63,232 nt of DNA from Candidatus Zixiibacteriota bacterium (lineage in GTDB: Bacteria; Zixibacteria; MSB-5A5; GN15; JAAZOE01): the NCBI GenBank assembly GCA_043819555.1, contig JBDREQ010000067.1, positions 1 to 63,232 of the forward strand, given 5' to 3'. Shown here piece by piece: positions 1 through 63,232 of the stretch (its first letter is position 1; each line of letters opens with the position of its first letter). The notes beneath the pieces were generated by a model, which had not been told where the DNA came from, did not search any database, and saw only the letters and a program-made list of their open reading frames with translations. The position numbers were made by a program, and so were the translations under genes.

Positions 1-213
1 AGTTGATGCGATTTGCCTGATCGAGCAGCCCGAGGCTGATAATCTGGAAATCTCACACCGCTCTTCAAGGTTAAATTGTTTGTATCTATGTCCCATAACA
101 CCTCTACGAGGTGTTGCACTTCGTTTGTGAACTTAGGCGATGGCGAAACGCAAGCTGGAATCCATACTGCGATTGAAGAAATGTTGGATTTGTCATTTGT
201 CGAATACGCCGCA

Positions 214-264
214 TGGATTCCCGACTCGCTTCGCCCAAAAGGGGCTTCGCTCTCGGGAATGACA
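214..264. repeat. REP-like palindromic element (ATTCCCGA...TCGGGAATGAC), copy 1
   Basis: TGGATTCCCGACTCGCTTCGCCCAAAAGGGGCTTCGCTCTCGGGAATGACA; near-identical copy at 48297-48348; nested inverted repeats. Confidence 0.8.
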
Positions 265-478
265 CAGGTAAAGACCCGCTTTTGGGTGTCGTGTGTATAT
301 CCCTAATTTAGGTTATTCAGAAAAATGGGCGGTAGAACGAGATTTCTGTGGTTTAGCGACAACTCGAGAGTTATCGCTACACAAGCTACTAATTGCCAGA
401 TCCCGGTTTCATGGGGATTCGCAATGACGAAATTAATACGTAGGGAGGCCTGCAAGTTCCTGCCAATAATACTTTTAA

Positions 479-1798
479 TTAATGGCCGATTTTTTCTTCC
501 AATAAATCAGGCAGTTCGGCGATTTTATGCCGTGATTGTTCCATGCTGTCGCGGTCGCGGAGAGTGACGGTGTCATCTTCCATTGTCTGACCGTCAACGG
601 TAAAGCAATACGGCGTTCCGATTTCATCCATGCGCCGATAACGCCGGCCAACTGCGCCTCCGGCATCATAAAAGACCTTGAATTTCTTGCGCAAATCATC
701 ATATAATTTTTGCGCCAGTTCGGGCATACCTTCTTTTTTGACCAGAGGTAATATCGCCGCTTTATACGGAGCGATCTTTGGCGATAGGTGTAAAACCGTA
801 CGCGTGTCTTTTTCCAATTGCTGTTCTTCGTAGGCGTCGGCCAAACAGGTCAAAAGTGTTCGATCGCATCCGGCGGAGGTTTCAATGATAAAGGGAAGAT
901 ATTTTTCTTTGGTTTGCTCATCCCAGTAGCGCAGGTCTTTGCCGGTTGCTTCTTTATGGCGCGACAAATCAAAATCGGTGCGATTGTGGACACCTTCCAG
1001 TTCTTTCCAGCCGAATGAAAATTCGTATTCGATATCATAGGCCGCTTTGGCATAATGGGCCAGTTCGTCGGGGCCATGTTCATGCCAGCGGATTTTTTCT
1101 TTTTTGATGCCGAGGTCGAGATAATATTGCCAGCGTTTTTCGCGCCAGTATTCAAACCATTTTTCGTCTTCGGATGGGTGGACAAAAAACTGCATTTCCA
1201 TTTGCTCAAATTCACGGGTGCGGAAGATAAAATTGCCGGGCGTAATTTCATTTCGGAAGGCTTTGCCGATTTGGGCGATTCCGAACGGTATCTTCTGGCG
1301 GGAGGGACCCTGAACATTGAGAAAATTGACATATATGCCCTGTGCGGTTTCGGGGCGCAAATAGACGACGCTGGCGTCATCCTCAACCGGACCCATGAAG
1401 GTTTTGAACATGAGGTTGAATTGCCTCGGTTCGGTCAGCTCTCCGCCGCAGTTGGGACAGGTTTCTACTTCCAGCTCATCGGCCCGAAAGCGGGATTTGC
1501 ATTTTTTGCAATCGACTAAAGGGTCGGAGAATTCTCCGACATGGCCGGAAGTATGCCAGACCTTGGGGTGCATCAGAATGGCGGCGTCAAGACCCTCTAT
1601 ATCATCGCGTTTGTGAACCATTTCGCGCCACCAGAAATCCTTGATATTTCGTTTTAGCTCGGCGCCGAGGGGGCCATAATCCCAGCAGGCATTGATGCCG
1701 CCGTATATTTCGGATGACTGGAAGATATATCCCCGCCTCTTGCAGAGGGAAACCAATTTATCCATAAATTCATCTTTGACCTGTTTTTTATTACTCAC
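479..1798 (-). CDS. glyQS: Glycine--tRNA ligase, alpha2 type
   Basis: [54 protein letters not shown], anticodon domain [16 protein letters not shown] start. Confidence 0.97.
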
Positions 1799-2620
1799 TT
1801 ATCCTCCGAAGTTTTTTACCGCCGCGGTCAGCTTATCCAAAAAATCAAATGATTTCAACTGCTTCATCGACTCGGCGTGATATTTCAAAAGCATAGTCAT
1901 AATATCAACCAATTCTTGCAGTTCTTTCAGCGAGATCGAAATGTTTGACGCTTCCGCCAGCGAGGATTGCATCAGCCGGATTAGTTTATTATGAAATTCA
2001 ACATCCAGACCGATGAGAGAATTTTCTCCGATCAAAGTCGAACGGCAATCAGCGCAAACCAGTCCGCCGCGTTCAATGCTTAGCATCAGTTTTTCACCGC
2101 TTTGTTCTGAATCCGGTATCATATTTTCAACTGCTTTTCCGCAGGAAGCGCAACCGGCCAGGTTGGGGCGAAAACCCAATAGCGAAGCAAGGCGCAATAT
2201 ATAACCGGCGAACAGACCCGGCAACCGCTTTTTCTCAATTGTATCGATCATTCGCAAAAAAGACAATGTTATCTGATAACAAGCGGGTTGCGGCTCTCCC
2301 CCGGTTAACAGATTGTTCAACAATTCAATGGCGGCCGAGGCAAAGGCCAGTCGTCCCAGTTGGCCGTCTTTTTCAAACAAAAAAACATCAACCGGTTCGA
2401 CATCCGATAAATATCCGCTGCCTTTCTCGCCCCGCAAATAACAGGTAAATTCAAGGCGGGCAAAATGGAGAGGGCGTCCTCGTTTGCCGTTCAGCTGGCG
2501 TGAGCCTTTGACAGTAAGGGTTAGTTTTCCGCAATCGGGAGTAAAGATGGTCAATGTCTGCGATGATTCCGACCAGTTGGCGCTGGAGAGGATTATTCCT
2601 TCGGTTTTATGAATAGCCAT
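1799..2620 (-). CDS. recO: DNA repair protein RecO
   Basis: Likely start MAIHKTEGIIL at 2620; OB-fold N-terminus, LGFRPNL..CASCG and GGLVC.DC zinc motif. Confidence 0.9.
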   Translation of the reverse strand: MAIHKTEGIILSSANWSESSQTLTIFTPDCGKLTLTVKGSRQLNGKRGRPLHFARLEFTCYLRGEKGSGYLSDVEPVDVFLFEKDGQLGRLAFASAAIELLNNLLTGGEPQPACYQITLSFLRMIDTIEKKRLPGLFAGYILRLASLLGFRPNLAGCASCGKAVENMIPDSEQSGEKLMLSIERGGLVCADCRSTLIGENSLIGLDVEFHNKLIRLMQSSLAEASNISISLKELQELVDIMTMLLKYHAESMKQLKSFDFLDKLTAAVKNFGG

Positions 2621-2624
2621 TGTA

Positions 2625-2978
2625 TCAGCGATTAACCTGCAGGTGATAAATAGTTTCTCCCGGGCGCGAGAATCCGTAGCGGGTGCGGGCCAGCCATTCG
2701 ACATAATGGGGATCGTCATTTATTCGCCTTAAACGATATTTATAATCGGCCGCTTCGGCGAGTGTATTCAGATATTTTTTTTCGAGGCTTTCCTTTTGGG
2801 CCTTAAGGCGATGGATGCGAAACAGGCCGTAATCTCCTGAACAGAAGAGATAGACAAGATATAACACCGCAAAGCACAGAAGGAGACGAGTTGTTTTACG
2901 TTTAAATCCATGTTCGTGTTCGGCCAGCCTTTTTATCAGCTGGCGCGTCACGTTTTTTCTTAAATTTTCGGCTACCAT
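2625..2978 (-). CDS. ftsB: Septum formation initiator (FtsB/DivIC family)
   Basis: One TM helix, coiled coil, DPHYVEWLARTRYGFSRPGETIY motif; follows eno. Confidence 0.85.
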   Translation of the reverse strand: MVAENLRKNVTRQLIKRLAEHEHGFKRKTTRLLLCFAVLYLVYLFCSGDYGLFRIHRLKAQKESLEKKYLNTLAEAADYKYRLRRINDDPHYVEWLARTRYGFSRPGETIYHLQVNR

Positions 2979-2983
2979 AAAAG

Positions 2984-4291
<1,308 letters not shown>

Positions 4292-4373
4292 TCAAAATCG
4301 ATATTTAGATTAAGAATCTATGCCGATTGAGATATTAAACGCAAGTTAAAATTGTTTCCCGGCGAATTCAAAA

Positions 4374-4402
4374 TTGACATAAAATTCTCAAACCGGTATT
4401 TT
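4374..4402 (+). promoter_or_regulatory. Sigma70-type promoter, probably giving a leaderless mRNA
   Basis: TTGACA(4374-4379)-17 bp-TATTTT(4397-4402), 7 nt before ATG 4410; no SD. Confidence 0.6.
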
Positions 4403-4409
4403 CCTACTG

Positions 4410-6656
4410 ATGAATCTTCGAAATACTATTTTGATTTTTGCAGCTCTTCTGGTCTTAGTCTTGGGGAATGCGAGAGCCGATGACTTGACGCGTAAAATTC
4501 GCGCCGCTGAGTCGGATTTAACTGTTTTTTGCCCGGTTATTGACGCTGAATATATTCAATGGTCGGCTCTGTTATATCTTAATCAGCAATACGGGGCCGA
4601 AATATACATCGGAATATTGCATCCTTCGGCTTATTTCGATTGTAAAGAGATTACAAGTTCTGATGGACAGTTTCATCTGGCGTATATCGGATACCCTTCG
4701 GTGGATTACGACAGCATGCTGGTTGACTCAGTCTGTGATGCTCTCTTTGCCGGGGGTTATCCGGATATGGCGATTTTTGGGGCGGCAGGCGCGGCCGATT
4801 CGGCTTTTATAACCTATATGCTCAGGGATATGAAGCAAAAAGCACACGATGATTCGCTCGCTCTATCTTATCTCAATCGCATATTTATCCGCACCGATAA
4901 AAACAGCGGCGGGATAGTTTTTAATGATGCCGAAATTTATGACGGGCTTAAAGACAGGGCAAATTCACTCAATCTAACTTTTTCACCCGACGGCCCCCTA
5001 GAATATAAGCCGGAAAGATTCCGATGGTATTATTTGTTAGATGTTAAAGAAATAAATTCCATCGAAACTAAGGGTGACTTTTTATCGGTGATAGATATTT
5101 TCCGGTTACCTCAAATTATTTCCCAAAATGTTATTGCCGGTCCGGAGCGGGAAAACCTGTTAAATCGATTAAACCGGTTTGAGTCCTATATTCGTTCGAG
5201 TTATAATCAACGATTGAGCCGGTCCGACCGTCTGCGTCTGTTGCTAAACGCTTACGGCGAAATATCGCGTCTGGTCGAGATGCTTGACGCCGGTTCCGGT
5301 AATTTGAAATGGACGCGGGTTCCATACAGAGCCAAAAGAGTACGATACAAAACTTCACTGGCGGTTGCTCAAGCAGTCGGGATAAACTGGTCGGCAAATC
5401 TGCACTCGAGAAATACGCCATTTGGGAAAACCGGTAAACTTGTTTTTGATCTTGAAGTGGCGGGGCCATTACCGATTGAATTGTCATATTTGAAATTCCT
5501 GCCTGAAGGACAAACGCCAGTTGAGATCGAGTCAATAGCTTGCGTCATCGCGCCTCATCAGAAGCTGCACCGCGAATACACAATTGATCTTTCCGGTATA
5601 AATCTGGAAAATGAACCTGAAAAAGAGCATCGCTTTGCGATTGCAATAACCGTCGAAGGGACGCCGATAGAATTGTTCGTTCCATATAATGAGTACGCCA
5701 ATGAGGAAATTTCTCTGGCCTGGCTGCCGGATTACGCGATCATATCTCCATTTATAGATAATGATATTAATTCACTGTCACAGCCATTCGATTGGCAGTT
5801 ATTAATTACTAAGCCGTATCAGTCAGAACTGAGGGCTCAGCTTTCGATTGATAATCCCGATGATATCATTGTTGGAAGTTATGAGAAGAATATCGTGATC
5901 TCCGCAGGCGTCACTTCTCAATTGATTGATATTCATCTGACAGCTGGCAGATCTATCGGCAATGGAGAGAGAAAAATAGGCGCCCGGTTAGTATCAAATG
6001 GCAATACGATTTCATCGACTTCAGCCGATGCCCGCATCATCCGTTTTGATGTGTCGCCTGTCCGCGATATTGCGTTTGTGCCGGATAGGACGGGACAGCT
6101 GGAAGATTTTCTGCGCATGGTCAACGTTTCCGGATTTGCCTTTACGCCGCATAGTATTTCAAGGGCAACCCTGGAAGCATACGATATGCTTATCATTGGA
6201 ACCGACGCCGATGAGGAATATATAAACGCGTTGCGCAAATCGAGCGGGAGACTGCGGAGATTCGCACGGGATGGCGGCGAGATTTTAATTTTGGGACAAT
6301 CATTCGGGTGGCCTCATGATATTTTTGATTTTATGATATGTACTTCGGAGAACGTCGGCTCAGTACCGTTAGTGATAAAAAACAAAGACCATAAACTCTT
6401 AAATGGGCCGTATGCTATTGGAGGAAACCGGCTGGCGGAAACGGCCCCTGAAATGAGCCGCTCCTGGTCGGCTATATTAGGCGCCGGTGATGAGATCATC
6501 GCCGCCGGGGAACTCGGAAGTTATTTACAGGTTACTAAAATTGGTGAAGGCCATGTCATCTTTTGCGGCTTGCCGCTATTGGATATGGTTTCAAAACTGG
6601 ACGTGGATGCAATTCATTTACTGGCTAACATATTGAATTTTGGACATGGACGCTGA
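4410..6656 (+). CDS. Secreted multidomain protein; degenerate PIG-L-like N-terminus and C-terminal class I GATase-like fold
   Basis: Signal peptide (..ARA/DD); C-terminal YDMLIIG..LRRFARDGGEILIL pattern; no HPDD motif. Confidence 0.45.
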   Translation: MNLRNTILIFAALLVLVLGNARADDLTRKIRAAESDLTVFCPVIDAEYIQWSALLYLNQQYGAEIYIGILHPSAYFDCKEITSSDGQFHLAYIGYPSVDYDSMLVDSVCDALFAGGYPDMAIFGAAGAADSAFITYMLRDMKQKAHDDSLALSYLNRIFIRTDKNSGGIVFNDAEIYDGLKDRANSLNLTFSPDGPLEYKPERFRWYYLLDVKEINSIETKGDFLSVIDIFRLPQIISQNVIAGPERENLLNRLNRFESYIRSSYNQRLSRSDRLRLLLNAYGEISRLVEMLDAGSGNLKWTRVPYRAKRVRYKTSLAVAQAVGINWSANLHSRNTPFGKTGKLVFDLEVAGPLPIELSYLKFLPEGQTPVEIESIACVIAPHQKLHREYTIDLSGINLENEPEKEHRFAIAITVEGTPIELFVPYNEYANEEISLAWLPDYAIISPFIDNDINSLSQPFDWQLLITKPYQSELRAQLSIDNPDDIIVGSYEKNIVISAGVTSQLIDIHLTAGRSIGNGERKIGARLVSNGNTISSTSADARIIRFDVSPVRDIAFVPDRTGQLEDFLRMVNVSGFAFTPHSISRATLEAYDMLIIGTDADEEYINALRKSSGRLRRFARDGGEILILGQSFGWPHDIFDFMICTSENVGSVPLVIKNKDHKLLNGPYAIGGNRLAETAPEMSRSWSAILGAGDEIIAAGELGSYLQVTKIGEGHVIFCGLPLLDMVSKLDVDAIHLLANILNFGHGR

Positions 6657-8418
6657 CAAAAGCGGATTATTCGCACATTTATTACCCCTGGTCAAAAAAA
6701 ATACTCGATACATAGTGATTGGAGGGGTAGCGGCTATTTTTGCCAATGGCCTGATGCTGATAAATCCTTATCTGATCAAGCTGGCTTTTGAAGCCATCGA
6801 ATCGAAGCAGGCGATGGATGTTATATTCAGGTTATGCATGTACATGGCTGGTTTGTCCGTTGCCGCGGGGTTGTTTCGCTTTGCCATGAGGCGGACAATA
6901 ATCTGGGCATCACGAAAGATTGAATACGATTTGCGGAACGTGATGTTCGCCAAATGGCTCGATCTTGACGCCTCATATTATAACCGAAAGCGAACGGGCG
7001 ATTTGATGGCTCATGCCACCAATGATATCGAGGCGGTTCGAATGATGACGGGACCGGGAATAATGCATATTCTCAATACCATTATTTCGGTCGTGATTGC
7101 GGTCGCGTTTATGGTTACGCTTTCGGTCAAACTTACTTTATTTACCGTATTGCCACTTCTTCTCCTGGCGCTGGCGTATAATCGGCTGGGGCAATTGGTT
7201 CATAAAAAGTATTTGATAATACAGAATCACTTCGCTTTCATGACGGCGCAGGTTCAGGAAAACCTGGCTGGCGTGCGAGTGATTAAAGCGTACGGCCGGG
7301 AAAAATCAGAAATCGATCGCATGGCCGCAACATCACGCAAATATGCCGATATGAACCTCGACATGATGAAGATTTACGGATTTTTCCGTCCCCTTCTGTT
7401 TGCCATCGCAGGCGGCGTCTCCCTTTTGGTTTTATACGTTGGAGGACGGGAAGTCGGCGCCGGAGTATTTTCACTGGGGACACTGGTCGCTTTTTTGGGA
7501 TATCTTGTTTGGCTCGTCTGGCCGATGATGGCTCTGGGGTGGGTCATATCGCTTTACCAGCGAGGTACGGCTTCGCTTGAACGCATTAATAAAATTCTTA
7601 ACGCCGAACCGATGGTTTCTGATAGCGGGAAAACGGGGAAAAAACATCGCGAGATAAAAGGCAAGATTGAATTTAGAAATTTATCATTTGCTTATCCCTC
7701 AATCGAAGATAAAAACCCTGAAAATATTTTGCACGATATAAATGTGACAATCGATGCCGGCACCAGGCTGGGGATAACCGGTCCGACCGGTTCGGGGAAG
7801 ACTACGATGGTGTCTCTAATTCCGCGATTATATCCGGTATCGAAAGGACAGCTTCTCATTGACGGCATTGATTGTACCCAACTTTCCATTGGAGCACTGC
7901 GCAATTCGATTGGATTCGTCCCACAGGAAACATTTCTGTTTTCCGATACTTTGGAGGCGAATATATCGTTTAGCCGCGATTCGTTTGAACAACAAAAAAT
8001 AACCGACACTGCTCGATTGGCGGCTTTGGATGAGGATGTCGAATCATTTCCCGAAAAATACGAGACGATGCTGGGCGAGCGGGGAATCACTCTTTCGGGC
8101 GGGCAAAAACAACGGACGGCGCTGGCGCGGGCAATATTAAAATCGCCGTCGATAATCATTCTTGATGACGCCACCAGTTCGGTCGATACCGAGACGGAGC
8201 AGCAGATATTTGAAAACCTCGACCGAGTTCTTCCCGGACGAACTTCGATTATAATTTCCCATCGCGTTTCCAGCCTGATGAAATGCGATAAAATTATTTA
8301 TCTCGAAGACGGCCGGATCGTGGAAGAAGGCGATCATTTTAAATTGATAAGCCAAAACGGCGCCTACGCCGCATTGTATCGACGCCAGTTGATGGAAGCA
8401 AGCCTGGAGAAAATGTAA
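6646..8418 (+). CDS. ABC exporter, TMD+NBD subunit 1 (degenerate Walker B)
   Basis: Six TM helices, [23 protein letters not shown]. Confidence 0.95.
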   Translation: MDADKSGLFAHLLPLVKKNTRYIVIGGVAAIFANGLMLINPYLIKLAFEAIESKQAMDVIFRLCMYMAGLSVAAGLFRFAMRRTIIWASRKIEYDLRNVMFAKWLDLDASYYNRKRTGDLMAHATNDIEAVRMMTGPGIMHILNTIISVVIAVAFMVTLSVKLTLFTVLPLLLLALAYNRLGQLVHKKYLIIQNHFAFMTAQVQENLAGVRVIKAYGREKSEIDRMAATSRKYADMNLDMMKIYGFFRPLLFAIAGGVSLLVLYVGGREVGAGVFSLGTLVAFLGYLVWLVWPMMALGWVISLYQRGTASLERINKILNAEPMVSDSGKTGKKHREIKGKIEFRNLSFAYPSIEDKNPENILHDINVTIDAGTRLGITGPTGSGKTTMVSLIPRLYPVSKGQLLIDGIDCTQLSIGALRNSIGFVPQETFLFSDTLEANISFSRDSFEQQKITDTARLAALDEDVESFPEKYETMLGERGITLSGGQKQRTALARAILKSPSIIILDDATSSVDTETEQQIFENLDRVLPGRTSIIISHRVSSLMKCDKIIYLEDGRIVEEGDHFKLISQNGAYAALYRRQLMEASLEKM

Positions 8419-8419
8419 A

Positions 8420-10222
8420 ATGGCGTCCAATGCGAAAACGTATCACGATGAAGAAGTGCTGGGGAAAGCGTACGATGCCAAATTGATGCGCAGGTTACTG
8501 ACCTACCTGCGGCCGTACAAAATGAAAGTTTTCTGGTCGGTATCGCTTTTGTTTGTTGTCACCGGATTGCAGCTGGCGGGACCGATTATAATCCAGATCG
8601 CTATTGATAAATACATTGCCGTTGGCGATAACGCTGGTCTGGCCCGAATTTCTCTCTTATACTTAGGCGTTTTAATCGCACTGTTTGTTACAGGCTATAT
8701 TCAATTCTACTCGATGCAGGTTATTGGCCAGTCGGTCATGTACGATATTCGGATGCAGACTTTCAAGTACCTGCAAAAGATGCATCTGGCTTTTTTTGAT
8801 AAGAACCCGGTCGGACGGCTGGTCACCCGGGTGACCAATGACATTAATGTTCTCAATGAATTGTTCTCTTCGGGAGTGGTCGCGGTTGTCGGCGATATAT
8901 TGACACTGGTAGGAATCATTATCGCCATGCTCTATTATAGCTGGCAATTGACGCTGATCACGTTTTTGGTTTTGCCGTTTATGATTATCGCGACAGCGTT
9001 TTTCCGCAATAAAGTCAGGGCAATTTATCGGGATATCCGAATCAGGCTGGCGCGGATAAACGCTTTCCTCCAGGAGCATTTGACCGGAATGTCGATTGTC
9101 CAATTATTTGGACAGGAAAAACGAATCTTTTTTAAATTTGATAAAATCAATGAGAAGTTGCAGAAGCAGCATTTCAGGTCAATCTATTGTTATGCCGTAT
9201 TTTTCCCGACGGTTGAAATTATTGAAACGGTCGCGATTGTTCTGCTCATTTATTTTGGCGGTGCGCGCATAAACGTTAATCTTTTGACATTCGGGGAGTT
9301 GGTTGCGTTTATTCAATTGGTCGAAAGATTTTTCCGGCCGCTGAGGGATTTGTCGGAAAAATATAATATTTTGCAGTCGTCGATGGCCTCGTCGGAACGG
9401 ATATTCCGGATGATTGATAAACAACCGGAAGTAGTCGCCCCGGAACGTCCGAAGATTATTGAAAATTTCAAGGGTGAAATCGTTTTTGATAATGTCTCGT
9501 TCGCGTACAACGAACCGGAATATATTCTCAACAATGTTTCTTTCACCGTCAAGCCGGGCGAGAAAATCGCGATTGTCGGTTCCACTGGCGCCGGTAAGAC
9601 TTCTATTATTTCTTTGCTGTTGCGGTTTTATGATTGCCAGAAAGGTGATGTCAAACTCGACGGCGTATCGTTGAGAAGCATGGATCCGGAATATGTCAGG
9701 TCGCACATGGCATTGGTGCTTCAGGACGTCTTTATCTTTTCCGGTGATTTTTCTCGTAATATTGATTTGTATAACGATGATATTCAGCCCGAACGGATAT
9801 CGGATGCCGCTCGAAAAGTCGGCATCGCTGATTTTATCGAACGCCAGCCCGATAAGTTTGCCACGCCTGTTCATGAGAGGGGCGCCATGTTATCAACCGG
9901 CCAGAAACAGCTATTGTCTTTCGCGCGGGCGTTGGCATATGATCCGAAAATTCTGATTCTCGACGAAGCGACCAGTTCGGTCGATACCGAAACCGAGGAA
10001 TTGATCCAGAAGGCTTTGGAACAATTGATGCGGGACCGGACGTCAATTGTTATCGCTCACCGTTTATCAACGATTGAAAAAGCTGACCGGATTTTGGTCA
10101 TGCACAAGGGGCAGCTCCGGGAAATGGGAACGCATCGGGAACTGCTGAAACAAAAAGGAATTTATTATACGTTGCACCAAACGCAATTCAAATTTGCCAG
10201 CGGAGTCAAAACCGATGCCTGA
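8420..10222 (+). CDS. ABC exporter, TMD+NBD subunit 2
   Basis: GSTGAGKT, LSTGQKQ, ILDEATS, IAHRLST; heterodimer partner (YheI/YheH, TM287/288-like). Confidence 0.95.
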   Translation: MASNAKTYHDEEVLGKAYDAKLMRRLLTYLRPYKMKVFWSVSLLFVVTGLQLAGPIIIQIAIDKYIAVGDNAGLARISLLYLGVLIALFVTGYIQFYSMQVIGQSVMYDIRMQTFKYLQKMHLAFFDKNPVGRLVTRVTNDINVLNELFSSGVVAVVGDILTLVGIIIAMLYYSWQLTLITFLVLPFMIIATAFFRNKVRAIYRDIRIRLARINAFLQEHLTGMSIVQLFGQEKRIFFKFDKINEKLQKQHFRSIYCYAVFFPTVEIIETVAIVLLIYFGGARINVNLLTFGELVAFIQLVERFFRPLRDLSEKYNILQSSMASSERIFRMIDKQPEVVAPERPKIIENFKGEIVFDNVSFAYNEPEYILNNVSFTVKPGEKIAIVGSTGAGKTSIISLLLRFYDCQKGDVKLDGVSLRSMDPEYVRSHMALVLQDVFIFSGDFSRNIDLYNDDIQPERISDAARKVGIADFIERQPDKFATPVHERGAMLSTGQKQLLSFARALAYDPKILILDEATSSVDTETEELIQKALEQLMRDRTSIVIAHRLSTIEKADRILVMHKGQLREMGTHRELLKQKGIYYTLHQTQFKFASGVKTDA

Positions 10223-10994
10223 TTTTCGCAAAGAATTGAAATTCGCCAAAGAGACAGCCGTTGCCGCCGGAGCAATCCTGATGAAAGGATTAAAATCTAA
10301 ACGGCTCGTGCATTATAAAGGCCGGGTTGATCTGGTAACTCAATTCGATTTGAAGACGGAAAAATATATAGTGGGGAAAATCAATAGAGCTTTCCCCCGT
10401 CATGCGATCCTCGCCGAAGAAGGGGGTGGCAAAGAATATCAGTCCGATTATAAATGGATTATTGATCCTCTCGACGGGACGACTAATTTCGCGCACGGTT
10501 ATCCTGCCTTTTGTGTTTCGATTGGTCTTGAAGTTGAAGACGAGATGATGCTCGGAGCGATTTATAATCCGGTGCTCGATGAATTGTTTTATGCATCAAA
10601 AGGCAACGGTGCGTTTCTGAATAGAAAGCGGATACATGTTTCGGAAGAGCGAAAGCTAGCGCATTCGCTTTTGGCAACCGGGTTTCCTTATGATATCGCC
10701 GATACTTATATAGATAATCTCGATAATTTTGGCCGGATGTATAAAGCATCTCGGGGAATTCGCCGGGCAGGATCAGCGGCGCTTGATTTGTGCTATCTCG
10801 CCTGCGGTCGCTTCGATGGATTCTGGGAGTTGAAGCTCCATCCCTGGGATACGGCGGCGGGAATCGTTATCGTATCCGAAGCGGGAGGACGGATTAGCGA
10901 CCTTAACGGCGGCAAATATTCGATCTACGACAACAGCATTCTCGCCACCAACGGCAAGATTCATAAACAGATGAAGATGATTTTGGTGGGGTAA
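10215..10994 (+). CDS. suhB: Inositol monophosphatase family protein
   Basis: WIIDPLDGTTNFAHG, RRAGSAALDLC, WDTAAG; ATG at 10215. Confidence 0.93.
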   Translation: MPDFRKELKFAKETAVAAGAILMKGLKSKRLVHYKGRVDLVTQFDLKTEKYIVGKINRAFPRHAILAEEGGGKEYQSDYKWIIDPLDGTTNFAHGYPAFCVSIGLEVEDEMMLGAIYNPVLDELFYASKGNGAFLNRKRIHVSEERKLAHSLLATGFPYDIADTYIDNLDNFGRMYKASRGIRRAGSAALDLCYLACGRFDGFWELKLHPWDTAAGIVIVSEAGGRISDLNGGKYSIYDNSILATNGKIHKQMKMILVG

Positions 10995-11068
10995 GGTGAT
11001 TTGTAGGATAGATAAATTGAGGAAACCGCATGAGTTTTGGCCTACAGATTAAGCCCGATCAAACCCTC

Positions 11069-12553
11069 TCAATCCACCCGGTCAGGATTCATCCATTTGA
11101 AACGGGTCAGGCCTTCGTCGCTGCCGAGCCAGAGAAAATCACCGTCGGGGACAATCGTAGTTATATTATTCGACAACAATCCGTCATCGATATCAAAATG
11201 ATTATGCTTCGGCGCTTTATCACGAGTCAGTAAAAGCAGGCCGTCTTGAACCGCGATAGCGAAATATTTATCATTGGCAACGGCGGCATAGGCTCCGAGT
11301 GCGAAGTCGATAAATGGAAGCTGTTCTGATTTTTCAGTTTTGAGGTTTATTACCGTAACGCCGGAACTTGAAGATATGATAACTTCGTTTTTGTGCGTTG
11401 AAATATGTCGTATCTCTCCCCCAAGGTTTCCCTCCGGGTCCTGAAGGCGCCCGACATCGAGCGTTCTAAAATCTATATAATAGGCGCCGTCGGTCGAACC
11501 GATAAAGAGTTTGCTGTCGGCCAATTCCAGATCGGTAATAAATAGTTGACCCATAATCGACTTGCTGACAATGACCATCGTATCGGCAGATGGCGTATAG
11601 AGCGCCAATCCCTGATAAGTTCCGATCCAAACCGAATCGGGCGCAATCGCCAAGGCGGTTACTTCGGTTTCGGGCAAGCCATTTTGTCGCGTGAGGGTAA
11701 TATATTGGCCGGTGTTGCGTTTATAAATCGTCAGGCCATTTAGGCCGGCGAAATAAAGATTCTTTTTATCCCCTGCGATATCAAAAATGATTTCTGAATC
11801 GAAGCCATAAATATAGCGCGGTTCCAGCCATGTGAATCGCTCCTTTGATTTATCGTAAAGCGTTACGCCGAAACGGGTTTGAAATTCATCGGTATACCGC
11901 GTACCTTCGTTGCCGCCCATCCAGATGGAATCGCCTTCGATGTAGATGACATCGGTTCGTTTTTGAAGCAAACCGTACGGTATAAGATGCGCGGAGAAAT
12001 CATCATTATCGACCAGCATCGGTCCCATACCCCAGGTCCCGGTATAGACTGTACTAAAATTATCATCCAGATAGGCCGTAATTTGATATTCCCGAAAATT
12101 ATCGTCGGAAATATAACCGTTTGGAGACATTTGATACCCCGGCGGCATTAGAAAATACGGCAGTGGCGTCCTGGGTCGGGAATCGATGAATAAATCTTCC
12201 GGGAAATTGGATTCAACAAACCAATTTTTGGCGACGATATCATAAGTAAAAACACCATTATTCGTTTGAACCGTGATGACTTGGCCGTCGGGTGTCACCG
12301 CCAGACGATGAATATAAGGGTCAGATACACCATCCGAGACGGTTATCGGCGGATACCATCTGTGCTCAAAACGGCTGTAGCGCAGGATGCCTTCGCTGGT
12401 TCCGAAATAAACGAAGTCATACCCCAAAGCGATCGAAGTAATAAATGAAAAATTCGTCCAGGAGATTGATTGGTCTTTGAGTATATCGGCTCTTATTACA
12501 CTGGAAAGGATTATGAAGATAAATATAATACGAGCTGCGCGGCATCGCATCAA
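11069..12553 (-). CDS. Secreted beta-propeller repeat protein
   Basis: Signal peptide; repeated GL..N.ITTI..D....WLG T/S..GL blades. Confidence 0.7.
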   Translation of the reverse strand: MMRCRAARIIFIFIILSSVIRADILKDQSISWTNFSFITSIALGYDFVYFGTSEGILRYSRFEHRWYPPITVSDGVSDPYIHRLAVTPDGQVITVQTNNGVFTYDIVAKNWFVESNFPEDLFIDSRPRTPLPYFLMPPGYQMSPNGYISDDNFREYQITAYLDDNFSTVYTGTWGMGPMLVDNDDFSAHLIPYGLLQKRTDVIYIEGDSIWMGGNEGTRYTDEFQTRFGVTLYDKSKERFTWLEPRYIYGFDSEIIFDIAGDKKNLYFAGLNGLTIYKRNTGQYITLTRQNGLPETEVTALAIAPDSVWIGTYQGLALYTPSADTMVIVSKSIMGQLFITDLELADSKLFIGSTDGAYYIDFRTLDVGRLQDPEGNLGGEIRHISTHKNEVIISSSSGVTVINLKTEKSEQLPFIDFALGAYAAVANDKYFAIAVQDGLLLLTRDKAPKHNHFDIDDGLLSNNITTIVPDGDFLWLGSDEGLTRFKWMNPDRVD

Positions 12554-13764
12554 CGGATACCTTTCCAGTGATTCAAAATATTGGCAACGGTCGAAGCCAT
12601 GGTAATATATCCAACCGACAGGGAATTTTCATCGGCAATAAATGCCGGATGATGCCAGGGCTTATCGGCTCCAATTTTCTTATTTTTTACACCCAGCCTG
12701 AACATGGATCCGGGTATTTTTTCAAGGTAACAGGCAAAATCCTCGCCTCCCAATACCTGCGGTACTTGAATAACCCTTCCTTTTGGATATACGGCTTTAA
12801 ATGAGTAGGAAACCAAATTATTAATTGTCTTGTTGGAAACAAAAAGAGGAAACTCGCCCACAGGAATAAATTGAGCCTTTGCCCCGAATCCGCGAGCAAT
12901 ATTAACGGCCGTACGCTTAATCAACGGCAACAACCTTTTTGCGTACTTCCGACTCAAGGATCTTGCCGTACCTTCAAGAAGAACTTCGCCGGCAATGACA
13001 TTGCGAACCGTTCCGCCCTTAATCGTTCCAAATGTCACGGCTACCGGTTCAATCGGATCAACCATTCGCGATACGACTTGTTGGATTCCAGAGATAATCT
13101 CGGCCGCCGCGGTAATGGCGTCAATAGATTGATGCGGCAATGCCGCATGGCCGGTTCTGCCCTGGACTCGGATATTAAAATCAAAAGTCGCCGCCATCGT
13201 AACGCCGTCGCGAAGCCCAATCGAACCGACCGGAATGGTTGGATCGGTATGAAGGGCAAGAATAGCGTCAACCTTCGGATTTTTTAATACTCCCGCCCGT
13301 ATTATAGAATAAGCCCCTCCGGGAGGGACTTCCTCGGCTGGCTGGCAGATAAATTTTATTTTTCCTCGAAGAGCTTTTTTGTGCTTAGCCAGCAGACGCG
13401 CGGTTCCAATAAGAACGGCCGCATGAATATCATGACCGCAGGCATGACTAATACCTTCTCTTAATGACATATAAGGCAAACCCGTCTCTTCCATGATGGG
13501 CAGGGCGTCAATGTCGGCTCGGACCGCAACCGTCGGTCCTTTTTTCCCGGTATCCAACTCCGCCCATAAACCGGTTGGCGCATAACCATCAACAATTTTC
13601 AATTTCAGTTTTTGTAATTCGGATTTCAGCCGGGCGGTAGTATTAAACTCTTGATTTCCGATTTCAGGATTTTGATGCAGCCATCGCCTGAGTTTTATAA
13701 TTGAATCGGCGATTTTCAGACCATCCCGTTGAAAATCGGAAAATAATTTTGGAAGATTTTCCAT
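12550..13764 (-). CDS. M20D family amidohydrolase
   Basis: LHQNPE, RADIDALP, HACGHD, QPAEE, GGEDF, WHHP. Confidence 0.93.
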   Translation of the reverse strand: MENLPKLFSDFQRDGLKIADSIIKLRRWLHQNPEIGNQEFNTTARLKSELQKLKLKIVDGYAPTGLWAELDTGKKGPTVAVRADIDALPIMEETGLPYMSLREGISHACGHDIHAAVLIGTARLLAKHKKALRGKIKFICQPAEEVPPGGAYSIIRAGVLKNPKVDAILALHTDPTIPVGSIGLRDGVTMAATFDFNIRVQGRTGHAALPHQSIDAITAAAEIISGIQQVVSRMVDPIEPVAVTFGTIKGGTVRNVIAGEVLLEGTARSLSRKYAKRLLPLIKRTAVNIARGFGAKAQFIPVGEFPLFVSNKTINNLVSYSFKAVYPKGRVIQVPQVLGGEDFACYLEKIPGSMFRLGVKNKKIGADKPWHHPAFIADENSLSVGYITMASTVANILNHWKGIR

Positions 13765-13778
13765 AAGCTTATTCCATG

Positions 13779-14459
13779 TTAAAAATTATGGTTTCTTTTT
13801 CTTTTCCCCGCTAATCTATGTGCCGCTCTTAAGGGTTCCGGCATTCGATACCGGCTTACACACCGTGCGACAATTTCCCTGGCCCCGTTTATATCGCAAA
13901 GATGACCGGGCGAAATAAAAATCGGGTTGAATTCTTCGCGGCTTCGGTAAACGATTCCAACCGGAACGTTATCATATAATAAATCCGAATAGCTTCCCCG
14001 CCTTATGCCCGGATCGTGAAAAACTCCGACCAGTTTTTTTCGAGCGCATCCGATCGAAGGAATACCGGTAATCAATCCCATATGGCTGGCCAGTCCAAAT
14101 TTCCTGGGATGGGCAATACCGTGCCCTGAATATATAATCAAATCAGGGCTGGTTTCTAATTCTCTAAAGGCTTTCAAAACCACAGAACCCTCCCGAAAGG
14201 CCTGCAGGCCGGGAACATAAGGAAAACTTGCCATGGCAGAGCCAGTTTTTTGCTCAATCAATCTTAGTCTAGGATATGAAAAAACACAGACTCCTGCAAT
14301 TAATAAATTGGACTTCTGATCGAAGGCGATATCAATGCCGCCTATTTTCTCGACGACTTTATCCAATTGGCGGATCTGAATCTGCCTCCGAAGCTTATTT
14401 TGAATTACTATTGCCTCAGGTTGATCTACATCCCAAGCGTGCAGTTCCTGAAAATCCAT
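13779..14459 (-). CDS. nfi: Endonuclease V family protein (third catalytic Asp replaced by Ser)
   Basis: GGIDIAF, FPYVPGL.AFRE, GHGIAHPR.FGLASHMG, PSIGCA, ISPGH, RMPEPLR.AH; start MDFQ after AAGGGG SD. Confidence 0.9.
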   Translation of the reverse strand: MDFQELHAWDVDQPEAIVIQNKLRRQIQIRQLDKVVEKIGGIDIAFDQKSNLLIAGVCVFSYPRLRLIEQKTGSAMASFPYVPGLQAFREGSVVLKAFRELETSPDLIIYSGHGIAHPRKFGLASHMGLITGIPSIGCARKKLVGVFHDPGIRRGSYSDLLYDNVPVGIVYRSREEFNPIFISPGHLCDINGAREIVARCVSRYRMPEPLRAAHRLAGKRKRNHNF

Positions 14460-14639
14460 AGCTTTCCCCTTACTTATGAGAACCGCTTTCCCCAATACTT
14501 CTATTGAATTTCAAGGCATAATAAAAATCGATATGCGAAAAAATCCCCCAAAAACCATTTTCCCATTATCAGTTTCTATTTGAAATAGCGATTCCCCCCC
14601 ATTAATTCATTTAATATCCCCGTTTTCCCATTTTTTCCG

Positions 14640-14933
14640 TCAATCGTTAAACAAATCGTCAAAGTTTCTTTTTCTGGATTCTTTGTCGTTCATCCGCTCC
14701 AGTTTCTTCGCCCCGACGACACGGGCCGCGAAATAATCACAGAAGTTTGCTTTGTCCTTAATTTTCACTGTCTCATCTATTCTTTCCCGGCAATGGCGGG
14801 CGGAGTGGGGATCATAAAATTGGCAGCCCCGGCAACATCTTAAATCTGCAAGGCAAGAGGGACAACTGTCATTGCGAAAAGGCTTTCCCTTCACTAAAGT
14901 CAATTTGCCGCAATTCCAACAAGTCAAACCCAT
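14640..14933 (-). CDS. Small Cys-rich (zinc-finger-like) hypothetical protein
   Basis: CWNC..CPSC..C.GC..C..C.YF and FDDLF C-terminus; AAGGAG SD. Confidence 0.75.
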   Translation of the reverse strand: MGLTCWNCGKLTLVKGKPFRNDSCPSCLADLRCCRGCQFYDPHSARHCRERIDETVKIKDKANFCDYFAARVVGAKKLERMNDKESRKRNFDDLFND

Positions 14934-15029
14934 TTGGGTCTCCTTAATAATATAAGATATTCATTTTACAAAAAATGTCAACCAATTCTCACCCATGCCA
15001 GAGATTATTTATCCATGATAATATCTAAT

Positions 15030-15059
15030 TTGACAATCGCCTAAAAAAAGACGTACCAT
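15030..15059 (+). promoter_or_regulatory. Sigma70-type promoter upstream of phosphomannomutase
   Basis: TTGACA-18 bp-TACCAT, then GGGGAG SD. Confidence 0.45.
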
Positions 15060-15076
15060 AATGCAAACAGGGGAGA

Positions 15077-16420
15077 ATGATGAATATTGATAAAGCGATA
15101 TTCAAGACATATGATATTCGGGGGATAGTCCCCGATCAATTGACATCCGATATAGCGTATGCCATTGGAAATGGCCTGGCGGGATATTTGAAGCCGACAT
15201 CGATCGCGATCGGCCGCGATATGCGAATGTCTTCAGATGAGTTATTCCAGGGATTGAGCGATGGTATTCTCGATCGCGGTGTCGATGTCGTTGATCTGGG
15301 CATGATTTCAACCGATGCCTTGTATTTTGCGGTTGGAAAGTACGGCTATGACGGCGGTATCATGATTACCGCTTCGCATAACCCATCCAATTATAACGGT
15401 TTTAAGATGTGTCGGAAAAACGCGGTTCCGTTATCCGGAGCCGATGGCTATGATTATATCGCTGATGCAATAAAAAACGATAAAATAGAAAAAACGCCCC
15501 AACGAGGTTCTATAGTACGGAAGGATATAATCGAAGCCTTTACCGCACATGCTCTTTCGTTTATAGATCCGACGGTAATCAAACCATATAATATCGTCAT
15601 CGATGCCGGCAACGGAATGGGCGGAATCGCCCTGCCTCCAGTTTTTGACCGTTTGCCGTGCAAAATTACACCGTTGTTTTATGAACCCGACGGCACTTTT
15701 CCCAATCATCCACCCAATCCCATTGAAGCGGAGAATTTAATCTCATTACAGCGGAAAATGGCTGAGGTCAAATCCGATTTGGGCGCGGCTTTTGACGGCG
15801 ACGCCGATCGCATGTTTCTTCTAATGAAAGACGGTACTGCTCTGGGAGGCGACATGGTCACAGCTCTGGTGGCCGATAATATTCTCATGCGCCAACCGGG
15901 TGAGACAATATTATATAATTTAATTTGCAGCCGCGCGGTTCCCGAACTCATTAAGCGCAAAGGCGGAATACCGGTCCGGACTCGCGTCGGGCATGCCATT
16001 ATTAAACCGCTAATGAAAAAGCATAATGCCATCTTCGGCGGGGAACATTCAGGCCATTTTTACTTCAGGGATAACTGGTTCGCTGATTCGGGGCTTATTG
16101 CTCTTCTGGTTTGTCTGGAACTTTTGTCAAAATCAGGCCGGGAACTGGGCGATATTCTCAATGAAATTGATCCCTACATCCGTTCTGGAGAAATCAACAG
16201 CCGGGTTGAATCGGCGCAGAATAAAATGGATCAATTAGCCGATATATATAAGGATGGCGAAATCGATAATATTGACGGATTGACCGTACAATATACAGAT
16301 TGGTGGTTTAATTTGAGACCATCTAATACCGAACCGCTTCTACGCCTGAATGTGGAGGCTAACAATAAGCAACTGCTTGAGCACAAGGTCGGCCGTTTGC
16401 TTGAGATTATTAGAAACTAA
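15077..16420 (+). CDS. Phosphomannomutase/phosphoglucomutase
   Basis: YDIRG, ITASHNP, FDGDADR, GGEHSGH, RPSNTEP. Confidence 0.96.
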   Translation: MMNIDKAIFKTYDIRGIVPDQLTSDIAYAIGNGLAGYLKPTSIAIGRDMRMSSDELFQGLSDGILDRGVDVVDLGMISTDALYFAVGKYGYDGGIMITASHNPSNYNGFKMCRKNAVPLSGADGYDYIADAIKNDKIEKTPQRGSIVRKDIIEAFTAHALSFIDPTVIKPYNIVIDAGNGMGGIALPPVFDRLPCKITPLFYEPDGTFPNHPPNPIEAENLISLQRKMAEVKSDLGAAFDGDADRMFLLMKDGTALGGDMVTALVADNILMRQPGETILYNLICSRAVPELIKRKGGIPVRTRVGHAIIKPLMKKHNAIFGGEHSGHFYFRDNWFADSGLIALLVCLELLSKSGRELGDILNEIDPYIRSGEINSRVESAQNKMDQLADIYKDGEIDNIDGLTVQYTDWWFNLRPSNTEPLLRLNVEANNKQLLEHKVGRLLEIIRN

Positions 16421-16421
16421 T

Positions 16422-17180
16422 ATGAATGATTCTTTGATGATTTTGGTTGTTGATGATGATCCCCTGCTTCTGGATCTGATGATTGAGACGCTGGATACCA
16501 TCGGCTATAGAGCCGACGGCGTTTTGGGCGGCAAAGAAGCCCTTGAGTATTTGGAAGACAGCGACGTTCAGCTCCTTATAACTGATATTAAGATGCCGGG
16601 GATGGATGGAATTGAGCTTTCTCAGCAAGTCAAAAAATTATATCCCAGGCTTCCTGTTATTTTTATCAGCGCCGCTTTCTCTCCGGAGGTATTACAAAGA
16701 ATCGAAGGCGATCCGTTTCTCGCCAAGCCGTTTCGAATTAGTCAGATCGAGGCTTTGATAGAAAATTCTTTGAAACCGGAATCTGAAGTCATGTCGACCA
16801 AACCGGTAGATTCTATTCTGGTCGTGGATGATGATGATGGATTCAGAATTATGCTGATGGAGAACCTAAAAATATCCGGATATAATGTATGCGGCGCGGC
16901 CGACGCGACAAAAGCCCTGGAACGGCTCAAACAGGGCGGCATCAATTCGGTGATTACTGATTTTAAGATGCCGGGAATGGATGGAATATCTCTTTCCCGA
17001 TATATCCGCCAGCAATGGCCCGAAATGCCCATTATTCTCATCACGGCTTACATTAACATAGATGAAGATCCCGATATTCGGTTTAACGATGCCGACGGAT
17101 ATTTGATGAAACCGTTTAAGATTGACAGTATTACCGGATTACTGGAAATGATAAAACGGGAAAAAACAAAATCAAGATAA
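16422..17180 (+). CDS. Tandem receiver-domain response regulator with no output domain
   Basis: Two VVDDD...ITD.KMPGMDG...KPF repeats; ATG at 16422. Confidence 0.9.
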   Translation: MNDSLMILVVDDDPLLLDLMIETLDTIGYRADGVLGGKEALEYLEDSDVQLLITDIKMPGMDGIELSQQVKKLYPRLPVIFISAAFSPEVLQRIEGDPFLAKPFRISQIEALIENSLKPESEVMSTKPVDSILVVDDDDGFRIMLMENLKISGYNVCGAADATKALERLKQGGINSVITDFKMPGMDGISLSRYIRQQWPEMPIILITAYINIDEDPDIRFNDADGYLMKPFKIDSITGLLEMIKREKTKSR

Positions 17181-17215
17181 CTGGAATTCAATCGGCGTTA
17201 AACGGTTCGCAATTC

Positions 17216-17716
17216 TCACAATTTGGGAACTTCCATCCCATATTTATTCCATTCTTCTCGGGCCGGCCCGTAAATTCCGGCCACCGGTAATCCCGCCAAC
17301 CGCATCAAGATCGTCATCTGGCCCCGGTGATGGATTTCATGCTTGATAAGAATCCAGAGAGTTATTCCACGCTGCCATTTTTCGCCGTACATCTCATCTT
17401 CGATGAACATATCCTCATCTTTCCACTTCTTGACGGCATCCATTAGGCAGGATGCATGTTTGCGATATGCCCCGACTATCTCGGCGGCATCGGCCGGGAT
17501 CGGGTCTTTTTCAGTGGGACCCCCGGCATTTATTCCAAGTTTCTCGAGCATTTCCGGAATTGTGGTTATTATATGCCAGGCTACCCGGCCGATATTGCGA
17601 ATATCAGAATGCTCCGGTTTTTTGAGAGATTCGTCCTTCAAAAGCTCCAACAATTTTATCGTGGAATTCATTTCCGCTTCCCATGACTGCACAAAATGTC
17701 CGACGCTTAAAAACAT
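17216..17716 (-). CDS. DinB family protein
   Basis: AWHI, HEIHHRGQ..R..G.PV.GIYGP. Confidence 0.9.
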   Translation of the reverse strand: MFLSVGHFVQSWEAEMNSTIKLLELLKDESLKKPEHSDIRNIGRVAWHIITTIPEMLEKLGINAGGPTEKDPIPADAAEIVGAYRKHASCLMDAVKKWKDEDMFIEDEMYGEKWQRGITLWILIKHEIHHRGQMTILMRLAGLPVAGIYGPAREEWNKYGMEVPKL

Positions 17717-17878
17717 ATATCTTCCTTAAATGAGATTTGATTATTTTCACTTATAAACATCGTACGCTCAAATTATCCCTTTCAATTGAATGTCCCAAGA
17801 TATCAATTTTCTAAATATCCGAAATTACTTACTCCAAATATCCTGTTTTATCTGTCCGGTTTTACTATATTATTGATT

Positions 17879-18799
17879 ATGAATCAAACTGAGCTTACAA
17901 AGAGTATTAAAATTAAATCGTCTCAACTCGGCTTTGACGCAGTCGGCATAACTTCCCCGGGAAAGATGGGTGATGCAATAAAACGGTTAAACAAATGGCT
18001 TGAACAGGGCATGCACGGCACAATGGCTTTTATGGCCAATTCGGCCGAGAAACGAATCCACCCTTGTAATATCATGTCTGAAGTCAAATCAATAATAGTC
18101 CTGGCGCATAATTATTATCAGGTTAACAGGTCCAAATCAAAGTACTATAGAATTTCAAAATATGCTCATGGAAAAGATTATCATGACGTTTTGCGCCGAA
18201 AAGCCAAATTACTTTTGGAATATATTACTGAATTGATACCATGCGCAAGTGGGCAAATCTGTGTCGACAGCGCACCGATATTTGAAAAGGCGTATGCTCA
18301 AAAAGCAGGTCTTGGATGGATTGGGAAAAATGGGATTCTAATTTTGCCGAGATTGGGAAGCTATTTCTTTTTGTGCGAGCTGCTGATTGATATTGAACTT
18401 GATTATGACAAACCCGAAACCGATCATTGCGGCCGCTGCCGATTATGCCTCGACGCCTGCCCCACCGGGGCCATCCCCGAACCTTATGTAGTCAACGCCT
18501 CAGAATGTGTTTCGTATTTGACGATTGAACATAAAGGCGAGATGCCCATGAAAATGAAAAGTAAATACAATAAATGGATTTTCGGATGCGATGATTGTCA
18601 GGATGTTTGCCCCTTTAACCGATTCGCAAAATCAAATTCGCACCCTGATTTCCAGCCTTCCAATGAAATGGCTAAAATGAGCAATGATGACTGGAAAAAT
18701 CTAACCGAAGTAAAATTCAACCAAATATTCGAAGGCTCGACAATAAAACGAACCGGTTATGAAAAATTCATGCGCAATATCCGCTTTCTCGATGATTAG
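17879..18799 (+). CDS. queG: tRNA epoxyqueuosine reductase
   Basis: YA.GKDYH, VDSAP..EK, CGRCRLCLDACPTGA, FGCDDCQDVCPFN; likely start MNQTEL at 17879. Confidence 0.95.
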   Translation: MNQTELTKSIKIKSSQLGFDAVGITSPGKMGDAIKRLNKWLEQGMHGTMAFMANSAEKRIHPCNIMSEVKSIIVLAHNYYQVNRSKSKYYRISKYAHGKDYHDVLRRKAKLLLEYITELIPCASGQICVDSAPIFEKAYAQKAGLGWIGKNGILILPRLGSYFFLCELLIDIELDYDKPETDHCGRCRLCLDACPTGAIPEPYVVNASECVSYLTIEHKGEMPMKMKSKYNKWIFGCDDCQDVCPFNRFAKSNSHPDFQPSNEMAKMSNDDWKNLTEVKFNQIFEGSTIKRTGYEKFMRNIRFLDD

Positions 18800-18802
18800 T
18801 AC

Positions 18803-19444
18803 TTATTCCAAATCAATAATCACAAAATAGTCTCGATTCATTTTTTCAATTTTATACTTATTGCACTTCAATCGGGACAAAATCATCTCGAGTTGCCGGT
18901 ACGTATACATATACAGGTCGCATCGTTTTTTATAGCGGATCCTTCTTTGCCATGCTAAGATTCCTTCGGCCCGAGGAAAACTCATCAAAATTTTCCGATG
19001 CGTCATTGAAACAATTTTCGAAATAAACTTATCGGGATTTTCTATATAATCAAAAAAACCCATGGCTATCGCATAATCGAAATTTTGGGAGAAATCATAC
19101 AAAATAAAATCTCCGATTATGAACTCGCACTTATCGCTCACCTTCGCACGAACGGCTTTTTGATTACCCATTTCGATCATAACCGGCGCAAAATCAATAC
19201 CCGTCACGCGCATTCCCATTGAAGCCAGAGCTACATCGTAATGGCCCGGTCCGCACCCGATATCAAGAACGGTTTTGCCTTCGTTTCCAGAGCATACTTC
19301 CAAAGTTTTTTCAAAACGAAGGCGCATACTTTTCCGGAATAACCGATTGATAAATTTTTTCAACAGCCCGACATCATCGCCGTAAATAGCATCAAAATCG
19401 GCGGCATAACTGTTAAAAAAATATGAGGTCTTATCCGGTGTCAT
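18803..19444 (-). CDS. Class I SAM-dependent methyltransferase
   Basis: VLDIGCGPG, GIDFA. Confidence 0.9.
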   Translation of the reverse strand: MTPDKTSYFFNSYAADFDAIYGDDVGLLKKFINRLFRKSMRLRFEKTLEVCSGNEGKTVLDIGCGPGHYDVALASMGMRVTGIDFAPVMIEMGNQKAVRAKVSDKCEFIIGDFILYDFSQNFDYAIAMGFFDYIENPDKFISKIVSMTHRKILMSFPRAEGILAWQRRIRYKKRCDLYMYTYRQLEMILSRLKCNKYKIEKMNRDYFVIIDLE

Positions 19445-20277
19445 TGAATGACCTCTCTTTTTATATATTCATTCATCGTAATCCACGAATGTCGATCAAG
19501 CAAGCTGTTTATTTTGTTTTCCATTCCTCTCAGATTAACATAACTTTTAAACCGGCGATAAAAATTCATTGGCAATCGAGGCTGCTCGGGATCTATGTCG
19601 CGTGGATGAATATAAAATATGACCGGCCAATTATCCAATAATACGTTCCCTGCCATTTTATTTATTAACCTTTCGGGAAATAATCTCAAATACCCGCCAC
19701 CAAAAAAACACATCCTCCGGCCCCAAATTTTGGAGACGGATATCGGGAATTCAATTAATTTTCCAGACGGAGTTTCAATTAAATGCGGAGCCTTATTGGC
19801 CGTTTTTATTCCTCCATGACCCCGACGAGCGGGGAATACAGATGAATCGTACTCATATCCGCAGCGGATCAACACATCAAAAAACCAGGGGCATTTTTCC
19901 GTTATTGAAAATCCGGCCGAACGGTAGCCAAGCACTTCCTGTCCCGAAATATCCTCAATTATTTTTTTCGATTTGACGGCATCATCGGAAAATTCTTTCT
20001 CGGACATTTCAAACACAAGTTTATGGCCATATCCATGAGAAGCGATTTCATGACCTCGGGAAACGCTTTCAGTAACAAGATGTGGATATTTTTCGGCGAT
20101 CCACCCCAGGAAAAAACAGGTCGCTTTAATATTCTTTTCAGAGAAGATATTGAGAAGACGATAATAGTTTTTTTCTACGCGTGAAGGCAACTTATCCCAT
20201 TCGGTGAATGGAGGTGCGGATGGAATATCAAGAATATGAAACCAATCCTCAATATCTATGGTAAAAATGCAATTCAT
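19441..20277 (-). CDS. Polysaccharide deacetylase (CE4, DUF3473-type)
   Basis: TIDIEDWFH, HEIASHG..H, GYR, GGGYLRLFP, FYIHP.DIDP. Confidence 0.9.
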   Translation of the reverse strand: MNCIFTIDIEDWFHILDIPSAPPFTEWDKLPSRVEKNYYRLLNIFSEKNIKATCFFLGWIAEKYPHLVTESVSRGHEIASHGYGHKLVFEMSEKEFSDDAVKSKKIIEDISGQEVLGYRSAGFSITEKCPWFFDVLIRCGYEYDSSVFPARRGHGGIKTANKAPHLIETPSGKLIEFPISVSKIWGRRMCFFGGGYLRLFPERLINKMAGNVLLDNWPVIFYIHPRDIDPEQPRLPMNFYRRFKSYVNLRGMENKINSLLDRHSWITMNEYIKREVIQ

Positions 20278-20429
20278 ATTTTCCTTAACTGAAAGGAATG
20301 ATACATTCCCCGTTTAACACTGTCAAGGGCGGGAAAATATCATAAGCGTCACGATATTTATTATTTGGTTTTTGTCGTAGATTTTGGTATGATTTTATCG
20401 TTAACTATCACTATACCGGAGGATATGTT

Positions 20430-20897
20430 ATGAGACTTTATCTCGTTCAACATGCTCTGGCCAAACCAAAAGATGAAGACCCTGATCGCACATTATCTGA
20501 AGAAGGCCTTTCTGAATTATCAAAAATCATGACGTTTTTGGACCATAATACGAGATTGAATATTAGCGCTATTTTTCACAGCGGCAAAACTCGCGCGCTG
20601 CAGACTGCCGAAATATTCCATGCCCAGTTAAGACCTCAGCCCAAATTGATGGAGAGTCACGGCCTGGGCCCCATGGATTCTCCCGAAATCTGGAAGGAAA
20701 AGGCCAACAATCTTGATGACGATGCCATGATTGTCGGGCATCTCCCCCACCTGAGCAGATTAATTTCACTGTTAATATGCGGGGTTCCCGATATTCCTAT
20801 TATTTGTTTTTATAATTCCGGAATTATCTGTCTTAATCGGGATAATGGAAGCAACTGGCAATTCGATTGGGCCGTGATTCCCGAAATATTAAAATAG
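20430..20897 (+). CDS. sixA: Phosphohistidine phosphatase SixA-like
   Basis: LYLVQHA.A, R.LS..G, HSGKTRA.QTA, IVGHLP. Confidence 0.85.
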   Translation: MRLYLVQHALAKPKDEDPDRTLSEEGLSELSKIMTFLDHNTRLNISAIFHSGKTRALQTAEIFHAQLRPQPKLMESHGLGPMDSPEIWKEKANNLDDDAMIVGHLPHLSRLISLLICGVPDIPIICFYNSGIICLNRDNGSNWQFDWAVIPEILK

Positions 20898-20899
20898 CA

Positions 20900-22084
20900 T
20901 CATTTCGCAAAGCGGTGTTTTGTCAGCAGACAAATCCTGACCAGCATCAACATCACCGGAACTTCGATTAATACGCCAACGACGGTCGCCAGCGATGCTC
21001 CCGATGATAATCCAAACAGCATCGTCGCGGTTGCGATGGCTACTTCAAAATGATTGGAAGCCCCGATCATGGCCGTCGGAGCGGCGTTCTCATAACTCAA
21101 TCTCAGAAATTTGGATAAACCATATCCCAGAGCGAAAATAAATACTGTCTGAATAAATAACGGTACCGCGATCCATAAAATCGTCAAGGGTGCGGAGACG
21201 ATCATTTCACCCTTAAAAGAGAATAAAAGAATAAGAGTAACCAAAAGCGCGATTATCGTGATCGGCGTTAATACCGGAAGAAATTTCTCCTTGAAATAAT
21301 TTGCACCTTTAAGCCTAAGAATAATTTTGCGCGAAAAGAAACCGGCTGCAAGGGGTAACGCGACATAAATTCCTATGGAAAGTAAAAGAGCCTGCCATGG
21401 AACCGGTAGCCGTCCTACGCCCAGCAAAAATCCTCCCAGGGGGCCGAATAAAAACAGCATTGTCAGAGAATTTATAGCCACCATCACCAAAGTATGCCCA
21501 TCGTTGCCGCGAGCCAGAAATCCCCAGACCAAAACCATTGCCGTGCATGGGGCAATCCCCAGGAGAATACATCCCGCCAGATAGCTCCGCCATAAGGGGA
21601 CTTCGAGCATCTTGATCCCATTTACCAAAACAACCCGACCCTCGCCATATATATTACCTACATCAAGATTTAATCCAAATGGCATCTTGATATAATCAAC
21701 CGCATCCGGCCCGATAAATTCATGAAACAGGTAGCCCAGAAAAAGGGTAGCGATAGCAAACATCGTAAATGGTTTTATCAACCAGTTTATTACAAGGGTT
21801 AACGCCACCGGTTTGACATTTTTACTCGCTTTGAGGACTTCGGCAAAATCAATTTTTACCATGATAGGATACATCATAAAAAATAAACAGACCGCGATTG
21901 GTATAGAAACAACCGGCGCTTGATTGACATATATCGCCATCCCATCAAGATATTCGGCAATGCCGGGAGCGACTTTCCCCATCAGTATTCCTCCGGCAAT
22001 ACACAGGAAAACCCAGATGGTCAAATATCGCTCAAAAAAATTCAATCCTTGCGGAGTCTTAGTTATACAAGCCTGTGCAGCCAT
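20900..22084 (-). CDS. acr3: ACR3 family arsenite efflux transporter
   Basis: [52 protein letters not shown]. Confidence 0.95.
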
Positions 22085-22102
22085 AACATATTCCTGATTA
22101 GT

Positions 22103-22672
22103 TTATTCCTTTTTTCCTCGGGGACATTCCCAAGGCGTATCTAAAACTCCGGCCCGATGATTTACTGTCCGGGCCATGACAAAAAACAAATCAGATAAGC
22201 GATTCAAATACTTCAACACTAAACTAGCCGACCCATCTTCCTTTAGCAAAGCCACCGTCCAGCGCTCCGCCCTCCGACAAACCGTACGGGCCAGTTGCAG
22301 ATAAATCGCTTCGGTTGTTCCGGTGGGGATAATAAATTGTTTAAGCTCGGGCAGTTCGGATTCGAGTCCATCAATCCATTTTTCCAACAACTCTATATCT
22401 TTTTCCTGAATGCGATCAATCACGGTCTTTTTATCTTCGGGAGTGGCAAGATCGGCCCCGACAATAAACATAAGGTTCTGGATACTTGATAATTTTTCGT
22501 CAATATCAGGGTCAAGTTTCCCAGCTCGGGCCAGTCCAATTATGGCGTTGCATTCATCGACCGAACCGTAGGCATGCAAGCGAACATCGTCTTTACCTGC
22601 CCTCTGGCCTCCCAGAAGTCCGGTAGTCCCCTTATCTCCAGTTTTGGTATATATTTTCACTTTTTTCATCAT
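22103..22672 (-). CDS. ATP:cob(I)alamin adenosyltransferase, PduO type
   Basis: KIYTKTGDKGTT, YGSVDE.N, RTVCRRAER, YLNRLSD. Confidence 0.95.
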   Translation of the reverse strand: MMKKVKIYTKTGDKGTTGLLGGQRAGKDDVRLHAYGSVDECNAIIGLARAGKLDPDIDEKLSSIQNLMFIVGADLATPEDKKTVIDRIQEKDIELLEKWIDGLESELPELKQFIIPTGTTEAIYLQLARTVCRRAERWTVALLKEDGSASLVLKYLNRLSDLFFVMARTVNHRAGVLDTPWECPRGKKE

Positions 22673-22752
22673 ACATCTCCTGGAATCAATAGGATATTAA
22701 ATATTAAAACGTAGGCGTCGAAAACACAATTTGAAATAAATTATATTTACCC

Positions 22753-22787
22753 AAAAGAAAAAGCCCGATTTTGGAAATCGGCCCTTT
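22753..22787 (-). terminator. Intrinsic terminator after the M28 peptidase gene
   Basis: CCGATTT/AAATCGG hairpin followed by a T-rich tail on the minus strand. Confidence 0.55.
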
Positions 22788-22798
22788 ATTAACTTGTT

Positions 22799-25700
22799 TT
22801 AAAAACATCCCGGTGGGGGACCGCCTTTGAAGACAGTATTTATTATATATACCGCATCGCCGACATTGACCGCTCCATCGCAATTGGCGTCGCCCGATTC
22901 CCTTGGTTCCGGAGATGGACCGCCTTTGAATATATTGTTAATGAGGTAAACCGCATCCCCAATGTTGATCACCCAATCGCCGTTCGCATCACCGAGAATA
23001 AACTGATTTTCACTGCCCGATAGCGTAACTTCGCCGTAGGCATTCTTAAGTTCAGCGTCGCCGGTAAATTTCCAACTGACCATGTACCCGAATGTGCTCG
23101 TATCGGCAATAATACCATAGGAGTCTATAAACTGCGAAGAGGAGACATCAATTTGCACAACATCACCGACAAAGTCGGGATGTGATGATATTATGCTCAC
23201 GGAATAAGGCAAAACTGTTCCATTTACCTTGATTTCCACTTGTTCCACATCGGACGCCGTCAGACCCTCTCCAAAATTTCCCAAATAAACGGCGATATAC
23301 TCCGGGGCGCTCTCGGCATGAACCGTATCCGGATCAATAATCGTCACTCCCGAAGGTCCTTCCGACAAAAGTTCCGTCACCGCGGTTTGCAAAGCCAGGG
23401 CAGCTGAAGCCGGTTCCATAAACGTCAAAGGAAACTCAAAGAAGATATATTTGTAATTGTTACTTAGATTTCGCCATGCGATCGGTTGCCCCTCATAATA
23501 AGAATTATGGCGCGAATCATAAGTATAAATTACTTCATAATCGCTGCCGGTCAAAGAGGCATAAGTCGGGCAGGGAATCCCGGCGCAATGCTGCCAGGGG
23601 GCTGAATGATGGACTGTCGCCAGTGAATCCCAAACCAGTTCCGGATACCCGTCGGCGACGGTGTGTGCACCGACCAGGTCGGAATAAAAGGCAGTGGCAT
23701 CAAACATCGTTAATAACTGTTTGCGGGTATTTATATTAAACCTGGAACGATAAGCGTAATCCGGTTTACCGGGGGAAAACGATATTATATTTTCACCGGT
23801 ATTAATATTTATATCACCCCACCTTCCAAAAATTATCACCCGACCCCCGGTGGACATGTAATCATCAATATCTTCCAGTATCCCGCCCGAAATATCCGGC
23901 CAGCCAAAATCGTCGGTGCGGGCCGCTTCTCCGCCCAAAACAATCAACTCATAATCAAGAAGATCCTCAAGACCGATATTATCGGGATAAGCAGTATAGG
24001 CCGAGTCCGATATATAATCAAAATCAAATCCGGCAAGGGCATCGCGCATGAACTGACCGGTCATAGCAGCATCGACAATGTAAGCCGAGGTATAATTCGA
24101 CCTGTTCACTACCAGCATCTTCCCCGGTTCCAGAGTGGCGGCCCGGCTGACAACAGGGTCAATACCGGTTGTATCCGAAATATTACCCTCGTTATCGACT
24201 GCAACGACATGATATGAATGATACATATCACCAAGCGAAAAATTGTCATCGAGCCAATTATCGCCACTGATATGATCCGGTAAAATAACTTCGTCCCGGA
24301 TTATGGCATAATGACTGAAATCCATTTCGTAATTATTGGTCCTCCAATTCAATTGAATTGAGTGATACCCGGGTTGTGCGGCAAGCTGCTGTGGCGGGCG
24401 CGGTAAAAAATATGGAGTCTGAGTTACAACATCGCTCACCAGCGAAGCCTGACTTGAATGATTAACAGAAAAGACCGTAATTTCATACTCCGCGCCTTCG
24501 ACCAAGCCGGAGAGGACATACGTTGACGTATTGCCAGGAACATAGACATAACCGAAATCCGAAATCGTTGTGGAATTATAGTTTACTTTATATGATTCAA
24601 TTTCAGAGGGGTTGCCCTCAACCCAATTAACCTGCAATGATTGTCCATCGCCGACATCCAGTACTGAGGTTATGGCAACCGGAAAGGGAAGTTTATCAAT
24701 ACTGTATCCTGTGGCAGCAACCAATTGAACCATGCGCGACATGTATTCAAAATCCATATAACTAGTGCTATCTCGAAAGGAATGATAAATCGTAGAGAAT
24801 ATATGTTCCGCGGCAAAAATCGCTTCATAGCCTGCCTGTAAAAAAGGATAATGGTCTGAATTTGCGCCAGCCGTTTCCAGATGTCCTCGTAAATTCGTAA
24901 GTGGCTGTCCCAAATCTTCCATCAAAAGAGCGTATCCGGTGTTATCACCATGACCGATATCTAAGTCCCAATGGTTTTCGTAATACCCAATCATATCCAT
25001 ATTAAGCATGCAAATTATGCTATCCCCATTTGCTTGGGCGCTATAGGCATAATCATAAGCCCCGAGAAGCCCTTCTTCTTCAGCGTCAAAAAGAGCAAAA
25101 ACAATCGTCATCTCCATTTCGAGATCATATAATATCCGTGCGATTTCCAACACTCCGGCCGTCCCGGAACCATTATCATCAGCCCCCGGTGAACCCGGTA
25201 CGGCATCAAAATGAGCCCCAAAGACAATCTGCCGATTGGGATAAACCGATCCGGGTTTTACCGCTACAACATTGAAACACTCACGGTAATAACCATAAAC
25301 ATATTCATAAAAACTCGGTATTGTCACATCAGCATATCCAAATTCAATAAATTTATCTCTAATCCAATCTCGGGAGGCCCGATTTGAAGCGGTTCCGGCG
25401 ACTCGGTTATAAGATTGAAGCTGGTTTACAAAAGAATTGCATGAATCTTCTTCAACCAGACTAATGAGTGAATCCAGGCCAATTTCCTGTAACACAAATG
25501 ATGGATTGTAGGCGCGGGGAGGTTTGAAAAATATTTTCAAGCCTTTATTGTTAATCGGGTGCATATTTTTTCTATCACCGGGAGCTAAGGATTTGAAATT
25601 ATCGACCCGCAAAATACGCAATCCGCCGATTTCAAAAACTACCTGAAATTTATCTGCATTTGATTTATCCAAACTGTTGTCATAAACCATGTCATCTTTA

Positions 25701-25939
25701 ATTATTCCCGCGGCCAAAAATTGAGCTTTGAGGCCGCTCTGTAAAAGTAATACTGAAGATGATTTATTGGTCTGGACAATATATTCGTTACCGATTCTGA
25801 CTAAAGGTTCAATATCCAAAGAGATTAGAAGATCAGCATCGACCTGATTTTCAAGGGTAACCTTATATATATCTCCACAAATGCCAATTGAGGCAAATCC
25901 TATAATTAGCACGGCTGCAATTATTAATGAGTTACGCAT
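22799..25939 (-). CDS. Secreted M28 peptidase with FN3 domains and C-terminal dockerin-type domain
   Basis: Signal peptide from MRNSLII (25939); GAHFD, GADDNGSG, AEEEGLLG, NMDMIG, SDH, YHS; two GDAN.D...N.GDAVY.IN..FKGGP repeats. Confidence 0.9.
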   Translation of the reverse strand: MRNSLIIAAVLIIGFASIGICGDIYKVTLENQVDADLLISLDIEPLVRIGNEYIVQTNKSSSVLLLQSGLKAQFLAAGIIKDDMVYDNSLDKSNADKFQVVFEIGGLRILRVDNFKSLAPGDRKNMHPINNKGLKIFFKPPRAYNPSFVLQEIGLDSLISLVEEDSCNSFVNQLQSYNRVAGTASNRASRDWIRDKFIEFGYADVTIPSFYEYVYGYYRECFNVVAVKPGSVYPNRQIVFGAHFDAVPGSPGADDNGSGTAGVLEIARILYDLEMEMTIVFALFDAEEEGLLGAYDYAYSAQANGDSIICMLNMDMIGYYENHWDLDIGHGDNTGYALLMEDLGQPLTNLRGHLETAGANSDHYPFLQAGYEAIFAAEHIFSTIYHSFRDSTSYMDFEYMSRMVQLVAATGYSIDKLPFPVAITSVLDVGDGQSLQVNWVEGNPSEIESYKVNYNSTTISDFGYVYVPGNTSTYVLSGLVEGAEYEITVFSVNHSSQASLVSDVVTQTPYFLPRPPQQLAAQPGYHSIQLNWRTNNYEMDFSHYAIIRDEVILPDHISGDNWLDDNFSLGDMYHSYHVVAVDNEGNISDTTGIDPVVSRAATLEPGKMLVVNRSNYTSAYIVDAAMTGQFMRDALAGFDFDYISDSAYTAYPDNIGLEDLLDYELIVLGGEAARTDDFGWPDISGGILEDIDDYMSTGGRVIIFGRWGDININTGENIISFSPGKPDYAYRSRFNINTRKQLLTMFDATAFYSDLVGAHTVADGYPELVWDSLATVHHSAPWQHCAGIPCPTYASLTGSDYEVIYTYDSRHNSYYEGQPIAWRNLSNNYKYIFFEFPLTFMEPASAALALQTAVTELLSEGPSGVTIIDPDTVHAESAPEYIAVYLGNFGEGLTASDVEQVEIKVNGTVLPYSVSIISSHPDFVGDVVQIDVSSSQFIDSYGIIADTSTFGYMVSWKFTGDAELKNAYGEVTLSGSENQFILGDANGDWVINIGDAVYLINNIFKGGPSPEPRESGDANCDGAVNVGDAVYIINTVFKGGPPPGCF

Positions 25940-26095
25940 ATCCAGCTCCCTAATATAAGTAGTAAAGGCGGTGAGGTATCTAATCCTTAAATATACTCTA
26001 TTTATTGCGTATGTAAATAGCAAAAATGTTGCTTTGCTTTTGTCATTACTTTTTCTTTAATTCCGTAAACCTAAAAAATAATATATAGGCTAAAT

Positions 26096-28519
26096 ATGAA
26101 AAAATTCGGCTGGATAGCAGGTATTTTCGTTGCCCTGATAATCTCAATTTGCGGAGGAATGTACTTCTTCCTCAGATCAACCCTGCCTGAATATAACGGA
26201 ACCATAATTATTGATGGAATTGAGGATGAAATTGAAATAATCCGCGATTCTTTCGGCATGCCTCATATTTATGCTAAAAATGACAATGATGCCGGTTTTG
26301 CCCTTGGCTATTGTACGGCTCAGGACAGGCTTTTTCAAATGGAAATGATCCGGCGCGCCGTCAAAGGAAAACTGTCTGAAGTTATTGGCCCTGAAACTGT
26401 TGAAGTCGATCGTCTATTCCGCCTGATTACTTCGGGAAAATCAATTGAGGAGAAATTCGAGTTATTGCCTAATGAAGTAAAAAATATGATGACCGCCTAT
26501 GCCGATGGCGTTAATCATTTTATTAATAATCCCGACGCCAATTTCCCGATTGAGTTTTCTCTTATCGGATTTCAGCCCGAGCTCTGGGAACCAGCCGATG
26601 AATTATGCGTCATTTATTACATGGCCTGGACGCTTAATTTCTCTTTTGATATCGAATTGACTTATGAGGCGGTTAAAAATAAAGTCGGTCAGGAATTGGC
26701 AGATGAAATATTTATTGATTATCCCAAAGGCGCACCGACCATTTTGCCGGGCCAATTCAATTTAACCGGCGCCAATAGATTCCTGAAAACAATCCGAGCC
26801 GCTCGAGACCTGACGGGTATGCCGTTTCGAGGAGGAAGCAATAACTGGGTCATAGCGGGAAAGAAATCAAAGACCGGTATGCCGATTCTGGCCAATGATA
26901 TGCATCTTGGCCTCGGCGCCCCTGGAATCTGGTATGAAGCTCATCTGAATACACCCAATTTGAATGTGTCCGGAGTCTGCCTGCCCGGTGTGCCGCTTAT
27001 AGTCGCCGGAGCCAATGACAATATTGCCTGGGGTTTCACCAATGTTATGGCCGACGATGCCGACTATTATCTTGAAAAAATAAATCCGGCTAATGGCAGC
27101 CAGTGCGAATACGACAACCAATGGCTGGAGATATCAGGGCGTGAAGATACTATTTTCATCGCCAATGATTCTCCCGTTGTGATAAATATCCGTCACACGG
27201 GGCATGGCGTAATAATTGATGATATTATTGAGGACACCTTCTGGAAACATGCCGACACTTCTTATTCAATCGCGATGCGCTGGACTTTGGATGATTTTAA
27301 TGACGAACCGACCGCTTTTTACCATCTCAATCGCGCAGCTAATATTGATGATATTGAAGCCGCGGTCAAGTTATACAAATGCCCGGGGCAGAATTGGGTA
27401 TATGCCGACAGGGAGGGAAATATCGGATACTGGGCGGCGGTTGGGATCCCGATTAGAGACGGATTTGACGGCTCTCGAATACTGCGTGGCTGGAATAGCA
27501 AAAACGATTGGGCCGGATATGTCGAAACAAAAAACCAACCCCATATCAGAAATCCTGAAATCGGATGGATCGCGACAGCCAACAACAAAACCGTTAGCGA
27601 CGATTACCCCTATTATATTTCACAATCATTCGCCCCTCCCGACAGGTATGTTCGCATCCAAAATCTATTAAATAGCAAAGAAAAATTGGGTATTGATGAC
27701 ATTAAGGCCATGCACGCCGATAATTATATGATCGCCGGTGAAAAATGGACTCCCCAGATTATTGCCGCAGTAGCCGGTAAATCGCTTAAAGAATTTGAGA
27801 CTGAGGCCCTTGATAATCTGAACAACTGGAATTATCGCACTGACAAAAACAGTATTGGGTCATCTGTTTTTCACGCAATTCTGCAATTTATCGTCGAAAA
27901 CATATTTCGCGAGAGAATAGGCGATGATTTATATTTCTACTATTTGTCGCATAATAATTTTGGAGTGCACAAGGCGCTGCACTCTCTTCTTGATAATCCA
28001 ATCTCAAAATGGTTTGATAATCCTCAAACGGAAATCGAAGAAAACAGGGATGATGTATATCGCAGGAGTTTTTCACAGGGCGTTGAATTTCTAAAAAACA
28101 ATCTGGGCGATGATATAGAACAATGGCAATGGAGCCATCTGCATTCTTTAACGTTTTATAATTCCGTCGGTCGCAATATTCCTATTTTAAAAAACTGGAT
28201 GAATATCGGACCATTTCCGGTCGGAGGCAGCTCTCACACGGTCAACCCCGCCCTATATAGCCTGCTCAATCCCTGGGAACCTCTGGCGGGGGCTTCTCAT
28301 CGGCATATTTTTGATTTGGGAAATACGAAAAACTCTTTACGCATAATTCCCTGCGGTATCTCGGGAAATTTCATGAGTCACCATTATGACGATCAGGTTA
28401 ATCTGTGGCTGAACGTCGATTATCGGTCGTTTCAAATTGACCGGGAAGATATTGTAGAGGGTGCCGCTTACAAACTTACCTTGGTACCTCGGACAAATAT
28501 AGATAGTACTAAAAATTGA
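26096..28519 (+). CDS. Penicillin acylase family (Ntn hydrolase, S45)
   Basis: N-terminal TM anchor, RD..GMPHIYA, AQDRLFQM, GSNNW autoprocessing site, LANDMHL, ATANN. Confidence 0.93.
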   Translation: MKKFGWIAGIFVALIISICGGMYFFLRSTLPEYNGTIIIDGIEDEIEIIRDSFGMPHIYAKNDNDAGFALGYCTAQDRLFQMEMIRRAVKGKLSEVIGPETVEVDRLFRLITSGKSIEEKFELLPNEVKNMMTAYADGVNHFINNPDANFPIEFSLIGFQPELWEPADELCVIYYMAWTLNFSFDIELTYEAVKNKVGQELADEIFIDYPKGAPTILPGQFNLTGANRFLKTIRAARDLTGMPFRGGSNNWVIAGKKSKTGMPILANDMHLGLGAPGIWYEAHLNTPNLNVSGVCLPGVPLIVAGANDNIAWGFTNVMADDADYYLEKINPANGSQCEYDNQWLEISGREDTIFIANDSPVVINIRHTGHGVIIDDIIEDTFWKHADTSYSIAMRWTLDDFNDEPTAFYHLNRAANIDDIEAAVKLYKCPGQNWVYADREGNIGYWAAVGIPIRDGFDGSRILRGWNSKNDWAGYVETKNQPHIRNPEIGWIATANNKTVSDDYPYYISQSFAPPDRYVRIQNLLNSKEKLGIDDIKAMHADNYMIAGEKWTPQIIAAVAGKSLKEFETEALDNLNNWNYRTDKNSIGSSVFHAILQFIVENIFRERIGDDLYFYYLSHNNFGVHKALHSLLDNPISKWFDNPQTEIEENRDDVYRRSFSQGVEFLKNNLGDDIEQWQWSHLHSLTFYNSVGRNIPILKNWMNIGPFPVGGSSHTVNPALYSLLNPWEPLAGASHRHIFDLGNTKNSLRIIPCGISGNFMSHHYDDQVNLWLNVDYRSFQIDREDIVEGAAYKLTLVPRTNIDSTKN

Positions 28520-28569
28520 CATTGGCGAGCGTTTTGCTATATTTGACTATCAAAAAGAGGATATAAAAG

Positions 28570-29640
28570 ATGAACAACAGATGCTATCTGGCTGCCCTTT
28601 TAATATTGTTTGCCTTATGTTTGAGCTCAACTACATACGGTCAGGAACAGAGCGATACAGACGAAAACATAAACGATACTTTTGCGCCATCGGAAGAAGG
28701 GTACGAACCTCATGCATTGATTGATTCAAATGCAATCGCCGCTCAATCTGAAGTGCCCTCCTCACCCCCGACTTTCTGGGATTTCATAACTTCAGGTAAA
28801 TATATCACTTTTATAATTCTAATGGTAGCAGGATTGATAATCCTATTCACCAAATGGATAAATTACTGGATACGCCTCGGAGCAATGGTTGTCATTTTTA
28901 TACTATTCGGGCTCGATTATTTCTTTCCCCTTCATCCCAGCCCGATGTGCGGCGTAACCAAATTGTTTATGTTCAAAATCACGATGGGCAAGTTTTTCCC
29001 GGCTTTTCTGGCAATGTTTGCGGCGATAATGATTCCCAGCTTAATCGGAAGAAAACTATTTTGCGGTTGGGTTTGCCCTCTGGGAGCGTTTCAGGAACTT
29101 ATCAATAAAATACCGCATAAGTTCAAATGGAAAAATTTCAATTTCACCGCTTTCAATACGGTCCGGATATCTCTTTTAATTATGTTCTTTTTGACTTTCT
29201 TTTACGTCCGCGATCTTTTTATCGGCTTGGGGCAGCAAATCGAAATGAATCCGTTTATTGGCGTCTGGCCCGCGTTTTCCGCGCATAGCATATATGATCC
29301 GATAAACTTCTTTGAACTTTTGCACTGGTCGGTCGATACGACTTTCATTGTCCTGATGTCTATTCTTGTAATATCATCATTTATTATTTATCGCCCGTTT
29401 TGCTATTTAATTTGCCCTATCGGAGTGTTGACCTGGTTTTTGGAAAAAATATCATTGGGCAAAATCAAAATTGATTACAACGCCTGCAACGAGTGCGGTA
29501 TTTGTGAAGATGAGTGCCCTTGCCCCACGATTAAGCCTATGCGGGAAAACACAAGCAAGGCTCTCCCTGATTGTACCTCCTGCGGAGAATGCATAAAGGC
29601 TTGTCCGGAAGATGCGATTCAATTTAAGTTCTTGAAATAA
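28570..29640 (+). CDS. Membrane 4Fe-4S binding protein (NapH/FixG-like)
   Basis: FCGWVCPLG, FCYLICPIG, C..C..C...CP and CTSCGECIKACP; several TM helices. Confidence 0.85.
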   Translation: MNNRCYLAALLILFALCLSSTTYGQEQSDTDENINDTFAPSEEGYEPHALIDSNAIAAQSEVPSSPPTFWDFITSGKYITFIILMVAGLIILFTKWINYWIRLGAMVVIFILFGLDYFFPLHPSPMCGVTKLFMFKITMGKFFPAFLAMFAAIMIPSLIGRKLFCGWVCPLGAFQELINKIPHKFKWKNFNFTAFNTVRISLLIMFFLTFFYVRDLFIGLGQQIEMNPFIGVWPAFSAHSIYDPINFFELLHWSVDTTFIVLMSILVISSFIIYRPFCYLICPIGVLTWFLEKISLGKIKIDYNACNECGICEDECPCPTIKPMRENTSKALPDCTSCGECIKACPEDAIQFKFLK

Positions 29641-29656
29641 GAGGCGAGAATATGAA

Positions 29657-30088
29657 TCAATTATCGGTCAACTGCGCCAGCATTTTATCTTCATAACGCT
29701 TCATGGCTCTATTAACGGAATTCACAAGCCTCTTTTTCTCAACAGGTTTTGCGATAAAATCGCTTGCCCCGTATTTAAAAGCTTCCAGGGCATATTCAAG
29801 CGAGGTAAAAGCGGTCAGTATTATTACTTCTTCCGCACGCTCTTCATCATGAATTTTCTTCAAAATATCTATGCCGGAAAATCCCGGCATTTCAATTTCG
29901 GTTATTATGACGCTAAATGCTTCACGGGATAATATCTCGGGTACTTCAAGAGCATTATGAGTCGTTTTGATCCGGTAAGAACTTCCCTCTTCAATGACTT
30001 GTTCCAATAATTTAAGCATATGTACTTCTGAGTCAATCGCCAAAATTGTTCGCTTCATATCTAATTTCATGTTCTTCGCCCTGTCCAA
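29657..30088 (-). CDS. Single-domain receiver protein, atypical (phosphoacceptor Asp replaced by Glu)
   Basis: ILAIDSE, IITEIEMPGFSG, ILTA, GASDFIAKP; start may be 30070 or 30058. Confidence 0.85.
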   Translation of the reverse strand: MDRAKNMKLDMKRTILAIDSEVHMLKLLEQVIEEGSSYRIKTTHNALEVPEILSREAFSVIITEIEMPGFSGIDILKKIHDEERAEEVIILTAFTSLEYALEAFKYGASDFIAKPVEKKRLVNSVNRAMKRYEDKMLAQLTDN

Positions 30089-30116
30089 AAGTCTCGACTT
30101 TATAATAACTCCAAAC

Positions 30117-32639
30117 CTATTCTAATCCCAGCTTTTTTATAAAGTCCCGGGTGTACCATTCCGCAACGGCATCATTGGAAAGCGCCATATCCAGCTGTTT
30201 GGTTTTCATTGTCAGGCGCCCTAATAAAAACAATTTTTCATCAATTTCCTTTTTATCCTGATACGATACCCCCGCATTCAAGAAATCTCCTTTTTTCTGC
30301 TGAGAGAATCCTATGTGCGACAAGATATTTTTCAGCAATTCTATTCTCCTGATTCTTCGGTCGAGAGTCGCGCCGCCGTCTTTGTATTGCATATGAATAT
30401 AATTATTTCCCATCTCGTCCGTTCGCATCGCCTCTACTGTCACAAAATGATACCCCATGCGCAGACTCAGCATCATATATTCACGCCCCAAAACCGCGAA
30501 ACTGAATTCAGAATAATCATTTGTAGTTTTGAGTGTCAATCCGGTTCCAAGGCCTCTGGTGAAAACTGGCAGAGGCGATTTAACCGGCCACCCTTCTGCC
30601 TTTATTCCCGCCCAGAAATTTCTCATGGGAGTCGCTTCAATATCTTTTTCAGTAATATATTTTTCTTTGACATCATCCGAAAGCCCGCGGTCAAGATAGA
30701 TTATGCTTATATCGACCGGAAGATCGCTTTTGAGTTTATATCCCAGCCATTCCTTACTTTCCATCTCCTGAGATCGACGAAACATCTCTTCCATCGATTT
30801 TTGATGAGCGAAACGAGTAATATCGTGGAAGGATATGCAATTTTCAGGGAGAAAATCATCTTCAGCCGGATGCAATAGTCTTAACGGAGTAACCAAATCA
30901 AGAACCCGATCAAGGACTCGATGAATTCCTGAATCCTCAAACAAATCATATTCCGGCTTCCGAGCCTTAACGATATCCTCGTGCTTTCCCGCATATATGG
31001 TTTTTTCCGTGGCATCAACGGTAACGATATGCCCCGATTTGAGCATTTTATATTCCGGTACCCCGGATATGGTCGGAACATGATATTCGCGGGCGATGGT
31101 CGCCATGTGACTTGCCAGGCCGCCTATCCGGGACACTATCGCGCTGACTTTGCTCATGATGGTTATCAGGCCGGGAAATGGATGATGAGTAATCAAAACG
31201 GCTCCCTCGGGGACATTCGGCAAATCATTAAACGAGGAGACATGATAAACCGGCCCTGCTCCCGCCCCCGGACAAACGGTGGTCCGGCCGATTACTATTT
31301 TTTTCTTATGAGCCGTATCCAGTTGTACGGCGTCTGATTTCAATCGGATAATTTGCAAAGGTCGCGACTGGAGTAAAAACAGTTTATCTTTATTATCAAT
31401 AGCCCATTCAATATCCTGCGGCATGCGGTAATGCTGTTCCAATTGTAACGCGTATTCGCGAAGTTCCTGCAAGTGCTTTTCCCCGATTGAGGGTTCCCTT
31501 TGTTCTTCTTCGGGAATTGCTTCTTCAATCGTACCCCCATCGTGAAGATTTATCAGACGAACAGGTTTTTTAGCAATGCGGGAATATAATATTTTCCCCT
31601 CGTCGCGCGATAACCGGAATTCATCGGGAGTCAGGCTGCCATTGACGAGGTATTTCCCAAGGCCGAATATGGAATTAACGATTATGGAATCATCCTTCGG
31701 ATCAATCGGATCGCGAGAATACACTACTCCGCTGGCCTTGGCATCAATCATGCTGACGCACCCAACACTCATTGCCAGTTCCGCCTCGGAAAGAGAATGA
31801 CTCAAAAAATAATAGATTGCCTGGGGCGTAAATTTGCTGGCCAGAATCTCGCGGTATTTGTCGATTAAATCTTCTTCCCGAACATTAAGATAGGACGCGT
31901 ATTGGCCCGCGAAACTAAAGAGCGTATCTTCGCCGATGGCGCTTGAGCGCATTGATATCATCCCATGTGACGTCCGCATAATTAGTTCACGGTAGCTCTG
32001 TAGAATACTGCTCACCAAATCAAGCGGAATCGGACTGGCGTTAATCATCTCTCGGATTTCGCCGCCTATGCGAACGAGATCATCATAACTCTTGATATCA
32101 AGAGAATCGATGCGGCGGCTAATGCGGGCCTGGAGATCGTTGGCGTCAACGAAATGCTGATAGGCGCGAGCGGTAATCGCAAATCCTTCCGGGACCGGCA
32201 TATTCAATCTGGATTTCATTTCACCCAATTGGGCATTTTTGCTTCCGACGCTGTAAGCTCTATTGCGATTCAGGCGATCAAATGAAACCGTCAGAGAATC
32301 TTTTTTAATAGTCTGTTGGCCGGGAAGAACGGTTTCCAATACCGAGTCGATTTCATTGAACCGCACGCGGAGGGATTCATATTCCGGTCCCCCCAACGCT
32401 ACCATTTTATTAATTATCTGGATAATCCCGTTGCGAATTTCGGTCAGGCATTCTCGAATATAATGGATATCAAACAGATATTCGCCCTGAGATTTTTCCT
32501 CCATATCTCCCATAATTCCCAGAACATTGTTATTCTGTTCCAGCAACCCGAGGAAAAGAGCGAAATTTTTCTGAATTGTCTGTAAATCAGAATTTGAATT
32601 TTCGCCGCTATCGAACTTATAGTTTTCAGTCTTATCCAT
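30117..32639 (-). CDS. PEP synthase/PPDK-like protein (ATP-grasp + phospho-His domain, no TIM barrel)
   Basis: VGSKNAQLGE, VPEGFAIT, RSSA..ED...SFAGQY, PQDIEWAI, LQSRP, GG.ASHMATIAREY..P; likely start MDKT at 32639. Confidence 0.85.
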   Translation of the reverse strand: MDKTENYKFDSGENSNSDLQTIQKNFALFLGLLEQNNNVLGIMGDMEEKSQGEYLFDIHYIRECLTEIRNGIIQIINKMVALGGPEYESLRVRFNEIDSVLETVLPGQQTIKKDSLTVSFDRLNRNRAYSVGSKNAQLGEMKSRLNMPVPEGFAITARAYQHFVDANDLQARISRRIDSLDIKSYDDLVRIGGEIREMINASPIPLDLVSSILQSYRELIMRTSHGMISMRSSAIGEDTLFSFAGQYASYLNVREEDLIDKYREILASKFTPQAIYYFLSHSLSEAELAMSVGCVSMIDAKASGVVYSRDPIDPKDDSIIVNSIFGLGKYLVNGSLTPDEFRLSRDEGKILYSRIAKKPVRLINLHDGGTIEEAIPEEEQREPSIGEKHLQELREYALQLEQHYRMPQDIEWAIDNKDKLFLLQSRPLQIIRLKSDAVQLDTAHKKKIVIGRTTVCPGAGAGPVYHVSSFNDLPNVPEGAVLITHHPFPGLITIMSKVSAIVSRIGGLASHMATIAREYHVPTISGVPEYKMLKSGHIVTVDATEKTIYAGKHEDIVKARKPEYDLFEDSGIHRVLDRVLDLVTPLRLLHPAEDDFLPENCISFHDITRFAHQKSMEEMFRRSQEMESKEWLGYKLKSDLPVDISIIYLDRGLSDDVKEKYITEKDIEATPMRNFWAGIKAEGWPVKSPLPVFTRGLGTGLTLKTTNDYSEFSFAVLGREYMMLSLRMGYHFVTVEAMRTDEMGNNYIHMQYKDGGATLDRRIRRIELLKNILSHIGFSQQKKGDFLNAGVSYQDKKEIDEKLFLLGRLTMKTKQLDMALSNDAVAEWYTRDFIKKLGLE

Positions 32640-32800
32640 TGTACCTATTAAATATATCGCCTCTTCATGCCGCCGTGTTAACAAAAACATAGCCTACTGC
32701 GGATTCAAAATCAAGGCTCTGACAGGCCGATTATAAATTGCAAAGACTGAGGCAATGTATTAATTTGGGTAATCACAACTCGGCTGAAGGACAAATTATT

Positions 32801-33757
32801 ATGAAACGTCGCGATTTTATTAAGAAAACCACACAAGCCGCAGCATTGGCGGCAGTCACCGGAACGACCGGATGGTTGTTTCACAACAGGAAAGTTTCTC
32901 CTGATGTAAAACTAAGTATTTCCAATATTGATTACCGAATTGACGATAATGCCGAACTGCCCAAAATCGTATTGGCTCGAAATGAAAACCACATTCAGGC
33001 CTTGCGTGCCGCGCTTGATAGTATCGGAGGGATAAAAAGATTTATACTGCCGGGCGACCGAGTAGTAATCAAACCGAATGTCGGATGGGATCGCGCCCCC
33101 GAACAGGCCGCCAATACAAATCCTCTATTGGTCGGAGAAATGGTCAGGCAATGCCTCACGGTCGGAGCTTCGCAAGTAATTGTCACTGATGTAACCTGCA
33201 ATCACGCTCCCCGCTGTTTTATCCGTTCCGGAATCCGAGAGGCGAGCGAAAGAGCTGGAGGCGTTGTCATGCTTCCGCGCGAAGAAGATTATATCCGGAC
33301 CGACATGGGAGGAAAACTCCTTACCGTCTGGCCGATTCTCAAACATTTTATCGAGACTGACAAATTGATCAATATGCCGATTGTCAAACACCATTCGCTA
33401 TCATCCTGTACGATTGGAATGAAAAATCTCTATGGTATTCTCGGAGGACGGCGCAATCAATTACATCAGGAGATTGACCAATCGATTGTCGATCTGGCCG
33501 CATACTGCAGACCGACTCTGACCGTTGTCGATGCCACGCGCGTTTTGATGCGAGGCGGTCCGACCGGAGGATCGCTCGATGATGTATCGCTTCAGCATTC
33601 GGTCATCTGCGCCACCGATACTGTTGCGGCCGATGCCCGTGGCGTAGAATTTCTGGGTATTGAACCTGATAAAATCGGCCATATCATTCTGGCAGAAAAA
33701 AGCGGACTGGGCACGATTGATTATCTCAGTGCCGGATATAAAGAGATTGCCGCATGA
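32801..33757 (+). CDS. DUF362 family protein with Tat signal
   Basis: MKRRDFIK twin-arginine start at 32801; GD.VVIKPN, NTNP, INMP..KHH, GMKNLYG, D.VAAD. Confidence 0.88.
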   Translation: MKRRDFIKKTTQAAALAAVTGTTGWLFHNRKVSPDVKLSISNIDYRIDDNAELPKIVLARNENHIQALRAALDSIGGIKRFILPGDRVVIKPNVGWDRAPEQAANTNPLLVGEMVRQCLTVGASQVIVTDVTCNHAPRCFIRSGIREASERAGGVVMLPREEDYIRTDMGGKLLTVWPILKHFIETDKLINMPIVKHHSLSSCTIGMKNLYGILGGRRNQLHQEIDQSIVDLAAYCRPTLTVVDATRVLMRGGPTGGSLDDVSLQHSVICATDTVAADARGVEFLGIEPDKIGHIILAEKSGLGTIDYLSAGYKEIAA

Positions 33758-35418
33758 ATATAAAAACCATAAGAAATATCAGGCGCGTATCGCAAGTTTT
33801 GTTTTTTTCAATATTTTTCTGGCTGATTCTCAAAACCAATTTCGAAGTAAATTTTTCGGGTGAAGGCGATATCACTCTCCCCTATCCCGTATCGTTATTT
33901 CTTGAATTTGACCCGTTGACGGCATTGGGAACACTTCTCGCCACCGGAACAATATACAAGGGTCTTCTCTGGTCGCTGGTTATTCTAATTCCAACGATAT
34001 TTCTGGGACGATTCTTTTGCGGATGGATGTGCCCGCTGGGAACTCTCAATCACTGGATATCCGAAATCCCTTCGGAACGTTTGAAGCGCAAGGGCAAAAG
34101 TAAAATCAATTCCAACCGTTACAAAAAATATCAGCGCATCAAGTATTATATCTTTTTGATATTTATTGCCGGATCGCTGGTTGGGACTCTGCAAATCGGA
34201 CTTTTGGATCCCTTGCCATTTCTGGCCCGTTCGATCGGGACGGTTGTACTGCCTACTCTGCATACTGCTTCGCTTGCTACCGTAGCATGGATAAAATCAA
34301 TCGGCTGGCCTCCGCTGGGCGACGCCGCTCAGTATCTATATAATATCGTAGCGGCCTTATTATTGCCTTTCAGGCAAATGCACTTCCACACAATTTTTTC
34401 GCTGGGCTTGTTTTTTGTTCTTGTGCTTGGACTCAATCGCGTTTTTACCCGTTTCTGGTGTCGTGGTATCTGTCCGCTTGGGGCGATGCTCGGATTTTTT
34501 TCTCGTTATGCTATCTTTGGACTTAAGAAAGACGAATCGACCTGCGATAAATGCAATCTCTGTCTGGAGCATTGTCAGGGCGCAGACAATCCCGAAATCG
34601 GATCCAAATGGCGCCAGGCCGAATGCCATCTCTGTCTCAACTGCCAGGCTTCATGCCCCCAGGGATCTTTGTCTTTTTGTTTCTTCCCGGATCAAGAAAC
34701 AACCAAAACCAATCCCGCGCCAACCCAAAAGGTCGATATCACTCGCAGAAAAGTTTTAGCCTCAGTCGCCGGAGGATTGGCTTTGTTTCCCTTTATTCGT
34801 TCCGGCGATATTTTTGACGCCAACCCCAACCCGTTTTTAATTCGGCCGCCCGGTTCAGTCGAGGAAGACTGGTTTCTCAAACGATGTATCCGCTGCGGGC
34901 AGTGCATGCGCGTCTGTCCCAACAACGCTATCCATCCGACCCTGATGGAATCGGGCATGGAAGGTATCTGGACGCCGATATTGATTATGAAAATCGGATA
35001 CTGCGAACCGACCTGTACACTATGCGGTGAAGTCTGCCCGACAGGAGCGATTTTGCCAATGACCTTAAAAGAAAAAGTCGGCGACAAAGATAACCACCCC
35101 GACCGTATCGGGACCGCCTTCTTTGACCGGGGTCGCTGTTTGCCATGGGCGATGGGTAAAACCTGTCTCGTCTGCGAAGAATGGTGCCCGACTTCGCCCA
35201 AAGCGATCTTTTTGAAAGAAGAAGAAGATTTCGACCGCAACGGTAAATTAGTCACTATCAAGAGACCGTATATCGAACCGGACGTTTGCACCGGATGCGG
35301 GGCGTGCGAATATGCCTGTCCGGTGATTGACAAACCGGCAGTGTATGTCACCAATGTCGGCGAATCCCGCTCCGCCAAGAATCAAATTTTGTTACAAAGA
35401 AAGGGGATCAGTAAATAG
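33754..35418 (+). CDS. Membrane polyferredoxin (NapH/MauN-like fused to NapG/MauM-like domain)
   Basis: GRFFCGWMCPLG, RFWCRGICPLG, internal TRRKVL + TM, IRPPG, multiple CxxCxxCxxxCP motifs. Confidence 0.88.
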   Translation: MNIKTIRNIRRVSQVLFFSIFFWLILKTNFEVNFSGEGDITLPYPVSLFLEFDPLTALGTLLATGTIYKGLLWSLVILIPTIFLGRFFCGWMCPLGTLNHWISEIPSERLKRKGKSKINSNRYKKYQRIKYYIFLIFIAGSLVGTLQIGLLDPLPFLARSIGTVVLPTLHTASLATVAWIKSIGWPPLGDAAQYLYNIVAALLLPFRQMHFHTIFSLGLFFVLVLGLNRVFTRFWCRGICPLGAMLGFFSRYAIFGLKKDESTCDKCNLCLEHCQGADNPEIGSKWRQAECHLCLNCQASCPQGSLSFCFFPDQETTKTNPAPTQKVDITRRKVLASVAGGLALFPFIRSGDIFDANPNPFLIRPPGSVEEDWFLKRCIRCGQCMRVCPNNAIHPTLMESGMEGIWTPILIMKIGYCEPTCTLCGEVCPTGAILPMTLKEKVGDKDNHPDRIGTAFFDRGRCLPWAMGKTCLVCEEWCPTSPKAIFLKEEEDFDRNGKLVTIKRPYIEPDVCTGCGACEYACPVIDKPAVYVTNVGESRSAKNQILLQRKGISK

Positions 35419-36523
35419 TAACCGTCAACTTGTATAATTCTCTATCATTATTAAGATACCATATTAAATGATCTTGTTTCGAATAATGGAATTCAATCTG
35501 AATATTACTGAATGGATTTGAATCTTCGTGGCCTCTATAAATTAGTCTAAATAACCGATGGAGCTTCACAGAATACCCATATGTATCGACATCTCCATCC
35601 CAATCCTGTGTAATTTCCCCGAAGCGAACACAGCCGGTTTCAAACAATCCAAGTTCAATCCCATATTTTTTTCGCCTGTTATCATAATCGATATCTCGGT
35701 TTTGATTTTCATTTTCGTAAGCAGCTGTAATTGAAATAATATCTATTGTTTCGTCAGCATATTCTATCGCCAATCCAACTTTAGTAGAAAATCCAAATCT
35801 TGAAATTCGGCATAACGGAACATTTTGACCAAGTGCGTCAAGATCCGGACCAATATTAGAATTTGACCATCCAAACGCGGGATAAATGTATAAGCTGGAA
35901 CCGTTGAATAGTGAATTATTCAATGATTTTATATTTACTTGACGGCCAAATAATAATCCATAATCAATAGCATGTGTAGACCATGATTCAGCATCGTATG
36001 ATTCGCCAATCAACTTCAACGATATCCCTGCACTTATATCAAGAAACGTCCTTAATCCATGTGCAAAAACCAAATTATGCATAAAATCATGCGCCATAAA
36101 ATATTCCCCTGTCCCATCAGGATATTCATATGTAGTATAAGGTATCGGTCCAGCTTCTATAGACGTCCGAAAATATCCAATACTAACTCTATGATTCTCA
36201 TTCAATCCAAAAATACCCACCGGAAATGAGAAGAGAGCATTGCACGAGCCAAATTTTATCACATTTGAAACAAAATTGTTTTTTACCGGCCAAAAACTGG
36301 TCGAGAAACGATAGGGCTTAGCAGGTGGCGCTATTAATGCAGGATTAAAATACGGAGAATTCAAATCGACTATGGCCACCCCGGCTTCCCCCATCCCATT
36401 GGCTCGAGGCGAAGGAGAAAAGGCCAAAAAACCAGTTCCTGCCGTCCCCACTTTTGCCTGCGAATAAGCCATTGCCGAAAAACCCAAAAGCAATACTGCA
36501 AATGCCAATAGCAATCTTTTCAT
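35408..36523 (-). CDS. PorV/PorQ-like outer-membrane protein
   Basis: Signal peptide MKRLLL..YSQ; KVGTAG..FL....RA.GMGEA, NPA; C-terminal aromatic residue; GGAGG SD. Confidence 0.7.
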   Translation of the reverse strand: MKRLLLAFAVLLLGFSAMAYSQAKVGTAGTGFLAFSPSPRANGMGEAGVAIVDLNSPYFNPALIAPPAKPYRFSTSFWPVKNNFVSNVIKFGSCNALFSFPVGIFGLNENHRVSIGYFRTSIEAGPIPYTTYEYPDGTGEYFMAHDFMHNLVFAHGLRTFLDISAGISLKLIGESYDAESWSTHAIDYGLLFGRQVNIKSLNNSLFNGSSLYIYPAFGWSNSNIGPDLDALGQNVPLCRISRFGFSTKVGLAIEYADETIDIISITAAYENENQNRDIDYDNRRKKYGIELGLFETGCVRFGEITQDWDGDVDTYGYSVKLHRLFRLIYRGHEDSNPFSNIQIEFHYSKQDHLIWYLNNDRELYKLTVTIY

Positions 36524-36624
36524 ACAACCTCCATATAATTCGACAAATATGGATAGAATTGCCCCGATTGTCAAGGCGGACATGAATGTAAATTAGAAAT
36601 TAAAATATGCTATTGTGATTGTGG

Positions 36625-36690
36625 TTGGAGTATGTCCCCGTGCGCCAAGTATGAATTTCATGGCAGACGAGGACATCCGCCATGCACAAA
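36625..36690. repeat. Degenerate REP-like inverted-repeat pair
   Basis: ATGTCCCCGT...GCCA arm facing TGGCAGACGAGGACAT arm in an intergenic region. Confidence 0.35.
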
Positions 36691-36698
36691 ATAGAGAA

Positions 36699-38810
36699 TC
36701 ACCGCCGCAACGTCCCAACAATCGCAAGCATTAGAAGTCCCGCAAGTGACAATATCAGCCACATAACGCCGATGATGGGGAGTAAGATCGTTGTCGTGAG
36801 AAGCGCCGCCGCGGCTGAGCCTGCGATTTCCACCGCATACCCTGCTCCTCGATTATTATCGAGATAGATGGCATAATACCGATTGGTCGCACCGACGAAC
36901 AATGTCCCCGTTCCTAATGCCGTCACAAACAAAAAACAAATATGAAAATAAATCGCTTCGTGCGGGCCAACGTTCTGGTACAAACTGAGAAACATAATTG
37001 CCGCTGCCAAAAGCAATAAAAGTGCTGACTGTTCGATTCGCATTCGCACATCCTGACGATGCGCGTACCATGTTCCTACGGCCAGGCCGAACATAAACGT
37101 TCCAATAAGAACCGCAATCTCCGAGTAAAGCGATCCGGCCGTCGATTGATACAAATAAAAAGATAAAAGCTCAAACGACAGCGAAACCGCGCCGGCCGTA
37201 AAATATAAAAACAACGGAAAACCGTTACGATTGTTATAAGTCAATCGCGACATAAAAAAGAATGCTAATATCAAAATCGGAATCGCGTACATCCAGGAAT
37301 GATTGGTAAGAATTCCATGAATCAATATCCGGTCAAATTCATGTGTCGTCGAACGGTACATTGTCTGATAATGAGTCAGGATCGGTTTTTCAAGCGAATT
37401 AAATTTCTCAAACTTACCGGCGGCCTGCATCACTCTCTCGGTTTTCATTTCATCCAAACGATCATGGAGATATTCGGGATTGATAATCTTAGGCTGATAG
37501 CCCAGCGAAACGCTCAGACTCATCACCGAATCAGGCGAGATCGTAATCCTATCCGCATCCGAAGCAAAATACAGCGTCATCGTTCCCGGCCAGATATTGA
37601 TATGGTTGAATGACTGTTCCAGAGTTTTATAAATCGCCGACAGTACCGGCTTCTTTTCAGGCGAAATATACCGGTCGGTATCGTATCCCGTCGGGATGTG
37701 CAGGACCCCGTCCTCTTTTAGCCACGTTTTGATCTTGATAATATTTTCCGTCGTTAGCATTCGGCTCGATTTATAACTATCCAGCATTCCCGGGTTGAGG
37801 ATGATAATATCATAATGGGTAATGCCGTCATGTCGAGAAAAATACTTAAGCGGATCATTGCTGATAGTCTTTGTGCCGGATGTAATAATATTTATCTCCG
37901 ATAATTGCCGACCGATTTCATCCCTCGGATCGAGAAAGGTCACCTGCGAAGTATCGACTAAAGAATAAAACTCCCCCCGCCCGATGAATAATATATTTTT
38001 GGCATCGGAATTATATATCATCGGCGGGATGAAATTGTTTTCGTATCGCTCTATATCGGGATAGACATCCTCGATGGCATTATCGGTCATCAATACAAAA
38101 TGACTATCTTTTTCCAATATAGCCTGATGTCCGTAAGGGGTGTCAAACGATGAGATGACACTGTACCCGTCGTATTTTAATACATCACACATTCTGTCGA
38201 TTATCGGAGCCGATATCACAACCGGAAATAACGCCGCAATCCCAATGATTGACGACAGGATTATATTTGATAATTTTTCGGATGTTAATGACATCGTGGT
38301 AATTACTATTGAAAAAACAAGCGCTAATCCCAGTGTGGAAAGTAAACTTCCGGCGATAATCGTTATGACTATCCCGCCAACAAAGGCTCCGATGCCTTCA
38401 AATAAATAAACAATAACAATTGATTCGCCGGGATCAATTCCCTGATTTGATACGGCGCTGAACAGCCATCCAGAAATTAATCCGGCCGGGAACATGGCAA
38501 TAATCGAAACCATCGCCGCTTTACCAAATGGTACAATCTCGCCCACCACCGGCGACAAAAATGCTGGAAATAATCTGACGGCGATAATCGTAATCGGAAC
38601 CAGAGCCGCTCCGATGATAAATAGTATCGTCGTATTGACACGGCGTTTTTTTCCGCCCAGGTATGCCCCGATGGCGACCGAAATCAGCCAGCCGAACAAA
38701 GCCGTGCCAATAAATAACTCATCTCCGTTGAATGATGATATGATTTCCCGCAGGAGAAGAACCTGTCCCCCAATGGAAAATAGCCCAAGCAAAAACGCCT
38801 GCCGGCGCAT
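36699..38810 (-). CDS. Membrane protein with central spermidine-synthase-like domain (fused MFS/spermidine synthase type)
   Basis: GQVLLLRE....F.G.EL N-terminal TM block, DTPYGH, YDIIILN, L...GVL, C-terminal TM block with YQ...G.LY.E. Confidence 0.8.
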   Translation of the reverse strand: MRRQAFLLGLFSIGGQVLLLREIISSFNGDELFIGTALFGWLISVAIGAYLGGKKRRVNTTILFIIGAALVPITIIAVRLFPAFLSPVVGEIVPFGKAAMVSIIAMFPAGLISGWLFSAVSNQGIDPGESIVIVYLFEGIGAFVGGIVITIIAGSLLSTLGLALVFSIVITTMSLTSEKLSNIILSSIIGIAALFPVVISAPIIDRMCDVLKYDGYSVISSFDTPYGHQAILEKDSHFVLMTDNAIEDVYPDIERYENNFIPPMIYNSDAKNILFIGRGEFYSLVDTSQVTFLDPRDEIGRQLSEINIITSGTKTISNDPLKYFSRHDGITHYDIIILNPGMLDSYKSSRMLTTENIIKIKTWLKEDGVLHIPTGYDTDRYISPEKKPVLSAIYKTLEQSFNHINIWPGTMTLYFASDADRITISPDSVMSLSVSLGYQPKIINPEYLHDRLDEMKTERVMQAAGKFEKFNSLEKPILTHYQTMYRSTTHEFDRILIHGILTNHSWMYAIPILILAFFFMSRLTYNNRNGFPLFLYFTAGAVSLSFELLSFYLYQSTAGSLYSEIAVLIGTFMFGLAVGTWYAHRQDVRMRIEQSALLLLLAAAIMFLSLYQNVGPHEAIYFHICFLFVTALGTGTLFVGATNRYYAIYLDNNRGAGYAVEIAGSAAAALLTTTILLPIIGVMWLILSLAGLLMLAIVGTLRR

Positions 38811-39952
38811 CAGAAAAACCGTCCGGGAATGATTCTACCGCATGATTTACATTTGTTTTTATTCATACCGGAAAGATAGGTGCGATATCCGCGACGTTCG
38901 ATTAACATCTCGTTGCATTTGGGACAATAGGTGGATTCGGCTTTGTGACCGGGGATATTGCCCAGATAAACATACTCCAAACCCTCGGCCCGGCAAATCG
39001 CAAGAGCTCTTTCCAGAGTCGCCTGGGGCGTCGGCGGGAGATTTTTCAGAAGATACTGAGGATAAAAGCGCGAGAAATGTATCGGAACATCGGTTCCCAG
39101 ATGGTTTTTTATCCATCGGGCCAAATCGGTAAACTCAGCATCAGTATCATTGAGCGTTGGAATAACCAGATAGACAATCTCAAGCCACACATCTGATTTC
39201 TTAATCTGTACCAGACTATCGAGAACCGGTCTGAGTTCGCCATCAACGTAATTTTTATAATATGTTTCGCGAATCGCCTTTAAGTCAATTTTTACGGCAT
39301 CGAGCTGCGTTAGAAGTTCGGATAGAGGTTCAGGGTTAATGTACCCGCCGGATATCATTACCGATTTGATTCCATGCCTATGACCCAGCTCGGCGGTATC
39401 ATACATATATTCATAAAATATTACCGGCTCGCTGTAGGTATAAGCGATCGTCGGGACTTTCCGCTCGCGGCATAAGGCGATAATGTCTTCGGACGGCATA
39501 GAAATATTATCGGTTTGTTCCGGCCGGGATTGCGATATATCCCAGTTCTGACAGCATTTACAATTGACATTGCATCCGGCCGTTGCCAATGAAAAGGCGC
39601 TCATTCCGGGATAAAAATGATGAAAAGGTTTTTTCTCGATCGGATCGATATTGATTGCGCATGGCAGTCCATAAACGAGGGTATAATAAATATCACCGCG
39701 ATTTTCGCGTGAACCGCAATATCCTCGCTCCAGATCGGTCATACGGCACCGCCGGGGACATATTCCGCATTCGACCCCGCCTTCAGGAAGTTTTTTATAA
39801 AAGCGAGCTTCGACCGACGAAAGTTCTTTGGTGTAATCAAAAGCGCAGGCGTTTTGGATGCCTCCCAGAAATTCCGGCAGTAACCCGGAATGCGATACCG
39901 CCGCCGCGCACGCCCCGCATCCGATAAACTTCATGAATTTCCGCCGATCCAT
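38810..39952 (-). CDS. amrS: AmmeMemoRadiSam radical SAM enzyme with Tat signal
   Basis: DRRKFMK Tat motif; CGICPRRC, DPIEKKP, GCNVNCKCCQNW.ISQ (CxxxCxxC), AYTYSEP, IDLK, HFSRFYP.Y, VYLGN, C-terminal CPKC..CKSC. Confidence 0.92.
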   Translation of the reverse strand: MDRRKFMKFIGCGACAAAVSHSGLLPEFLGGIQNACAFDYTKELSSVEARFYKKLPEGGVECGICPRRCRMTDLERGYCGSRENRGDIYYTLVYGLPCAINIDPIEKKPFHHFYPGMSAFSLATAGCNVNCKCCQNWDISQSRPEQTDNISMPSEDIIALCRERKVPTIAYTYSEPVIFYEYMYDTAELGHRHGIKSVMISGGYINPEPLSELLTQLDAVKIDLKAIRETYYKNYVDGELRPVLDSLVQIKKSDVWLEIVYLVIPTLNDTDAEFTDLARWIKNHLGTDVPIHFSRFYPQYLLKNLPPTPQATLERALAICRAEGLEYVYLGNIPGHKAESTYCPKCNEMLIERRGYRTYLSGMNKNKCKSCGRIIPGRFF

Positions 39953-40872
39953 TAGAACAATTCCCCTTTGCTAACAGAACCATCCTTAGCGATTGTCAAA
40001 ACACCGATATCAATCTTTGTAAGATTTGCCTGCCCTAATCCCAATTTTTCCGCCGCATCAAGATATTTCACTTCCCGGCCAAGCTCTTTCAATGATTTTC
40101 TGCCGTTTCTTGTCCTTATATGATTTAGAATCTCCAGAGCGACACAGTCGGCCGCAACGGGATCAGCCGATAATATCAAGCCGTTATATGCATCAAAAGA
40201 ATGCGGGGCATATCCCGGCCCATTGTCGTATTGTACTTTTATAGCGTCGATAATTGTCAGGCGATGCTTGTCTCGAACGGGGGTCAGATTATTTATATCA
40301 GCGGCATGAGGGCTGCAATTGTTGTCATGGTACTTATTAGGATTATGAATCGCGCCGTACATATTTTTCAATCCCGCCGACATCCCGGCAATGGAATGAT
40401 CCTTCAGAATCGGAATATTAACACTATGCTCAATCATTTTCGACATAATTTTGGACACCATTGAATTCACATTGCCTGAGTTCAGAAAATCAGAATCATA
40501 ACCAATTGTAGCGGTGTCGGTTCCGAGACACATCACACCCGACGCAGAAGCGTTAAGAGTATATCCCGCTTTTTTTAGCTCGCGATTTGTGCGTTCCCAG
40601 ATTATCAAATCGTTTTCATTATAGCCGGCAAATTCTTTCAGCAAATTTATAAACGCCTCTGTCAAATTTGCCGGCGTCGCATTAAACGGCGTCAGGCAAT
40701 TGGTTTTCATTCCAACCGCCCCCCCCGTGAAACGCAGATTGAAATACTCTCTGAGTAATATATCGCCCGCTATAAAACCAACTCCGGTTTTAATCATTCT
40801 CTCATAAAGACTTACTGAAATTATTTTTTCAGATAAATCACCGGAATATTTTATGACCGCCACCCTGCTCAT
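39952..40872 (-). CDS. DUF362 family protein (no export signal)
   Basis: VGMK.NCL, IIWER...EL, NIPILKDH..AG....LKNMYG.I.NP...H, DPVAAD; likely start MSRV at 40872. Confidence 0.8.
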   Translation of the reverse strand: MSRVAVIKYSGDLSEKIISVSLYERMIKTGVGFIAGDILLREYFNLRFTGGAVGMKTNCLTPFNATPANLTEAFINLLKEFAGYNENDLIIWERTNRELKKAGYTLNASASGVMCLGTDTATIGYDSDFLNSGNVNSMVSKIMSKMIEHSVNIPILKDHSIAGMSAGLKNMYGAIHNPNKYHDNNCSPHAADINNLTPVRDKHRLTIIDAIKVQYDNGPGYAPHSFDAYNGLILSADPVAADCVALEILNHIRTRNGRKSLKELGREVKYLDAAEKLGLGQANLTKIDIGVLTIAKDGSVSKGELF

Positions 40873-40968
40873 ACTAATAATATACAAACCATTCTGGCAC
40901 GGGTGTCAAGCCTTTTTACCTTGACCCAAAATCAAAAATCAACGTATTTTTTATCAGAGGTATTAATC

Positions 40969-42432
40969 ATGAGAGTGCGTATAATCTGTGCTGGAATTAT
41001 TATAATAATCGTATGGGGAATGGCTGCGCCGGGAGCCGCAATGGAAAAATCAACAGAGGCAATTATACGCCATCCAGCCGTTTCGGGGATGTTTTACCCT
41101 TCTGACGGCGAGGATTTACTCGAAACGGTCAATAAGCATCTGGCCGATGTGAAAGATATTCCTGAAATTGATGGCCAGATAATCGCGCTAATAGTACCGC
41201 ATGCCGGAATCGTATATTCCGGGCCGATCGCCGCGTATTCTTACAAACTTCTGGAGAATTCGAGTATAGATAATGTTATCCTATGCGGTCCATCGCATCG
41301 CGTGCCCTTTGACGGTATTTCGGTTTACGGACCCGATGTAATCTGGCAAACTCCCCTCGGAGATGTTGTTTGCGACAACGATTTATGCCGCCGCCTTATC
41401 GAAAACAACAAATCAGTCAAATTATTTGAGGAAGCGCACAGGCAGGAGCACTCACTCGAAGTCCAGCTTCCATATTTGCAGGCCGTATTAAAAGAATTCA
41501 GTCTGATTCCGGCGACAATGGGGTTTCCCACTCCCGAGACAATTGACGCTTTGACCGAAGCCTTAATAGATCTGGATACGGATGAAAGAACGGTCATGAT
41601 CGCCTCTACCGATTGGCAACATTATATGTCGGCCAAAGAAGGCTGGAAATACGATTCATTGGGATTGGAATGCCTGGAAAACTTGAACCCCGATAAATTG
41701 CAAAGTCTTTTGGTGGAGAAAAAGACACAAATGTGCGGCGGAGCGCCGGCGGTGGCCGTCATGAAAGCGGCGATGGCCAAAGGAGCCAATAAGGTCAAAA
41801 TATTAAAATATGGCGATTCCGGCGATATTACCGAAGATAAAAGTTCTGTTGTTGGATATGCCGCAGCGGTTTTATATAAAGCCAATGAAAAAAATGAACT
41901 CTCAGATAATGATAAAGAAAAGCTGTTAAAAATAGCCCGGCAGTCGATTGAAACTTATCTGGAGACTGAAACAGTCCCCATATTTGATGTCCCCGAATCA
42001 TTGAAACGCCCCGGGGCCGCCTTTGTGACGCTTGAAAAAGATCATCGTCTGCGGGGCTGCATTGGTCAAACCATAGCCGTCACGCCTCTTTTTGAAACCG
42101 TATCGCACTGCGCCATTCAGGCGGCTTTGTCTGATCCGCGCTTTCCGCCGGTGAAGAGAGGGGAAATGAATCAGATTCATATCGAAATTTCTGTATTAAC
42201 GCCGCTTCAAAAGGTTGAATCTCTTGATGAAATAGAAGTCGGCCGCGATGGACTAATGATCTCTATGGGTAGAAATCGAGGTTTACTGCTTCCTCAGGTC
42301 GCTACCGATTACGGCTGGGATCGTGAGACGTTCCTCAGGCAGACTTGCAAAAAAGCCGGCCTCGCACCCGACGCTTATAATTCGAAACAGGCGGAAATCT
42401 TTATGTTTCAAGCTATAATCTTTGAAGAATAA
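40969..42432 (+). CDS. AmmeMemoRadiSam protein B (Memo) - protein A (AMMECR1) fusion with signal peptide
   Basis: Start MRVRII at 40969 after GAGG; R.PAV.G.FYP, PHAG.VYSG, GPSH, EHSLEVQLP, STD..HY, MCG, VVGY; then FVTL, LRGCIG, DPRF, EISVLT, GLLLPQV. Confidence 0.92.
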   Translation: MRVRIICAGIIIIIVWGMAAPGAAMEKSTEAIIRHPAVSGMFYPSDGEDLLETVNKHLADVKDIPEIDGQIIALIVPHAGIVYSGPIAAYSYKLLENSSIDNVILCGPSHRVPFDGISVYGPDVIWQTPLGDVVCDNDLCRRLIENNKSVKLFEEAHRQEHSLEVQLPYLQAVLKEFSLIPATMGFPTPETIDALTEALIDLDTDERTVMIASTDWQHYMSAKEGWKYDSLGLECLENLNPDKLQSLLVEKKTQMCGGAPAVAVMKAAMAKGANKVKILKYGDSGDITEDKSSVVGYAAAVLYKANEKNELSDNDKEKLLKIARQSIETYLETETVPIFDVPESLKRPGAAFVTLEKDHRLRGCIGQTIAVTPLFETVSHCAIQAALSDPRFPPVKRGEMNQIHIEISVLTPLQKVESLDEIEVGRDGLMISMGRNRGLLLPQVATDYGWDRETFLRQTCKKAGLAPDAYNSKQAEIFMFQAIIFEE

Positions 42433-42478
42433 ACGCACCGCAAATGAATCATATGAAAGCAAACCTGGGGAGTTCTCT

Positions 42479-43441
42479 TTGAAATATCAATTACCATGTA
42501 CGGTATTTTATCTATGCATGTTTCTTATTATGATCGGGTGCGGCAAAAAATCCGAACAGGTAAATCGAGATTTATCACAAGCGGAATCAATTAATATCGT
42601 CTCCACGACAAGCATGATCGGCGATCTGGCGGCAAATATCGGCGGGCAGCGGGTTGCCGTCAAGACTCTGATGGGGCCCGGAATCGATCCTCATTTATAC
42701 AAGGCCAGCCAGCGCGATGTGATAATTCTCGCTGACGCTGATATTATATTCTTTAATGGACTGCATCTTGAAGGAGCCATGTCCGAAGTTTTGGAACAAA
42801 TGGAAACATTCGGCATCACCATGGCCGTTGCCGGAAACATACCTGAAGAAAAATTAATATCACCCAAAGAATTTTCCCGCGCTCATGATCCCCATATTTG
42901 GTTTGATGTCCAATTATGGAGCTATGCCGTCGAAGCCGTCTATCAAACATTAGCAAAACTGGACTCTGCGCACATTGATATCTATAAGAAGAATTTTGAG
43001 AGATATCAGGCCGAATTGGAACAACTTCATGAATATGTATTGCATGAATCGGCCAAAATCCCGGAAAATATTCGAGTTCTGATAACCGCCCATGATGCCT
43101 TCAATTATTTTGGACGCGCCTACGGATTTGAGGTCAGGGGGCTTCAGGGGATCAGCACCGCCTCGGAAGCAGGAACCGCTGATGTTCAAAATCTGGCCTC
43201 TTTTATCGTTGAAAGAAAAATCCCGGCAATATTTATTGAATCATCAGTCCCCCAGCGAAATATTGAAGCTGTTCAGGCCGCCGTCGCGGCCCGTGATTTT
43301 GAAGTAGTTATCGGAGGTGAGCTTTTTTCCGATTCAATGGGTGATAAAAACACACCGGAGGGAAATTACATTGGCATGGTCAAACACAATGTAAATATGA
43401 TTGTAGCGGCCTTGATCGGCCCCGGGAGTAATCTCGAATAA
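42479..43441 (+). CDS. Mn/Zn ABC transporter substrate-binding lipoprotein (TroA-like)
   Basis: TTG start after GGGGAG; lipobox MIGC; GIDPHLY, NGLHLE, DPHIWFD, HDAFNYF, LFSDS. Confidence 0.93.
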   Translation: MKYQLPCTVFYLCMFLIMIGCGKKSEQVNRDLSQAESINIVSTTSMIGDLAANIGGQRVAVKTLMGPGIDPHLYKASQRDVIILADADIIFFNGLHLEGAMSEVLEQMETFGITMAVAGNIPEEKLISPKEFSRAHDPHIWFDVQLWSYAVEAVYQTLAKLDSAHIDIYKKNFERYQAELEQLHEYVLHESAKIPENIRVLITAHDAFNYFGRAYGFEVRGLQGISTASEAGTADVQNLASFIVERKIPAIFIESSVPQRNIEAVQAAVAARDFEVVIGGELFSDSMGDKNTPEGNYIGMVKHNVNMIVAALIGPGSNLE

Positions 43442-43457
43442 GGAAACGGACAGATAG

Positions 43458-44219
43458 ATGAATGAAAAATCAAAAAATGAAGTCATTCCAGCCATTGATA
43501 TCGAGGATATGACTGTCGCCTATCGCGATAAACCGGTTTTGTGGGATGTGGATTTGATTGTGCCGCAGGGTGTGCTCATGGCCATCGTCGGTCCTAACGG
43601 AGCCGGAAAAACGACATTGATAAAAGCCGCACTGGGATTGATTACTCCCGCCGCGGGACGAGTTCTCATCTATGGAAAACCATATCCCGAACAAAGGCGC
43701 ATGGTCGGTTATGTGCCGCAACGCGGCTCAGTTGACTGGGATTTCCCGACTACCGTTTTGGATGTCGTCATGATGGGCAGATACGGTCATCTGGGATGGA
43801 TTCGCCGCCCCGGCAAACGTGAAAAAAACGCGGCCGAAGAAGCTCTCGAAAAAGTCGGAATGATTGACCTTGCCAGCCGTCAAATAAACCAGCTTTCGGG
43901 AGGACAAAAGCAGCGAACTTTTTTGGCCCGGGCTTTGGTTCAGGATGCTCACGTTTATTTAATGGATGAACCGTTCCAGGGTGTTGATGCCACAACCGAG
44001 CGAGCGATAATTCAATTGCTGCGGGAGCTAAGGGAATCAGGAAAAACCGTCGTCGTGGTTCATCATGATCTGCAAACCGTATCGGAGTATTTCGATTGGG
44101 TCACGCTCCTGAATGTCCGCCGCATCGCCAGCGGACCGGTCAAAGATGTTTTCACCGATGATAATTTAAAAACCGCTTATGGTGGCCGGGTTGGCTTTTT
44201 GCAGGCAATGCAAAAATAG
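43458..44219 (+). CDS. Mn/Zn ABC transporter ATPase (TroB-like)
   Basis: [36 protein letters not shown]. Confidence 0.95.
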
Positions 44220-44248
44220 AAAGAACTTATTTAGGGAACAGGTCTATC

Positions 44249-45382
44249 TTGGACGGAATATTATACGATCTCATTTTTGACTATACCCTGCGAACGGTCG
44301 CTCTCGGCTCGGGTGTTTTGGGTCTTGTCAGCGGCGCTTTGGGATGTTTTGCTGTTTTGCGGCGCCAATCGCTGATGGGTGATGCCATGTCGCATGCCGC
44401 CTTGCCCGGAATTGTCATCGCCTTTATGCTGACCGGAATGAAAACACCGCTTGTATTAGTAATCGGCGCGGCTCTTGCCGGATGGTTGGGAACTCTTAAA
44501 ATCATGAGCATCGTCAACCTGACCCGTCTTAAACATGATGCCGCCATGGCTCTGGTGCTATCCGTCTTTTTTGGACTGGGGTTGGTACTCCTTACTTTTA
44601 TTCAAAAAACGCCGCAGGCGGCTCAGGCCGGATTGGAAAACTTTCTTTTTGGGCAAGCGGCCGCGCTTATGGTACAGGATGTTATCATTATGGCCATAAT
44701 CGGCCTGATAACCCTGGTTATTCTGGCTGGCCTATGGAAAAGATTCAAGCTTTTGAGTTTTGACGTCGAATATGGCCAAAGCATGGGAATTCCCATGAGG
44801 ATACTCGATATTATTTTGACCGGCCTGCTGGTCCTGGCCATCGTTATCGGCCTCCAAACGGTCGGGGTCGTCCTAATGAGCGCCATGATTGTCGCTCCCG
44901 CAGCGGCCGCCCGACAATGGACTGACAAACTGGGGGTGATGGTGTTTTTGGCCGCGATATTCGGGGCGGCGTCAGGCATTAGCGGCGCGGTCGTCTCCAG
45001 TACCGCCGAAAAACTGCCGACTGGGCCGACGATAGTATTATGCGTCAGCGGAATTGTTTTTGTGTCGTTATTGTTTGCTCCCAACCGAGGGATAATCTGG
45101 AATAAGATACGCCGGAATAAAAACCGCCGAAAATTGCGTCTTGACGCGGTCATCTGTGACCTCTATTCGCTCGCCCTGCAGCACGATGATTTTTCCCATG
45201 CCCACGATACGGCAACTTTGATAGCCATGAGTCCCGGGCAGGCCGGGATAAAATTCAGTCTGGAAGAACTTGAACGCCGCGAGCTCGTAAAAATCACGGA
45301 AACTAATCAATGGGTTCTGACAGAAAAAGGCATTGATGAGGCCAAACTAATCAGTTCTAAATTCAGAGGGCAGAATAATTGA
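44249..45382 (+). CDS. Mn/Zn ABC permease (TroC-like) with C-terminal winged-helix-like extension
   Basis: GDAMSHAALPG, FLFGQAA, GLQTVGVVL, PTGP; tail ..LERRELV....QWVLTEKGIDEA. Confidence 0.9.
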   Translation: MDGILYDLIFDYTLRTVALGSGVLGLVSGALGCFAVLRRQSLMGDAMSHAALPGIVIAFMLTGMKTPLVLVIGAALAGWLGTLKIMSIVNLTRLKHDAAMALVLSVFFGLGLVLLTFIQKTPQAAQAGLENFLFGQAAALMVQDVIIMAIIGLITLVILAGLWKRFKLLSFDVEYGQSMGIPMRILDIILTGLLVLAIVIGLQTVGVVLMSAMIVAPAAAARQWTDKLGVMVFLAAIFGAASGISGAVVSSTAEKLPTGPTIVLCVSGIVFVSLLFAPNRGIIWNKIRRNKNRRKLRLDAVICDLYSLALQHDDFSHAHDTATLIAMSPGQAGIKFSLEELERRELVKITETNQWVLTEKGIDEAKLISSKFRGQNN

Positions 45383-46488
45383 ACTCATTCCAACTGGAAA
45401 TACAAATGATCGCCGCGATGGTGGCAGTTGCCTGCGCTCTTCCCGGAGTATTTCTTGTCTTGCGTCGGATGGTCCTGATGAGCGATGCCATTAGCCATTC
45501 GATTCTATTTGGAATTGTCCTCGCCTTTTTTATCACGGGAGATATCAATTCGCCCTTTTTGATTTTGGCCGCCGCCGCGACCGGTGTTTTAACGGTCGTA
45601 TTGGTTGAGCTAATCAAAAAAACAGGATTGGTCAAAAAGGACGCCTCAATCGGACTTGTTTTCCCGGCTCTTTTCAGCATTGGCGTCATTTTGATTTCCA
45701 GATACGCCGGAAACGTCCATCTTGATGTTGACGCCGTCCTGCTTGGGGAATTGGCTTTCTCTCCATTTAATAGATTTGAATTGGTCGGTTATGACATGGG
45801 GCCCAAATCACTTTGGGTCATGTCGGTCATCCTGATTCTGAACATCACGTTCATCATCATCTTTTTTAAGGAACTCAAACTGGCGACCTTTGACGCCGGA
45901 CTTGCAGCAGCCATCGGCTTTTCTCCGGTAATTCTGAATTATCTTTTGATGTCATTCGTTTCGATTACTGCCGTGGGAGCTTTCGATGCTGTCGGGTCGA
46001 TTCTCGTTGTGGCCCTTATGGTCGGACCGGCCGCATCCGCCTATCTTTTGACCGACCGCCTGGGCATAATGCTTATCATCAGCGCTGTTTTGGGAATAAT
46101 TTCGGCCATTGGCGGCTACTGGCTGGCGCATTTTCTTGATGCCTCAATAGCAGGTTCAATTGCAGTTATGACCGGAGTAATTTTTGGTCTGATATTTTCA
46201 TTCGCGCCTCAACAGGGGATCGTGGCAATTTTCAGACGTCGGACGAGGCAGAAATGGGAATTTGCACAAACGATGCTGGTTATGCACATTTCTCAGCATC
46301 AGGGCACGCCGGGACAGTCCGAAGAATGTCGCATAGCGACACTATATCATCACATGCACTGGGATGTAATTTTCACCGAGCAGGTTTCGCAGATGGCTCT
46401 AAAAAAGCAATTGGTGAAAGAGGAAAACGATTGCCTGCTTTTGACCGACAACGGCCGTCAATTGGCGTCTGAAACTCTCGCTCTATAA
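45379..46488 (+). CDS. Mn/Zn ABC permease (TroD-like) with C-terminal winged-helix-like extension
   Basis: SDAISHSIL.G, VHLDVDAVLLGE, AFDAVGSILV; tail ..KQLV.....LLLTDNGRQLA. Confidence 0.9.
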   Translation: MNSFQLEIQMIAAMVAVACALPGVFLVLRRMVLMSDAISHSILFGIVLAFFITGDINSPFLILAAAATGVLTVVLVELIKKTGLVKKDASIGLVFPALFSIGVILISRYAGNVHLDVDAVLLGELAFSPFNRFELVGYDMGPKSLWVMSVILILNITFIIIFFKELKLATFDAGLAAAIGFSPVILNYLLMSFVSITAVGAFDAVGSILVVALMVGPAASAYLLTDRLGIMLIISAVLGIISAIGGYWLAHFLDASIAGSIAVMTGVIFGLIFSFAPQQGIVAIFRRRTRQKWEFAQTMLVMHISQHQGTPGQSEECRIATLYHHMHWDVIFTEQVSQMALKKQLVKEENDCLLLTDNGRQLASETLAL

Positions 46489-46514
46489 GATAATTTCAAT
46501 GAAATTTTAAAAAT

Positions 46515-46539
46515 CAAAACTGCCGCTCAATCTGGCAGT
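46515..46539 (-). terminator. Hairpin terminator between convergent genes
   Basis: ACTGCC...GGCAGT stem with TTTT on the minus strand. Confidence 0.45.
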
Positions 46540-46564
46540 CGCTTATCTTATAAATTTCTATTTA

Positions 46565-47761
46565 TCAGGCTGTTTTTGTTTTGGCTCTCATTTCTTTGGC
46601 CCGCAGCGCAATATCGGCCACAGCCTCGATTGCCCGGTCGATATGGTCTTCGGTATTGAACGGTCCGATAGAGAATCGAACCCCGCCGTGAATATCCAGC
46701 GTCCCGATCTGTTTATGAACCAGAGGTGCGCAATGCAATCCTGTCCGGACGGCAATATCAAAATCAACATCGAGCATTATCCCGACATCGCCCGCTTCGA
46801 GACCGTCGATATTAACCAGTAATGTGGAAATGCGCCGGTCAAGCTTGCCGCTGCTGTACATAATTAAGCCGTCAATATTCTCGAAACCGTCGATCAGCCT
46901 CTGCGTTAATTTCATTTCATGATCATGAATCTTATCGATGCCGCCCGATTCTACAATCCAGTACTGCCCCGCCGCTAATGACGCGATTCCAACCACGTTG
47001 GGAGTTCCATATTCCATCCGGTATGGATACTCATCGAGATGATACGGATAAGCTGAACGCACTCCCGTACCGCCGCTGCGGGTATGTTTGAGTTCGACGT
47101 GTTTGCGCACGCACAATCCTCCGATTCCGGTACTGCCCATAAGCGATTTGTGTCCGGTAAACGCCAGAACATCAATATTCATCGCCTTCATATCAATCGG
47201 TACTTTACCAGCGGTTTGGGCGCTGTCGATGGCGAATAAGACCTCTTTTTCACGGCAGACCGCTCCGATTTCCGTGATAGGCTGAACCGTTCCCAAAACG
47301 TTGGAACCATGATTCACGACGACCAATTTGGTATTTGACTTGATAGCTTTTTTGATATCATCGGGATCAACAAAACCGTCGCCGTCAAAAGGCACAAAGG
47401 TCGCCTCGACACCATTATCCCTGACCAGATGATTGATCGGCCGGATAACCGAATTATGTTCCACGTTCGTCGTGACAACATGATCGCCCGGTTCCACCAA
47501 TCCGTTGATGATTAAATTTAACGCGTCGGTGGCGTTGTAGGAGAAGCACAACCGTTCCGGATAGGCGACATCGCCGCCAAAAAATATCGTCAGCCGTTTG
47601 CGCAGCTCCTCAATGATATTCCCCGCCTCAATAGCCTTATCAAATCCGCTGCGGCCCGGATTAACTCCGCATTCTTTATAAAAATCAATCATGAATTTGT
47701 ACACGGATTGAGGTTTTGGCCAAGACGTGGCCGCGTTATCGAGATAAATTAAGTTGTCCAT
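46565..47761 (-). CDS. Class V PLP enzyme (cysteine desulfurase family)
   Basis: IYLDNAATSWPKP, EHNSV.RP, DSAQTAG, FTGHK, GTPN, RTGLHCAP; start MDNL after GGAGG. Confidence 0.92.
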   Translation of the reverse strand: MDNLIYLDNAATSWPKPQSVYKFMIDFYKECGVNPGRSGFDKAIEAGNIIEELRKRLTIFFGGDVAYPERLCFSYNATDALNLIINGLVEPGDHVVTTNVEHNSVIRPINHLVRDNGVEATFVPFDGDGFVDPDDIKKAIKSNTKLVVVNHGSNVLGTVQPITEIGAVCREKEVLFAIDSAQTAGKVPIDMKAMNIDVLAFTGHKSLMGSTGIGGLCVRKHVELKHTRSGGTGVRSAYPYHLDEYPYRMEYGTPNVVGIASLAAGQYWIVESGGIDKIHDHEMKLTQRLIDGFENIDGLIMYSSGKLDRRISTLLVNIDGLEAGDVGIMLDVDFDIAVRTGLHCAPLVHKQIGTLDIHGGVRFSIGPFNTEDHIDRAIEAVADIALRAKEMRAKTKTA

Positions 47762-47855
47762 GTTCCTCCAGAAAGCCCTGAGAATCAAATTTGTTGATAT
47801 TCAATAATGATAAGATAATAAAATTCCAACGCTTGTCAACCGAACAGTGTAATAC

Positions 47856-47971
47856 CCATTTCCCTCTTGAAGGGGGCGCACCTGTACGACCGGGGCGGGG
47901 TGTGTTCTCCGTCTGTCGTTGAGAAACCCCGTGAAACGGCGGCGTGTGGGGGCAGACATCCCCTCTGCCCC
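47856..47971. repeat. Cluster of REP-like hairpins
   Basis: CCCT-CTTGA-AGGG..GGGGTGTGTT and GGGGCAGA-catcccc-TCTGCCCC (47949-47971). Confidence 0.55.
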
Positions 47972-48251
47972 AGACAGATACGCTCTATGTTCAACAATCA
48001 ATGCACAAAATGCGGGAATCCAGAGTTATCCACATTATTTTCCAAAAAATCCTTGTAATCCAATACCCCTTTATAGCTTACAGCAAATTGGGTTCGTTTT
48101 GGTATTTTTTTGTTTTTGATGCTTCTCAAAATGGGTTCGTTTTGCAAATAGATACTTTTGAGGCATATCAAATCGGTGGTGATTACAACAGTTTCACATC
48201 CATTTCGCAATTGGGGGCATACTCGCGACAGCAGAAAACAGGCCTTTGCCT

Positions 48252-48348
48252 GTCATACCCGCGCAGGCGGGTAGGTGGGAAAATTCCAACGCCTTCTGGA
48301 TTCCCGACTCGCCTCGCCCCGTTCGGGGCTTCGCTCTCGGGAATGACA
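48252..48348. repeat. REP-like element, copy 2 with left arm (GTCATACCCGCGCAGGCGGG...GGATTCCCG..CGGGAATGAC)
   Basis: 48297-48348 matches 214-264 except near the loop; ends GTCATACCCG and CGGGAATGAC are near-complementary. Confidence 0.8.
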
Positions 48349-48466
48349 TGCGAACACACGCTACTCATTTGGAAAAAACAATTCATCTTAATAATGCGAA
48401 CGATTTCAGAAATACTGGGGGATTGGTGGGGGAAGTGTTAATTAATAATTGTGGAGACTATAAATA

Positions 48467-48730
48467 TTAAGCCTCACCCGGCTTCGGTGGATCGCCGGAA
48501 TCGGCGTCGTCGCGCTTGTCTTGGCGGATGTATTGAACCTCTTCCATAGCAGATTTACTGTTTTCCGAGCCCATGTTCATAAATAGATTTTCGCCGACAA
48601 AGCTTGTTCCGGCGGTGTGGGTACTTTTGCCCCGGATGCGGCGGCAGATAATATATATAATCAAGGCCAGCACCCCGGCGGGGAGTATAAATCCGCATGC
48701 GATGATTACATTATTCCAAAAAGACTCCAT
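48467..48730 (-). CDS. Small single-TM hypothetical protein
   Basis: Likely start MESFW at 48730; one TM helix followed by basic residues. Confidence 0.55.
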   Translation of the reverse strand: MESFWNNVIIACGFILPAGVLALIIYIICRRIRGKSTHTAGTSFVGENLFMNMGSENSKSAMEEVQYIRQDKRDDADSGDPPKPGEA

Positions 48731-48839
48731 ATATATATTTATACAGATTGTGGGCGAAAATTCAAAGGAAATGTTGAGGGTTGTATTTCCCACAGCAAGC
48801 CGTGGAGATCCAATCTGAAGATTTGAAAATAATTTTAAA

Positions 48840-48869
48840 GCAGGAGTCCTTAAAAAAACTCCTGCCCAC
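48840..48869. repeat. REP-like hairpin or terminator downstream of the DUF1761 gene
   Basis: GCAGGAGT...ACTCCTGC stem next to GTGG (minus strand). Confidence 0.45.
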
Positions 48870-48892
48870 AAAATTATAAAATTCGAGTCGGC

Positions 48893-49303
48893 TTACGGCC
48901 AGAGTCCGATGATCAATCCCATGATGATAAAGCCAATGAGATTATAAAAAGCGTTAACCATGAATATCTTGCATGGGCGGTTTTCCATGAGGCCGTTGGT
49001 GGCATTCGAAGCGACAACAAAGCAGATGGCCGCCACCAGTCCGATTCCGAAGCCACCCCAGACCGGTTCGAGGTGAGTCCAGACGAGGATGCGAGCGATG
49101 CCGTAGGCCGAAAAGAATGAAAATATCAAAACCCATAACAGGTTAACCGGCTTGTGGTCTTTTTTGGCCTCCTCTTCCGTTTTTCCCAAGCCCTCCAACC
49201 AGGCTTTGCCAAATATCGCTTTGGAGTACCAGAGCGCGCCCAAAAGCCAGTAAGCTGCCGCGGCAACGATAACAGCTAAATAGTTTATTCCCGCAGATTC
49301 CAT
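48893..49303 (-). CDS. DUF1761 family membrane protein
   Basis: INYLAVIVAA.....LGALWYS...FGKAW; four TM helices. Confidence 0.85.
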   Translation of the reverse strand: MESAGINYLAVIVAAAAYWLLGALWYSKAIFGKAWLEGLGKTEEEAKKDHKPVNLLWVLIFSFFSAYGIARILVWTHLEPVWGGFGIGLVAAICFVVASNATNGLMENRPCKIFMVNAFYNLIGFIIMGLIIGLWP

Positions 49304-49484
49304 GAAGTCCCCCAGTGATTTGATATGGTTGATTTGCCATATAAAATATTATAAGATTCCGCGAAGCAACAAAAAATTTACGAATCCTGGGAAGAACTTC
49401 ATAAGATCAAACTATCGAATGTGAACAATCGCCCGCGCCCGCAATCGGATTTTAGGCTGGTTTGCGATAACTTCTGACTTATTC

Positions 49485-49513
49485 TTGTGTTTATGCCTGA
49501 GAAAAGATAAATT
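49485..49513 (+). promoter_or_regulatory. Sigma70-type promoter of recX, probably leaderless
   Basis: TTGTGT-17 bp-TAAATT, 6 nt before ATG 49520. Confidence 0.5.
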
Positions 49514-49519
49514 AGGCCT

Positions 49520-50179
49520 ATGCCATCAACGCCGGAATATATTTCAATCAACGATATCAGTCGCCGTGGGATAATTTATTTTGTTTGTTTTTCCAATGAT
49601 GTCCAGATTCGCGCGACCAAAGGAATAATCGATAAACTCAATTTGTCGACCGGGGATGAGTTTACAGAGAGTGAATTTCAGAAGCTCAAAAATATCCTCG
49701 ATGAAAGTTTTGCCAGATATTCCGCCGAGTCAATTCTATCCCTGCGGGCGCATTCGATTGGGGAGTTTAAGATGAAATTGCGGAAAAAGGATATCTCAGA
49801 TGAATTGATCAAATCAATTGTCGGGAAATTCTGCAAGGACGGCCTTCTGGATGATTACAACTACGGCAAAATGAGAGCCGAATCGCTTCTGCGGCGCAAA
49901 CCGGCCGGCCGGGGGTATTTGATTCGGGATTTGCAAAATAAGCTGGTGCCTCGGCAAATTTCCGAAAAAGTAGTCGCGGATGTTCTGGCCGAGATCGATG
50001 AATCAGAATTGGCCGCTCGAATTTTGCAGAAAAAGCGTATATCTTTAACGAAGTTTGATATTGAAACTGCCCGTCAGAAAGCATATACTTACCTGTCACG
50101 CCGGGCGATTTCGTACGGCGCGTCTAAAACCGCATTCGATAAGGTATTTGATAAAAACGAATTTAAACGAGGTGAGTAG
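49520..50179 (+). CDS. recX: Regulatory protein RecX
   Basis: LS.RAHS..E...KL, GLLDD..YG, G...L..DL..K, YLSRR; directly upstream of alaS. Confidence 0.8.
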   Translation: MPSTPEYISINDISRRGIIYFVCFSNDVQIRATKGIIDKLNLSTGDEFTESEFQKLKNILDESFARYSAESILSLRAHSIGEFKMKLRKKDISDELIKSIVGKFCKDGLLDDYNYGKMRAESLLRRKPAGRGYLIRDLQNKLVPRQISEKVVADVLAEIDESELAARILQKKRISLTKFDIETARQKAYTYLSRRAISYGASKTAFDKVFDKNEFKRGE

Positions 50180-50181
50180 AA

Positions 50182-53166
50182 ATTAATTCGATCGATATCA
50201 GACAGTCGTTTTTGGATTTTTTCATTGAGCGGGGGCATTCGCATCAGCCGTCGTCGCCGGTTATCCCGCTCGATGACCCGACGCTTTTGTTTGTCAACGC
50301 CGGGATGAATCAATTCAAGGATGTTTTTACAGGCAGCCGCAAAGTATCATACAAGAAGGCGACGACATCGCAAAAATGCATTCGCGCCGGCGGCAAGCAC
50401 AACGATCTGGAAAACGTCGGCCAAACCAGCCGCCATCATACGTTTTTTGAGATGTTGGGGAATTTTTCATTCGGTGATTATTTCAAAGAGGAAGCGATAG
50501 TTTTTGCCTGGGATTGGGTGACCAAAGTTCTGGGCCTGCCCAAAGACAGATTATTTGCGACGGTGTTTGAAACTGATGATGACGCGTTTGCTCTATGGGA
50601 AAAGATCGCGCCGGAACTCAAAAACGGACGTATCCTCCGGTTTGGTAAAGAGGATAATTACTGGTCGATGGGCAACGTCGGGCCGTGCGGTCCATGTTCG
50701 GAAATTCATTATGATATGGGCGAGCATCTGGCCAAAAACGATCCTCATGCCTGGATAAATACCGAAAATGACCGCTATGTCGAATTCTGGAATTTGGTGT
50801 TCATGCAATACGACCAACCGTCCGACGGCGGTGATATTGTTCCATTGCCAAAGCCATCGGTGGATACCGGAGCGGGTCTGGAACGGATCGCGGCAATTAT
50901 GCAGGGTGTTGATTCCAACTATGAGACCGATTTGTTCACGCCATTGACGGCACAAGTTGCCGATATAACCGGGATCAAGTATGAACCTAAAAAGGCACGA
51001 TGTACCTCGCATAGAGTCATTGCCGACCATGTTCGGGCGCTGTCGTTTGCTCTGGCGGACGGATGGGGGTTTTCCAGCGATAGGAGAGGGTCCGTTCTGC
51101 GGAGTATATTAAGACGGGCCGCACGGCATGGGCGAAAATTGGAATACTATGATCCAATAATTTTTCAACTAGTTCCAGCTTTAGTTGACATTATGGGCAA
51201 GTATTACCCTGAGCTAAAAACAGGACAACATTTAATACAGACTTTAATAAAACGCGAAGAGGAATCATTCAGTAATTTGTTGGACAATGCATTAAGCGTA
51301 TTTTCTACCGAGACACAGCGACTCAAGTCTGCCGGAGAAATGTTAGTTTCTGGAGAAGTGATATTTAGATTAAATACTACGTATGGAATTCCAATTGATA
51401 TGATTGCCGTTATGGCTAGAGATGAGAACATGCAATTGGATATGGAGGGATTTAACAAATTATTCCAAGCACATAAGAAAGAATCGAGATTAGGTTCAAA
51501 TTTCGGCCAATCCGGTGAACAAATGAAATCATTCTTAAATTCGTTCATTGCATCAGGTATTCTTCAGCCTCCCACAAGAATAAATAATGCGTTTACTATG
51601 GATGCCCCATTCGATACTGCAATAGCCTCTGGTAGTATTTCAAGGGACTTTCATGATGTTTCATTGGTTCTTAACGAAATACCTAGCTATGATAATTTGA
51701 GTACTAATGCAACCATTAATATCACAGGTGATAATTTTTTAATGAAAGTTGAAGGCATTAAAGTCCATGAAGGAATTTACATCCATACAGGAACTCTTTT
51801 ACGAGGTAATATCGATGATAACCTCATCGGGAAAAAAGTTAAAATATCGTTTGAAAAAGATGATTCTGGAGGGAAAGATGAAATTAATTTTACTGAAATT
51901 AAAACCACAGAATTTATTAGGGGAGATGATACAACTATTTTTGAAGTCAAGGCTCATATAAAAGACGCAACTTTTATTGATGATAGGGCAGAGATTATAC
52001 TCGATAAGACACCATTCTATGTTGAATCAGGTGGACAGATTGGTGATGTAGGGATGATTGTTTCAGCCAATGGATCAATAAGGGTAACGCATGTAGTTAA
52101 TAGGCAAGATATTTTATTTCATGTCGGAAAGATTCAAATTGGCGGTAAAGAAGATTTTTCTCCCGGTACTAAAGTCAAAGCTCGCATCGACAAGCACCGT
52201 CGCAAAGATATAATGCGCAATCATACGGCAACGCATCTTTTACACGCAGCTCTTCGCAGTGTTCTCGGCGATCATGTTAAGCAATCGGGTTCTCTGGTTG
52301 AACCGGAACGACTGCGTTTTGATTTTGCTCATTTTCAGGCGATGACACCGGGTGAAGTTTTACATGTCGAAAAACTCGTCAATGAACATATCCTCGAAGC
52401 GACTCCCGTTTCCACCGAAATAAAATCTTCAGAAGAAGCAATGAAATCGGGAGCGATGGCGCTGTTTGGAGAAAAATATGGCGATGAGGTGCGGGTGGTT
52501 TCGGTTGGCAGTTTTTCCAAAGAATTGTGCGGGGGAACGCATGTGAGCAACACGGCCGAAATCGGTTTGTTTATGATTACCGAAGAAACGGCGATTGCAT
52601 CGGGTGTACGCCGCATTGAGGCCGTAACCGGGCGCAGAGCGGTAGAGATAACTCTGCAGAATAAACAGGCGGTCAATGATTCCGGAATGCTTCTAAATGT
52701 TCCTTCGTCTGAGTTGCCCGATGCGATAAAGAAAGTTTCGTCAAACCTGAGCGATGCGCAAAAGGAAATTAAAAAGCTCAAGAGCGAGCGGTTTTCAGGT
52801 GGCGGCGGTCAATCGGTCGGCCAGTCGGAGAAAATTGGAGATACCGTGTTTAGTCATCATGATTTTGGTGAAACAGATCAGGATAGTATGGCCGGTTGGT
52901 CGGATTCACTCAAGGGTTCACATGATGCAACAGTATCACTGGCAGTAGGATTATTGAACGGCAAAAAAACTTTTATCGCGTCAGCCTCAAAGAAAGCAAT
53001 TGAATCAGGGTTCGATACCGGAAAACATTTTGGAGAATTGATTCGGGAACTCGGCGGGCGCGGAGGCGGCAAACCGGGTTTTGCTCGTGGCAGTTTACCG
53101 GATGATCTCGATTTTGTAAAACTGATAGAAAAAGCAAGAAAGAAATTACAGGAAGTAGTTTCATAA
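50182..53166 (+). CDS. alaS: Alanine--tRNA ligase with internal insertion; probable ATT start
   Basis: DPTLLFVNAGM, QKCIRAGGKHNDL, HHTFFEMLGNFSFGDYFK, TPFYVESGGQ, NHTATHLL, ELCGGTH, GGRGGG; conserved N-terminus (I)NSIDIRQSFLDFF lies upstream of the called TTG at 50212. Confidence 0.95.
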   Translation: MNSIDIRQSFLDFFIERGHSHQPSSPVIPLDDPTLLFVNAGMNQFKDVFTGSRKVSYKKATTSQKCIRAGGKHNDLENVGQTSRHHTFFEMLGNFSFGDYFKEEAIVFAWDWVTKVLGLPKDRLFATVFETDDDAFALWEKIAPELKNGRILRFGKEDNYWSMGNVGPCGPCSEIHYDMGEHLAKNDPHAWINTENDRYVEFWNLVFMQYDQPSDGGDIVPLPKPSVDTGAGLERIAAIMQGVDSNYETDLFTPLTAQVADITGIKYEPKKARCTSHRVIADHVRALSFALADGWGFSSDRRGSVLRSILRRAARHGRKLEYYDPIIFQLVPALVDIMGKYYPELKTGQHLIQTLIKREEESFSNLLDNALSVFSTETQRLKSAGEMLVSGEVIFRLNTTYGIPIDMIAVMARDENMQLDMEGFNKLFQAHKKESRLGSNFGQSGEQMKSFLNSFIASGILQPPTRINNAFTMDAPFDTAIASGSISRDFHDVSLVLNEIPSYDNLSTNATINITGDNFLMKVEGIKVHEGIYIHTGTLLRGNIDDNLIGKKVKISFEKDDSGGKDEINFTEIKTTEFIRGDDTTIFEVKAHIKDATFIDDRAEIILDKTPFYVESGGQIGDVGMIVSANGSIRVTHVVNRQDILFHVGKIQIGGKEDFSPGTKVKARIDKHRRKDIMRNHTATHLLHAALRSVLGDHVKQSGSLVEPERLRFDFAHFQAMTPGEVLHVEKLVNEHILEATPVSTEIKSSEEAMKSGAMALFGEKYGDEVRVVSVGSFSKELCGGTHVSNTAEIGLFMITEETAIASGVRRIEAVTGRRAVEITLQNKQAVNDSGMLLNVPSSELPDAIKKVSSNLSDAQKEIKKLKSERFSGGGGQSVGQSEKIGDTVFSHHDFGETDQDSMAGWSDSLKGSHDATVSLAVGLLNGKKTFIASASKKAIESGFDTGKHFGELIRELGGRGGGKPGFARGSLPDDLDFVKLIEKARKKLQEVVS

Positions 53167-53181
53167 ACGGATGCGGGAAAC

Positions 53182-53940
53182 ATGTCTTTATTTGAAAATT
53201 TAATAAAGATCAGGGATGAAAAAGGCGCCGGGTTTTTACTCCTGCTCGATCCCGACAGGGTCGAACCTAAGCGACTTATATCGGCGGCACAGTCGGCTCA
53301 GGTGTGCGGTGCGGACGCGATTCTGGCGGGGAGCTCACTGATTACCCACTATGATTTTGACAGCCGCATGGCTGACATCAAACGGTCGACAAAATTGCCG
53401 GTGATTTTATTTCCCGGCAGTTCGGGGCAGGTTTCCAAACATGCCGACGGGATATTGTATGTCTCGCTTATCTCGGGGCGCAATCCGACGTATTTGATTG
53501 AAGAACAGGTCAAAGGCGCGCCAATAATCAAAGCTTTTGGTTTGGAACCGATTCCGACCGGATATATGCTGATTGATTCGGGGAGTATTACTTCCGTGCA
53601 ATATGTCTCAGGAACGATCCCGATTCCAAGAAATAAAAACGACATTGCGATGGTCCACGCGCTGGCGGCACAATATATGGGGATGAAGTTGATTTACCTG
53701 GAGGCCGGTTCCGGGGCATTGCAGCCGGTTCCTGAAGAGATGGTGACGGCAGTGGCTGAGTATTGCAATTTGCCGGTTATTGTCGGAGGCGGAATAAAAA
53801 GTCCCGAAAAGGCGGCGGCCATGATTAGGGCCGGAGCATCATTCATTGTTATCGGAAGCCGGTTGGAGTATGAGGATGATTTTGGATTTATGACTGAGAT
53901 GGCTGATGCGATTCATTCAACAATAAAAACGGCTTTATAG
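53182..53940 (+). CDS. Geranylgeranylglyceryl phosphate synthase family protein, group II
   Basis: LLDPD, SLISGRNP.YLI..QV.GAP, PTGYMLIDSG, YLEAGSGA, VGGGI. Confidence 0.9.
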   Translation: MSLFENLIKIRDEKGAGFLLLLDPDRVEPKRLISAAQSAQVCGADAILAGSSLITHYDFDSRMADIKRSTKLPVILFPGSSGQVSKHADGILYVSLISGRNPTYLIEEQVKGAPIIKAFGLEPIPTGYMLIDSGSITSVQYVSGTIPIPRNKNDIAMVHALAAQYMGMKLIYLEAGSGALQPVPEEMVTAVAEYCNLPVIVGGGIKSPEKAAAMIRAGASFIVIGSRLEYEDDFGFMTEMADAIHSTIKTAL

Positions 53941-53948
53941 AAAACAAT

Positions 53949-54539
53949 ATGACAAAAGATGAAAAAAGAAAATTGCTTTTGCGTGCTGCGGCAGATGGCG
54001 TCGCTGTTCGTCATAAGCTGTGCCAGAGTCTGCTAAATGATATAATTGATGTGGCTCAGAGGTTAACTCGCGTATTGAAAAAAGGCGGAACGATATATCT
54101 GGCCGGAAACGGCGGTTCGGCGGCTGATTGCGAACATTTCGCGACGGAACTGGTCGTTCGCTTAACGGGTAAGTCTCAGCGTTCATCTCTCCCGTCCGTT
54201 TCCTTGACAGCTAATGGTTCTCTTTTGACCGCGGCCGGAAATGATTATGGCTTTGATAAAATATTTTCGCGCCAGGTTGAATCGTTGGTATCCAAAAAGG
54301 ACGCGCTGATTTTGATATCAACCTCGGGTGACTCTGTGAACCTAATTACCGCTGCCATAGCCGCGCGAAAGAATAACGCCGAAGTCTGTTCGCTACTGGG
54401 GTCCGGGGGAGGTAAGCTCAGGCGCTATTCAGATTATAAGCTGATTGTTCCTTCCGATTCGGTGCAAAGAATTCAGGAAGAGCATATCTTTATCATTCAT
54501 AATTTGGTTTATCTTATCGAAAGAGACTTGTTTTCATGA
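53949..54539 (+). CDS. gmhA: Phosphoheptose isomerase (SIS domain)
   Basis: GNGGSAADC.HF, NDYG...IFSRQV, ISTSG.S, RIQE.H. Confidence 0.92.
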   Translation: MTKDEKRKLLLRAAADGVAVRHKLCQSLLNDIIDVAQRLTRVLKKGGTIYLAGNGGSAADCEHFATELVVRLTGKSQRSSLPSVSLTANGSLLTAAGNDYGFDKIFSRQVESLVSKKDALILISTSGDSVNLITAAIAARKNNAEVCSLLGSGGGKLRRYSDYKLIVPSDSVQRIQEEHIFIIHNLVYLIERDLFS

Positions 54540-55765
54540 CAATTGAAAAAAATTCCCTGAAAATAATCTGGATCAGTTTGTCTGGATACGCATTGACGGC
54601 GCCGGCATCGATTGCGGCTTCCCAACTGTTTTTCGGAATCACCGTGGCGGCTTTTTTGGTTTATTTGATTACGCTTCAAAATAAATCATCTTTAATTTTC
54701 CCGCCACTATTAGTAATCCTAAGCGTAATTGCCTTTGTTGTTTTCCGATTTATTTCGATGGCCAAAGGCGGCAAGGATGTTTTCATGATTCGGGAAGAAT
54801 GGTTATTTTTGATGACCTTAATCGGCGCCGTCGTGTTTCGAGATATCAGGAATCTAACCCGCCTGCTGGATGTTTTTGCCGCCGGTATAATTATTATGGG
54901 TGGATATGGGATCTGGCAGCATTATGTCGGGGTTGATCTGTATCACCATATATTATTGGGCAGAATGGTTTTTGGATATCGTGCCATTGGAACCTTTTCG
55001 ACCTATTTGACGTTCTCGGGGTTTTTTGCAATTACGGCGATTTTTCTTGTTCCGGCGGGATTTACGGCGACCAGCAAGACCAGGAAATTGTATTACCTGC
55101 TTGCCTCTCAAGTCAGCCTTGCCTGCATATTGTTTAATTATTCTCGCTCGACGATTATCGCTCTCGTGATAGGCGTGGTGTTATTAATTATCCTGGCTGG
55201 CGCCAGGTACAGGAAATGGATCGCGCTACTTCTGCTGTCGACGATGGCAGTTGGAATTGTTGTGTCTCCTGATTTTCTAAACCGATTTAAAAACATATCG
55301 GGTACAGAGTTTTCGGCCACATATGCTAATTCCCGGTTCGCAATCTGGCAGACGACGTTGTCAATGATTGAAGAGAAGCCTCTTTTTGGAGTTGGTCCCG
55401 GGAATTTCGATAAAGAATATATCGCTCATCGTGAGATCAGGGTTGGCCGGAATCTATCTCATGCGCATAATGATATATTAAATGTCGCCGCTGAATCCGG
55501 CATAGTCTGCGCTCTCTTATTTCTTTTAATGTGGGCTATAATTATCGCCAAGCTGTATAAGGGTTATATCAAATGTCCTGACGGATGGCAAAAGGGTTTG
55601 ATTTTGGGAACGCTGTTATCTTCGGCAGTATTTTTTGTGATGTCTCAGTTTGAGGCGTTTTTTGCCGATGAAGAAGTAAGGCTGTTGTTGATGTTTTATT
55701 GGGGAATTGGTTTGGCAGTTTTGGGTAATTTGAAGGCGTCGGAAAAGTTGTCTGAAATTGCCTAA
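54536..55765 (+). CDS. O-antigen ligase family membrane protein
   Basis: Multi-TM; SRS, R..IW, PLFGVGPGNF, HAHND.L....E.G. Confidence 0.88.
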   Translation: MTIEKNSLKIIWISLSGYALTAPASIAASQLFFGITVAAFLVYLITLQNKSSLIFPPLLVILSVIAFVVFRFISMAKGGKDVFMIREEWLFLMTLIGAVVFRDIRNLTRLLDVFAAGIIIMGGYGIWQHYVGVDLYHHILLGRMVFGYRAIGTFSTYLTFSGFFAITAIFLVPAGFTATSKTRKLYYLLASQVSLACILFNYSRSTIIALVIGVVLLIILAGARYRKWIALLLLSTMAVGIVVSPDFLNRFKNISGTEFSATYANSRFAIWQTTLSMIEEKPLFGVGPGNFDKEYIAHREIRVGRNLSHAHNDILNVAAESGIVCALLFLLMWAIIIAKLYKGYIKCPDGWQKGLILGTLLSSAVFFVMSQFEAFFADEEVRLLLMFYWGIGLAVLGNLKASEKLSEIA

Positions 55766-55810
55766 TAATGACTTGACAAGAATAGTATTGAGCATATATT
55801 GAATCCGCTT

Positions 55811-56038
55811 ATGGCAAAGAAAAAAACAAAATCTGAAGGCGGTTTACCGTTTGGACCGAAAAACTGGGCTTTTATGGGCGCTGGCCTGGTATCGATAATT
55901 ATCGGTTATATTTCTCTCAGCAGCGGCTCGATAACCCTGGCGCCAATCCTCTTGGTTTTGGGTTATTGCGTGCTTTTCCCGATCGGTATAATAGTTAAAG
56001 ACCGACCGGATGAAGAAATAAGTGAGGATGAAATTTAG
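55811..56038 (+). CDS. Small two-TM protein (DUF3098-like)
   Basis: FG.KNW......IIIGY...SITLAPILLVLGY. Confidence 0.75.
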   Translation: MAKKKTKSEGGLPFGPKNWAFMGAGLVSIIIGYISLSSGSITLAPILLVLGYCVLFPIGIIVKDRPDEEISEDEI

Positions 56039-56079
56039 CGGCAGTCATTGGAAATAGTAGAGGTGACGCCCGGTTTAAT

Positions 56080-56157
56080 GGGCAGTTAGCTCAGCTGGTT
56101 CAGAGCACCTGCCTTACACGCAGGGGGTCACTGGTTCGAATCCAGTACTGCCCACCA
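56080..56157 (+). tRNA. tRNA-Val(TAC)
   Basis: Acceptor GGGCAGT/ACTGCCC-ACCA, anticodon arm CCTGC-CTTACAC-GCAGG, TTCGAATCC T-loop. Confidence 0.97.
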
Positions 56158-56220
56158 TGAATTGAAGGTTAAGAAAAGATTTTTAAAAAAACATAGATAA
56201 AATATCCGAAAAGTATAGCC

Positions 56221-56298
56221 GGGGTTGTAGTTCAGTTTGGTTAGAACGTCTGCCTGTCACGCAGAAGGCCGCGAGTTCGAGTCTCGTCAACCCCGCCA
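56221..56298 (+). tRNA. tRNA-Asp(GTC)
   Basis: Acceptor GGGGTTG/CAACCCC-GCCA, anticodon arm TCTGC-CTGTCAC-GCAGA, GTTCGAGTC. Confidence 0.97.
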
Positions 56299-57840
56299 TT
56301 TATCACTCTCAGCAAACTCTGGATGTTTTATAAGATATTCCAGAGGCTTCCCCGAATCTCCAAGCGAAAAGACAGAAATTTTTAGGGTGTCTTCCCCCAA
56401 GACAACCTCTTGAACCATAAGCTGTAACAAGCGGGTTTGCTCGTCCGGGGTCAATTCATTGTAGATTGCCCGGAAATCTCGAAGTGTTTTCGTGAGCAGA
56501 TCAGTATCGATTTTGTAATCTTTTAGCTGCCCAATTTCAAATTCCAAGCGTTGGATTTGATCTTCCAGCTGTTCTTTCCTGGTCTCCAGCTCAGGGAGCC
56601 GACCGGACATGGCTTTTGGTAGGTCGCCATGTTTTTCCACGTACTTAACCATGTTATCTATAGATTTCTGAACCGGACGAAGCTCCCTTTTGAGACCGTT
56701 CAATTCCTTAGTCTTACTTTTCGAATTAGTAGTCGATGTCTTGTTCGCTTTGCGAACCGCTTCTTTGATAACCGCTTCATCGGTACCAATTTCACAAAGT
56801 TTGTTGACCACCGCATCTTCAATAGCCCGAGCACCAATCTTTCTCACCTTGCATTCATCTTTTGAAAATTTCGAGACTTTGGTGCAGCGGTAATAAAGAT
56901 ACCTGCCACTCTTTGCCGGGCTCGGTGTCATCATCGAACCGCAGTCACCACACTTCAGGATTCCCTTGAGGCGGAAATCGTACTTGTTCTGAGAGGGCAC
57001 GGTGCGAGTGCGTTTGTTCTTCTCCATCATCTTCTGGACATGATTGAACCTTTTAGCGGTCACAAGAGGTTTGTGCTTTCCCTTAAACTCTTGTCCACCG
57101 AATGTCGTTTTACCAATATATAGACGGTTTGATAGAATATAAGTAATCGACCATTTAGAGAATTTCCCTTTTTTCTTACTCTTAGTTCTATACCCCATGC
57201 TATTGATTTCCTTAGCCACAGCAGCAGGTGAACCAAGTTTGACGAAGAGATTAAAGATCTTCTTAACGACCGTTGCCTCAGTCTTATGTGGGATGAGTAA
57301 GCATTTTTGTTCCTTGTGCCTTTCGTAGCCGAAAGGTGCTCTTCCTCCGTGCCACAGTCCTTCTTCAGCCTGAGACAACATCTTTGCCCGTGTTCTCTCC
57401 CGGATTGTCTCCAGTTCGAACTCTGCAAAGCTCATAAGGATGTTGATGAAAAATCGCCCATGAGCGGTTGTAGAGTTAAGTTCCTGTGTGGCGCAAACGA
57501 ACTGGCAACCATGCTCCTGCATGATTTCGTAGAGTGTCCAAAAGTCTTTGATATTTCTAGTCAGCCGATCCATTTTGGTTGTGACTACTACATCGACTTT
57601 GTCCTGTTTGATAATCTCGATGAGACCGTTAAGACCTGGACGGTCCGTATTGCCGCCCGAGCTGAGGTCTTTGATTGAGGTGATATACTTCCAGCCATTC
57701 GGTTCTTGACTTGAGATATAGGCTCTGCAGACCTTCTCTTGGCTCTCCAGAGAAGAATACTCAGCTCTTCTGTGCTGATCTTCAGTCGAAAGCCTCACGT
57801 AAACGTAACAGCGTTTCTTTTCATTGCCGTTTGATTTCAA
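56287..57840 (-). CDS. Large serine recombinase (integrase)
   Basis: YVRLSTEDQ catalytic Ser, SG...DRPGL, DRLTR, AEFE...IRERT, G.APFGY, N..YIG, H.PLV, C..CG..M...YYRC zinc ribbon, coiled coil. Confidence 0.95.
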   Translation of the reverse strand: MKSNGNEKKRCYVYVRLSTEDQHRRAEYSSLESQEKVCRAYISSQEPNGWKYITSIKDLSSGGNTDRPGLNGLIEIIKQDKVDVVVTTKMDRLTRNIKDFWTLYEIMQEHGCQFVCATQELNSTTAHGRFFINILMSFAEFELETIRERTRAKMLSQAEEGLWHGGRAPFGYERHKEQKCLLIPHKTEATVVKKIFNLFVKLGSPAAVAKEINSMGYRTKSKKKGKFSKWSITYILSNRLYIGKTTFGGQEFKGKHKPLVTAKRFNHVQKMMEKNKRTRTVPSQNKYDFRLKGILKCGDCGSMMTPSPAKSGRYLYYRCTKVSKFSKDECKVRKIGARAIEDAVVNKLCEIGTDEAVIKEAVRKANKTSTTNSKSKTKELNGLKRELRPVQKSIDNMVKYVEKHGDLPKAMSGRLPELETRKEQLEDQIQRLEFEIGQLKDYKIDTDLLTKTLRDFRAIYNELTPDEQTRLLQLMVQEVVLGEDTLKISVFSLGDSGKPLEYLIKHPEFAESDKWRG

Positions 57841-58010
57841 CTACGCTTCCCCCGGCCTGTCTTCACATTGTCTTCGATAAGTTTTTCTACCCAATCCTGA
57901 ATAGTAAGATTCTCATTGGCAACTTGTATCCGCAGTTTCTGGTGTAGCTCTTCACTCAGTCTAATGTGAATCATCTTCGGTTTCGTATGAGTCGTTTTTT
58001 CTCTCGGCAT
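57837..58010 (-). CDS. 57-aa ribbon-helix-helix DNA-binding protein (absent from the ORF track)
   Basis: Manual translation MPREKTTHTKPKMIHIRLSEELHQKLRIQVANENLTIQDWVEKLIEDNVKTGRGKRS; TAAGGCGG SD; TGA stop overlaps the integrase TTG start. Confidence 0.85.
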   Translation of the reverse strand: MPREKTTHTKPKMIHIRLSEELHQKLRIQVANENLTIQDWVEKLIEDNVKTGRGKRS

Positions 58011-58036
58011 ATCCATCCGCCTTACTTAGAATGTTC

Positions 58037-58052
58037 AGTTATAAATATAACT
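58037..58052. promoter_or_regulatory. Perfect inverted repeat, candidate operator in the divergent promoter region
   Basis: AGTTATA-aa-TATAACT. Confidence 0.5.
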
Positions 58053-58190
58053 TGCTTTACATTTGAAATCCAGCTAATTTATATGTTATAGGCAGGACTC
58101 AGAATAACCATGAGTTATGTTGAAGTTCCTTTTTCAGGAGGTCGAAGATTCGTGCTTGGGCATAAGACTAAATAGCTATAGGAGGGAAAA

Positions 58191-58562
58191 ATGGCAGACA
58201 AGAAAGTGGTTTTTGTGGCGTTCGCAATTGAAGACGAGAGGCAAAGGGATTTTCTAAAAGGTCAATCCCTAAATACGGCTTCACCTTTCGAGTACATCGA
58301 TATGTCAGTTAAGGAACCATATGACTCTAATTGGAAAGAGCGAGTTCGCACGCGGATTCGACGCTCGGATGGAGTTATAGCCCTTGTGAGCAAGAATTCT
58401 CTTACTTCAAGCGGCCAGAAATGGGAGATCTCTTGTGCGAAAGAAGAGAAGAAAAAGATTCTCGGTATCTGGGCCTACAAGGACGATCGAACCAACGTCG
58501 CTGGAGTTAACACAGTCGTATGGACATGGCCGGCGATTGAGAAATTCATCGACAGTTTGTAG
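58191..58562 (+). CDS. Thoeris ThsB-like TIR-domain protein
   Basis: VFVAF, W...[17 protein letters not shown]....WEI..A....K.ILGI with catalytic Glu; AGGAGG SD. Confidence 0.85.
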
Positions 58563-58579
58563 AAAGTGGAGAAACAACA

Positions 58580-59554
58580 ATGCGGATAGCACTTATTGTT
58601 GGTATAAATTTCTACGATCATGGTGGCCCACTCTTTGGGTGCGTCGATGATGCCCATGCCGTTAAGGCGGTTCTGGAGCGTCACGATGGTGGTGCTGTAA
58701 ACTTCGATTGCATGCTTGAAACTGGCACGGGGCCAGCCGATCGCGTAGATAGAGGTGATCTTAAGGACAAGATTGAGACGTTGTTCAACACAGAGTCGGA
58801 GATTGCACTATTTTATTTCGCCGGACATGGTCATATAGAGGCGACCGGTGGCTATATTCTGTCAACAGACTCAAAACGTGGGGATGAGGGTGTATCACTA
58901 TCTGAAATATTGACTTTAGCGAACGAATCCCCAGCTAGGAACAAAGTAATCGTTTTGGATAGCTGTCACTCCGGTATTGCAGGGACTCCATCTTCGAGTG
59001 GCCAGTTGGCGACTTTGGCGGAAGGGTTAACCGTTTTGACGGCCTCGACGAAGGATCAATATGCATCTGAAGAAAATGGAAGGGGTGTATTCACAACTCT
59101 TTTTGTTGACGCACTCAATGGAGCAGCGGCCAACCTTACCGGTGACATCACTCCTGGCAGCGTCTACGCTCATATAGATCAATCGCTCGGTGCCTGGGAA
59201 CAACGACCGGTATTTAAGACTAATGTCAAACAGTTTGTTTCCTTGAGGAAGGTGGCGCCACCGATTCCTACGTCAGAATTACGTCGGCTTACTGAGTTTT
59301 TCCCTTCGCCTGGATTCGAGTTTCCTCTCGATCCAACCTACGAACCCGAACTGAAGGGACGAGACACTGGTATGCCTCCGCCAAACCCTGAAAACACACA
59401 GATCTTTGCAGTACTTCAAAGGTATAACCGACTAAATCTACTTGTCCCGGTGGGTGTTCCTCACATGTGGAACGCTGCTATGGAGAGCAAGACCTGTAAA
59501 CTGACTGCACTCGGCGAACATTATCGGCGACTTGTGGAGAGGAATCGAATCTAA
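58580..59554 (+). CDS. Caspase-like (peptidase C14) protease, type IV Thoeris-like effector
   Basis: [24 protein letters not shown] (His), VLDSCHSG (Cys), GVFT; C-terminal extension. Confidence 0.9.
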
Positions 59555-59760
59555 ACAACTATCTGCCTAAGAACTGGATGTGAACTATGGCGGAATGCCG
59601 TGCTCTCTTCGTGCCACTTAGATAGCCTGCCGATTGTCCTTCTTAGAAAGCCATGTGATACACCACCTTCTTTTACTATCCAGTAGCATTATCACAACCA
59701 ATCTCAGCAAAAAATAGACAAAGACCAACGACATGTTCAAGTGCCTAATCTTACCAAGAC

Positions 59761-61071
59761 TTAACACAATTTCAGTTCATCAGAAAGTCCCCTAATAGGA
59801 TCTACCATCCACGCGTCTATTCGTGATTCCACGGCGGCTCTTTCTTTTCCATATCGCATTCGTGATAGTTGAACAGCCGCGTCTCGGTGACTTTCTACAA
59901 TAGCCGGCTCTGGCAGCGTCCGAGCGCTGAAGGCGTCAGTCGTCTTTCCGTCAATAGAGAGCTTGACATAAATATCGTATGCTGAGAGCGATTGCAGGTC
60001 GGAAGCCTTGAAAATGGGCCAATACTCGCGTTCAAGGTACTCTCCATCCTCCGCTCCTATTCGGAATGAAATAGCTGTGCCCACATTGCCAAATACGGCA
60101 GATTTTAGCTGTAATGGTAGTTGGGCAAGGTATTGGTGTGCCAAGACCAAATGCAGGCCGAATTTGCGCATTTCAGAGAGTGTGTGAGCAAAATTGTCAG
60201 AGGCAAAGCTCTGAAATTCATCAATATACACAGTAAACGGCTCCCTTTTAGTTGGTGCTATGTCTGATCGGGACATGGCTGTTAAAAACAGCTTAGAGAC
60301 TATGAGTGATCCTAAAAGACCAGTGTTATCCTCACCAAGACGTCCCTTAGACAGATTCACGATCAGAATCTTGCGCGAGTCCATAGCGGATCTGAGATCG
60401 ATCTTGTTCTGGACCTGCCCGAGTATATTTCGCATCACAGGCACCGATAGGAACTGGCCGACCTTGTTTTGGATAGGGGATATTGTCTCTGTCCTAAAAA
60501 CTTTCGGATATAACTCGTACTCCATTTGCCAGAAAGTACGGACAACCGGGTCCTGCACCCGACTGAGAACCATAGACCGGAATTCAGGGTCTATAAGCAA
60601 TCTGGGAATCGAGAGAAGAGTGTGACCACCACACTCAAGTAAAGCGAGGATTGTATTCCGCAGTATGTACTCCAGCCGCGGACCCCATGAATCAGACCAG
60701 ATCTTCTTGAAAATGTCTACCAGCTGTGACGCAATCAAATGACTACTGGCAGTCTCACCACCATCAAATAGGTTAATTCCCACAGGATAATTGATATCAG
60801 CGGGATTGATGTAGATGACATCCGTCATGCGTCGTTGGGGGACGTAATCTAATAGCTGTTCAGCTAGGTCGCCATGAGGATCAATTAACGCAACACCTTT
60901 ACCTCGTTGAATGTCCTGAACCAACATGTTGAGCAGCAGTGTTGACTTTCCCATGCCGGTTTGACCCACGACATAGACATGCCGTTGCCGGTCATGATCT
61001 TTAATGCCGAAGCGTTGCCTCTTATTGCGATAGTTGGTCTCACCTAGGATTGTAATTTTCCTATTTTCCAT
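59761..61071 (-). CDS. VirD4/TrwB-like P-loop ATPase without TM anchor
   Basis: RH.YVVGQTGMGKS, IDPHGD, YIDEFQ, EMRKFGL.L.LAHQY..QL, GNVGT...FR.G. Confidence 0.88.
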   Translation of the reverse strand: MENRKITILGETNYRNKRQRFGIKDHDRQRHVYVVGQTGMGKSTLLLNMLVQDIQRGKGVALIDPHGDLAEQLLDYVPQRRMTDVIYINPADINYPVGINLFDGGETASSHLIASQLVDIFKKIWSDSWGPRLEYILRNTILALLECGGHTLLSIPRLLIDPEFRSMVLSRVQDPVVRTFWQMEYELYPKVFRTETISPIQNKVGQFLSVPVMRNILGQVQNKIDLRSAMDSRKILIVNLSKGRLGEDNTGLLGSLIVSKLFLTAMSRSDIAPTKREPFTVYIDEFQSFASDNFAHTLSEMRKFGLHLVLAHQYLAQLPLQLKSAVFGNVGTAISFRIGAEDGEYLEREYWPIFKASDLQSLSAYDIYVKLSIDGKTTDAFSARTLPEPAIVESHRDAAVQLSRMRYGKERAAVESRIDAWMVDPIRGLSDELKLC

Positions 61072-61221
61072 ATCGCACCACCTTAACAGAAGTTAATTCA
61101 ATTGTCGATGCACCAACAGTTGCCTATTGAGGCAATTGACCAATTCCGGCAATCTGCTAAGCTCCAGACTGATCACACAAAACAGTTCTTTTTACAATCA
61201 CTCAAACCAAGGAGGACAGTC

Positions 61222-61911
61222 ATGTCTGGAAATGGTAATCTGGTAAAGACGATTGAAATCAAAGATCGTCAGGGTCGTATTATTGCGACTGAAGAAGTTG
61301 TCACGTATGCCGGCCTACTTAGTCTGGCACATGATCAGGGACTTAAGAAGATTGAAACTTCTTTAGTGCAGATACCTGATCAATCCAACGGTCAGATGGC
61401 AGTGTTCCATGCCGTTGTGGAAACCGAAGCAGGGATCTACAAGGGTCATGGTGACGCTAGTCCGGATAATGTCGCGTCGAGGATAGTACCTCACATAATC
61501 CGGATGGCCGAAACCCGTGCTAAAGCTCGAGCCTTGCGAGACGCCGTAAACATTGGCGTAGTAGCTATGGAGGAGCTTAATTTGGAAGGAACTGGCAAGC
61601 CCGGTAACGGGAACTCTCCAAAGAATTCACAGAATCAGACGGACAACACAAACCACGATATTCGGAGCAGATCCAGACCACAGGGCGAGTCAAATCAAGC
61701 CGCTGAAAACGGTCAACTTATGACCGATGCTCAGCGACGCTATCTGTTTCGTTTATTGGCTGAAAGAAAGATCGAAGGTGATGATGCCAAGGTACACTTG
61801 CTACAACGAACCAATGTTGTATCTCTTGAAAAAATCACCAAGACCCAGGCTAGCACTCTGATCGACGAGATGGTCGGTTCAACGAAGTCAGCCGAGGAGG
61901 TACCGTTTTGA
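61222..61911 (+). CDS. Putative single-strand annealing protein (Rad52/RecT superfamily-like)
   Basis: Start MSGNG after AAGGAGG; YAGLL.LAH, G.GDA.P.NV, RMAETRAKARALR; linker, T.AQ helical domain, EEVPF C-terminal tail. Confidence 0.65.
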   Translation: MSGNGNLVKTIEIKDRQGRIIATEEVVTYAGLLSLAHDQGLKKIETSLVQIPDQSNGQMAVFHAVVETEAGIYKGHGDASPDNVASRIVPHIIRMAETRAKARALRDAVNIGVVAMEELNLEGTGKPGNGNSPKNSQNQTDNTNHDIRSRSRPQGESNQAAENGQLMTDAQRRYLFRLLAERKIEGDDAKVHLLQRTNVVSLEKITKTQASTLIDEMVGSTKSAEEVPF

Positions 61912-62693
61912 ATACCAATTGGAACGGTTATCCAAGAGATCATGTCTCAGCTTCGCAAATCAACGTCTACTTGATGTGTCCGCTCAAATACCGCTTTGCG
62001 TATGTTGACCAACTGCCGCGACCGTTCAAATCGATCGATCTGGCTCTCGGTACAGCATTTCATGCGGCGGTCGAATGGTGGCACAAACACAGAAACAACG
62101 GTTCATCACCTGATGCTGAAGATGTGTCAAGAATTCTATCAGCTGATCTACTTGCGCAAGCGGAGGAAACTCTTCACTTCAAAGCTGGTAAGACCCTGGA
62201 GGATGCTATTAGTCTTGGTAAGCAGCTTATCACAATCTACGTCAAAGAGTATCGAGGCAAGACGGTATATGATACGGAAGTTTCGTTTCGTGTTCCCCTT
62301 GTCGATCTGGATACTGGAGAGGAATTGGAGTTACCGCTTGTTGGTTACTTTGATCTTCTCGAGGAGGATGACACAGTTGTGGAAACCAAGACAGCAGCTC
62401 GTGCTTATGATCATTTAACGATCCTAAACCACCTGCAACTGACAGCCTATGGATATGCTTATCGTATTCTACATGAACGCGATGCAAACCTGCGTCTGGA
62501 TGTTGTCACGAAGACCAAGCAACCGCGAATGCAGTCAGTCGAAGTGTCACGAAATGAGTCAGACATGGTCAGGTTCTTTCATCTTGTAAAATCGGTCACT
62601 GGCGCGATTCAGAATCGCTGTTTCCATCCTAATCATGGGTGGCAGTGTAGCAACTGTGAATTCGCCCAACCATGCCGAAATTGGAAGGGATGA
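61908..62693 (+). CDS. PD-(D/E)XK (Cas4/AddB-like) nuclease with Fe-S staple
   Basis: S.SQI..YL.CP, G.AFH, E..F, G.FDL...E.KT, QL.AY, C..C.F...C. Confidence 0.88.
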   Translation: MNTNWNGYPRDHVSASQINVYLMCPLKYRFAYVDQLPRPFKSIDLALGTAFHAAVEWWHKHRNNGSSPDAEDVSRILSADLLAQAEETLHFKAGKTLEDAISLGKQLITIYVKEYRGKTVYDTEVSFRVPLVDLDTGEELELPLVGYFDLLEEDDTVVETKTAARAYDHLTILNHLQLTAYGYAYRILHERDANLRLDVVTKTKQPRMQSVEVSRNESDMVRFFHLVKSVTGAIQNRCFHPNHGWQCSNCEFAQPCRNWKG

Positions 62694-62694
62694 T

Positions 62695-62997
62695 ATGGAA
62701 CTTGTAAACGACGAGATTCGCAAAGACCTACCTCCACTCTACTCAATGGAATCTGAGTCCGATCCAACACTCCGAGTGAAATTCTTCACTCCGGATGCGA
62801 ACTGGACTTGGTATGTCATCGAATTCGATGGCGATGACCTTTTTTTCGGTCTTGTAATCGGGTTGGAAACAGAGTTAGGATATTTCCGGCTTTCTGAGCT
62901 TCAGGAAATTCGAGGCCCACTCAATCTACCTATTGAGAGAGACTTGTACTTTACCCCCGTTCCTCTTTCACACGTCCACCAAATACGACGAGTTTGA
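62695..62997 (+). CDS. DUF2958 family protein
   Basis: VKFFTPDANWTWY..E.D....FGLV.G.E.ELGYF.LSEL..IRG.L.LPIERD.YF. Confidence 0.88.
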   Translation: MELVNDEIRKDLPPLYSMESESDPTLRVKFFTPDANWTWYVIEFDGDDLFFGLVIGLETELGYFRLSELQEIRGPLNLPIERDLYFTPVPLSHVHQIRRV

Positions 62998-63012
62998 AAG
63001 AAGAATATACCC

Positions 63013-63051
63013 AAGAGGGCTTAGGATCTAATCTTAAACCCTCTTTTTTTT
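63013..63051 (+). terminator. Intrinsic terminator after DUF2958
   Basis: AAGAGGG...CCCTCTT stem followed by a T run. Confidence 0.75.
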
Positions 63052-63232
63052 CTTAGAATACAAAAAAGCAACATTCTGCAACAAGCTCTTGACAAGTGGA
63101 GTGTTATATCGTTTGTTATAGCATGTGATAACCGACCGCAAAGGCGCTGATCAGGAGAAAACTATTGAAATCTCAAAGTGATGATGCCAATGCAGGCTCA
63201 GCAAATCTGATTCTTCAACTTCGCCAGACGCT

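Follow-up and report, generated by a model that had tools for sequence, protein, structure and literature searches.

A candidate extracytoplasmic paralogue of the AmmeMemoRadiSam system in Candidatus Zixiibacteriota

Gene content of the locus

The window analyzed in this study is a 63,232-nucleotide stretch of DNA from Candidatus Zixiibacteriota bacterium. Gene calls and family models recovered all of the locus features that a previous sequence-only reading of the window had described, at the same positions (Table 1). The canonical AmmeMemoRadiSam system is recognized by the models TIGR04335, TIGR04336, and TIGR04337, and its function is not settled. All three models scored above cut-off at this locus, the genes lie next to one another, and the Cys ligands and SAM motif of AmrS are kept. 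AmrS has the radical-SAM motif CX3CX2C (C127/C131/C134) together with an N-terminal cluster of Cys residues and a CxxC...CxxC arrangement at the C-terminus; its Fe-S Cys ligands and SAM-motif residues were retained in all 92 AmrS sequences of the alignment. Distinct from the canonical system, AmrS carries a predicted Tat signal, and a single AmrB-AmrA fusion protein (AmrBA) begins with a Sec-type signal.

The genes for DUF362b, AmrS, and the membrane protein MFS-SpeE form an operon divergent from AmrBA. DUF362b and amrS share 1 nt, as do the amrS stop and the MFS-SpeE start; both overlaps had been claimed before. A second DUF362 gene, DUF362T, shares 4 nt with the gene for the polyferredoxin.

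Table 1. Coordinates of the locus features in the window
Feature	Position	Strand	Description
Source (Candidatus Zixiibacteriota bacterium)	1-63,232		contig JBDREQ010000067.1, assembly GCA_043819555.1
DUF362T, Tat-signal DUF362 (MKRRDFIKK...)	32801-33757	+	PF04015, E 5e-44
Membrane polyferredoxin, NapH-NapG-type fusion	33754-35418	+	NapH matches residues 9-161 and 218-308; NapG 325-534, E 5.5e-30
MFS-SpeE fusion, 703 aa	36699-38810	-	AF2 pLDDT 94, pTM 0.94
AmrS, radical SAM enzyme, 380 aa	38810-39952	-	TIGR04337, 361.8 bits (cut-off 220)
Predicted Tat signal peptide of AmrS, residues 1-37	39842-39952	-	MDRRKFMK, mildly hydrophobic region, A35-C36-A37, then F38
DUF362b, signal-less DUF362	39952-40872	-	PF04015, E 2e-18; ATG of MSRVAVIKY; alternative TTG at 40887
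AmrB-AmrA (Memo-AMMECR1) fusion	40969-42432	+	N-terminal Sec-type signal MRVRIICAGIIIIIVWGMAAPGAA; TIGR04336 256.8 bits, TIGR04335 187.3 bits

Export signals and their conservation

Export signals were called by regular expression, hydropathy, and reading. TatC is encoded in the genome. The Tat-signal model TIGR01409 matched AmrS with 18.3 bits (cut-off 16.7), and the RRxF[IL]K motif and AxA|F site were present in each of 20 AmrS orthologues, which represent three families within the order. The AmrBA start was placed at the ATG at 40969 (MRVRIICAG), which follows a Shine-Dalgarno (SD)-like purine-rich motif; a GTG at 40903 was rejected in its favor. In AmrBA, 16/16 orthologues have a hydrophobic leader ahead of the conserved REPAVAG, and these leaders are of the ordinary Sec or lipoprotein type. 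The RR leader of DUF362T was found in 6/6 orthologues. In the polyferredoxin, a weakly hydrophobic helix and then Arg come after an internal RR (residues 331-332), an arrangement kept in nine of nine polyferredoxins. The conservation of the signals in AmrS, AmrBA, and the polyferredoxin indicates that they are beyond chance, and the signals that the sequence-only reading had assigned to the radical SAM enzyme, the Memo-AMMECR1 fusion, and one DUF362 protein were borne out.

That reading had also asked whether the true starts lie downstream of the signals, in which case the proteins would be ordinary cytoplasmic AmmeMemoRadiSam members. We regard such an annotation artefact as scarcely credible. 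Its support is the general risk that starts are called too far upstream and nothing more, whereas SD-like motifs immediately precede the signal ATGs (MDRRKFMK of AmrS and MKRRDFIK of DUF362T as well as AmrBA), amrS is joined to the gene before it by TAATG coupling, the leaders are conserved in protein in the 20 AmrS and 16 AmrBA orthologues, and a separate signal-less paralogue exists for comparison. This paralogue, a second AmrS copy with approximately 40% identity that aligns only from residue ~38-57 on, occurs in 22 of the 23 genomes of the order that encode a signal-bearing AmrS.

A wider set of 80 loci from many phyla contained 50 signal-bearing and 26 signal-less AmrS, several of the signal classes being assigned by manual reading. 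Across phyla, a leader on AmrB(A) accompanied 19 of 20 loci with an AmrS signal and 2 of 22 without. Of the 50 signal-bearing AmrS, ten have a Sec-type leader or anchor with no RR; most of these come from Omnitrophota, and in at least two (L063 and L093) Arg residues lie past the helix. An Fe-S enzyme exported unfolded by Sec would hardly be expected to be active outside; hence, membrane attachment rather than export may be the conserved theme. In the corresponding alternative, the hydrophobic N-termini would anchor AmrS and AmrBA at the cytoplasmic face by MFS-SpeE and the polyferredoxin, and a lipid or isoprenoid would be acted on from inside. The ten anchor-like N-termini and the post-helix Arg residues, which allow an N-out, C-in orientation, are consistent with this, as is a connection between Memo systems and isoprenoid modification that was reportedly proposed by Burroughs and coworkers in 2019. 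However, in the AmrS clade of the window the charges precede the helix and AxA|F follows, which predicts a C-out orientation and cleavage; the leaders of AmrBA conform to the Sec or lipoprotein type; and the loop charges of MFS-SpeE place its soluble domain outside. Tethering at the inner face is therefore quite improbable in our estimate.

Membrane components and conservation of the cassette

MFS-SpeE is predicted to be a 14-helix MFS transporter whose two sets of seven helices flank an aminopropyltransferase-fold domain (residues ~213-503). The domain matched 3anx_B in Foldseek (E 8e-9, TM 0.66 on target), the family profile matched 1uir (E 2.5e-40), and the MFS fold was recognized via 9kqa_A (Z 29.4, rmsd 3.4, 322 aligned). 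The window protein had no Pfam or NCBIfam match at E <= 0.01, so its earlier description as spermidine-synthase-like holds at the level of fold. Among distant relatives, PF01564 was matched in 14/14 and the NF037959 cut-off was reached in 10/14. MFS-SpeE thus shares both folds with the fused MFS/spermidine synthases of NF037959 and with SpeE (PF01564; Thermus thermophilus 1uir/3anx), and between 98 and 102 of 104 family members retain the nucleotide-binding positions G277, D/E294, D319, and D334. GGGDG and D-x-x-D-P have a role in aminopropyl transfer. Distinct from these relatives, the window domain lies between helices 7 and 8 and lacks the aminopropyl-transfer residues: GGGDG is replaced by IGRGEF, and N339 occupies the place of the catalytic Asp. 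With the domain placed outside, the loop K+R values were 16.1 for the inner and 1.0 for the outer side, and the domain is accordingly predicted to face outward. The MFS fold, the outward domain, and the kept adenosyl-binding positions make MFS-SpeE a plausible SAM handler, as the sequence-only reading had suggested; SAM or a related adenosyl compound is its putative substrate.

The N-terminal helices of the polyferredoxin carry CX3CP modules, and the protein further has a cytoplasmic Fe-S region and a NapG-like multi-cluster domain predicted to be outward. This agrees with the NapH-like helices, internal RR, NapG-like domain, and coupling to a DUF362 gene noted before. Passages of Tooke et al. 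(2017; PMC5449189) describe a NapH-NapG fusion polyferredoxin that needs both Sec and Tat, as determined with reporter fusions, and that has the same NapH helices, Fe-S modules, RR before a weakly hydrophobic fifth helix, positive charge, and NapG-like C-terminus. Here, the protein has a Tat-signal DUF362 as its partner and is found in genomes with the putatively exported radical SAM cassette; those passages name no such partners. The DUF362T-polyferredoxin pair is adjacent in only one family of the order; elsewhere, the sole link is presence in the same genomes. The previously proposed electron role fits the architecture of the protein, and its connection to AmrS is one of co-occurrence.

AmrBA accompanied the DUF362b-AmrS-MFS/SpeE cassette in 20/20 related loci; absences occurred only at contig ends, and AmrBA was unmatched in L033. 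Co-occurrence was counted in 41 genomes of the order, which, being related, are non-independent samples. MFS-SpeE was encoded in 22 of the 23 genomes with a signal-bearing AmrS and in none of the 18 others; the corresponding counts for the polyferredoxin were 23/23 and 2/18. In the 80-locus set, MFS-SpeE adjoined AmrS in 27/50 signal-bearing and 0/26 signal-less loci, and in 14/21 versus 0/13 when only loci flanked by 5 kb or more on each side were counted. Likewise, DUF362b was found beside none of the 26 signal-less AmrS. These two conserved proteins, with the co-occurring polyferredoxin and DUF362T, set the locus further apart from the canonical system, and the co-localization anticipated from the window holds across genomes. 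Three Acidobacteriota loci hold all six genes together.

DUF362b and the proposed mechanism

The sequence-only reading had placed a DUF362 protein as a possible target of the pathway. The two DUF362 proteins differ, however: the one coupled to amrS has no signal, and the one with a Tat signal, DUF362T, belongs by subfamily comparison to another subfamily that lacks the HNPNKYH loop. This loop is invariant in the DUF362b subfamily (17/17), and the DUF362b loop subfamily linked to AmrS is new here. The DUF362b model (AF2, pLDDT 91) has a LarA-like fold: its best Foldseek matches were LarA entries (2yjg_B, E 1.6e-5; 5huq_A, E 8.9e-5) at a TM of only ~0.45, DUF362b being about 110 residues shorter; distinct from the LarA superfamily (DUF2088), the loop occurs only in the AmrS-linked subfamily. 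DUF362 and DUF2088 share Pfam clan CL0471, according to a passage in PMC11770544.

The AmrS-DUF362b complex was predicted with a score of 0.73, which is the model's self-confidence, and the best of three controls scored 0.00. The score was reached by 116/157 solved complexes and 2/215 mismatched pairs, counts that give only a rough calibration because the alignments were our own. At least 93% of contacts were shared between runs, with partner pLDDT of at least 92. In the model, the HNPNKYH loop would sit at the radical-SAM site, against AmrS residues 72-80, N130 (within CX3CX2C), and 141-146. The interface residues E75, G80, and R143 (32/32) and Q146 (30/32) are kept in DUF362b-linked AmrS and differ in other groups; in a quick tree the DUF362b-linked AmrS are largely one clade, so these residues may reflect descent rather than binding. 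DUF362b is thus a predicted partner or substrate of AmrS, and the complex model lends support to the earlier idea of a DUF362 protein as target. An RR leader is present on DUF362b-type proteins at 12 of 14 assessable loci in other phyla and at 0 of 20 loci of the host's order. A Tat signal in other phyla and none in Zixibacteria suggests co-export with AmrS, although DUF362b, without its own signal here, may stay cytoplasmic.

The same model accommodates an alternative in which the chemistry comes first in the cytoplasm: AmrS would modify DUF362b or itself with cytoplasmic SAM and reductant, and the complex would then leave via Tat with no further SAM turnover, MFS-SpeE and the polyferredoxin serving the exported product rather than AmrS. 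The translational coupling, the predicted binding with a conserved loop at the radical-SAM site, and the dispensability of periplasmic SAM argue for it, and passages of PMC10924467 describe Tat as moving folded complexes with a signal on one partner only. Nevertheless, it offers no reason for a maturase to keep a cleavable Tat signal across many phyla or for an outward SAM-fold transporter to track only signal-bearing AmrS, and Sec-exported AmrBA cannot, in folded form, meet AmrS in the cytoplasm. We consider this alternative unlikely.

Signal-less copies of AmrS (C73) and AmrBA (C6) are encoded on other contigs of the host genome, and beside these the window set would be an exported paralogue. 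Our preferred interpretation, at moderate confidence, is that the locus represents an AmmeMemoRadiSam paralogue with an extracytoplasmic location. The conserved export signals, with the accompanying transporter and membrane electron wire, suggest radical-SAM chemistry outside the cytoplasm, in line with the periplasmic pathway proposed from the window; export, periplasmic SAM supply, electron flow, and the substrate are parts of it that we infer. AmrS would receive its Fe-S clusters in the cytoplasm, be exported folded via Tat, and be cleaved after A35-C36-A37. Signal-less DUF362b would bind it via the HNPNKYH loop and be carried out, or would be modified by AmrS at the loop. Such a passenger would resemble Tat hitchhikers, a concept set out in passages of PMC10924467 and known from hydrogenase small and large subunits: its gene is translationally coupled to that of an Fe-S protein with a Tat signal, and it is predicted to bind this protein. 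Distinct from those hitchhikers, it would ride on a radical SAM enzyme, and its counterparts in other phyla carry Tat signals themselves. AmrBA, crossing unfolded via Sec, could meet folded AmrS only outside. At the outer face, MFS-SpeE may deliver SAM or remove adenosyl by-products, and the polyferredoxin with DUF362T may bring low-potential electrons across the membrane.

No periplasmic SAM pool is known, and radical-SAM chemistry outside the cytoplasm is not known for any such enzyme. A literature search, which did not cover the text of the key 2019 paper, returned no published description of an exported AmmeMemoRadiSam system. If the interpretation is correct, the locus encodes a radical-SAM enzyme set working outside the cytoplasm.

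Further observations bear on the preferred interpretation. Against it stand the loss of the aminopropyl-transfer residues from the SpeE-like domain and the presence of the polyferredoxin in two genomes without a signal-bearing AmrS. In its favor, genome G031 carries a signal-bearing AmrS, MFS-SpeE, and the polyferredoxin, and it is the sole carrier of any of the three among 11 genomes of its family.

Gene organization and export signals of the cassette

Seven genes are encoded at positions 32801-42432 of the window, as listed in the table. The gene of AmrBA, a fusion of Memo-like AmrB and AMMECR1-like AmrA, is divergent from an operon of DUF362b, amrS, and the MFS-SpeE gene, which encode a signal-less DUF362 protein, a radical SAM enzyme, and a transporter with an aminopropyltransferase-fold domain, respectively. 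The DUF362b/amrS and amrS/MFS-SpeE overlaps, claimed as 1 nt by the sequence-only reading, are one base each. The ATG codons that open the leaders are each preceded by a Shine-Dalgarno-like motif. Neither public sequencing runs nor an RNA data set were listed for 36699-42432.

Genes encoded in the cassette region, with their positions, strands, and database matches
Gene product	Position	Strand	Match or feature
DUF362T (DUF362 protein with Tat-type signal)	32801-33757	+	PF04015, E 5e-44, 151.1 bits vs Pfam gathering score 24; begins MKRRDFIKK
Polyferredoxin	33754-35418	+	4-nt overlap with DUF362T gene
PorV/PorQ-like outer-membrane protein	35408-36583	-	NF033709, E 1e-15, below cut-off
MFS-SpeE, 703-aa polytopic protein	36699-38810	-	
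AmrS	38810-39952	-	TIGR04337, 361.8 bits vs cut-off 220, residues 49-379
DUF362b	39952-40872	-	PF04015, 67.6 bits vs gathering score 24
Memo-AMMECR1 fusion (AmrBA)	40969-42432	+	TIGR04336, 256.8 bits vs 26; TIGR04335, 187.3 bits vs 99

The PorV/PorQ-like gene lies between the polyferredoxin and MFS-SpeE genes and is convergent with the former, whose end it overlaps by 11 nt. It was rejected as a part of the system, since only matches of 28-31% identity were obtained, in 2 of the 20 related loci of the order. The 3' end of the AmrBA gene is overlapped by 11 nt, as called, by a gene for a ZnuA/AztC-like metal-binding lipoprotein, with genes for ZnuC and two ZnuB-like proteins after it (window 42422-46488). 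This ZnuABC operon was also rejected, as its synteny is limited to a genome of the same genus (L021). Next to a penicillin-acylase-like gene (26096-28519), the window also encodes at 28570-29640 (+) another NapH-like Fe-S protein of the membrane, which has an acidic stretch and an N-terminus resembling a signal and showed no link to the cassette.

The AmrS leader passed the TIGR01409 Tat-signal model (18.3 bits vs cut-off 16.7). The N-terminus M-x-R-R-x-F-[ILM]-[KR], a mildly hydrophobic stretch, and G-G-x-Q-N-A-x-A followed by F were present in 20/20 AmrS orthologues, which represent three families of the order; the Tat motif and the AxA site were judged by reading. In AmrBA, a hydrophobic leader precedes a conserved REPAVAG in 16/16 assessable orthologues. 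The signals proposed earlier for AmrS and AmrBA are therefore borne out in their homologues. TatC (PF00902, 232 bits) is encoded in the same genome (G000:C25). The signal motif of AmrS is conserved, and from it we infer Tat export.

Many AmrS Tat leaders hold two or three Cys (K-C-x-G-C-G-A) in their hydrophobic region (window 39890-39930; L021-L060). Such Cys are common and not universal, with none in L034 and L040. Lipoprotein processing of AmrS at these residues was rejected because, lying so near the RR motif, they cannot follow a hydrophobic region.

The polyferredoxin matched NapH models up to residue 308 and NapG from 325 to 534, below the equivalog cut-offs. An internal T-R-R-K-V-L (RR 331-332), a helix of weak hydrophobicity, and an Arg after this helix were found in 9/9 relatives, two of them from Acidobacteriota. 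The model matches and the RR conservation uphold the NapH-like transmembrane segments, internal RR motif, and NapG-like domain noticed in the sequence-only reading. In the accessible part of a previous study, a NapH-NapG fusion polyferredoxin needed both Sec and Tat, as judged by reporter fusions (Tooke et al., 2017; PMC5449189). As far as that part describes it, the protein has a NapH part, an internal RR helix with positive charge, and a NapG domain, a layout like that in the window (PMC5449189).

Conservation and co-occurrence within and beyond Zixibacteria

Full-length signal-bearing AmrS was found in 23 of 41 genomes of the order, at 68-100% identity; 22 of the 23 also hold a copy of ~40% identity whose alignment begins only at residue ~38-57. 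In the window's genome, this second AmrS (C73:56465-57463) begins MIREALYQ, has no leader, and is unlinked to the cassette. A second Memo-AMMECR1 fusion (C6:1784-3223) is likewise unlinked and without leader. The cassette AmrS is a paralogue and not the sole copy of the organism. C127, C131, and C134 (CX3CX2C) as well as C62, C65, and C69 were kept in 92/92 aligned AmrS, so the putatively exported forms look catalytically intact. AmrS is related to the PflA/NrdG glycyl-radical activating enzymes but is not a member, its scores being below the cut-offs (NrdG2, 52.5 vs 131; PFLA, 50.2 vs 232).

The expected co-localization of the genes held in part. AmrBA adjoins DUF362b-AmrS-MFS-SpeE in 20/20 related loci, with parts absent only at contig ends and AmrBA unmatched in L033. 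The genes of DUF362T and the polyferredoxin adjoin the cassette in only 6/20 loci (L021, L023, L024, L026, L038, and L039), all from the window's own family. Where signal-bearing AmrS occurs (23 genomes), MFS-SpeE was present in 22 and the polyferredoxin in all 23; the corresponding figures for the 18 other genomes were 0 and 2. These counts overstate independence because the genomes are related to one another. In the single genome missing MFS-SpeE, amrS lies at a contig end. One genome (G031) is the sole member among 11 of its family with any of signal-bearing AmrS, MFS-SpeE, and polyferredoxin, and it has all three. G002, a single-contig genome of the window's family, and G007 have a polyferredoxin orthologue (78% and 72% identity, respectively) but neither signal-bearing AmrS nor a match to MFS-SpeE. 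Both lack the cassette; hence, the polyferredoxin/DUF362T pair can occur without it.

A wide set of 80 AmrS loci from many phyla was obtained from a scan in which each species was represented by one genome, and the loci were sorted into signal classes by regular expression, hydropathy, and our own reading. Tat-like leaders were assigned to 40 AmrS, two of them doubtful, and Sec-type leaders or anchors lacking RR to 10, mostly from Omnitrophota (L061, L063, L064, L065, L069, L076, L089, L093, L095, and L106). No signal was found in 26, mostly from Pseudomonadota with separate AmrB and AmrA, and four N-termini could not be judged. A MFS-SpeE gene was in the fetched flanks of 27/50 signal-bearing AmrS vs 0/26 signal-less ones; among loci flanked by at least 5 kb in each direction, the counts were 14/21 vs 0/13. 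AmrB(A) has a leader in 19/20 loci with signal-bearing AmrS vs 2/22 with signal-less AmrS. All six genes are clustered in three Acidobacteriota loci (L043, L045, and L052). In a quick AmrS tree, 36 Tat-type sequences and one unjudged sequence formed one group (aLRT 98), and 23 signal-less sequences formed another (aLRT 100). A folded Fe-S enzyme cannot travel by a Sec-type leader, and the Omnitrophota leaders hint at anchoring rather than export. The AmrS of L089 may carry a lipobox, LVTC.

Predicted structures of MFS-SpeE and DUF362b

The PDB sequence search gave no matches for MFS-SpeE and DUF362T and one for DUF362b (E 0.82); because it was of no use for these proteins, folds were predicted instead. 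The MFS-SpeE of the window also had no Pfam or NCBIfam match at E ≤ 0.01, NF037959 ("fused MFS/spermidine synthase") included. A profile of 19 orthologues found 3249 cluster representatives at E ≤ 1e-30. Among 14 distant relatives tested, PF01564 was matched in 14/14 and the NF037959 cut-off (40 bits) was reached in 10/14. The window protein, as modelled, would share with that family the combination of an MFS fold with an aminopropyltransferase fold. No paper on a spermidine synthase fused to a transmembrane MFS was found in the literature search.

The AlphaFold2 model of MFS-SpeE (pLDDT 94, pTM 0.94) consists of seven helices, a soluble domain (213-503), and seven further helices. The soluble domain resembles aminopropyltransferases (3anx_B, E 8e-9, TM 0.66 on target), and the family profile matched 1uir at E 2.5e-40. 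The helices resemble MFS transporters, the best matches including VMAT2 (9kqa_A; Z 29.4, rmsd 3.4, 322 aligned), VAChT, and the DHA1 antiporter SotB. If the soluble domain is oriented outward, Lys+Arg average 16.1 in inner and 1.0 in outer loops over 19 sequences. Each six-helix lobe of an MFS protein starts and finishes in the cytoplasm; the outward placement agrees with this rule, and helices 7 and 8 would take the insert out and back. G277, D/E294, D319, and D334, which we take to be the adenosyl-binding positions of the aminopropyltransferase fold, are retained by 98-102 of the 104 members of the family. A GGGDG loop and a catalytic Asp (D-x-x-D-P) are presumably typical of aminopropyl transfer. 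The window protein has IGRGEF in place of GGGDG and N339 at the Asp position, and the family consensus is GGG-l-s-G and N-L-P-x-P. Judged by these motifs, MFS-SpeE appears to differ from the polyamine aminopropyltransferase SpeE in keeping neither.

A G-A-I-H-N-P-N-K-Y-H loop is invariant in 17/17 AmrS-adjacent DUF362 proteins (one with NPNKMH) and occurs in 0/4 of the DUF362T type. The model of DUF362b (pLDDT 91) is nearest to lactate racemase LarA (2yjg_B, E 1.6e-5, TM ~0.47). LarA and related nickel-pincer enzymes have a cofactor-tethering Lys and a Ni-binding His; the likeness of DUF362b to LarA was measured at the level of the fold. It fits the placement of DUF362 and DUF2088 in one Pfam clan, CL0471, stated in the accessible part of the source (PMC11770544).

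DUF362b as a predicted partner of AmrS is new here. Complex prediction with mature AmrS (residues 38-380) and DUF362b gave a score of 0.73, and the best among three controls was 0.00. The 0.73 mark was reached by 116/157 solved complexes and 2/215 mismatched pairs, a calibration that is rough because own alignments were used. The runs shared at least 93% of contacts, with a partner pLDDT of at least 92. In the modelled interface, the HNPNKYH loop faces AmrS residues 72-80, N130 (inside CX3CX2C), and 141-146. Complex prediction thus supports binding of AmrS to DUF362b. E75, G80, and R143 are kept in 32/32 and Q146 in 30/32 DUF362b-linked AmrS and differ in other groups; since these 32 AmrS largely form one clade, shared descent is an alternative reason for the pattern. 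The DUF362b of Zixibacteria (window 39952-40000; L021-L040) ends in a conserved ...G-x-L-F just before the overlapping amrS start. This tail is absent from L042 and L049 and lies outside the predicted interface.

In other phyla, an RR leader is present on the DUF362b-type protein itself in 12/14 assessable loci; in the window's order, 20/20 loci showed none. The gap to the divergent AmrBA start is 82-97 nt, which leaves no room for a leader.

Proposed pathway and its significance

Radical SAM enzymes are regarded as confined strictly to the cytoplasm, given their need for SAM and a low-potential reductant and the oxygen sensitivity of their clusters. The Memo/AMMECR1/radical-SAM system has human disease-linked relatives. 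The literature search turned up no radical SAM enzyme that is exported or has a Tat signal; one may nonetheless have been described earlier, for instance by Burroughs et al. 2019 (JBC), reportedly the principal comparative analysis of Memo-AMMECR1 systems. The Sec/Tat leader constructs in the accessible part of the HXS paper concern the effector HxsA, not a signal of the rSAM enzyme (PMC13128918).

All steps past the signals themselves are inferred by us. In the most economical account, holo-AmrS would exit through Tat and carry or meet DUF362b, and the Memo-AMMECR1 fusion would arrive through Sec. MFS-SpeE would deal with SAM or adenosyl products at the outer face, and electrons would be supplied by the polyferredoxin with DUF362T. 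Against this account, besides the Sec-type leaders in Omnitrophota, DUF362b may stay in the cytoplasm, the chemistry may precede export, and the polyferredoxin is present in two genomes that lack the cassette.

A bolder joint reading, which we consider rather unlikely, is that AmrS is the first radical SAM enzyme working outside the cytoplasm. Four elements would act together: the MFS exporter would pass SAM to the adenosyl-binding domain on its own outer face; the Sec/Tat-inserted polyferredoxin would wire electrons across the membrane; DUF362b would be the substrate, modified at HNPNKYH to give a new tethered cofactor or protein radical; and the DUF362b of Zixibacteria would leave on the Tat signal of AmrS.

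Tat-signal AmrS, a Sec-signal partner, a predicted outward SAM-fold transporter, and a putative trans-membrane Fe-S wire would together make up a variant conserved across many phyla. If this variant works as predicted, radical chemistry would extend to the cell envelope, and SAM export would be implied. The orphan AmmeMemoRadiSam system gains handles, namely a predicted partner with an HNPNKYH loop and a modelled AmrS interface. The pairing of putatively exported and cytoplasmic copies in one organism may provide a further handle, for comparison. An 801-aa open frame at L112:10025-12430 joins a signal-less AmrS in frame to a Memo (AmrB) domain, which argues for direct AmrS-AmrB contact in the cytoplasmic system.

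Follow-up and report, generated by a model that had tools for sequence, protein, structure and literature searches.

Does the pair of genes at positions 58191 to 59554, a short TIR-domain gene followed by a gene of a caspase-like protease, form a type IV Thoeris system against phages, and what do its host and setting add to the systems already described? The window analysed here is the whole stretch of DNA of 63,232 nucleotides. The features of the pair and its surroundings are listed below.

56221..56298, forward strand: tRNA-Asp(GTC), where the carrier element probably integrated (ARAGORN; Rfam tRNA, 71.9 bits)
56287..57840, reverse strand: large serine recombinase of 517 aa, integrase of the presumed mobile element (Pfam, PHROG)
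57837..58016, reverse strand: ribbon-helix-helix (RHH) protein of 59 aa, overlapping the recombinase start (weak Pfam and PHROG matches)
58017..58190, no strand: intergenic region separating the divergent RHH (reverse) and TIR (forward) genes, the presumed promoter region of the operon (sequence; GGAGGG at its 3' end)
58191..58562, forward strand: thsB-like gene, stand-alone TIR-domain protein of 123 aa (ORF, ThsB_TIR, PADLOC, AF2)
58580..59554, forward strand: thsE-like C14 peptidase, whole gene, 324 aa (ORF)
58580..59215, forward strand: protease domain of the thsE-like C14 peptidase, aa 1-212 (Pfam, PADLOC, AF2, Foldseek)
59216..59554, forward strand: C-terminal domain of the caspase-like protein, aa 213-324 plus stop (conserved with the protease domain)
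59761-61071, reverse strand: TraD/VirD4/HerA-like P-loop ATPase, presumed cargo or backbone (Pfam, PADLOC, NCBIfam, PHROGs)
61102-61911, forward strand: 269-aa protein of no named family, presumed cargo or backbone (same four sources)
61908-62693, forward strand: PD-(D/E)XK Cas4-like exonuclease, presumed cargo or backbone (same four sources)
62635-62997, forward strand: DUF2958 protein, presumed cargo or backbone (same four sources)

The original prediction described a 123-aa TIR protein followed after 17 nt by a 324-aa C14 protease, and both ORFs were recovered with these lengths and the corresponding Pfam families. The two genes lie on the same strand with the TIR gene first, and the 17-nt spacer separates the TAG stop codon of the TIR gene (58560-58562) from the ATG of the caspase gene (58580). 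Both genes have a ribosome-binding site, GGAGGG 5' of the TIR ATG and GGAG 5' of the caspase ATG.

The TIR protein matches ThsB_TIR PF08937 over residues 8-96 (34.9 bits, cut-off 21.2, E 2.1e-8), which is the only Pfam family above its cut-off for this protein. The match to TIR_2 PF13676 falls just below the cut-off (27.9 bits against 28). The comparison with PADLOC and HMMs that had been proposed as a check came out in favour of the prediction. PADLOC ThsB matches the TIR at 3.3e-6 and PADLOC 'caspase' matches the protease at 1e-18, together with PF08937 above its cut-off. The catalytic Glu, read from the translation, is residue 79 within K-W-E. It is invariant in all 41 of the 41 aligned TIRs that have a caspase partner. 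The Trp of the 'WE motif' is retained only in the closer TIR classes of the same alignment, and the motif as originally predicted therefore holds for its Glu and not for its Trp. The AF2 model of the TIR is of moderate confidence (pLDDT 79), and Foldseek places it closest to 8fz9, a TIR protein of Bacillus cereus (TMq 0.80, E 1.7e-6). Foldseek and Pfam also show a resemblance of the fold to DNPH1 and to hydrolases of the nucleoside deoxyribosyltransferase type. The search of PDB sequences with the TIR gave no meaningful match. The TIR is predicted to be both the phage sensor and the synthase of an NAD+-derived signal.

Residues 1-212 of the protease match Peptidase_C14 PF00656 (57.1 bits, cut-off 21.4, E 2.7e-15). 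The His-Cys dyad was read from the translation as His83 in A-G-H-G and Cys129 in D-S-C-H-S-G. Among 64 diverse homologues, H83 is invariant and C129 is at least 90% conserved, and the dyad is intact as had been claimed. D24 and D127 are also conserved in the 64 homologues. Both residues align with metacaspase aspartates in the alignments to metacaspase-4 and MCA2, at positions that we take to be those of the S1-pocket aspartates with a role in basic P1 preference. This alignment fits a basic P1 residue. The AF2 model of the protease is very confident (pLDDT 96), and Foldseek matches it with probability 1.00 to MALT1 paracaspase, caspase-11, -4 and -1, and metacaspases. The only matches among viral structures are giant-virus metacaspases. 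The search of PDB sequences with the protease gave marginal metacaspase matches only (best E 0.0031), and type IV Thoeris proteins were absent from the PDB Foldseek matches of both the protease and TIR models. The identity of an EACC1-associated caspase (NCBIfam NF047832) was considered for the protease and rejected, the score of 95.8 bits being below the cut-off of 140.

The C-terminal extension of the protease, predicted at about 100 aa, measures 112 aa (residues 213-324). It is conserved alongside the protease domain in almost every full-length relative, and it has 21 invariant columns among 33 sequences. It matches no Pfam family. The profile of the 33 C-terminal domains retrieved 0 PDB sequences at E<=10, and the Atlas search with this domain gave scores of 0.84-0.86, all under the lead threshold of 0.9. 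The domain is predicted to bind N7-cADPR and to mediate dimerisation. In Rousset et al. (10.1101/2024.10.24.620036), ligand binding by the caspase C-terminal domain is put forward as a hypothesis, and the dimer step comes from an AF3 model whose interface joins the two C-terminal domains.

A validated type IV Thoeris system is that of Pseudomonas sp. 1-7, which consists of PsTIR/ThsB and PsCaspase/ThsE (Rousset et al., bioRxiv 10.1101/2024.10.24.620036; Science 387:510, 2025). PMC13243611 prints the sequences of PsTIR (123 aa) and PsCaspase (328 aa) in its Supplementary Data 1. An ungapped hand count finds 92 of 123 residues (~75%) identical between this PsTIR and the window TIR. The Thiobacillus MAG locus L034 was used as a stand-in for PsTIR and PsCaspase because its proteins are nearly identical to them by eye (~93% for the TIR and ~88% for the caspase). 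The tool alignment to the L034 TIR also gave 92/123 identities (75%, E 2e-69). The alignment of the window protease with the L034 caspase runs through the full length and contains a single gap of four residues (199/328, 61%, E 8e-156). The published rule of detection is a caspase homologue together with PF13676 or PF08937 and at most one gene between them (Rousset et al.), and this rule picks up the window pair. The E-values and the conserved pairing place the likeness far beyond chance. Judged by sequence, the window pair is an orthologue of the type IV Thoeris system of Pseudomonas sp. 1-7. The class named in the original prediction thus agrees with the shared architecture, the shared catalytic positions and the full-length homology to a near-copy of PsCaspase.

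More than 7,500 matches were found for each of the two proteins. Eighty related loci were retrieved with a 12-sequence caspase alignment, and these loci come from about 20 phyla, with CPR bacteria and one archaeon among them. If the prediction was right, homologues should occur as a conserved pair, and a TIR gene or TIR-like ORF lies beside the caspase in 75 of the 80 loci. The TIR is directly upstream of the caspase in 72 loci. This number consists of 61 loci with a tblastn TIR match directly upstream on the same strand (gap of 60 nt or less) and 11 loci where the adjacent upstream ORF exceeds the ThsB_TIR cut-off. Two loci have the TIR downstream on the opposite strand (convergent), and one locus has a truncated TIR-like ORF of 96 aa (L032). 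No TIR was found in five loci (L022, L030, L037, L067, and L072). The ORFs scanned beside the caspase of L022, L037, and L067 match no Pfam family at E<=0.01. The two caspase-adjacent ORFs of L030 match unrelated families only (DoxX and Abhydrolase_6), and the long caspase-adjacent ORF of L072 matches Peptidase_C14 only. PADLOC found nothing on the ORFs scanned at L022, L037, L067, and L072. The 174-aa downstream ORFs of L044 and L054 are unrelated to each other (E 0.87).

Both the TIR and the protease are under very strong purifying selection. The pN of the window proteins against seven close loci is 0.05-0.15 and the pS is 0.71-0.90. The class of 123-aa TIRs (class A) shows 65-91% identity in 50 loci, with pN of 0.05-0.11 and saturated synonymous sites. 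The caspase tree is a quick tree with SH-aLRT support and a midpoint root. TIRs of several widely different classes occur as partners of the family's caspases, and TIR partners were swapped repeatedly along this tree. In most cases the class-A TIR is more strongly conserved than the caspase effector it is paired with.

The integrase module was predicted to lie right next to the pair. There is indeed a recombinase nearby, which is a large serine recombinase, and the RHH gene stands between it and the pair with 174 nt from the RHH gene to the TIR start. The recombinase has the Pfam domains Resolvase, Recombinase, and Zn_ribbon_recom, matches the integrase family phrog_95 of PHROG at 6.8e-111, and carries the catalytic motif R-x-S-T at residues 16-19 of the translation. 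The end of its ORF falls within the 3' end of tRNA-Asp. The Rfam scan found two tRNAs only. The 59-aa RHH protein has weak matches to Pfam RHH_10 (below cut-off) and HicB (23.3 bits, cut-off 21) and to Arc-like repressor and HicB-like antitoxin families of PHROG, and it is likely a regulator or a factor of the excision-directionality type. A search of 55900-63232 for a direct repeat of the 3' end of tRNA-Asp found none, and the far end of the element was not located. The status of the pair as cargo is a presumption because that end falls outside the window. The sigma-70 scan of the 58017..58190 region gave one site against 3.1 expected from shuffles and thus demonstrated no promoter, and the scan for promoters and terminators was not above shuffles. 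The RHH, ATPase, 269-aa, PD-(D/E)XK, and DUF2958 genes of the window have no tblastn match in the 80 loci. The recombinase has weak tblastn matches in four of them.

The homologues of AlaS point to a Zixibacteria-like host lineage, which agrees with the probably uncultured lineage that had been proposed. To our knowledge, this candidate phylum has no cultured representatives. What is new here is the host lineage, together with the location next to a large serine recombinase at tRNA-Asp. Minimal architecture, the other novelty in the original prediction, has to be withdrawn. PsTIR is also 123 aa in length and Rousset et al. (10.1101/2024.10.24.620036) describe 'a short TIR-domain protein', so a minimal TIR is the published norm.

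The best explanation, which we regard as highly probable, is that the window pair acts as the type IV Thoeris systems of Pseudomonas sp. 1-7 and E. coli 328 do. Upon phage infection, Glu79 of the TIR would convert NAD+ to the cyclic signal N7-cADPR. The signal would then bind the caspase-like protein, probably at the C-terminal domain within a dimer, and the bound signal would turn on the His83/Cys129 protease. The activated protease would cut many cellular proteins after arginine, and the infected cell would be arrested or killed before phage progeny are released. The pair would presumably be active in this way in the window host.

The signal could be another one (3'cADPR, 2'cADPR, canonical cADPR, or His-ADPR) within the same architecture, with the caspase C-terminal domain tuned to it. 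One TIR cluster can contain Thoeris types I, IV, and V (Yirmiya et al.), so TIR similarity alone cannot fix the signal. The window and Ps-like caspases share only 61% identity and fall into opposite halves of the quick tree, and the variety of TIR classes paired with family caspases points the same way. However, the full-length TIR and PsTIR are ~75% identical, and the C-terminal domain is well conserved across the family, with its 21 invariant columns. The published account reports that metabolites of EcTIR activate PsCaspase, so diverged members of the family have a common signal. Lysates from newly described Thoeris types failed to activate ThsE (Yirmiya et al.), and N7-cADPR therefore looks specific to TIR-caspase systems. 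We consider a different signal improbable. A different question is who benefits, since the pair could mainly serve the mobile element by addiction or stabilisation, or as a weapon against competing elements or superinfecting phages, with host defence as a by-product. A gap of 174 nt separates the pair from the recombinase/RHH module, which sits at a tRNA site. Full-length members of the family were found in phrog_18397 of PHROG (E 1.9e-83), and the family occurs in 89 plasmid records (49 full length) and in two records of a phage collection. The nucleotide similarity to other loci ends at the borders of the two ORFs and the neighbour genes are not shared, as expected of a cassette that moves between elements. 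This explanation is nevertheless compatible with the defence mechanism, no antitoxin-like partner is evident, and even the cargo status of the pair is presumed. Expressed by themselves from a plasmid, the published members give protection, and in the absence of phage they have only slight toxicity or none (Rousset et al., 10.1101/2024.10.24.620036). Service mainly to the element is in our view unlikely.

Two further explanations concern the genes themselves. The pair could be a silent or decaying remnant that has lost its function, as the scan without a detected promoter or terminator and the truncated copies elsewhere (the caspase remnants on E. coli plasmids and the 96-aa TIR-like ORF of L032) might suggest. 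Yet neither ORF is shortened and each has a ribosome-binding site, every catalytic and invariant residue of the family is present, pN is far below pS against the seven relatives, and the caspase model is very confident. A remnant is therefore very improbable. The small protein could also be a nucleotide hydrolase similar to DNPH1 or nucleoside 2-deoxyribosyltransferase and unrelated to the protease. It has weak Pfam matches to Nuc_deoxyrib_tr (19.1 bits, cut-off 28.8) and cpYpsA, and many DNPH1 structures are among its Foldseek matches. However, ThsB_TIR is the sole family above cut-off, and among structures a bacterial TIR protein matches best (TMq 0.80 against ~0.6 for DNPH1). The tight and conserved operon with the caspase and the ~75% identity to PsTIR make an unrelated hydrolase hardly credible.

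With the type IV Thoeris reading preferred, the window provides one more intact and well-supported locus of this type, in a Zixibacteria-like candidate phylum. The locus is of use in annotation and in surveys of the spread of defence cassettes, and it leaves the knowledge of the system unchanged. The window locus adds nothing special on how the type IV TIR senses phage. The strong constraint, the conservation of the TIR over the effector, and the swapping of partners do bear on what a TIR without a sensor recognises. Defence sensors normally diversify, and the constraint on the class-A TIR across about 20 phyla could therefore mean a common cue. On a speculative reading that we hold as doubtful, the class-A TIR may be a near-universal portable infection sensor that works without host-specific cofactors and reads a cue shared by very different phages or by infection as such. 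The cue could be a conserved feature of the capsid vertex or HK97 fold, or a change in host physiology.

Comparing the window pair to other known systems, the ThsB proteins of type I Thoeris (B. cereus 8fz9 and EcThsB 8wcf/8v6t) share the stand-alone TIR fold, the catalytic Glu, and PF08937 with the window TIR, but their sequence identity to it is 13-20%. The type I partner is the SIR2-SLOG NADase ThsA that is activated by 3'cADPR, whereas the window partner is a caspase-like protease. Neither a SIR2 nor a SLOG protein was found by Pfam and PADLOC among the genes scanned at 55799-62997, and the pair is thus not assigned to type I.

The metacaspases and paracaspases (AtMC4 6w8s, TbMCA2 4af8, Yca1 4f6o, and MALT1) have three features in common with the window protease: the C14 fold, the dyad of His and Cys, and the aspartates at the S1-pocket position that fit cleavage after basic residues. 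The window protease differs from them in having no Ca2+-regulated p10 or linker organisation and in having a unique C-terminal domain, with predicted activation by a nucleotide-derived signal. The PCaspase of type III-B CRISPR (with SAVED-CHAT), the gasdermin-activating proteases, and the EACC1-associated caspases are executioners or activators of caspase fold in abortive anti-phage immunity (Rousset et al.). A proteolytic cascade or another sensor, rather than the product of a TIR, activates these proteases.

The copies on E. coli plasmids also have a 123-aa TIR, and they show 71.6% nucleotide identity to 58198-58951 of the window. The caspase gene is truncated in plasmid record H1 and the five other plasmid matches are equally partial, whereas the window copy is intact. 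The E. coli 328 system (EcTIR and caspase) is a type IV Thoeris, as is, by its sequence, the window pair. Both the Pseudomonas sp. 1-7 system and the window pair are two-gene operons with the TIR first. Both PsTIR and the window TIR have 123 aa with the catalytic Glu at 79, and PsCaspase has its catalytic C129 at the same position as the window protease. The two proteases differ in length (328 aa in PsCaspase, 324 aa in the window), where the alignment through L034 places the difference in a C-terminal-domain loop that is four residues shorter in the window. On the midpoint-rooted quick tree, the Ps-like caspases are in one half and the window protease in the other, and their subclades differ. 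The window pair also differs from the Pseudomonas sp. 1-7 system in its Zixibacteria-like host and in its context, a serine-recombinase element at tRNA-Asp.

The TIR gene (thsB-like) and the caspase-like C14 protease gene (thsE-like) were both found with a spacer of 17 nt, as originally predicted, and a Shine-Dalgarno-like sequence lies ahead of each ORF (GGAGG(G) and GGAG). The features of the window around the pair are listed below.

Upstream of the tRNAs: housekeeping genes for AlaS, PcrB-family, SIS-domain and Wzy_C proteins
Between the housekeeping genes and the recombinase: tRNA-Val, then tRNA-Asp(GTC) (56221..56298, plus strand)
56287..57840, minus strand: large serine recombinase, 517 aa, terminating within the tRNA-Asp 3' end
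57837..58016, minus strand: RHH gene, 59 aa, overlapping the recombinase start
58191..58562, plus strand: TIR ORF, 123 aa, ThsB_TIR (Pfam)
58580..59554, plus strand: caspase-like protease ORF, 324 aa, Peptidase_C14 (Pfam)
59761-62997, beyond the pair: TraD/VirD4/HerA-like ATPase, 269-aa protein, PD-(D/E)XK Cas4-like exonuclease and DUF2958

The TIR scores 34.9 bits against Pfam ThsB_TIR (PF08937; cut-off 21.2) and 27.9 bits against Pfam TIR_2, which is just below the cut-off of 28. Residues 1-212 of the protease match Peptidase_C14 (57.1 bits; cut-off 21.4). The C-terminal extension, claimed to be about 100 aa long, comprises 112 residues without a Pfam family. PADLOC assigned the TIR to ThsB (3.3e-6) and the protease to 'caspase' (1e-18), which agrees with the prediction. 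The predicted His-Cys dyad was read from the protease translation as His83 (A-G-H-G) and Cys129 (D-S-C-H-S-G). Glu79 was read from the TIR translation in K-W-E. The predicted catalytic WE motif holds for this glutamate, which is kept in 41/41 aligned partner TIRs picked from the 75 TIR-bearing loci to cover all identity classes, but the tryptophan ahead of it is retained in the closer TIR classes only.

The protease model (pLDDT 96, pTM 0.91; 64-sequence alignment) resembles MALT1 paracaspase, caspases-11/-4/-1 and metacaspases with a Foldseek probability of 1.00. The family-conserved Asp24 and Asp127 fall at the positions of metacaspase-4 and MCA2 aspartates, which in metacaspases line the S1 pocket and give a preference for a basic residue at P1. 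A profile of 33 C-terminal domains gave no PDB sequence match at E<=10, and the Atlas search gave no lead for this domain.

The region from the recombinase to DUF2958 has the appearance of a mobile element that has integrated. The recombinase gene runs into the tRNA-Asp(GTC) 3' end with its last four codons and stop codon (56221-57840), so that the end of the tRNA-Asp gene seems to be provided by the element. The integrase module noted beside the pair is this serine recombinase at tRNA-Asp, and the TIR-caspase operon lies 174 nt from the RHH gene. The far end of the element lies outside the window, and no tRNA end repeat was found between 55900 and 63232. The element and its flank do not differ in GC content. 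The backbone genes at 59761-62997 have a phage- or conjugation-like appearance. The P-loop ATPase matches TrwB/TraD/HerA models, PHROG phrog_5156 (3.9e-57) and PADLOC 'mad8' (1.3e-18), and may be a transfer protein or a component of another defence system.

The host had been predicted to belong to an uncultured lineage. This is supported by AlaS, whose best matches with a name belong to Zixibacteria MAGs at 66% identity or less, in contrast to 83-95% for the relatives listed for the two defence proteins. AlaS (50212-53166) comprises 984 aa, about 100 aa more than most listed relatives (~830-900 aa). Its best local alignments with the listed relatives cover 42-56%, and a single Zixibacteria protein of 974 aa among them covers 98%, which suggests a lineage-specific insertion.

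With a threshold of E<=0.001, the word-index search identified 7,890 caspase matches and 7,645 TIR matches. The 120 caspase matches listed have lengths of 322-325 aa and identities of 83-100%; the few that carry a name are from Chloroflexota, Desulfobulbus and Nitrospira. The 120 TIR matches listed share 86-95% identity, and the names among them point to Planctomycetota, Chloroflexota and an archaeon. Among 50%-identity representatives, the caspase has 7,573 matches at E<=0.001, of which 471 pass E<=1e-30. Of the 150 representatives listed, most cover all 324 residues, therefore the protease and the C-terminal domain travel as one unit.

A search through GTDB species genomes yielded 540 confirmed relatives, of which the 80 best loci (L001-L080) were retained for locus counts. 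In keeping with the conserved pairing on which the original prediction depended, a TIR or TIR-like ORF is beside the caspase in 75/80 loci. In 61/80 loci, tblastn places the TIR immediately upstream of the caspase on the same strand, no more than 60 nt away. At another 11 of the 80, the ORF next upstream exceeds the ThsB_TIR cut-off (Pfam), namely at 9/14 loci without a tblastn match plus L009 and L020. The TIR is downstream of the caspase on the opposite strand in L024 and L025, and L032 has a TIR-like ORF of 96 aa under the cut-off. No TIR was found at 5/80 loci (L022, L030, L037, L067, and L072); these caspases may be effectors that lack a partner or that have a different one. The L072 caspase frame is open for 344 codons upstream (673-aa ORF), and neither Pfam nor PADLOC assigns a family to this extension. 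The upstream ORFs of L037 and L067, 383 and 190 aa long, could not be annotated. The recombinase excepted, none of the neighbouring genes of the window is found with the pair at the 80 loci.

At the nucleotide level, the closest loci resemble the window by no more than 74.5%, and the similarity ends at the borders of the ORF pair (~58178-59554). Against seven close loci (L001, L002, L004, L005, L007, L016, and L031), the Nei-Gojobori proportion of synonymous differences is 0.71-0.90 and that of non-synonymous differences is 0.05-0.15. Because the former is saturated and the latter is low, the protein identity across phyla is read as the outcome of strong purifying selection acting on a cassette that is old and has been transferred widely, not of very recent transfer. 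The constraint on both proteins is unusually strong for defence genes. In most loci of class A, where the partner TIR is at least 65% identical to the window TIR, the TIR (presumed sensor) is more conserved than the caspase, for example 76% against 58% in the Rhodococcus locus L056.

In a quick maximum-likelihood tree of 81 caspases, the window caspase clusters with those of Acidobacteriota, Bacteroidota, Moraniibacteriota, Verrucomicrobiota, Latescibacterota, and Pseudomonadota, and the class A partner requires at least eight changes on well-supported branches. Close caspases (~77% identical to that of the window) pair with TIR classes at 30-45% identity or detectable by Pfam only (L009, L010, L013, L014, L020, L021, and L024 are examples). 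Two TIR genes are present in L014, L020, L021, and L024 (two tblastn matches each) and in L009 (Pfam).

The family is found in PHROG phrog_18397 (E 1.9e-83, full length), two phage-collection records and 89 plasmid records (49 full length). It is on plasmids in 7/5,426 complete E. coli genomes. Six of these matches share one partial span (window 58198-58951), and the seventh matches the TIR gene only. L081 is the E. coli plasmid NZ_CP041112.1, locus 5995-6763. One E. coli plasmid record (H1) has an intact 123-aa TIR gene followed by a caspase annotated without the C-terminus, surrounded by IS26, ISCR2 and resistance-gene remnants.

By orthology, the TIR would detect infection and turn NAD+ into N7-cADPR via Glu79. 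N7-cADPR would activate the His83/Cys129 protease, probably via the C-terminal domain, and arginine-directed proteolysis would lead to cell arrest. We consider this explanation as a whole highly probable. What the analysis shows are its sequence-level steps; we infer which signal is made, where it binds, the cleavage specificity and the resulting phenotype. Published work on type IV Thoeris reports that sensing requires a T6 capsid vertex protein, which alone does not suffice. Among the titles of 21 papers that contain N7-cADPR, none concerns a caspase-effector structure, and the window locus gives no special handle on the caspase activation step.

Four other explanations are less likely than defence through N7-cADPR. 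The pair is unlikely to be a module that chiefly benefits the mobile element, and such a role is compatible with the defence mechanism. It is still less likely that the TIR makes a different signal. An inactive remnant is very improbable for a pair with Glu79 and the dyad in place. The least probable is that the small protein is a non-TIR hydrolase: DNPH1-type hydrolases are among the next Foldseek matches of its model (pLDDT 79), together with SARM1, MyD88 and E. coli ThsB, and 8fz9, a TIR protein of Bacillus cereus, ranks first (TMq 0.80, E 1.7e-6).

The type IV Thoeris class and the 'minimal' architecture are already published. Thus, of the novelty originally claimed, the host and the context are new and the minimal architecture is not. 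Rousset et al. (bioRxiv 10.1101/2024.10.24.620036) report that PsTIR E79Q or PsCaspase C129A abolishes defence, that the TIR product is N7-cADPR, and that the activated protease cleaves many proteins after arginine downstream of N7-cADPR production. PsTIR (123 aa) and PsCaspase (328 aa) are the type IV Thoeris proteins of Pseudomonas sp. 1-7 (sequences in Supplementary Data 1, Chen et al., PMC13243611), and Yirmiya et al. name such a pair ThsB/ThsE. The catalytic residue numbers of the Pseudomonas and window proteins are identical. The window TIR is identical to PsTIR at 92/123 positions without gaps (hand count). The Thiobacillus MAG locus L034, used as a stand-in for the Pseudomonas proteins, is by eye ~93% (TIR) and ~88% (caspase) identical to them. 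The window TIR has 92/123 identities to the L034 TIR (E 2e-69), and the caspase has 199/328 identities end to end (E 8e-156) with a single gap of four residues in the C-terminal domain. The pair also falls within the detection rule given by Rousset et al. From sequence comparison, the window pair, predicted to be type IV Thoeris-like, is concluded to be orthologous to the validated type IV Thoeris system (ThsB/ThsE).
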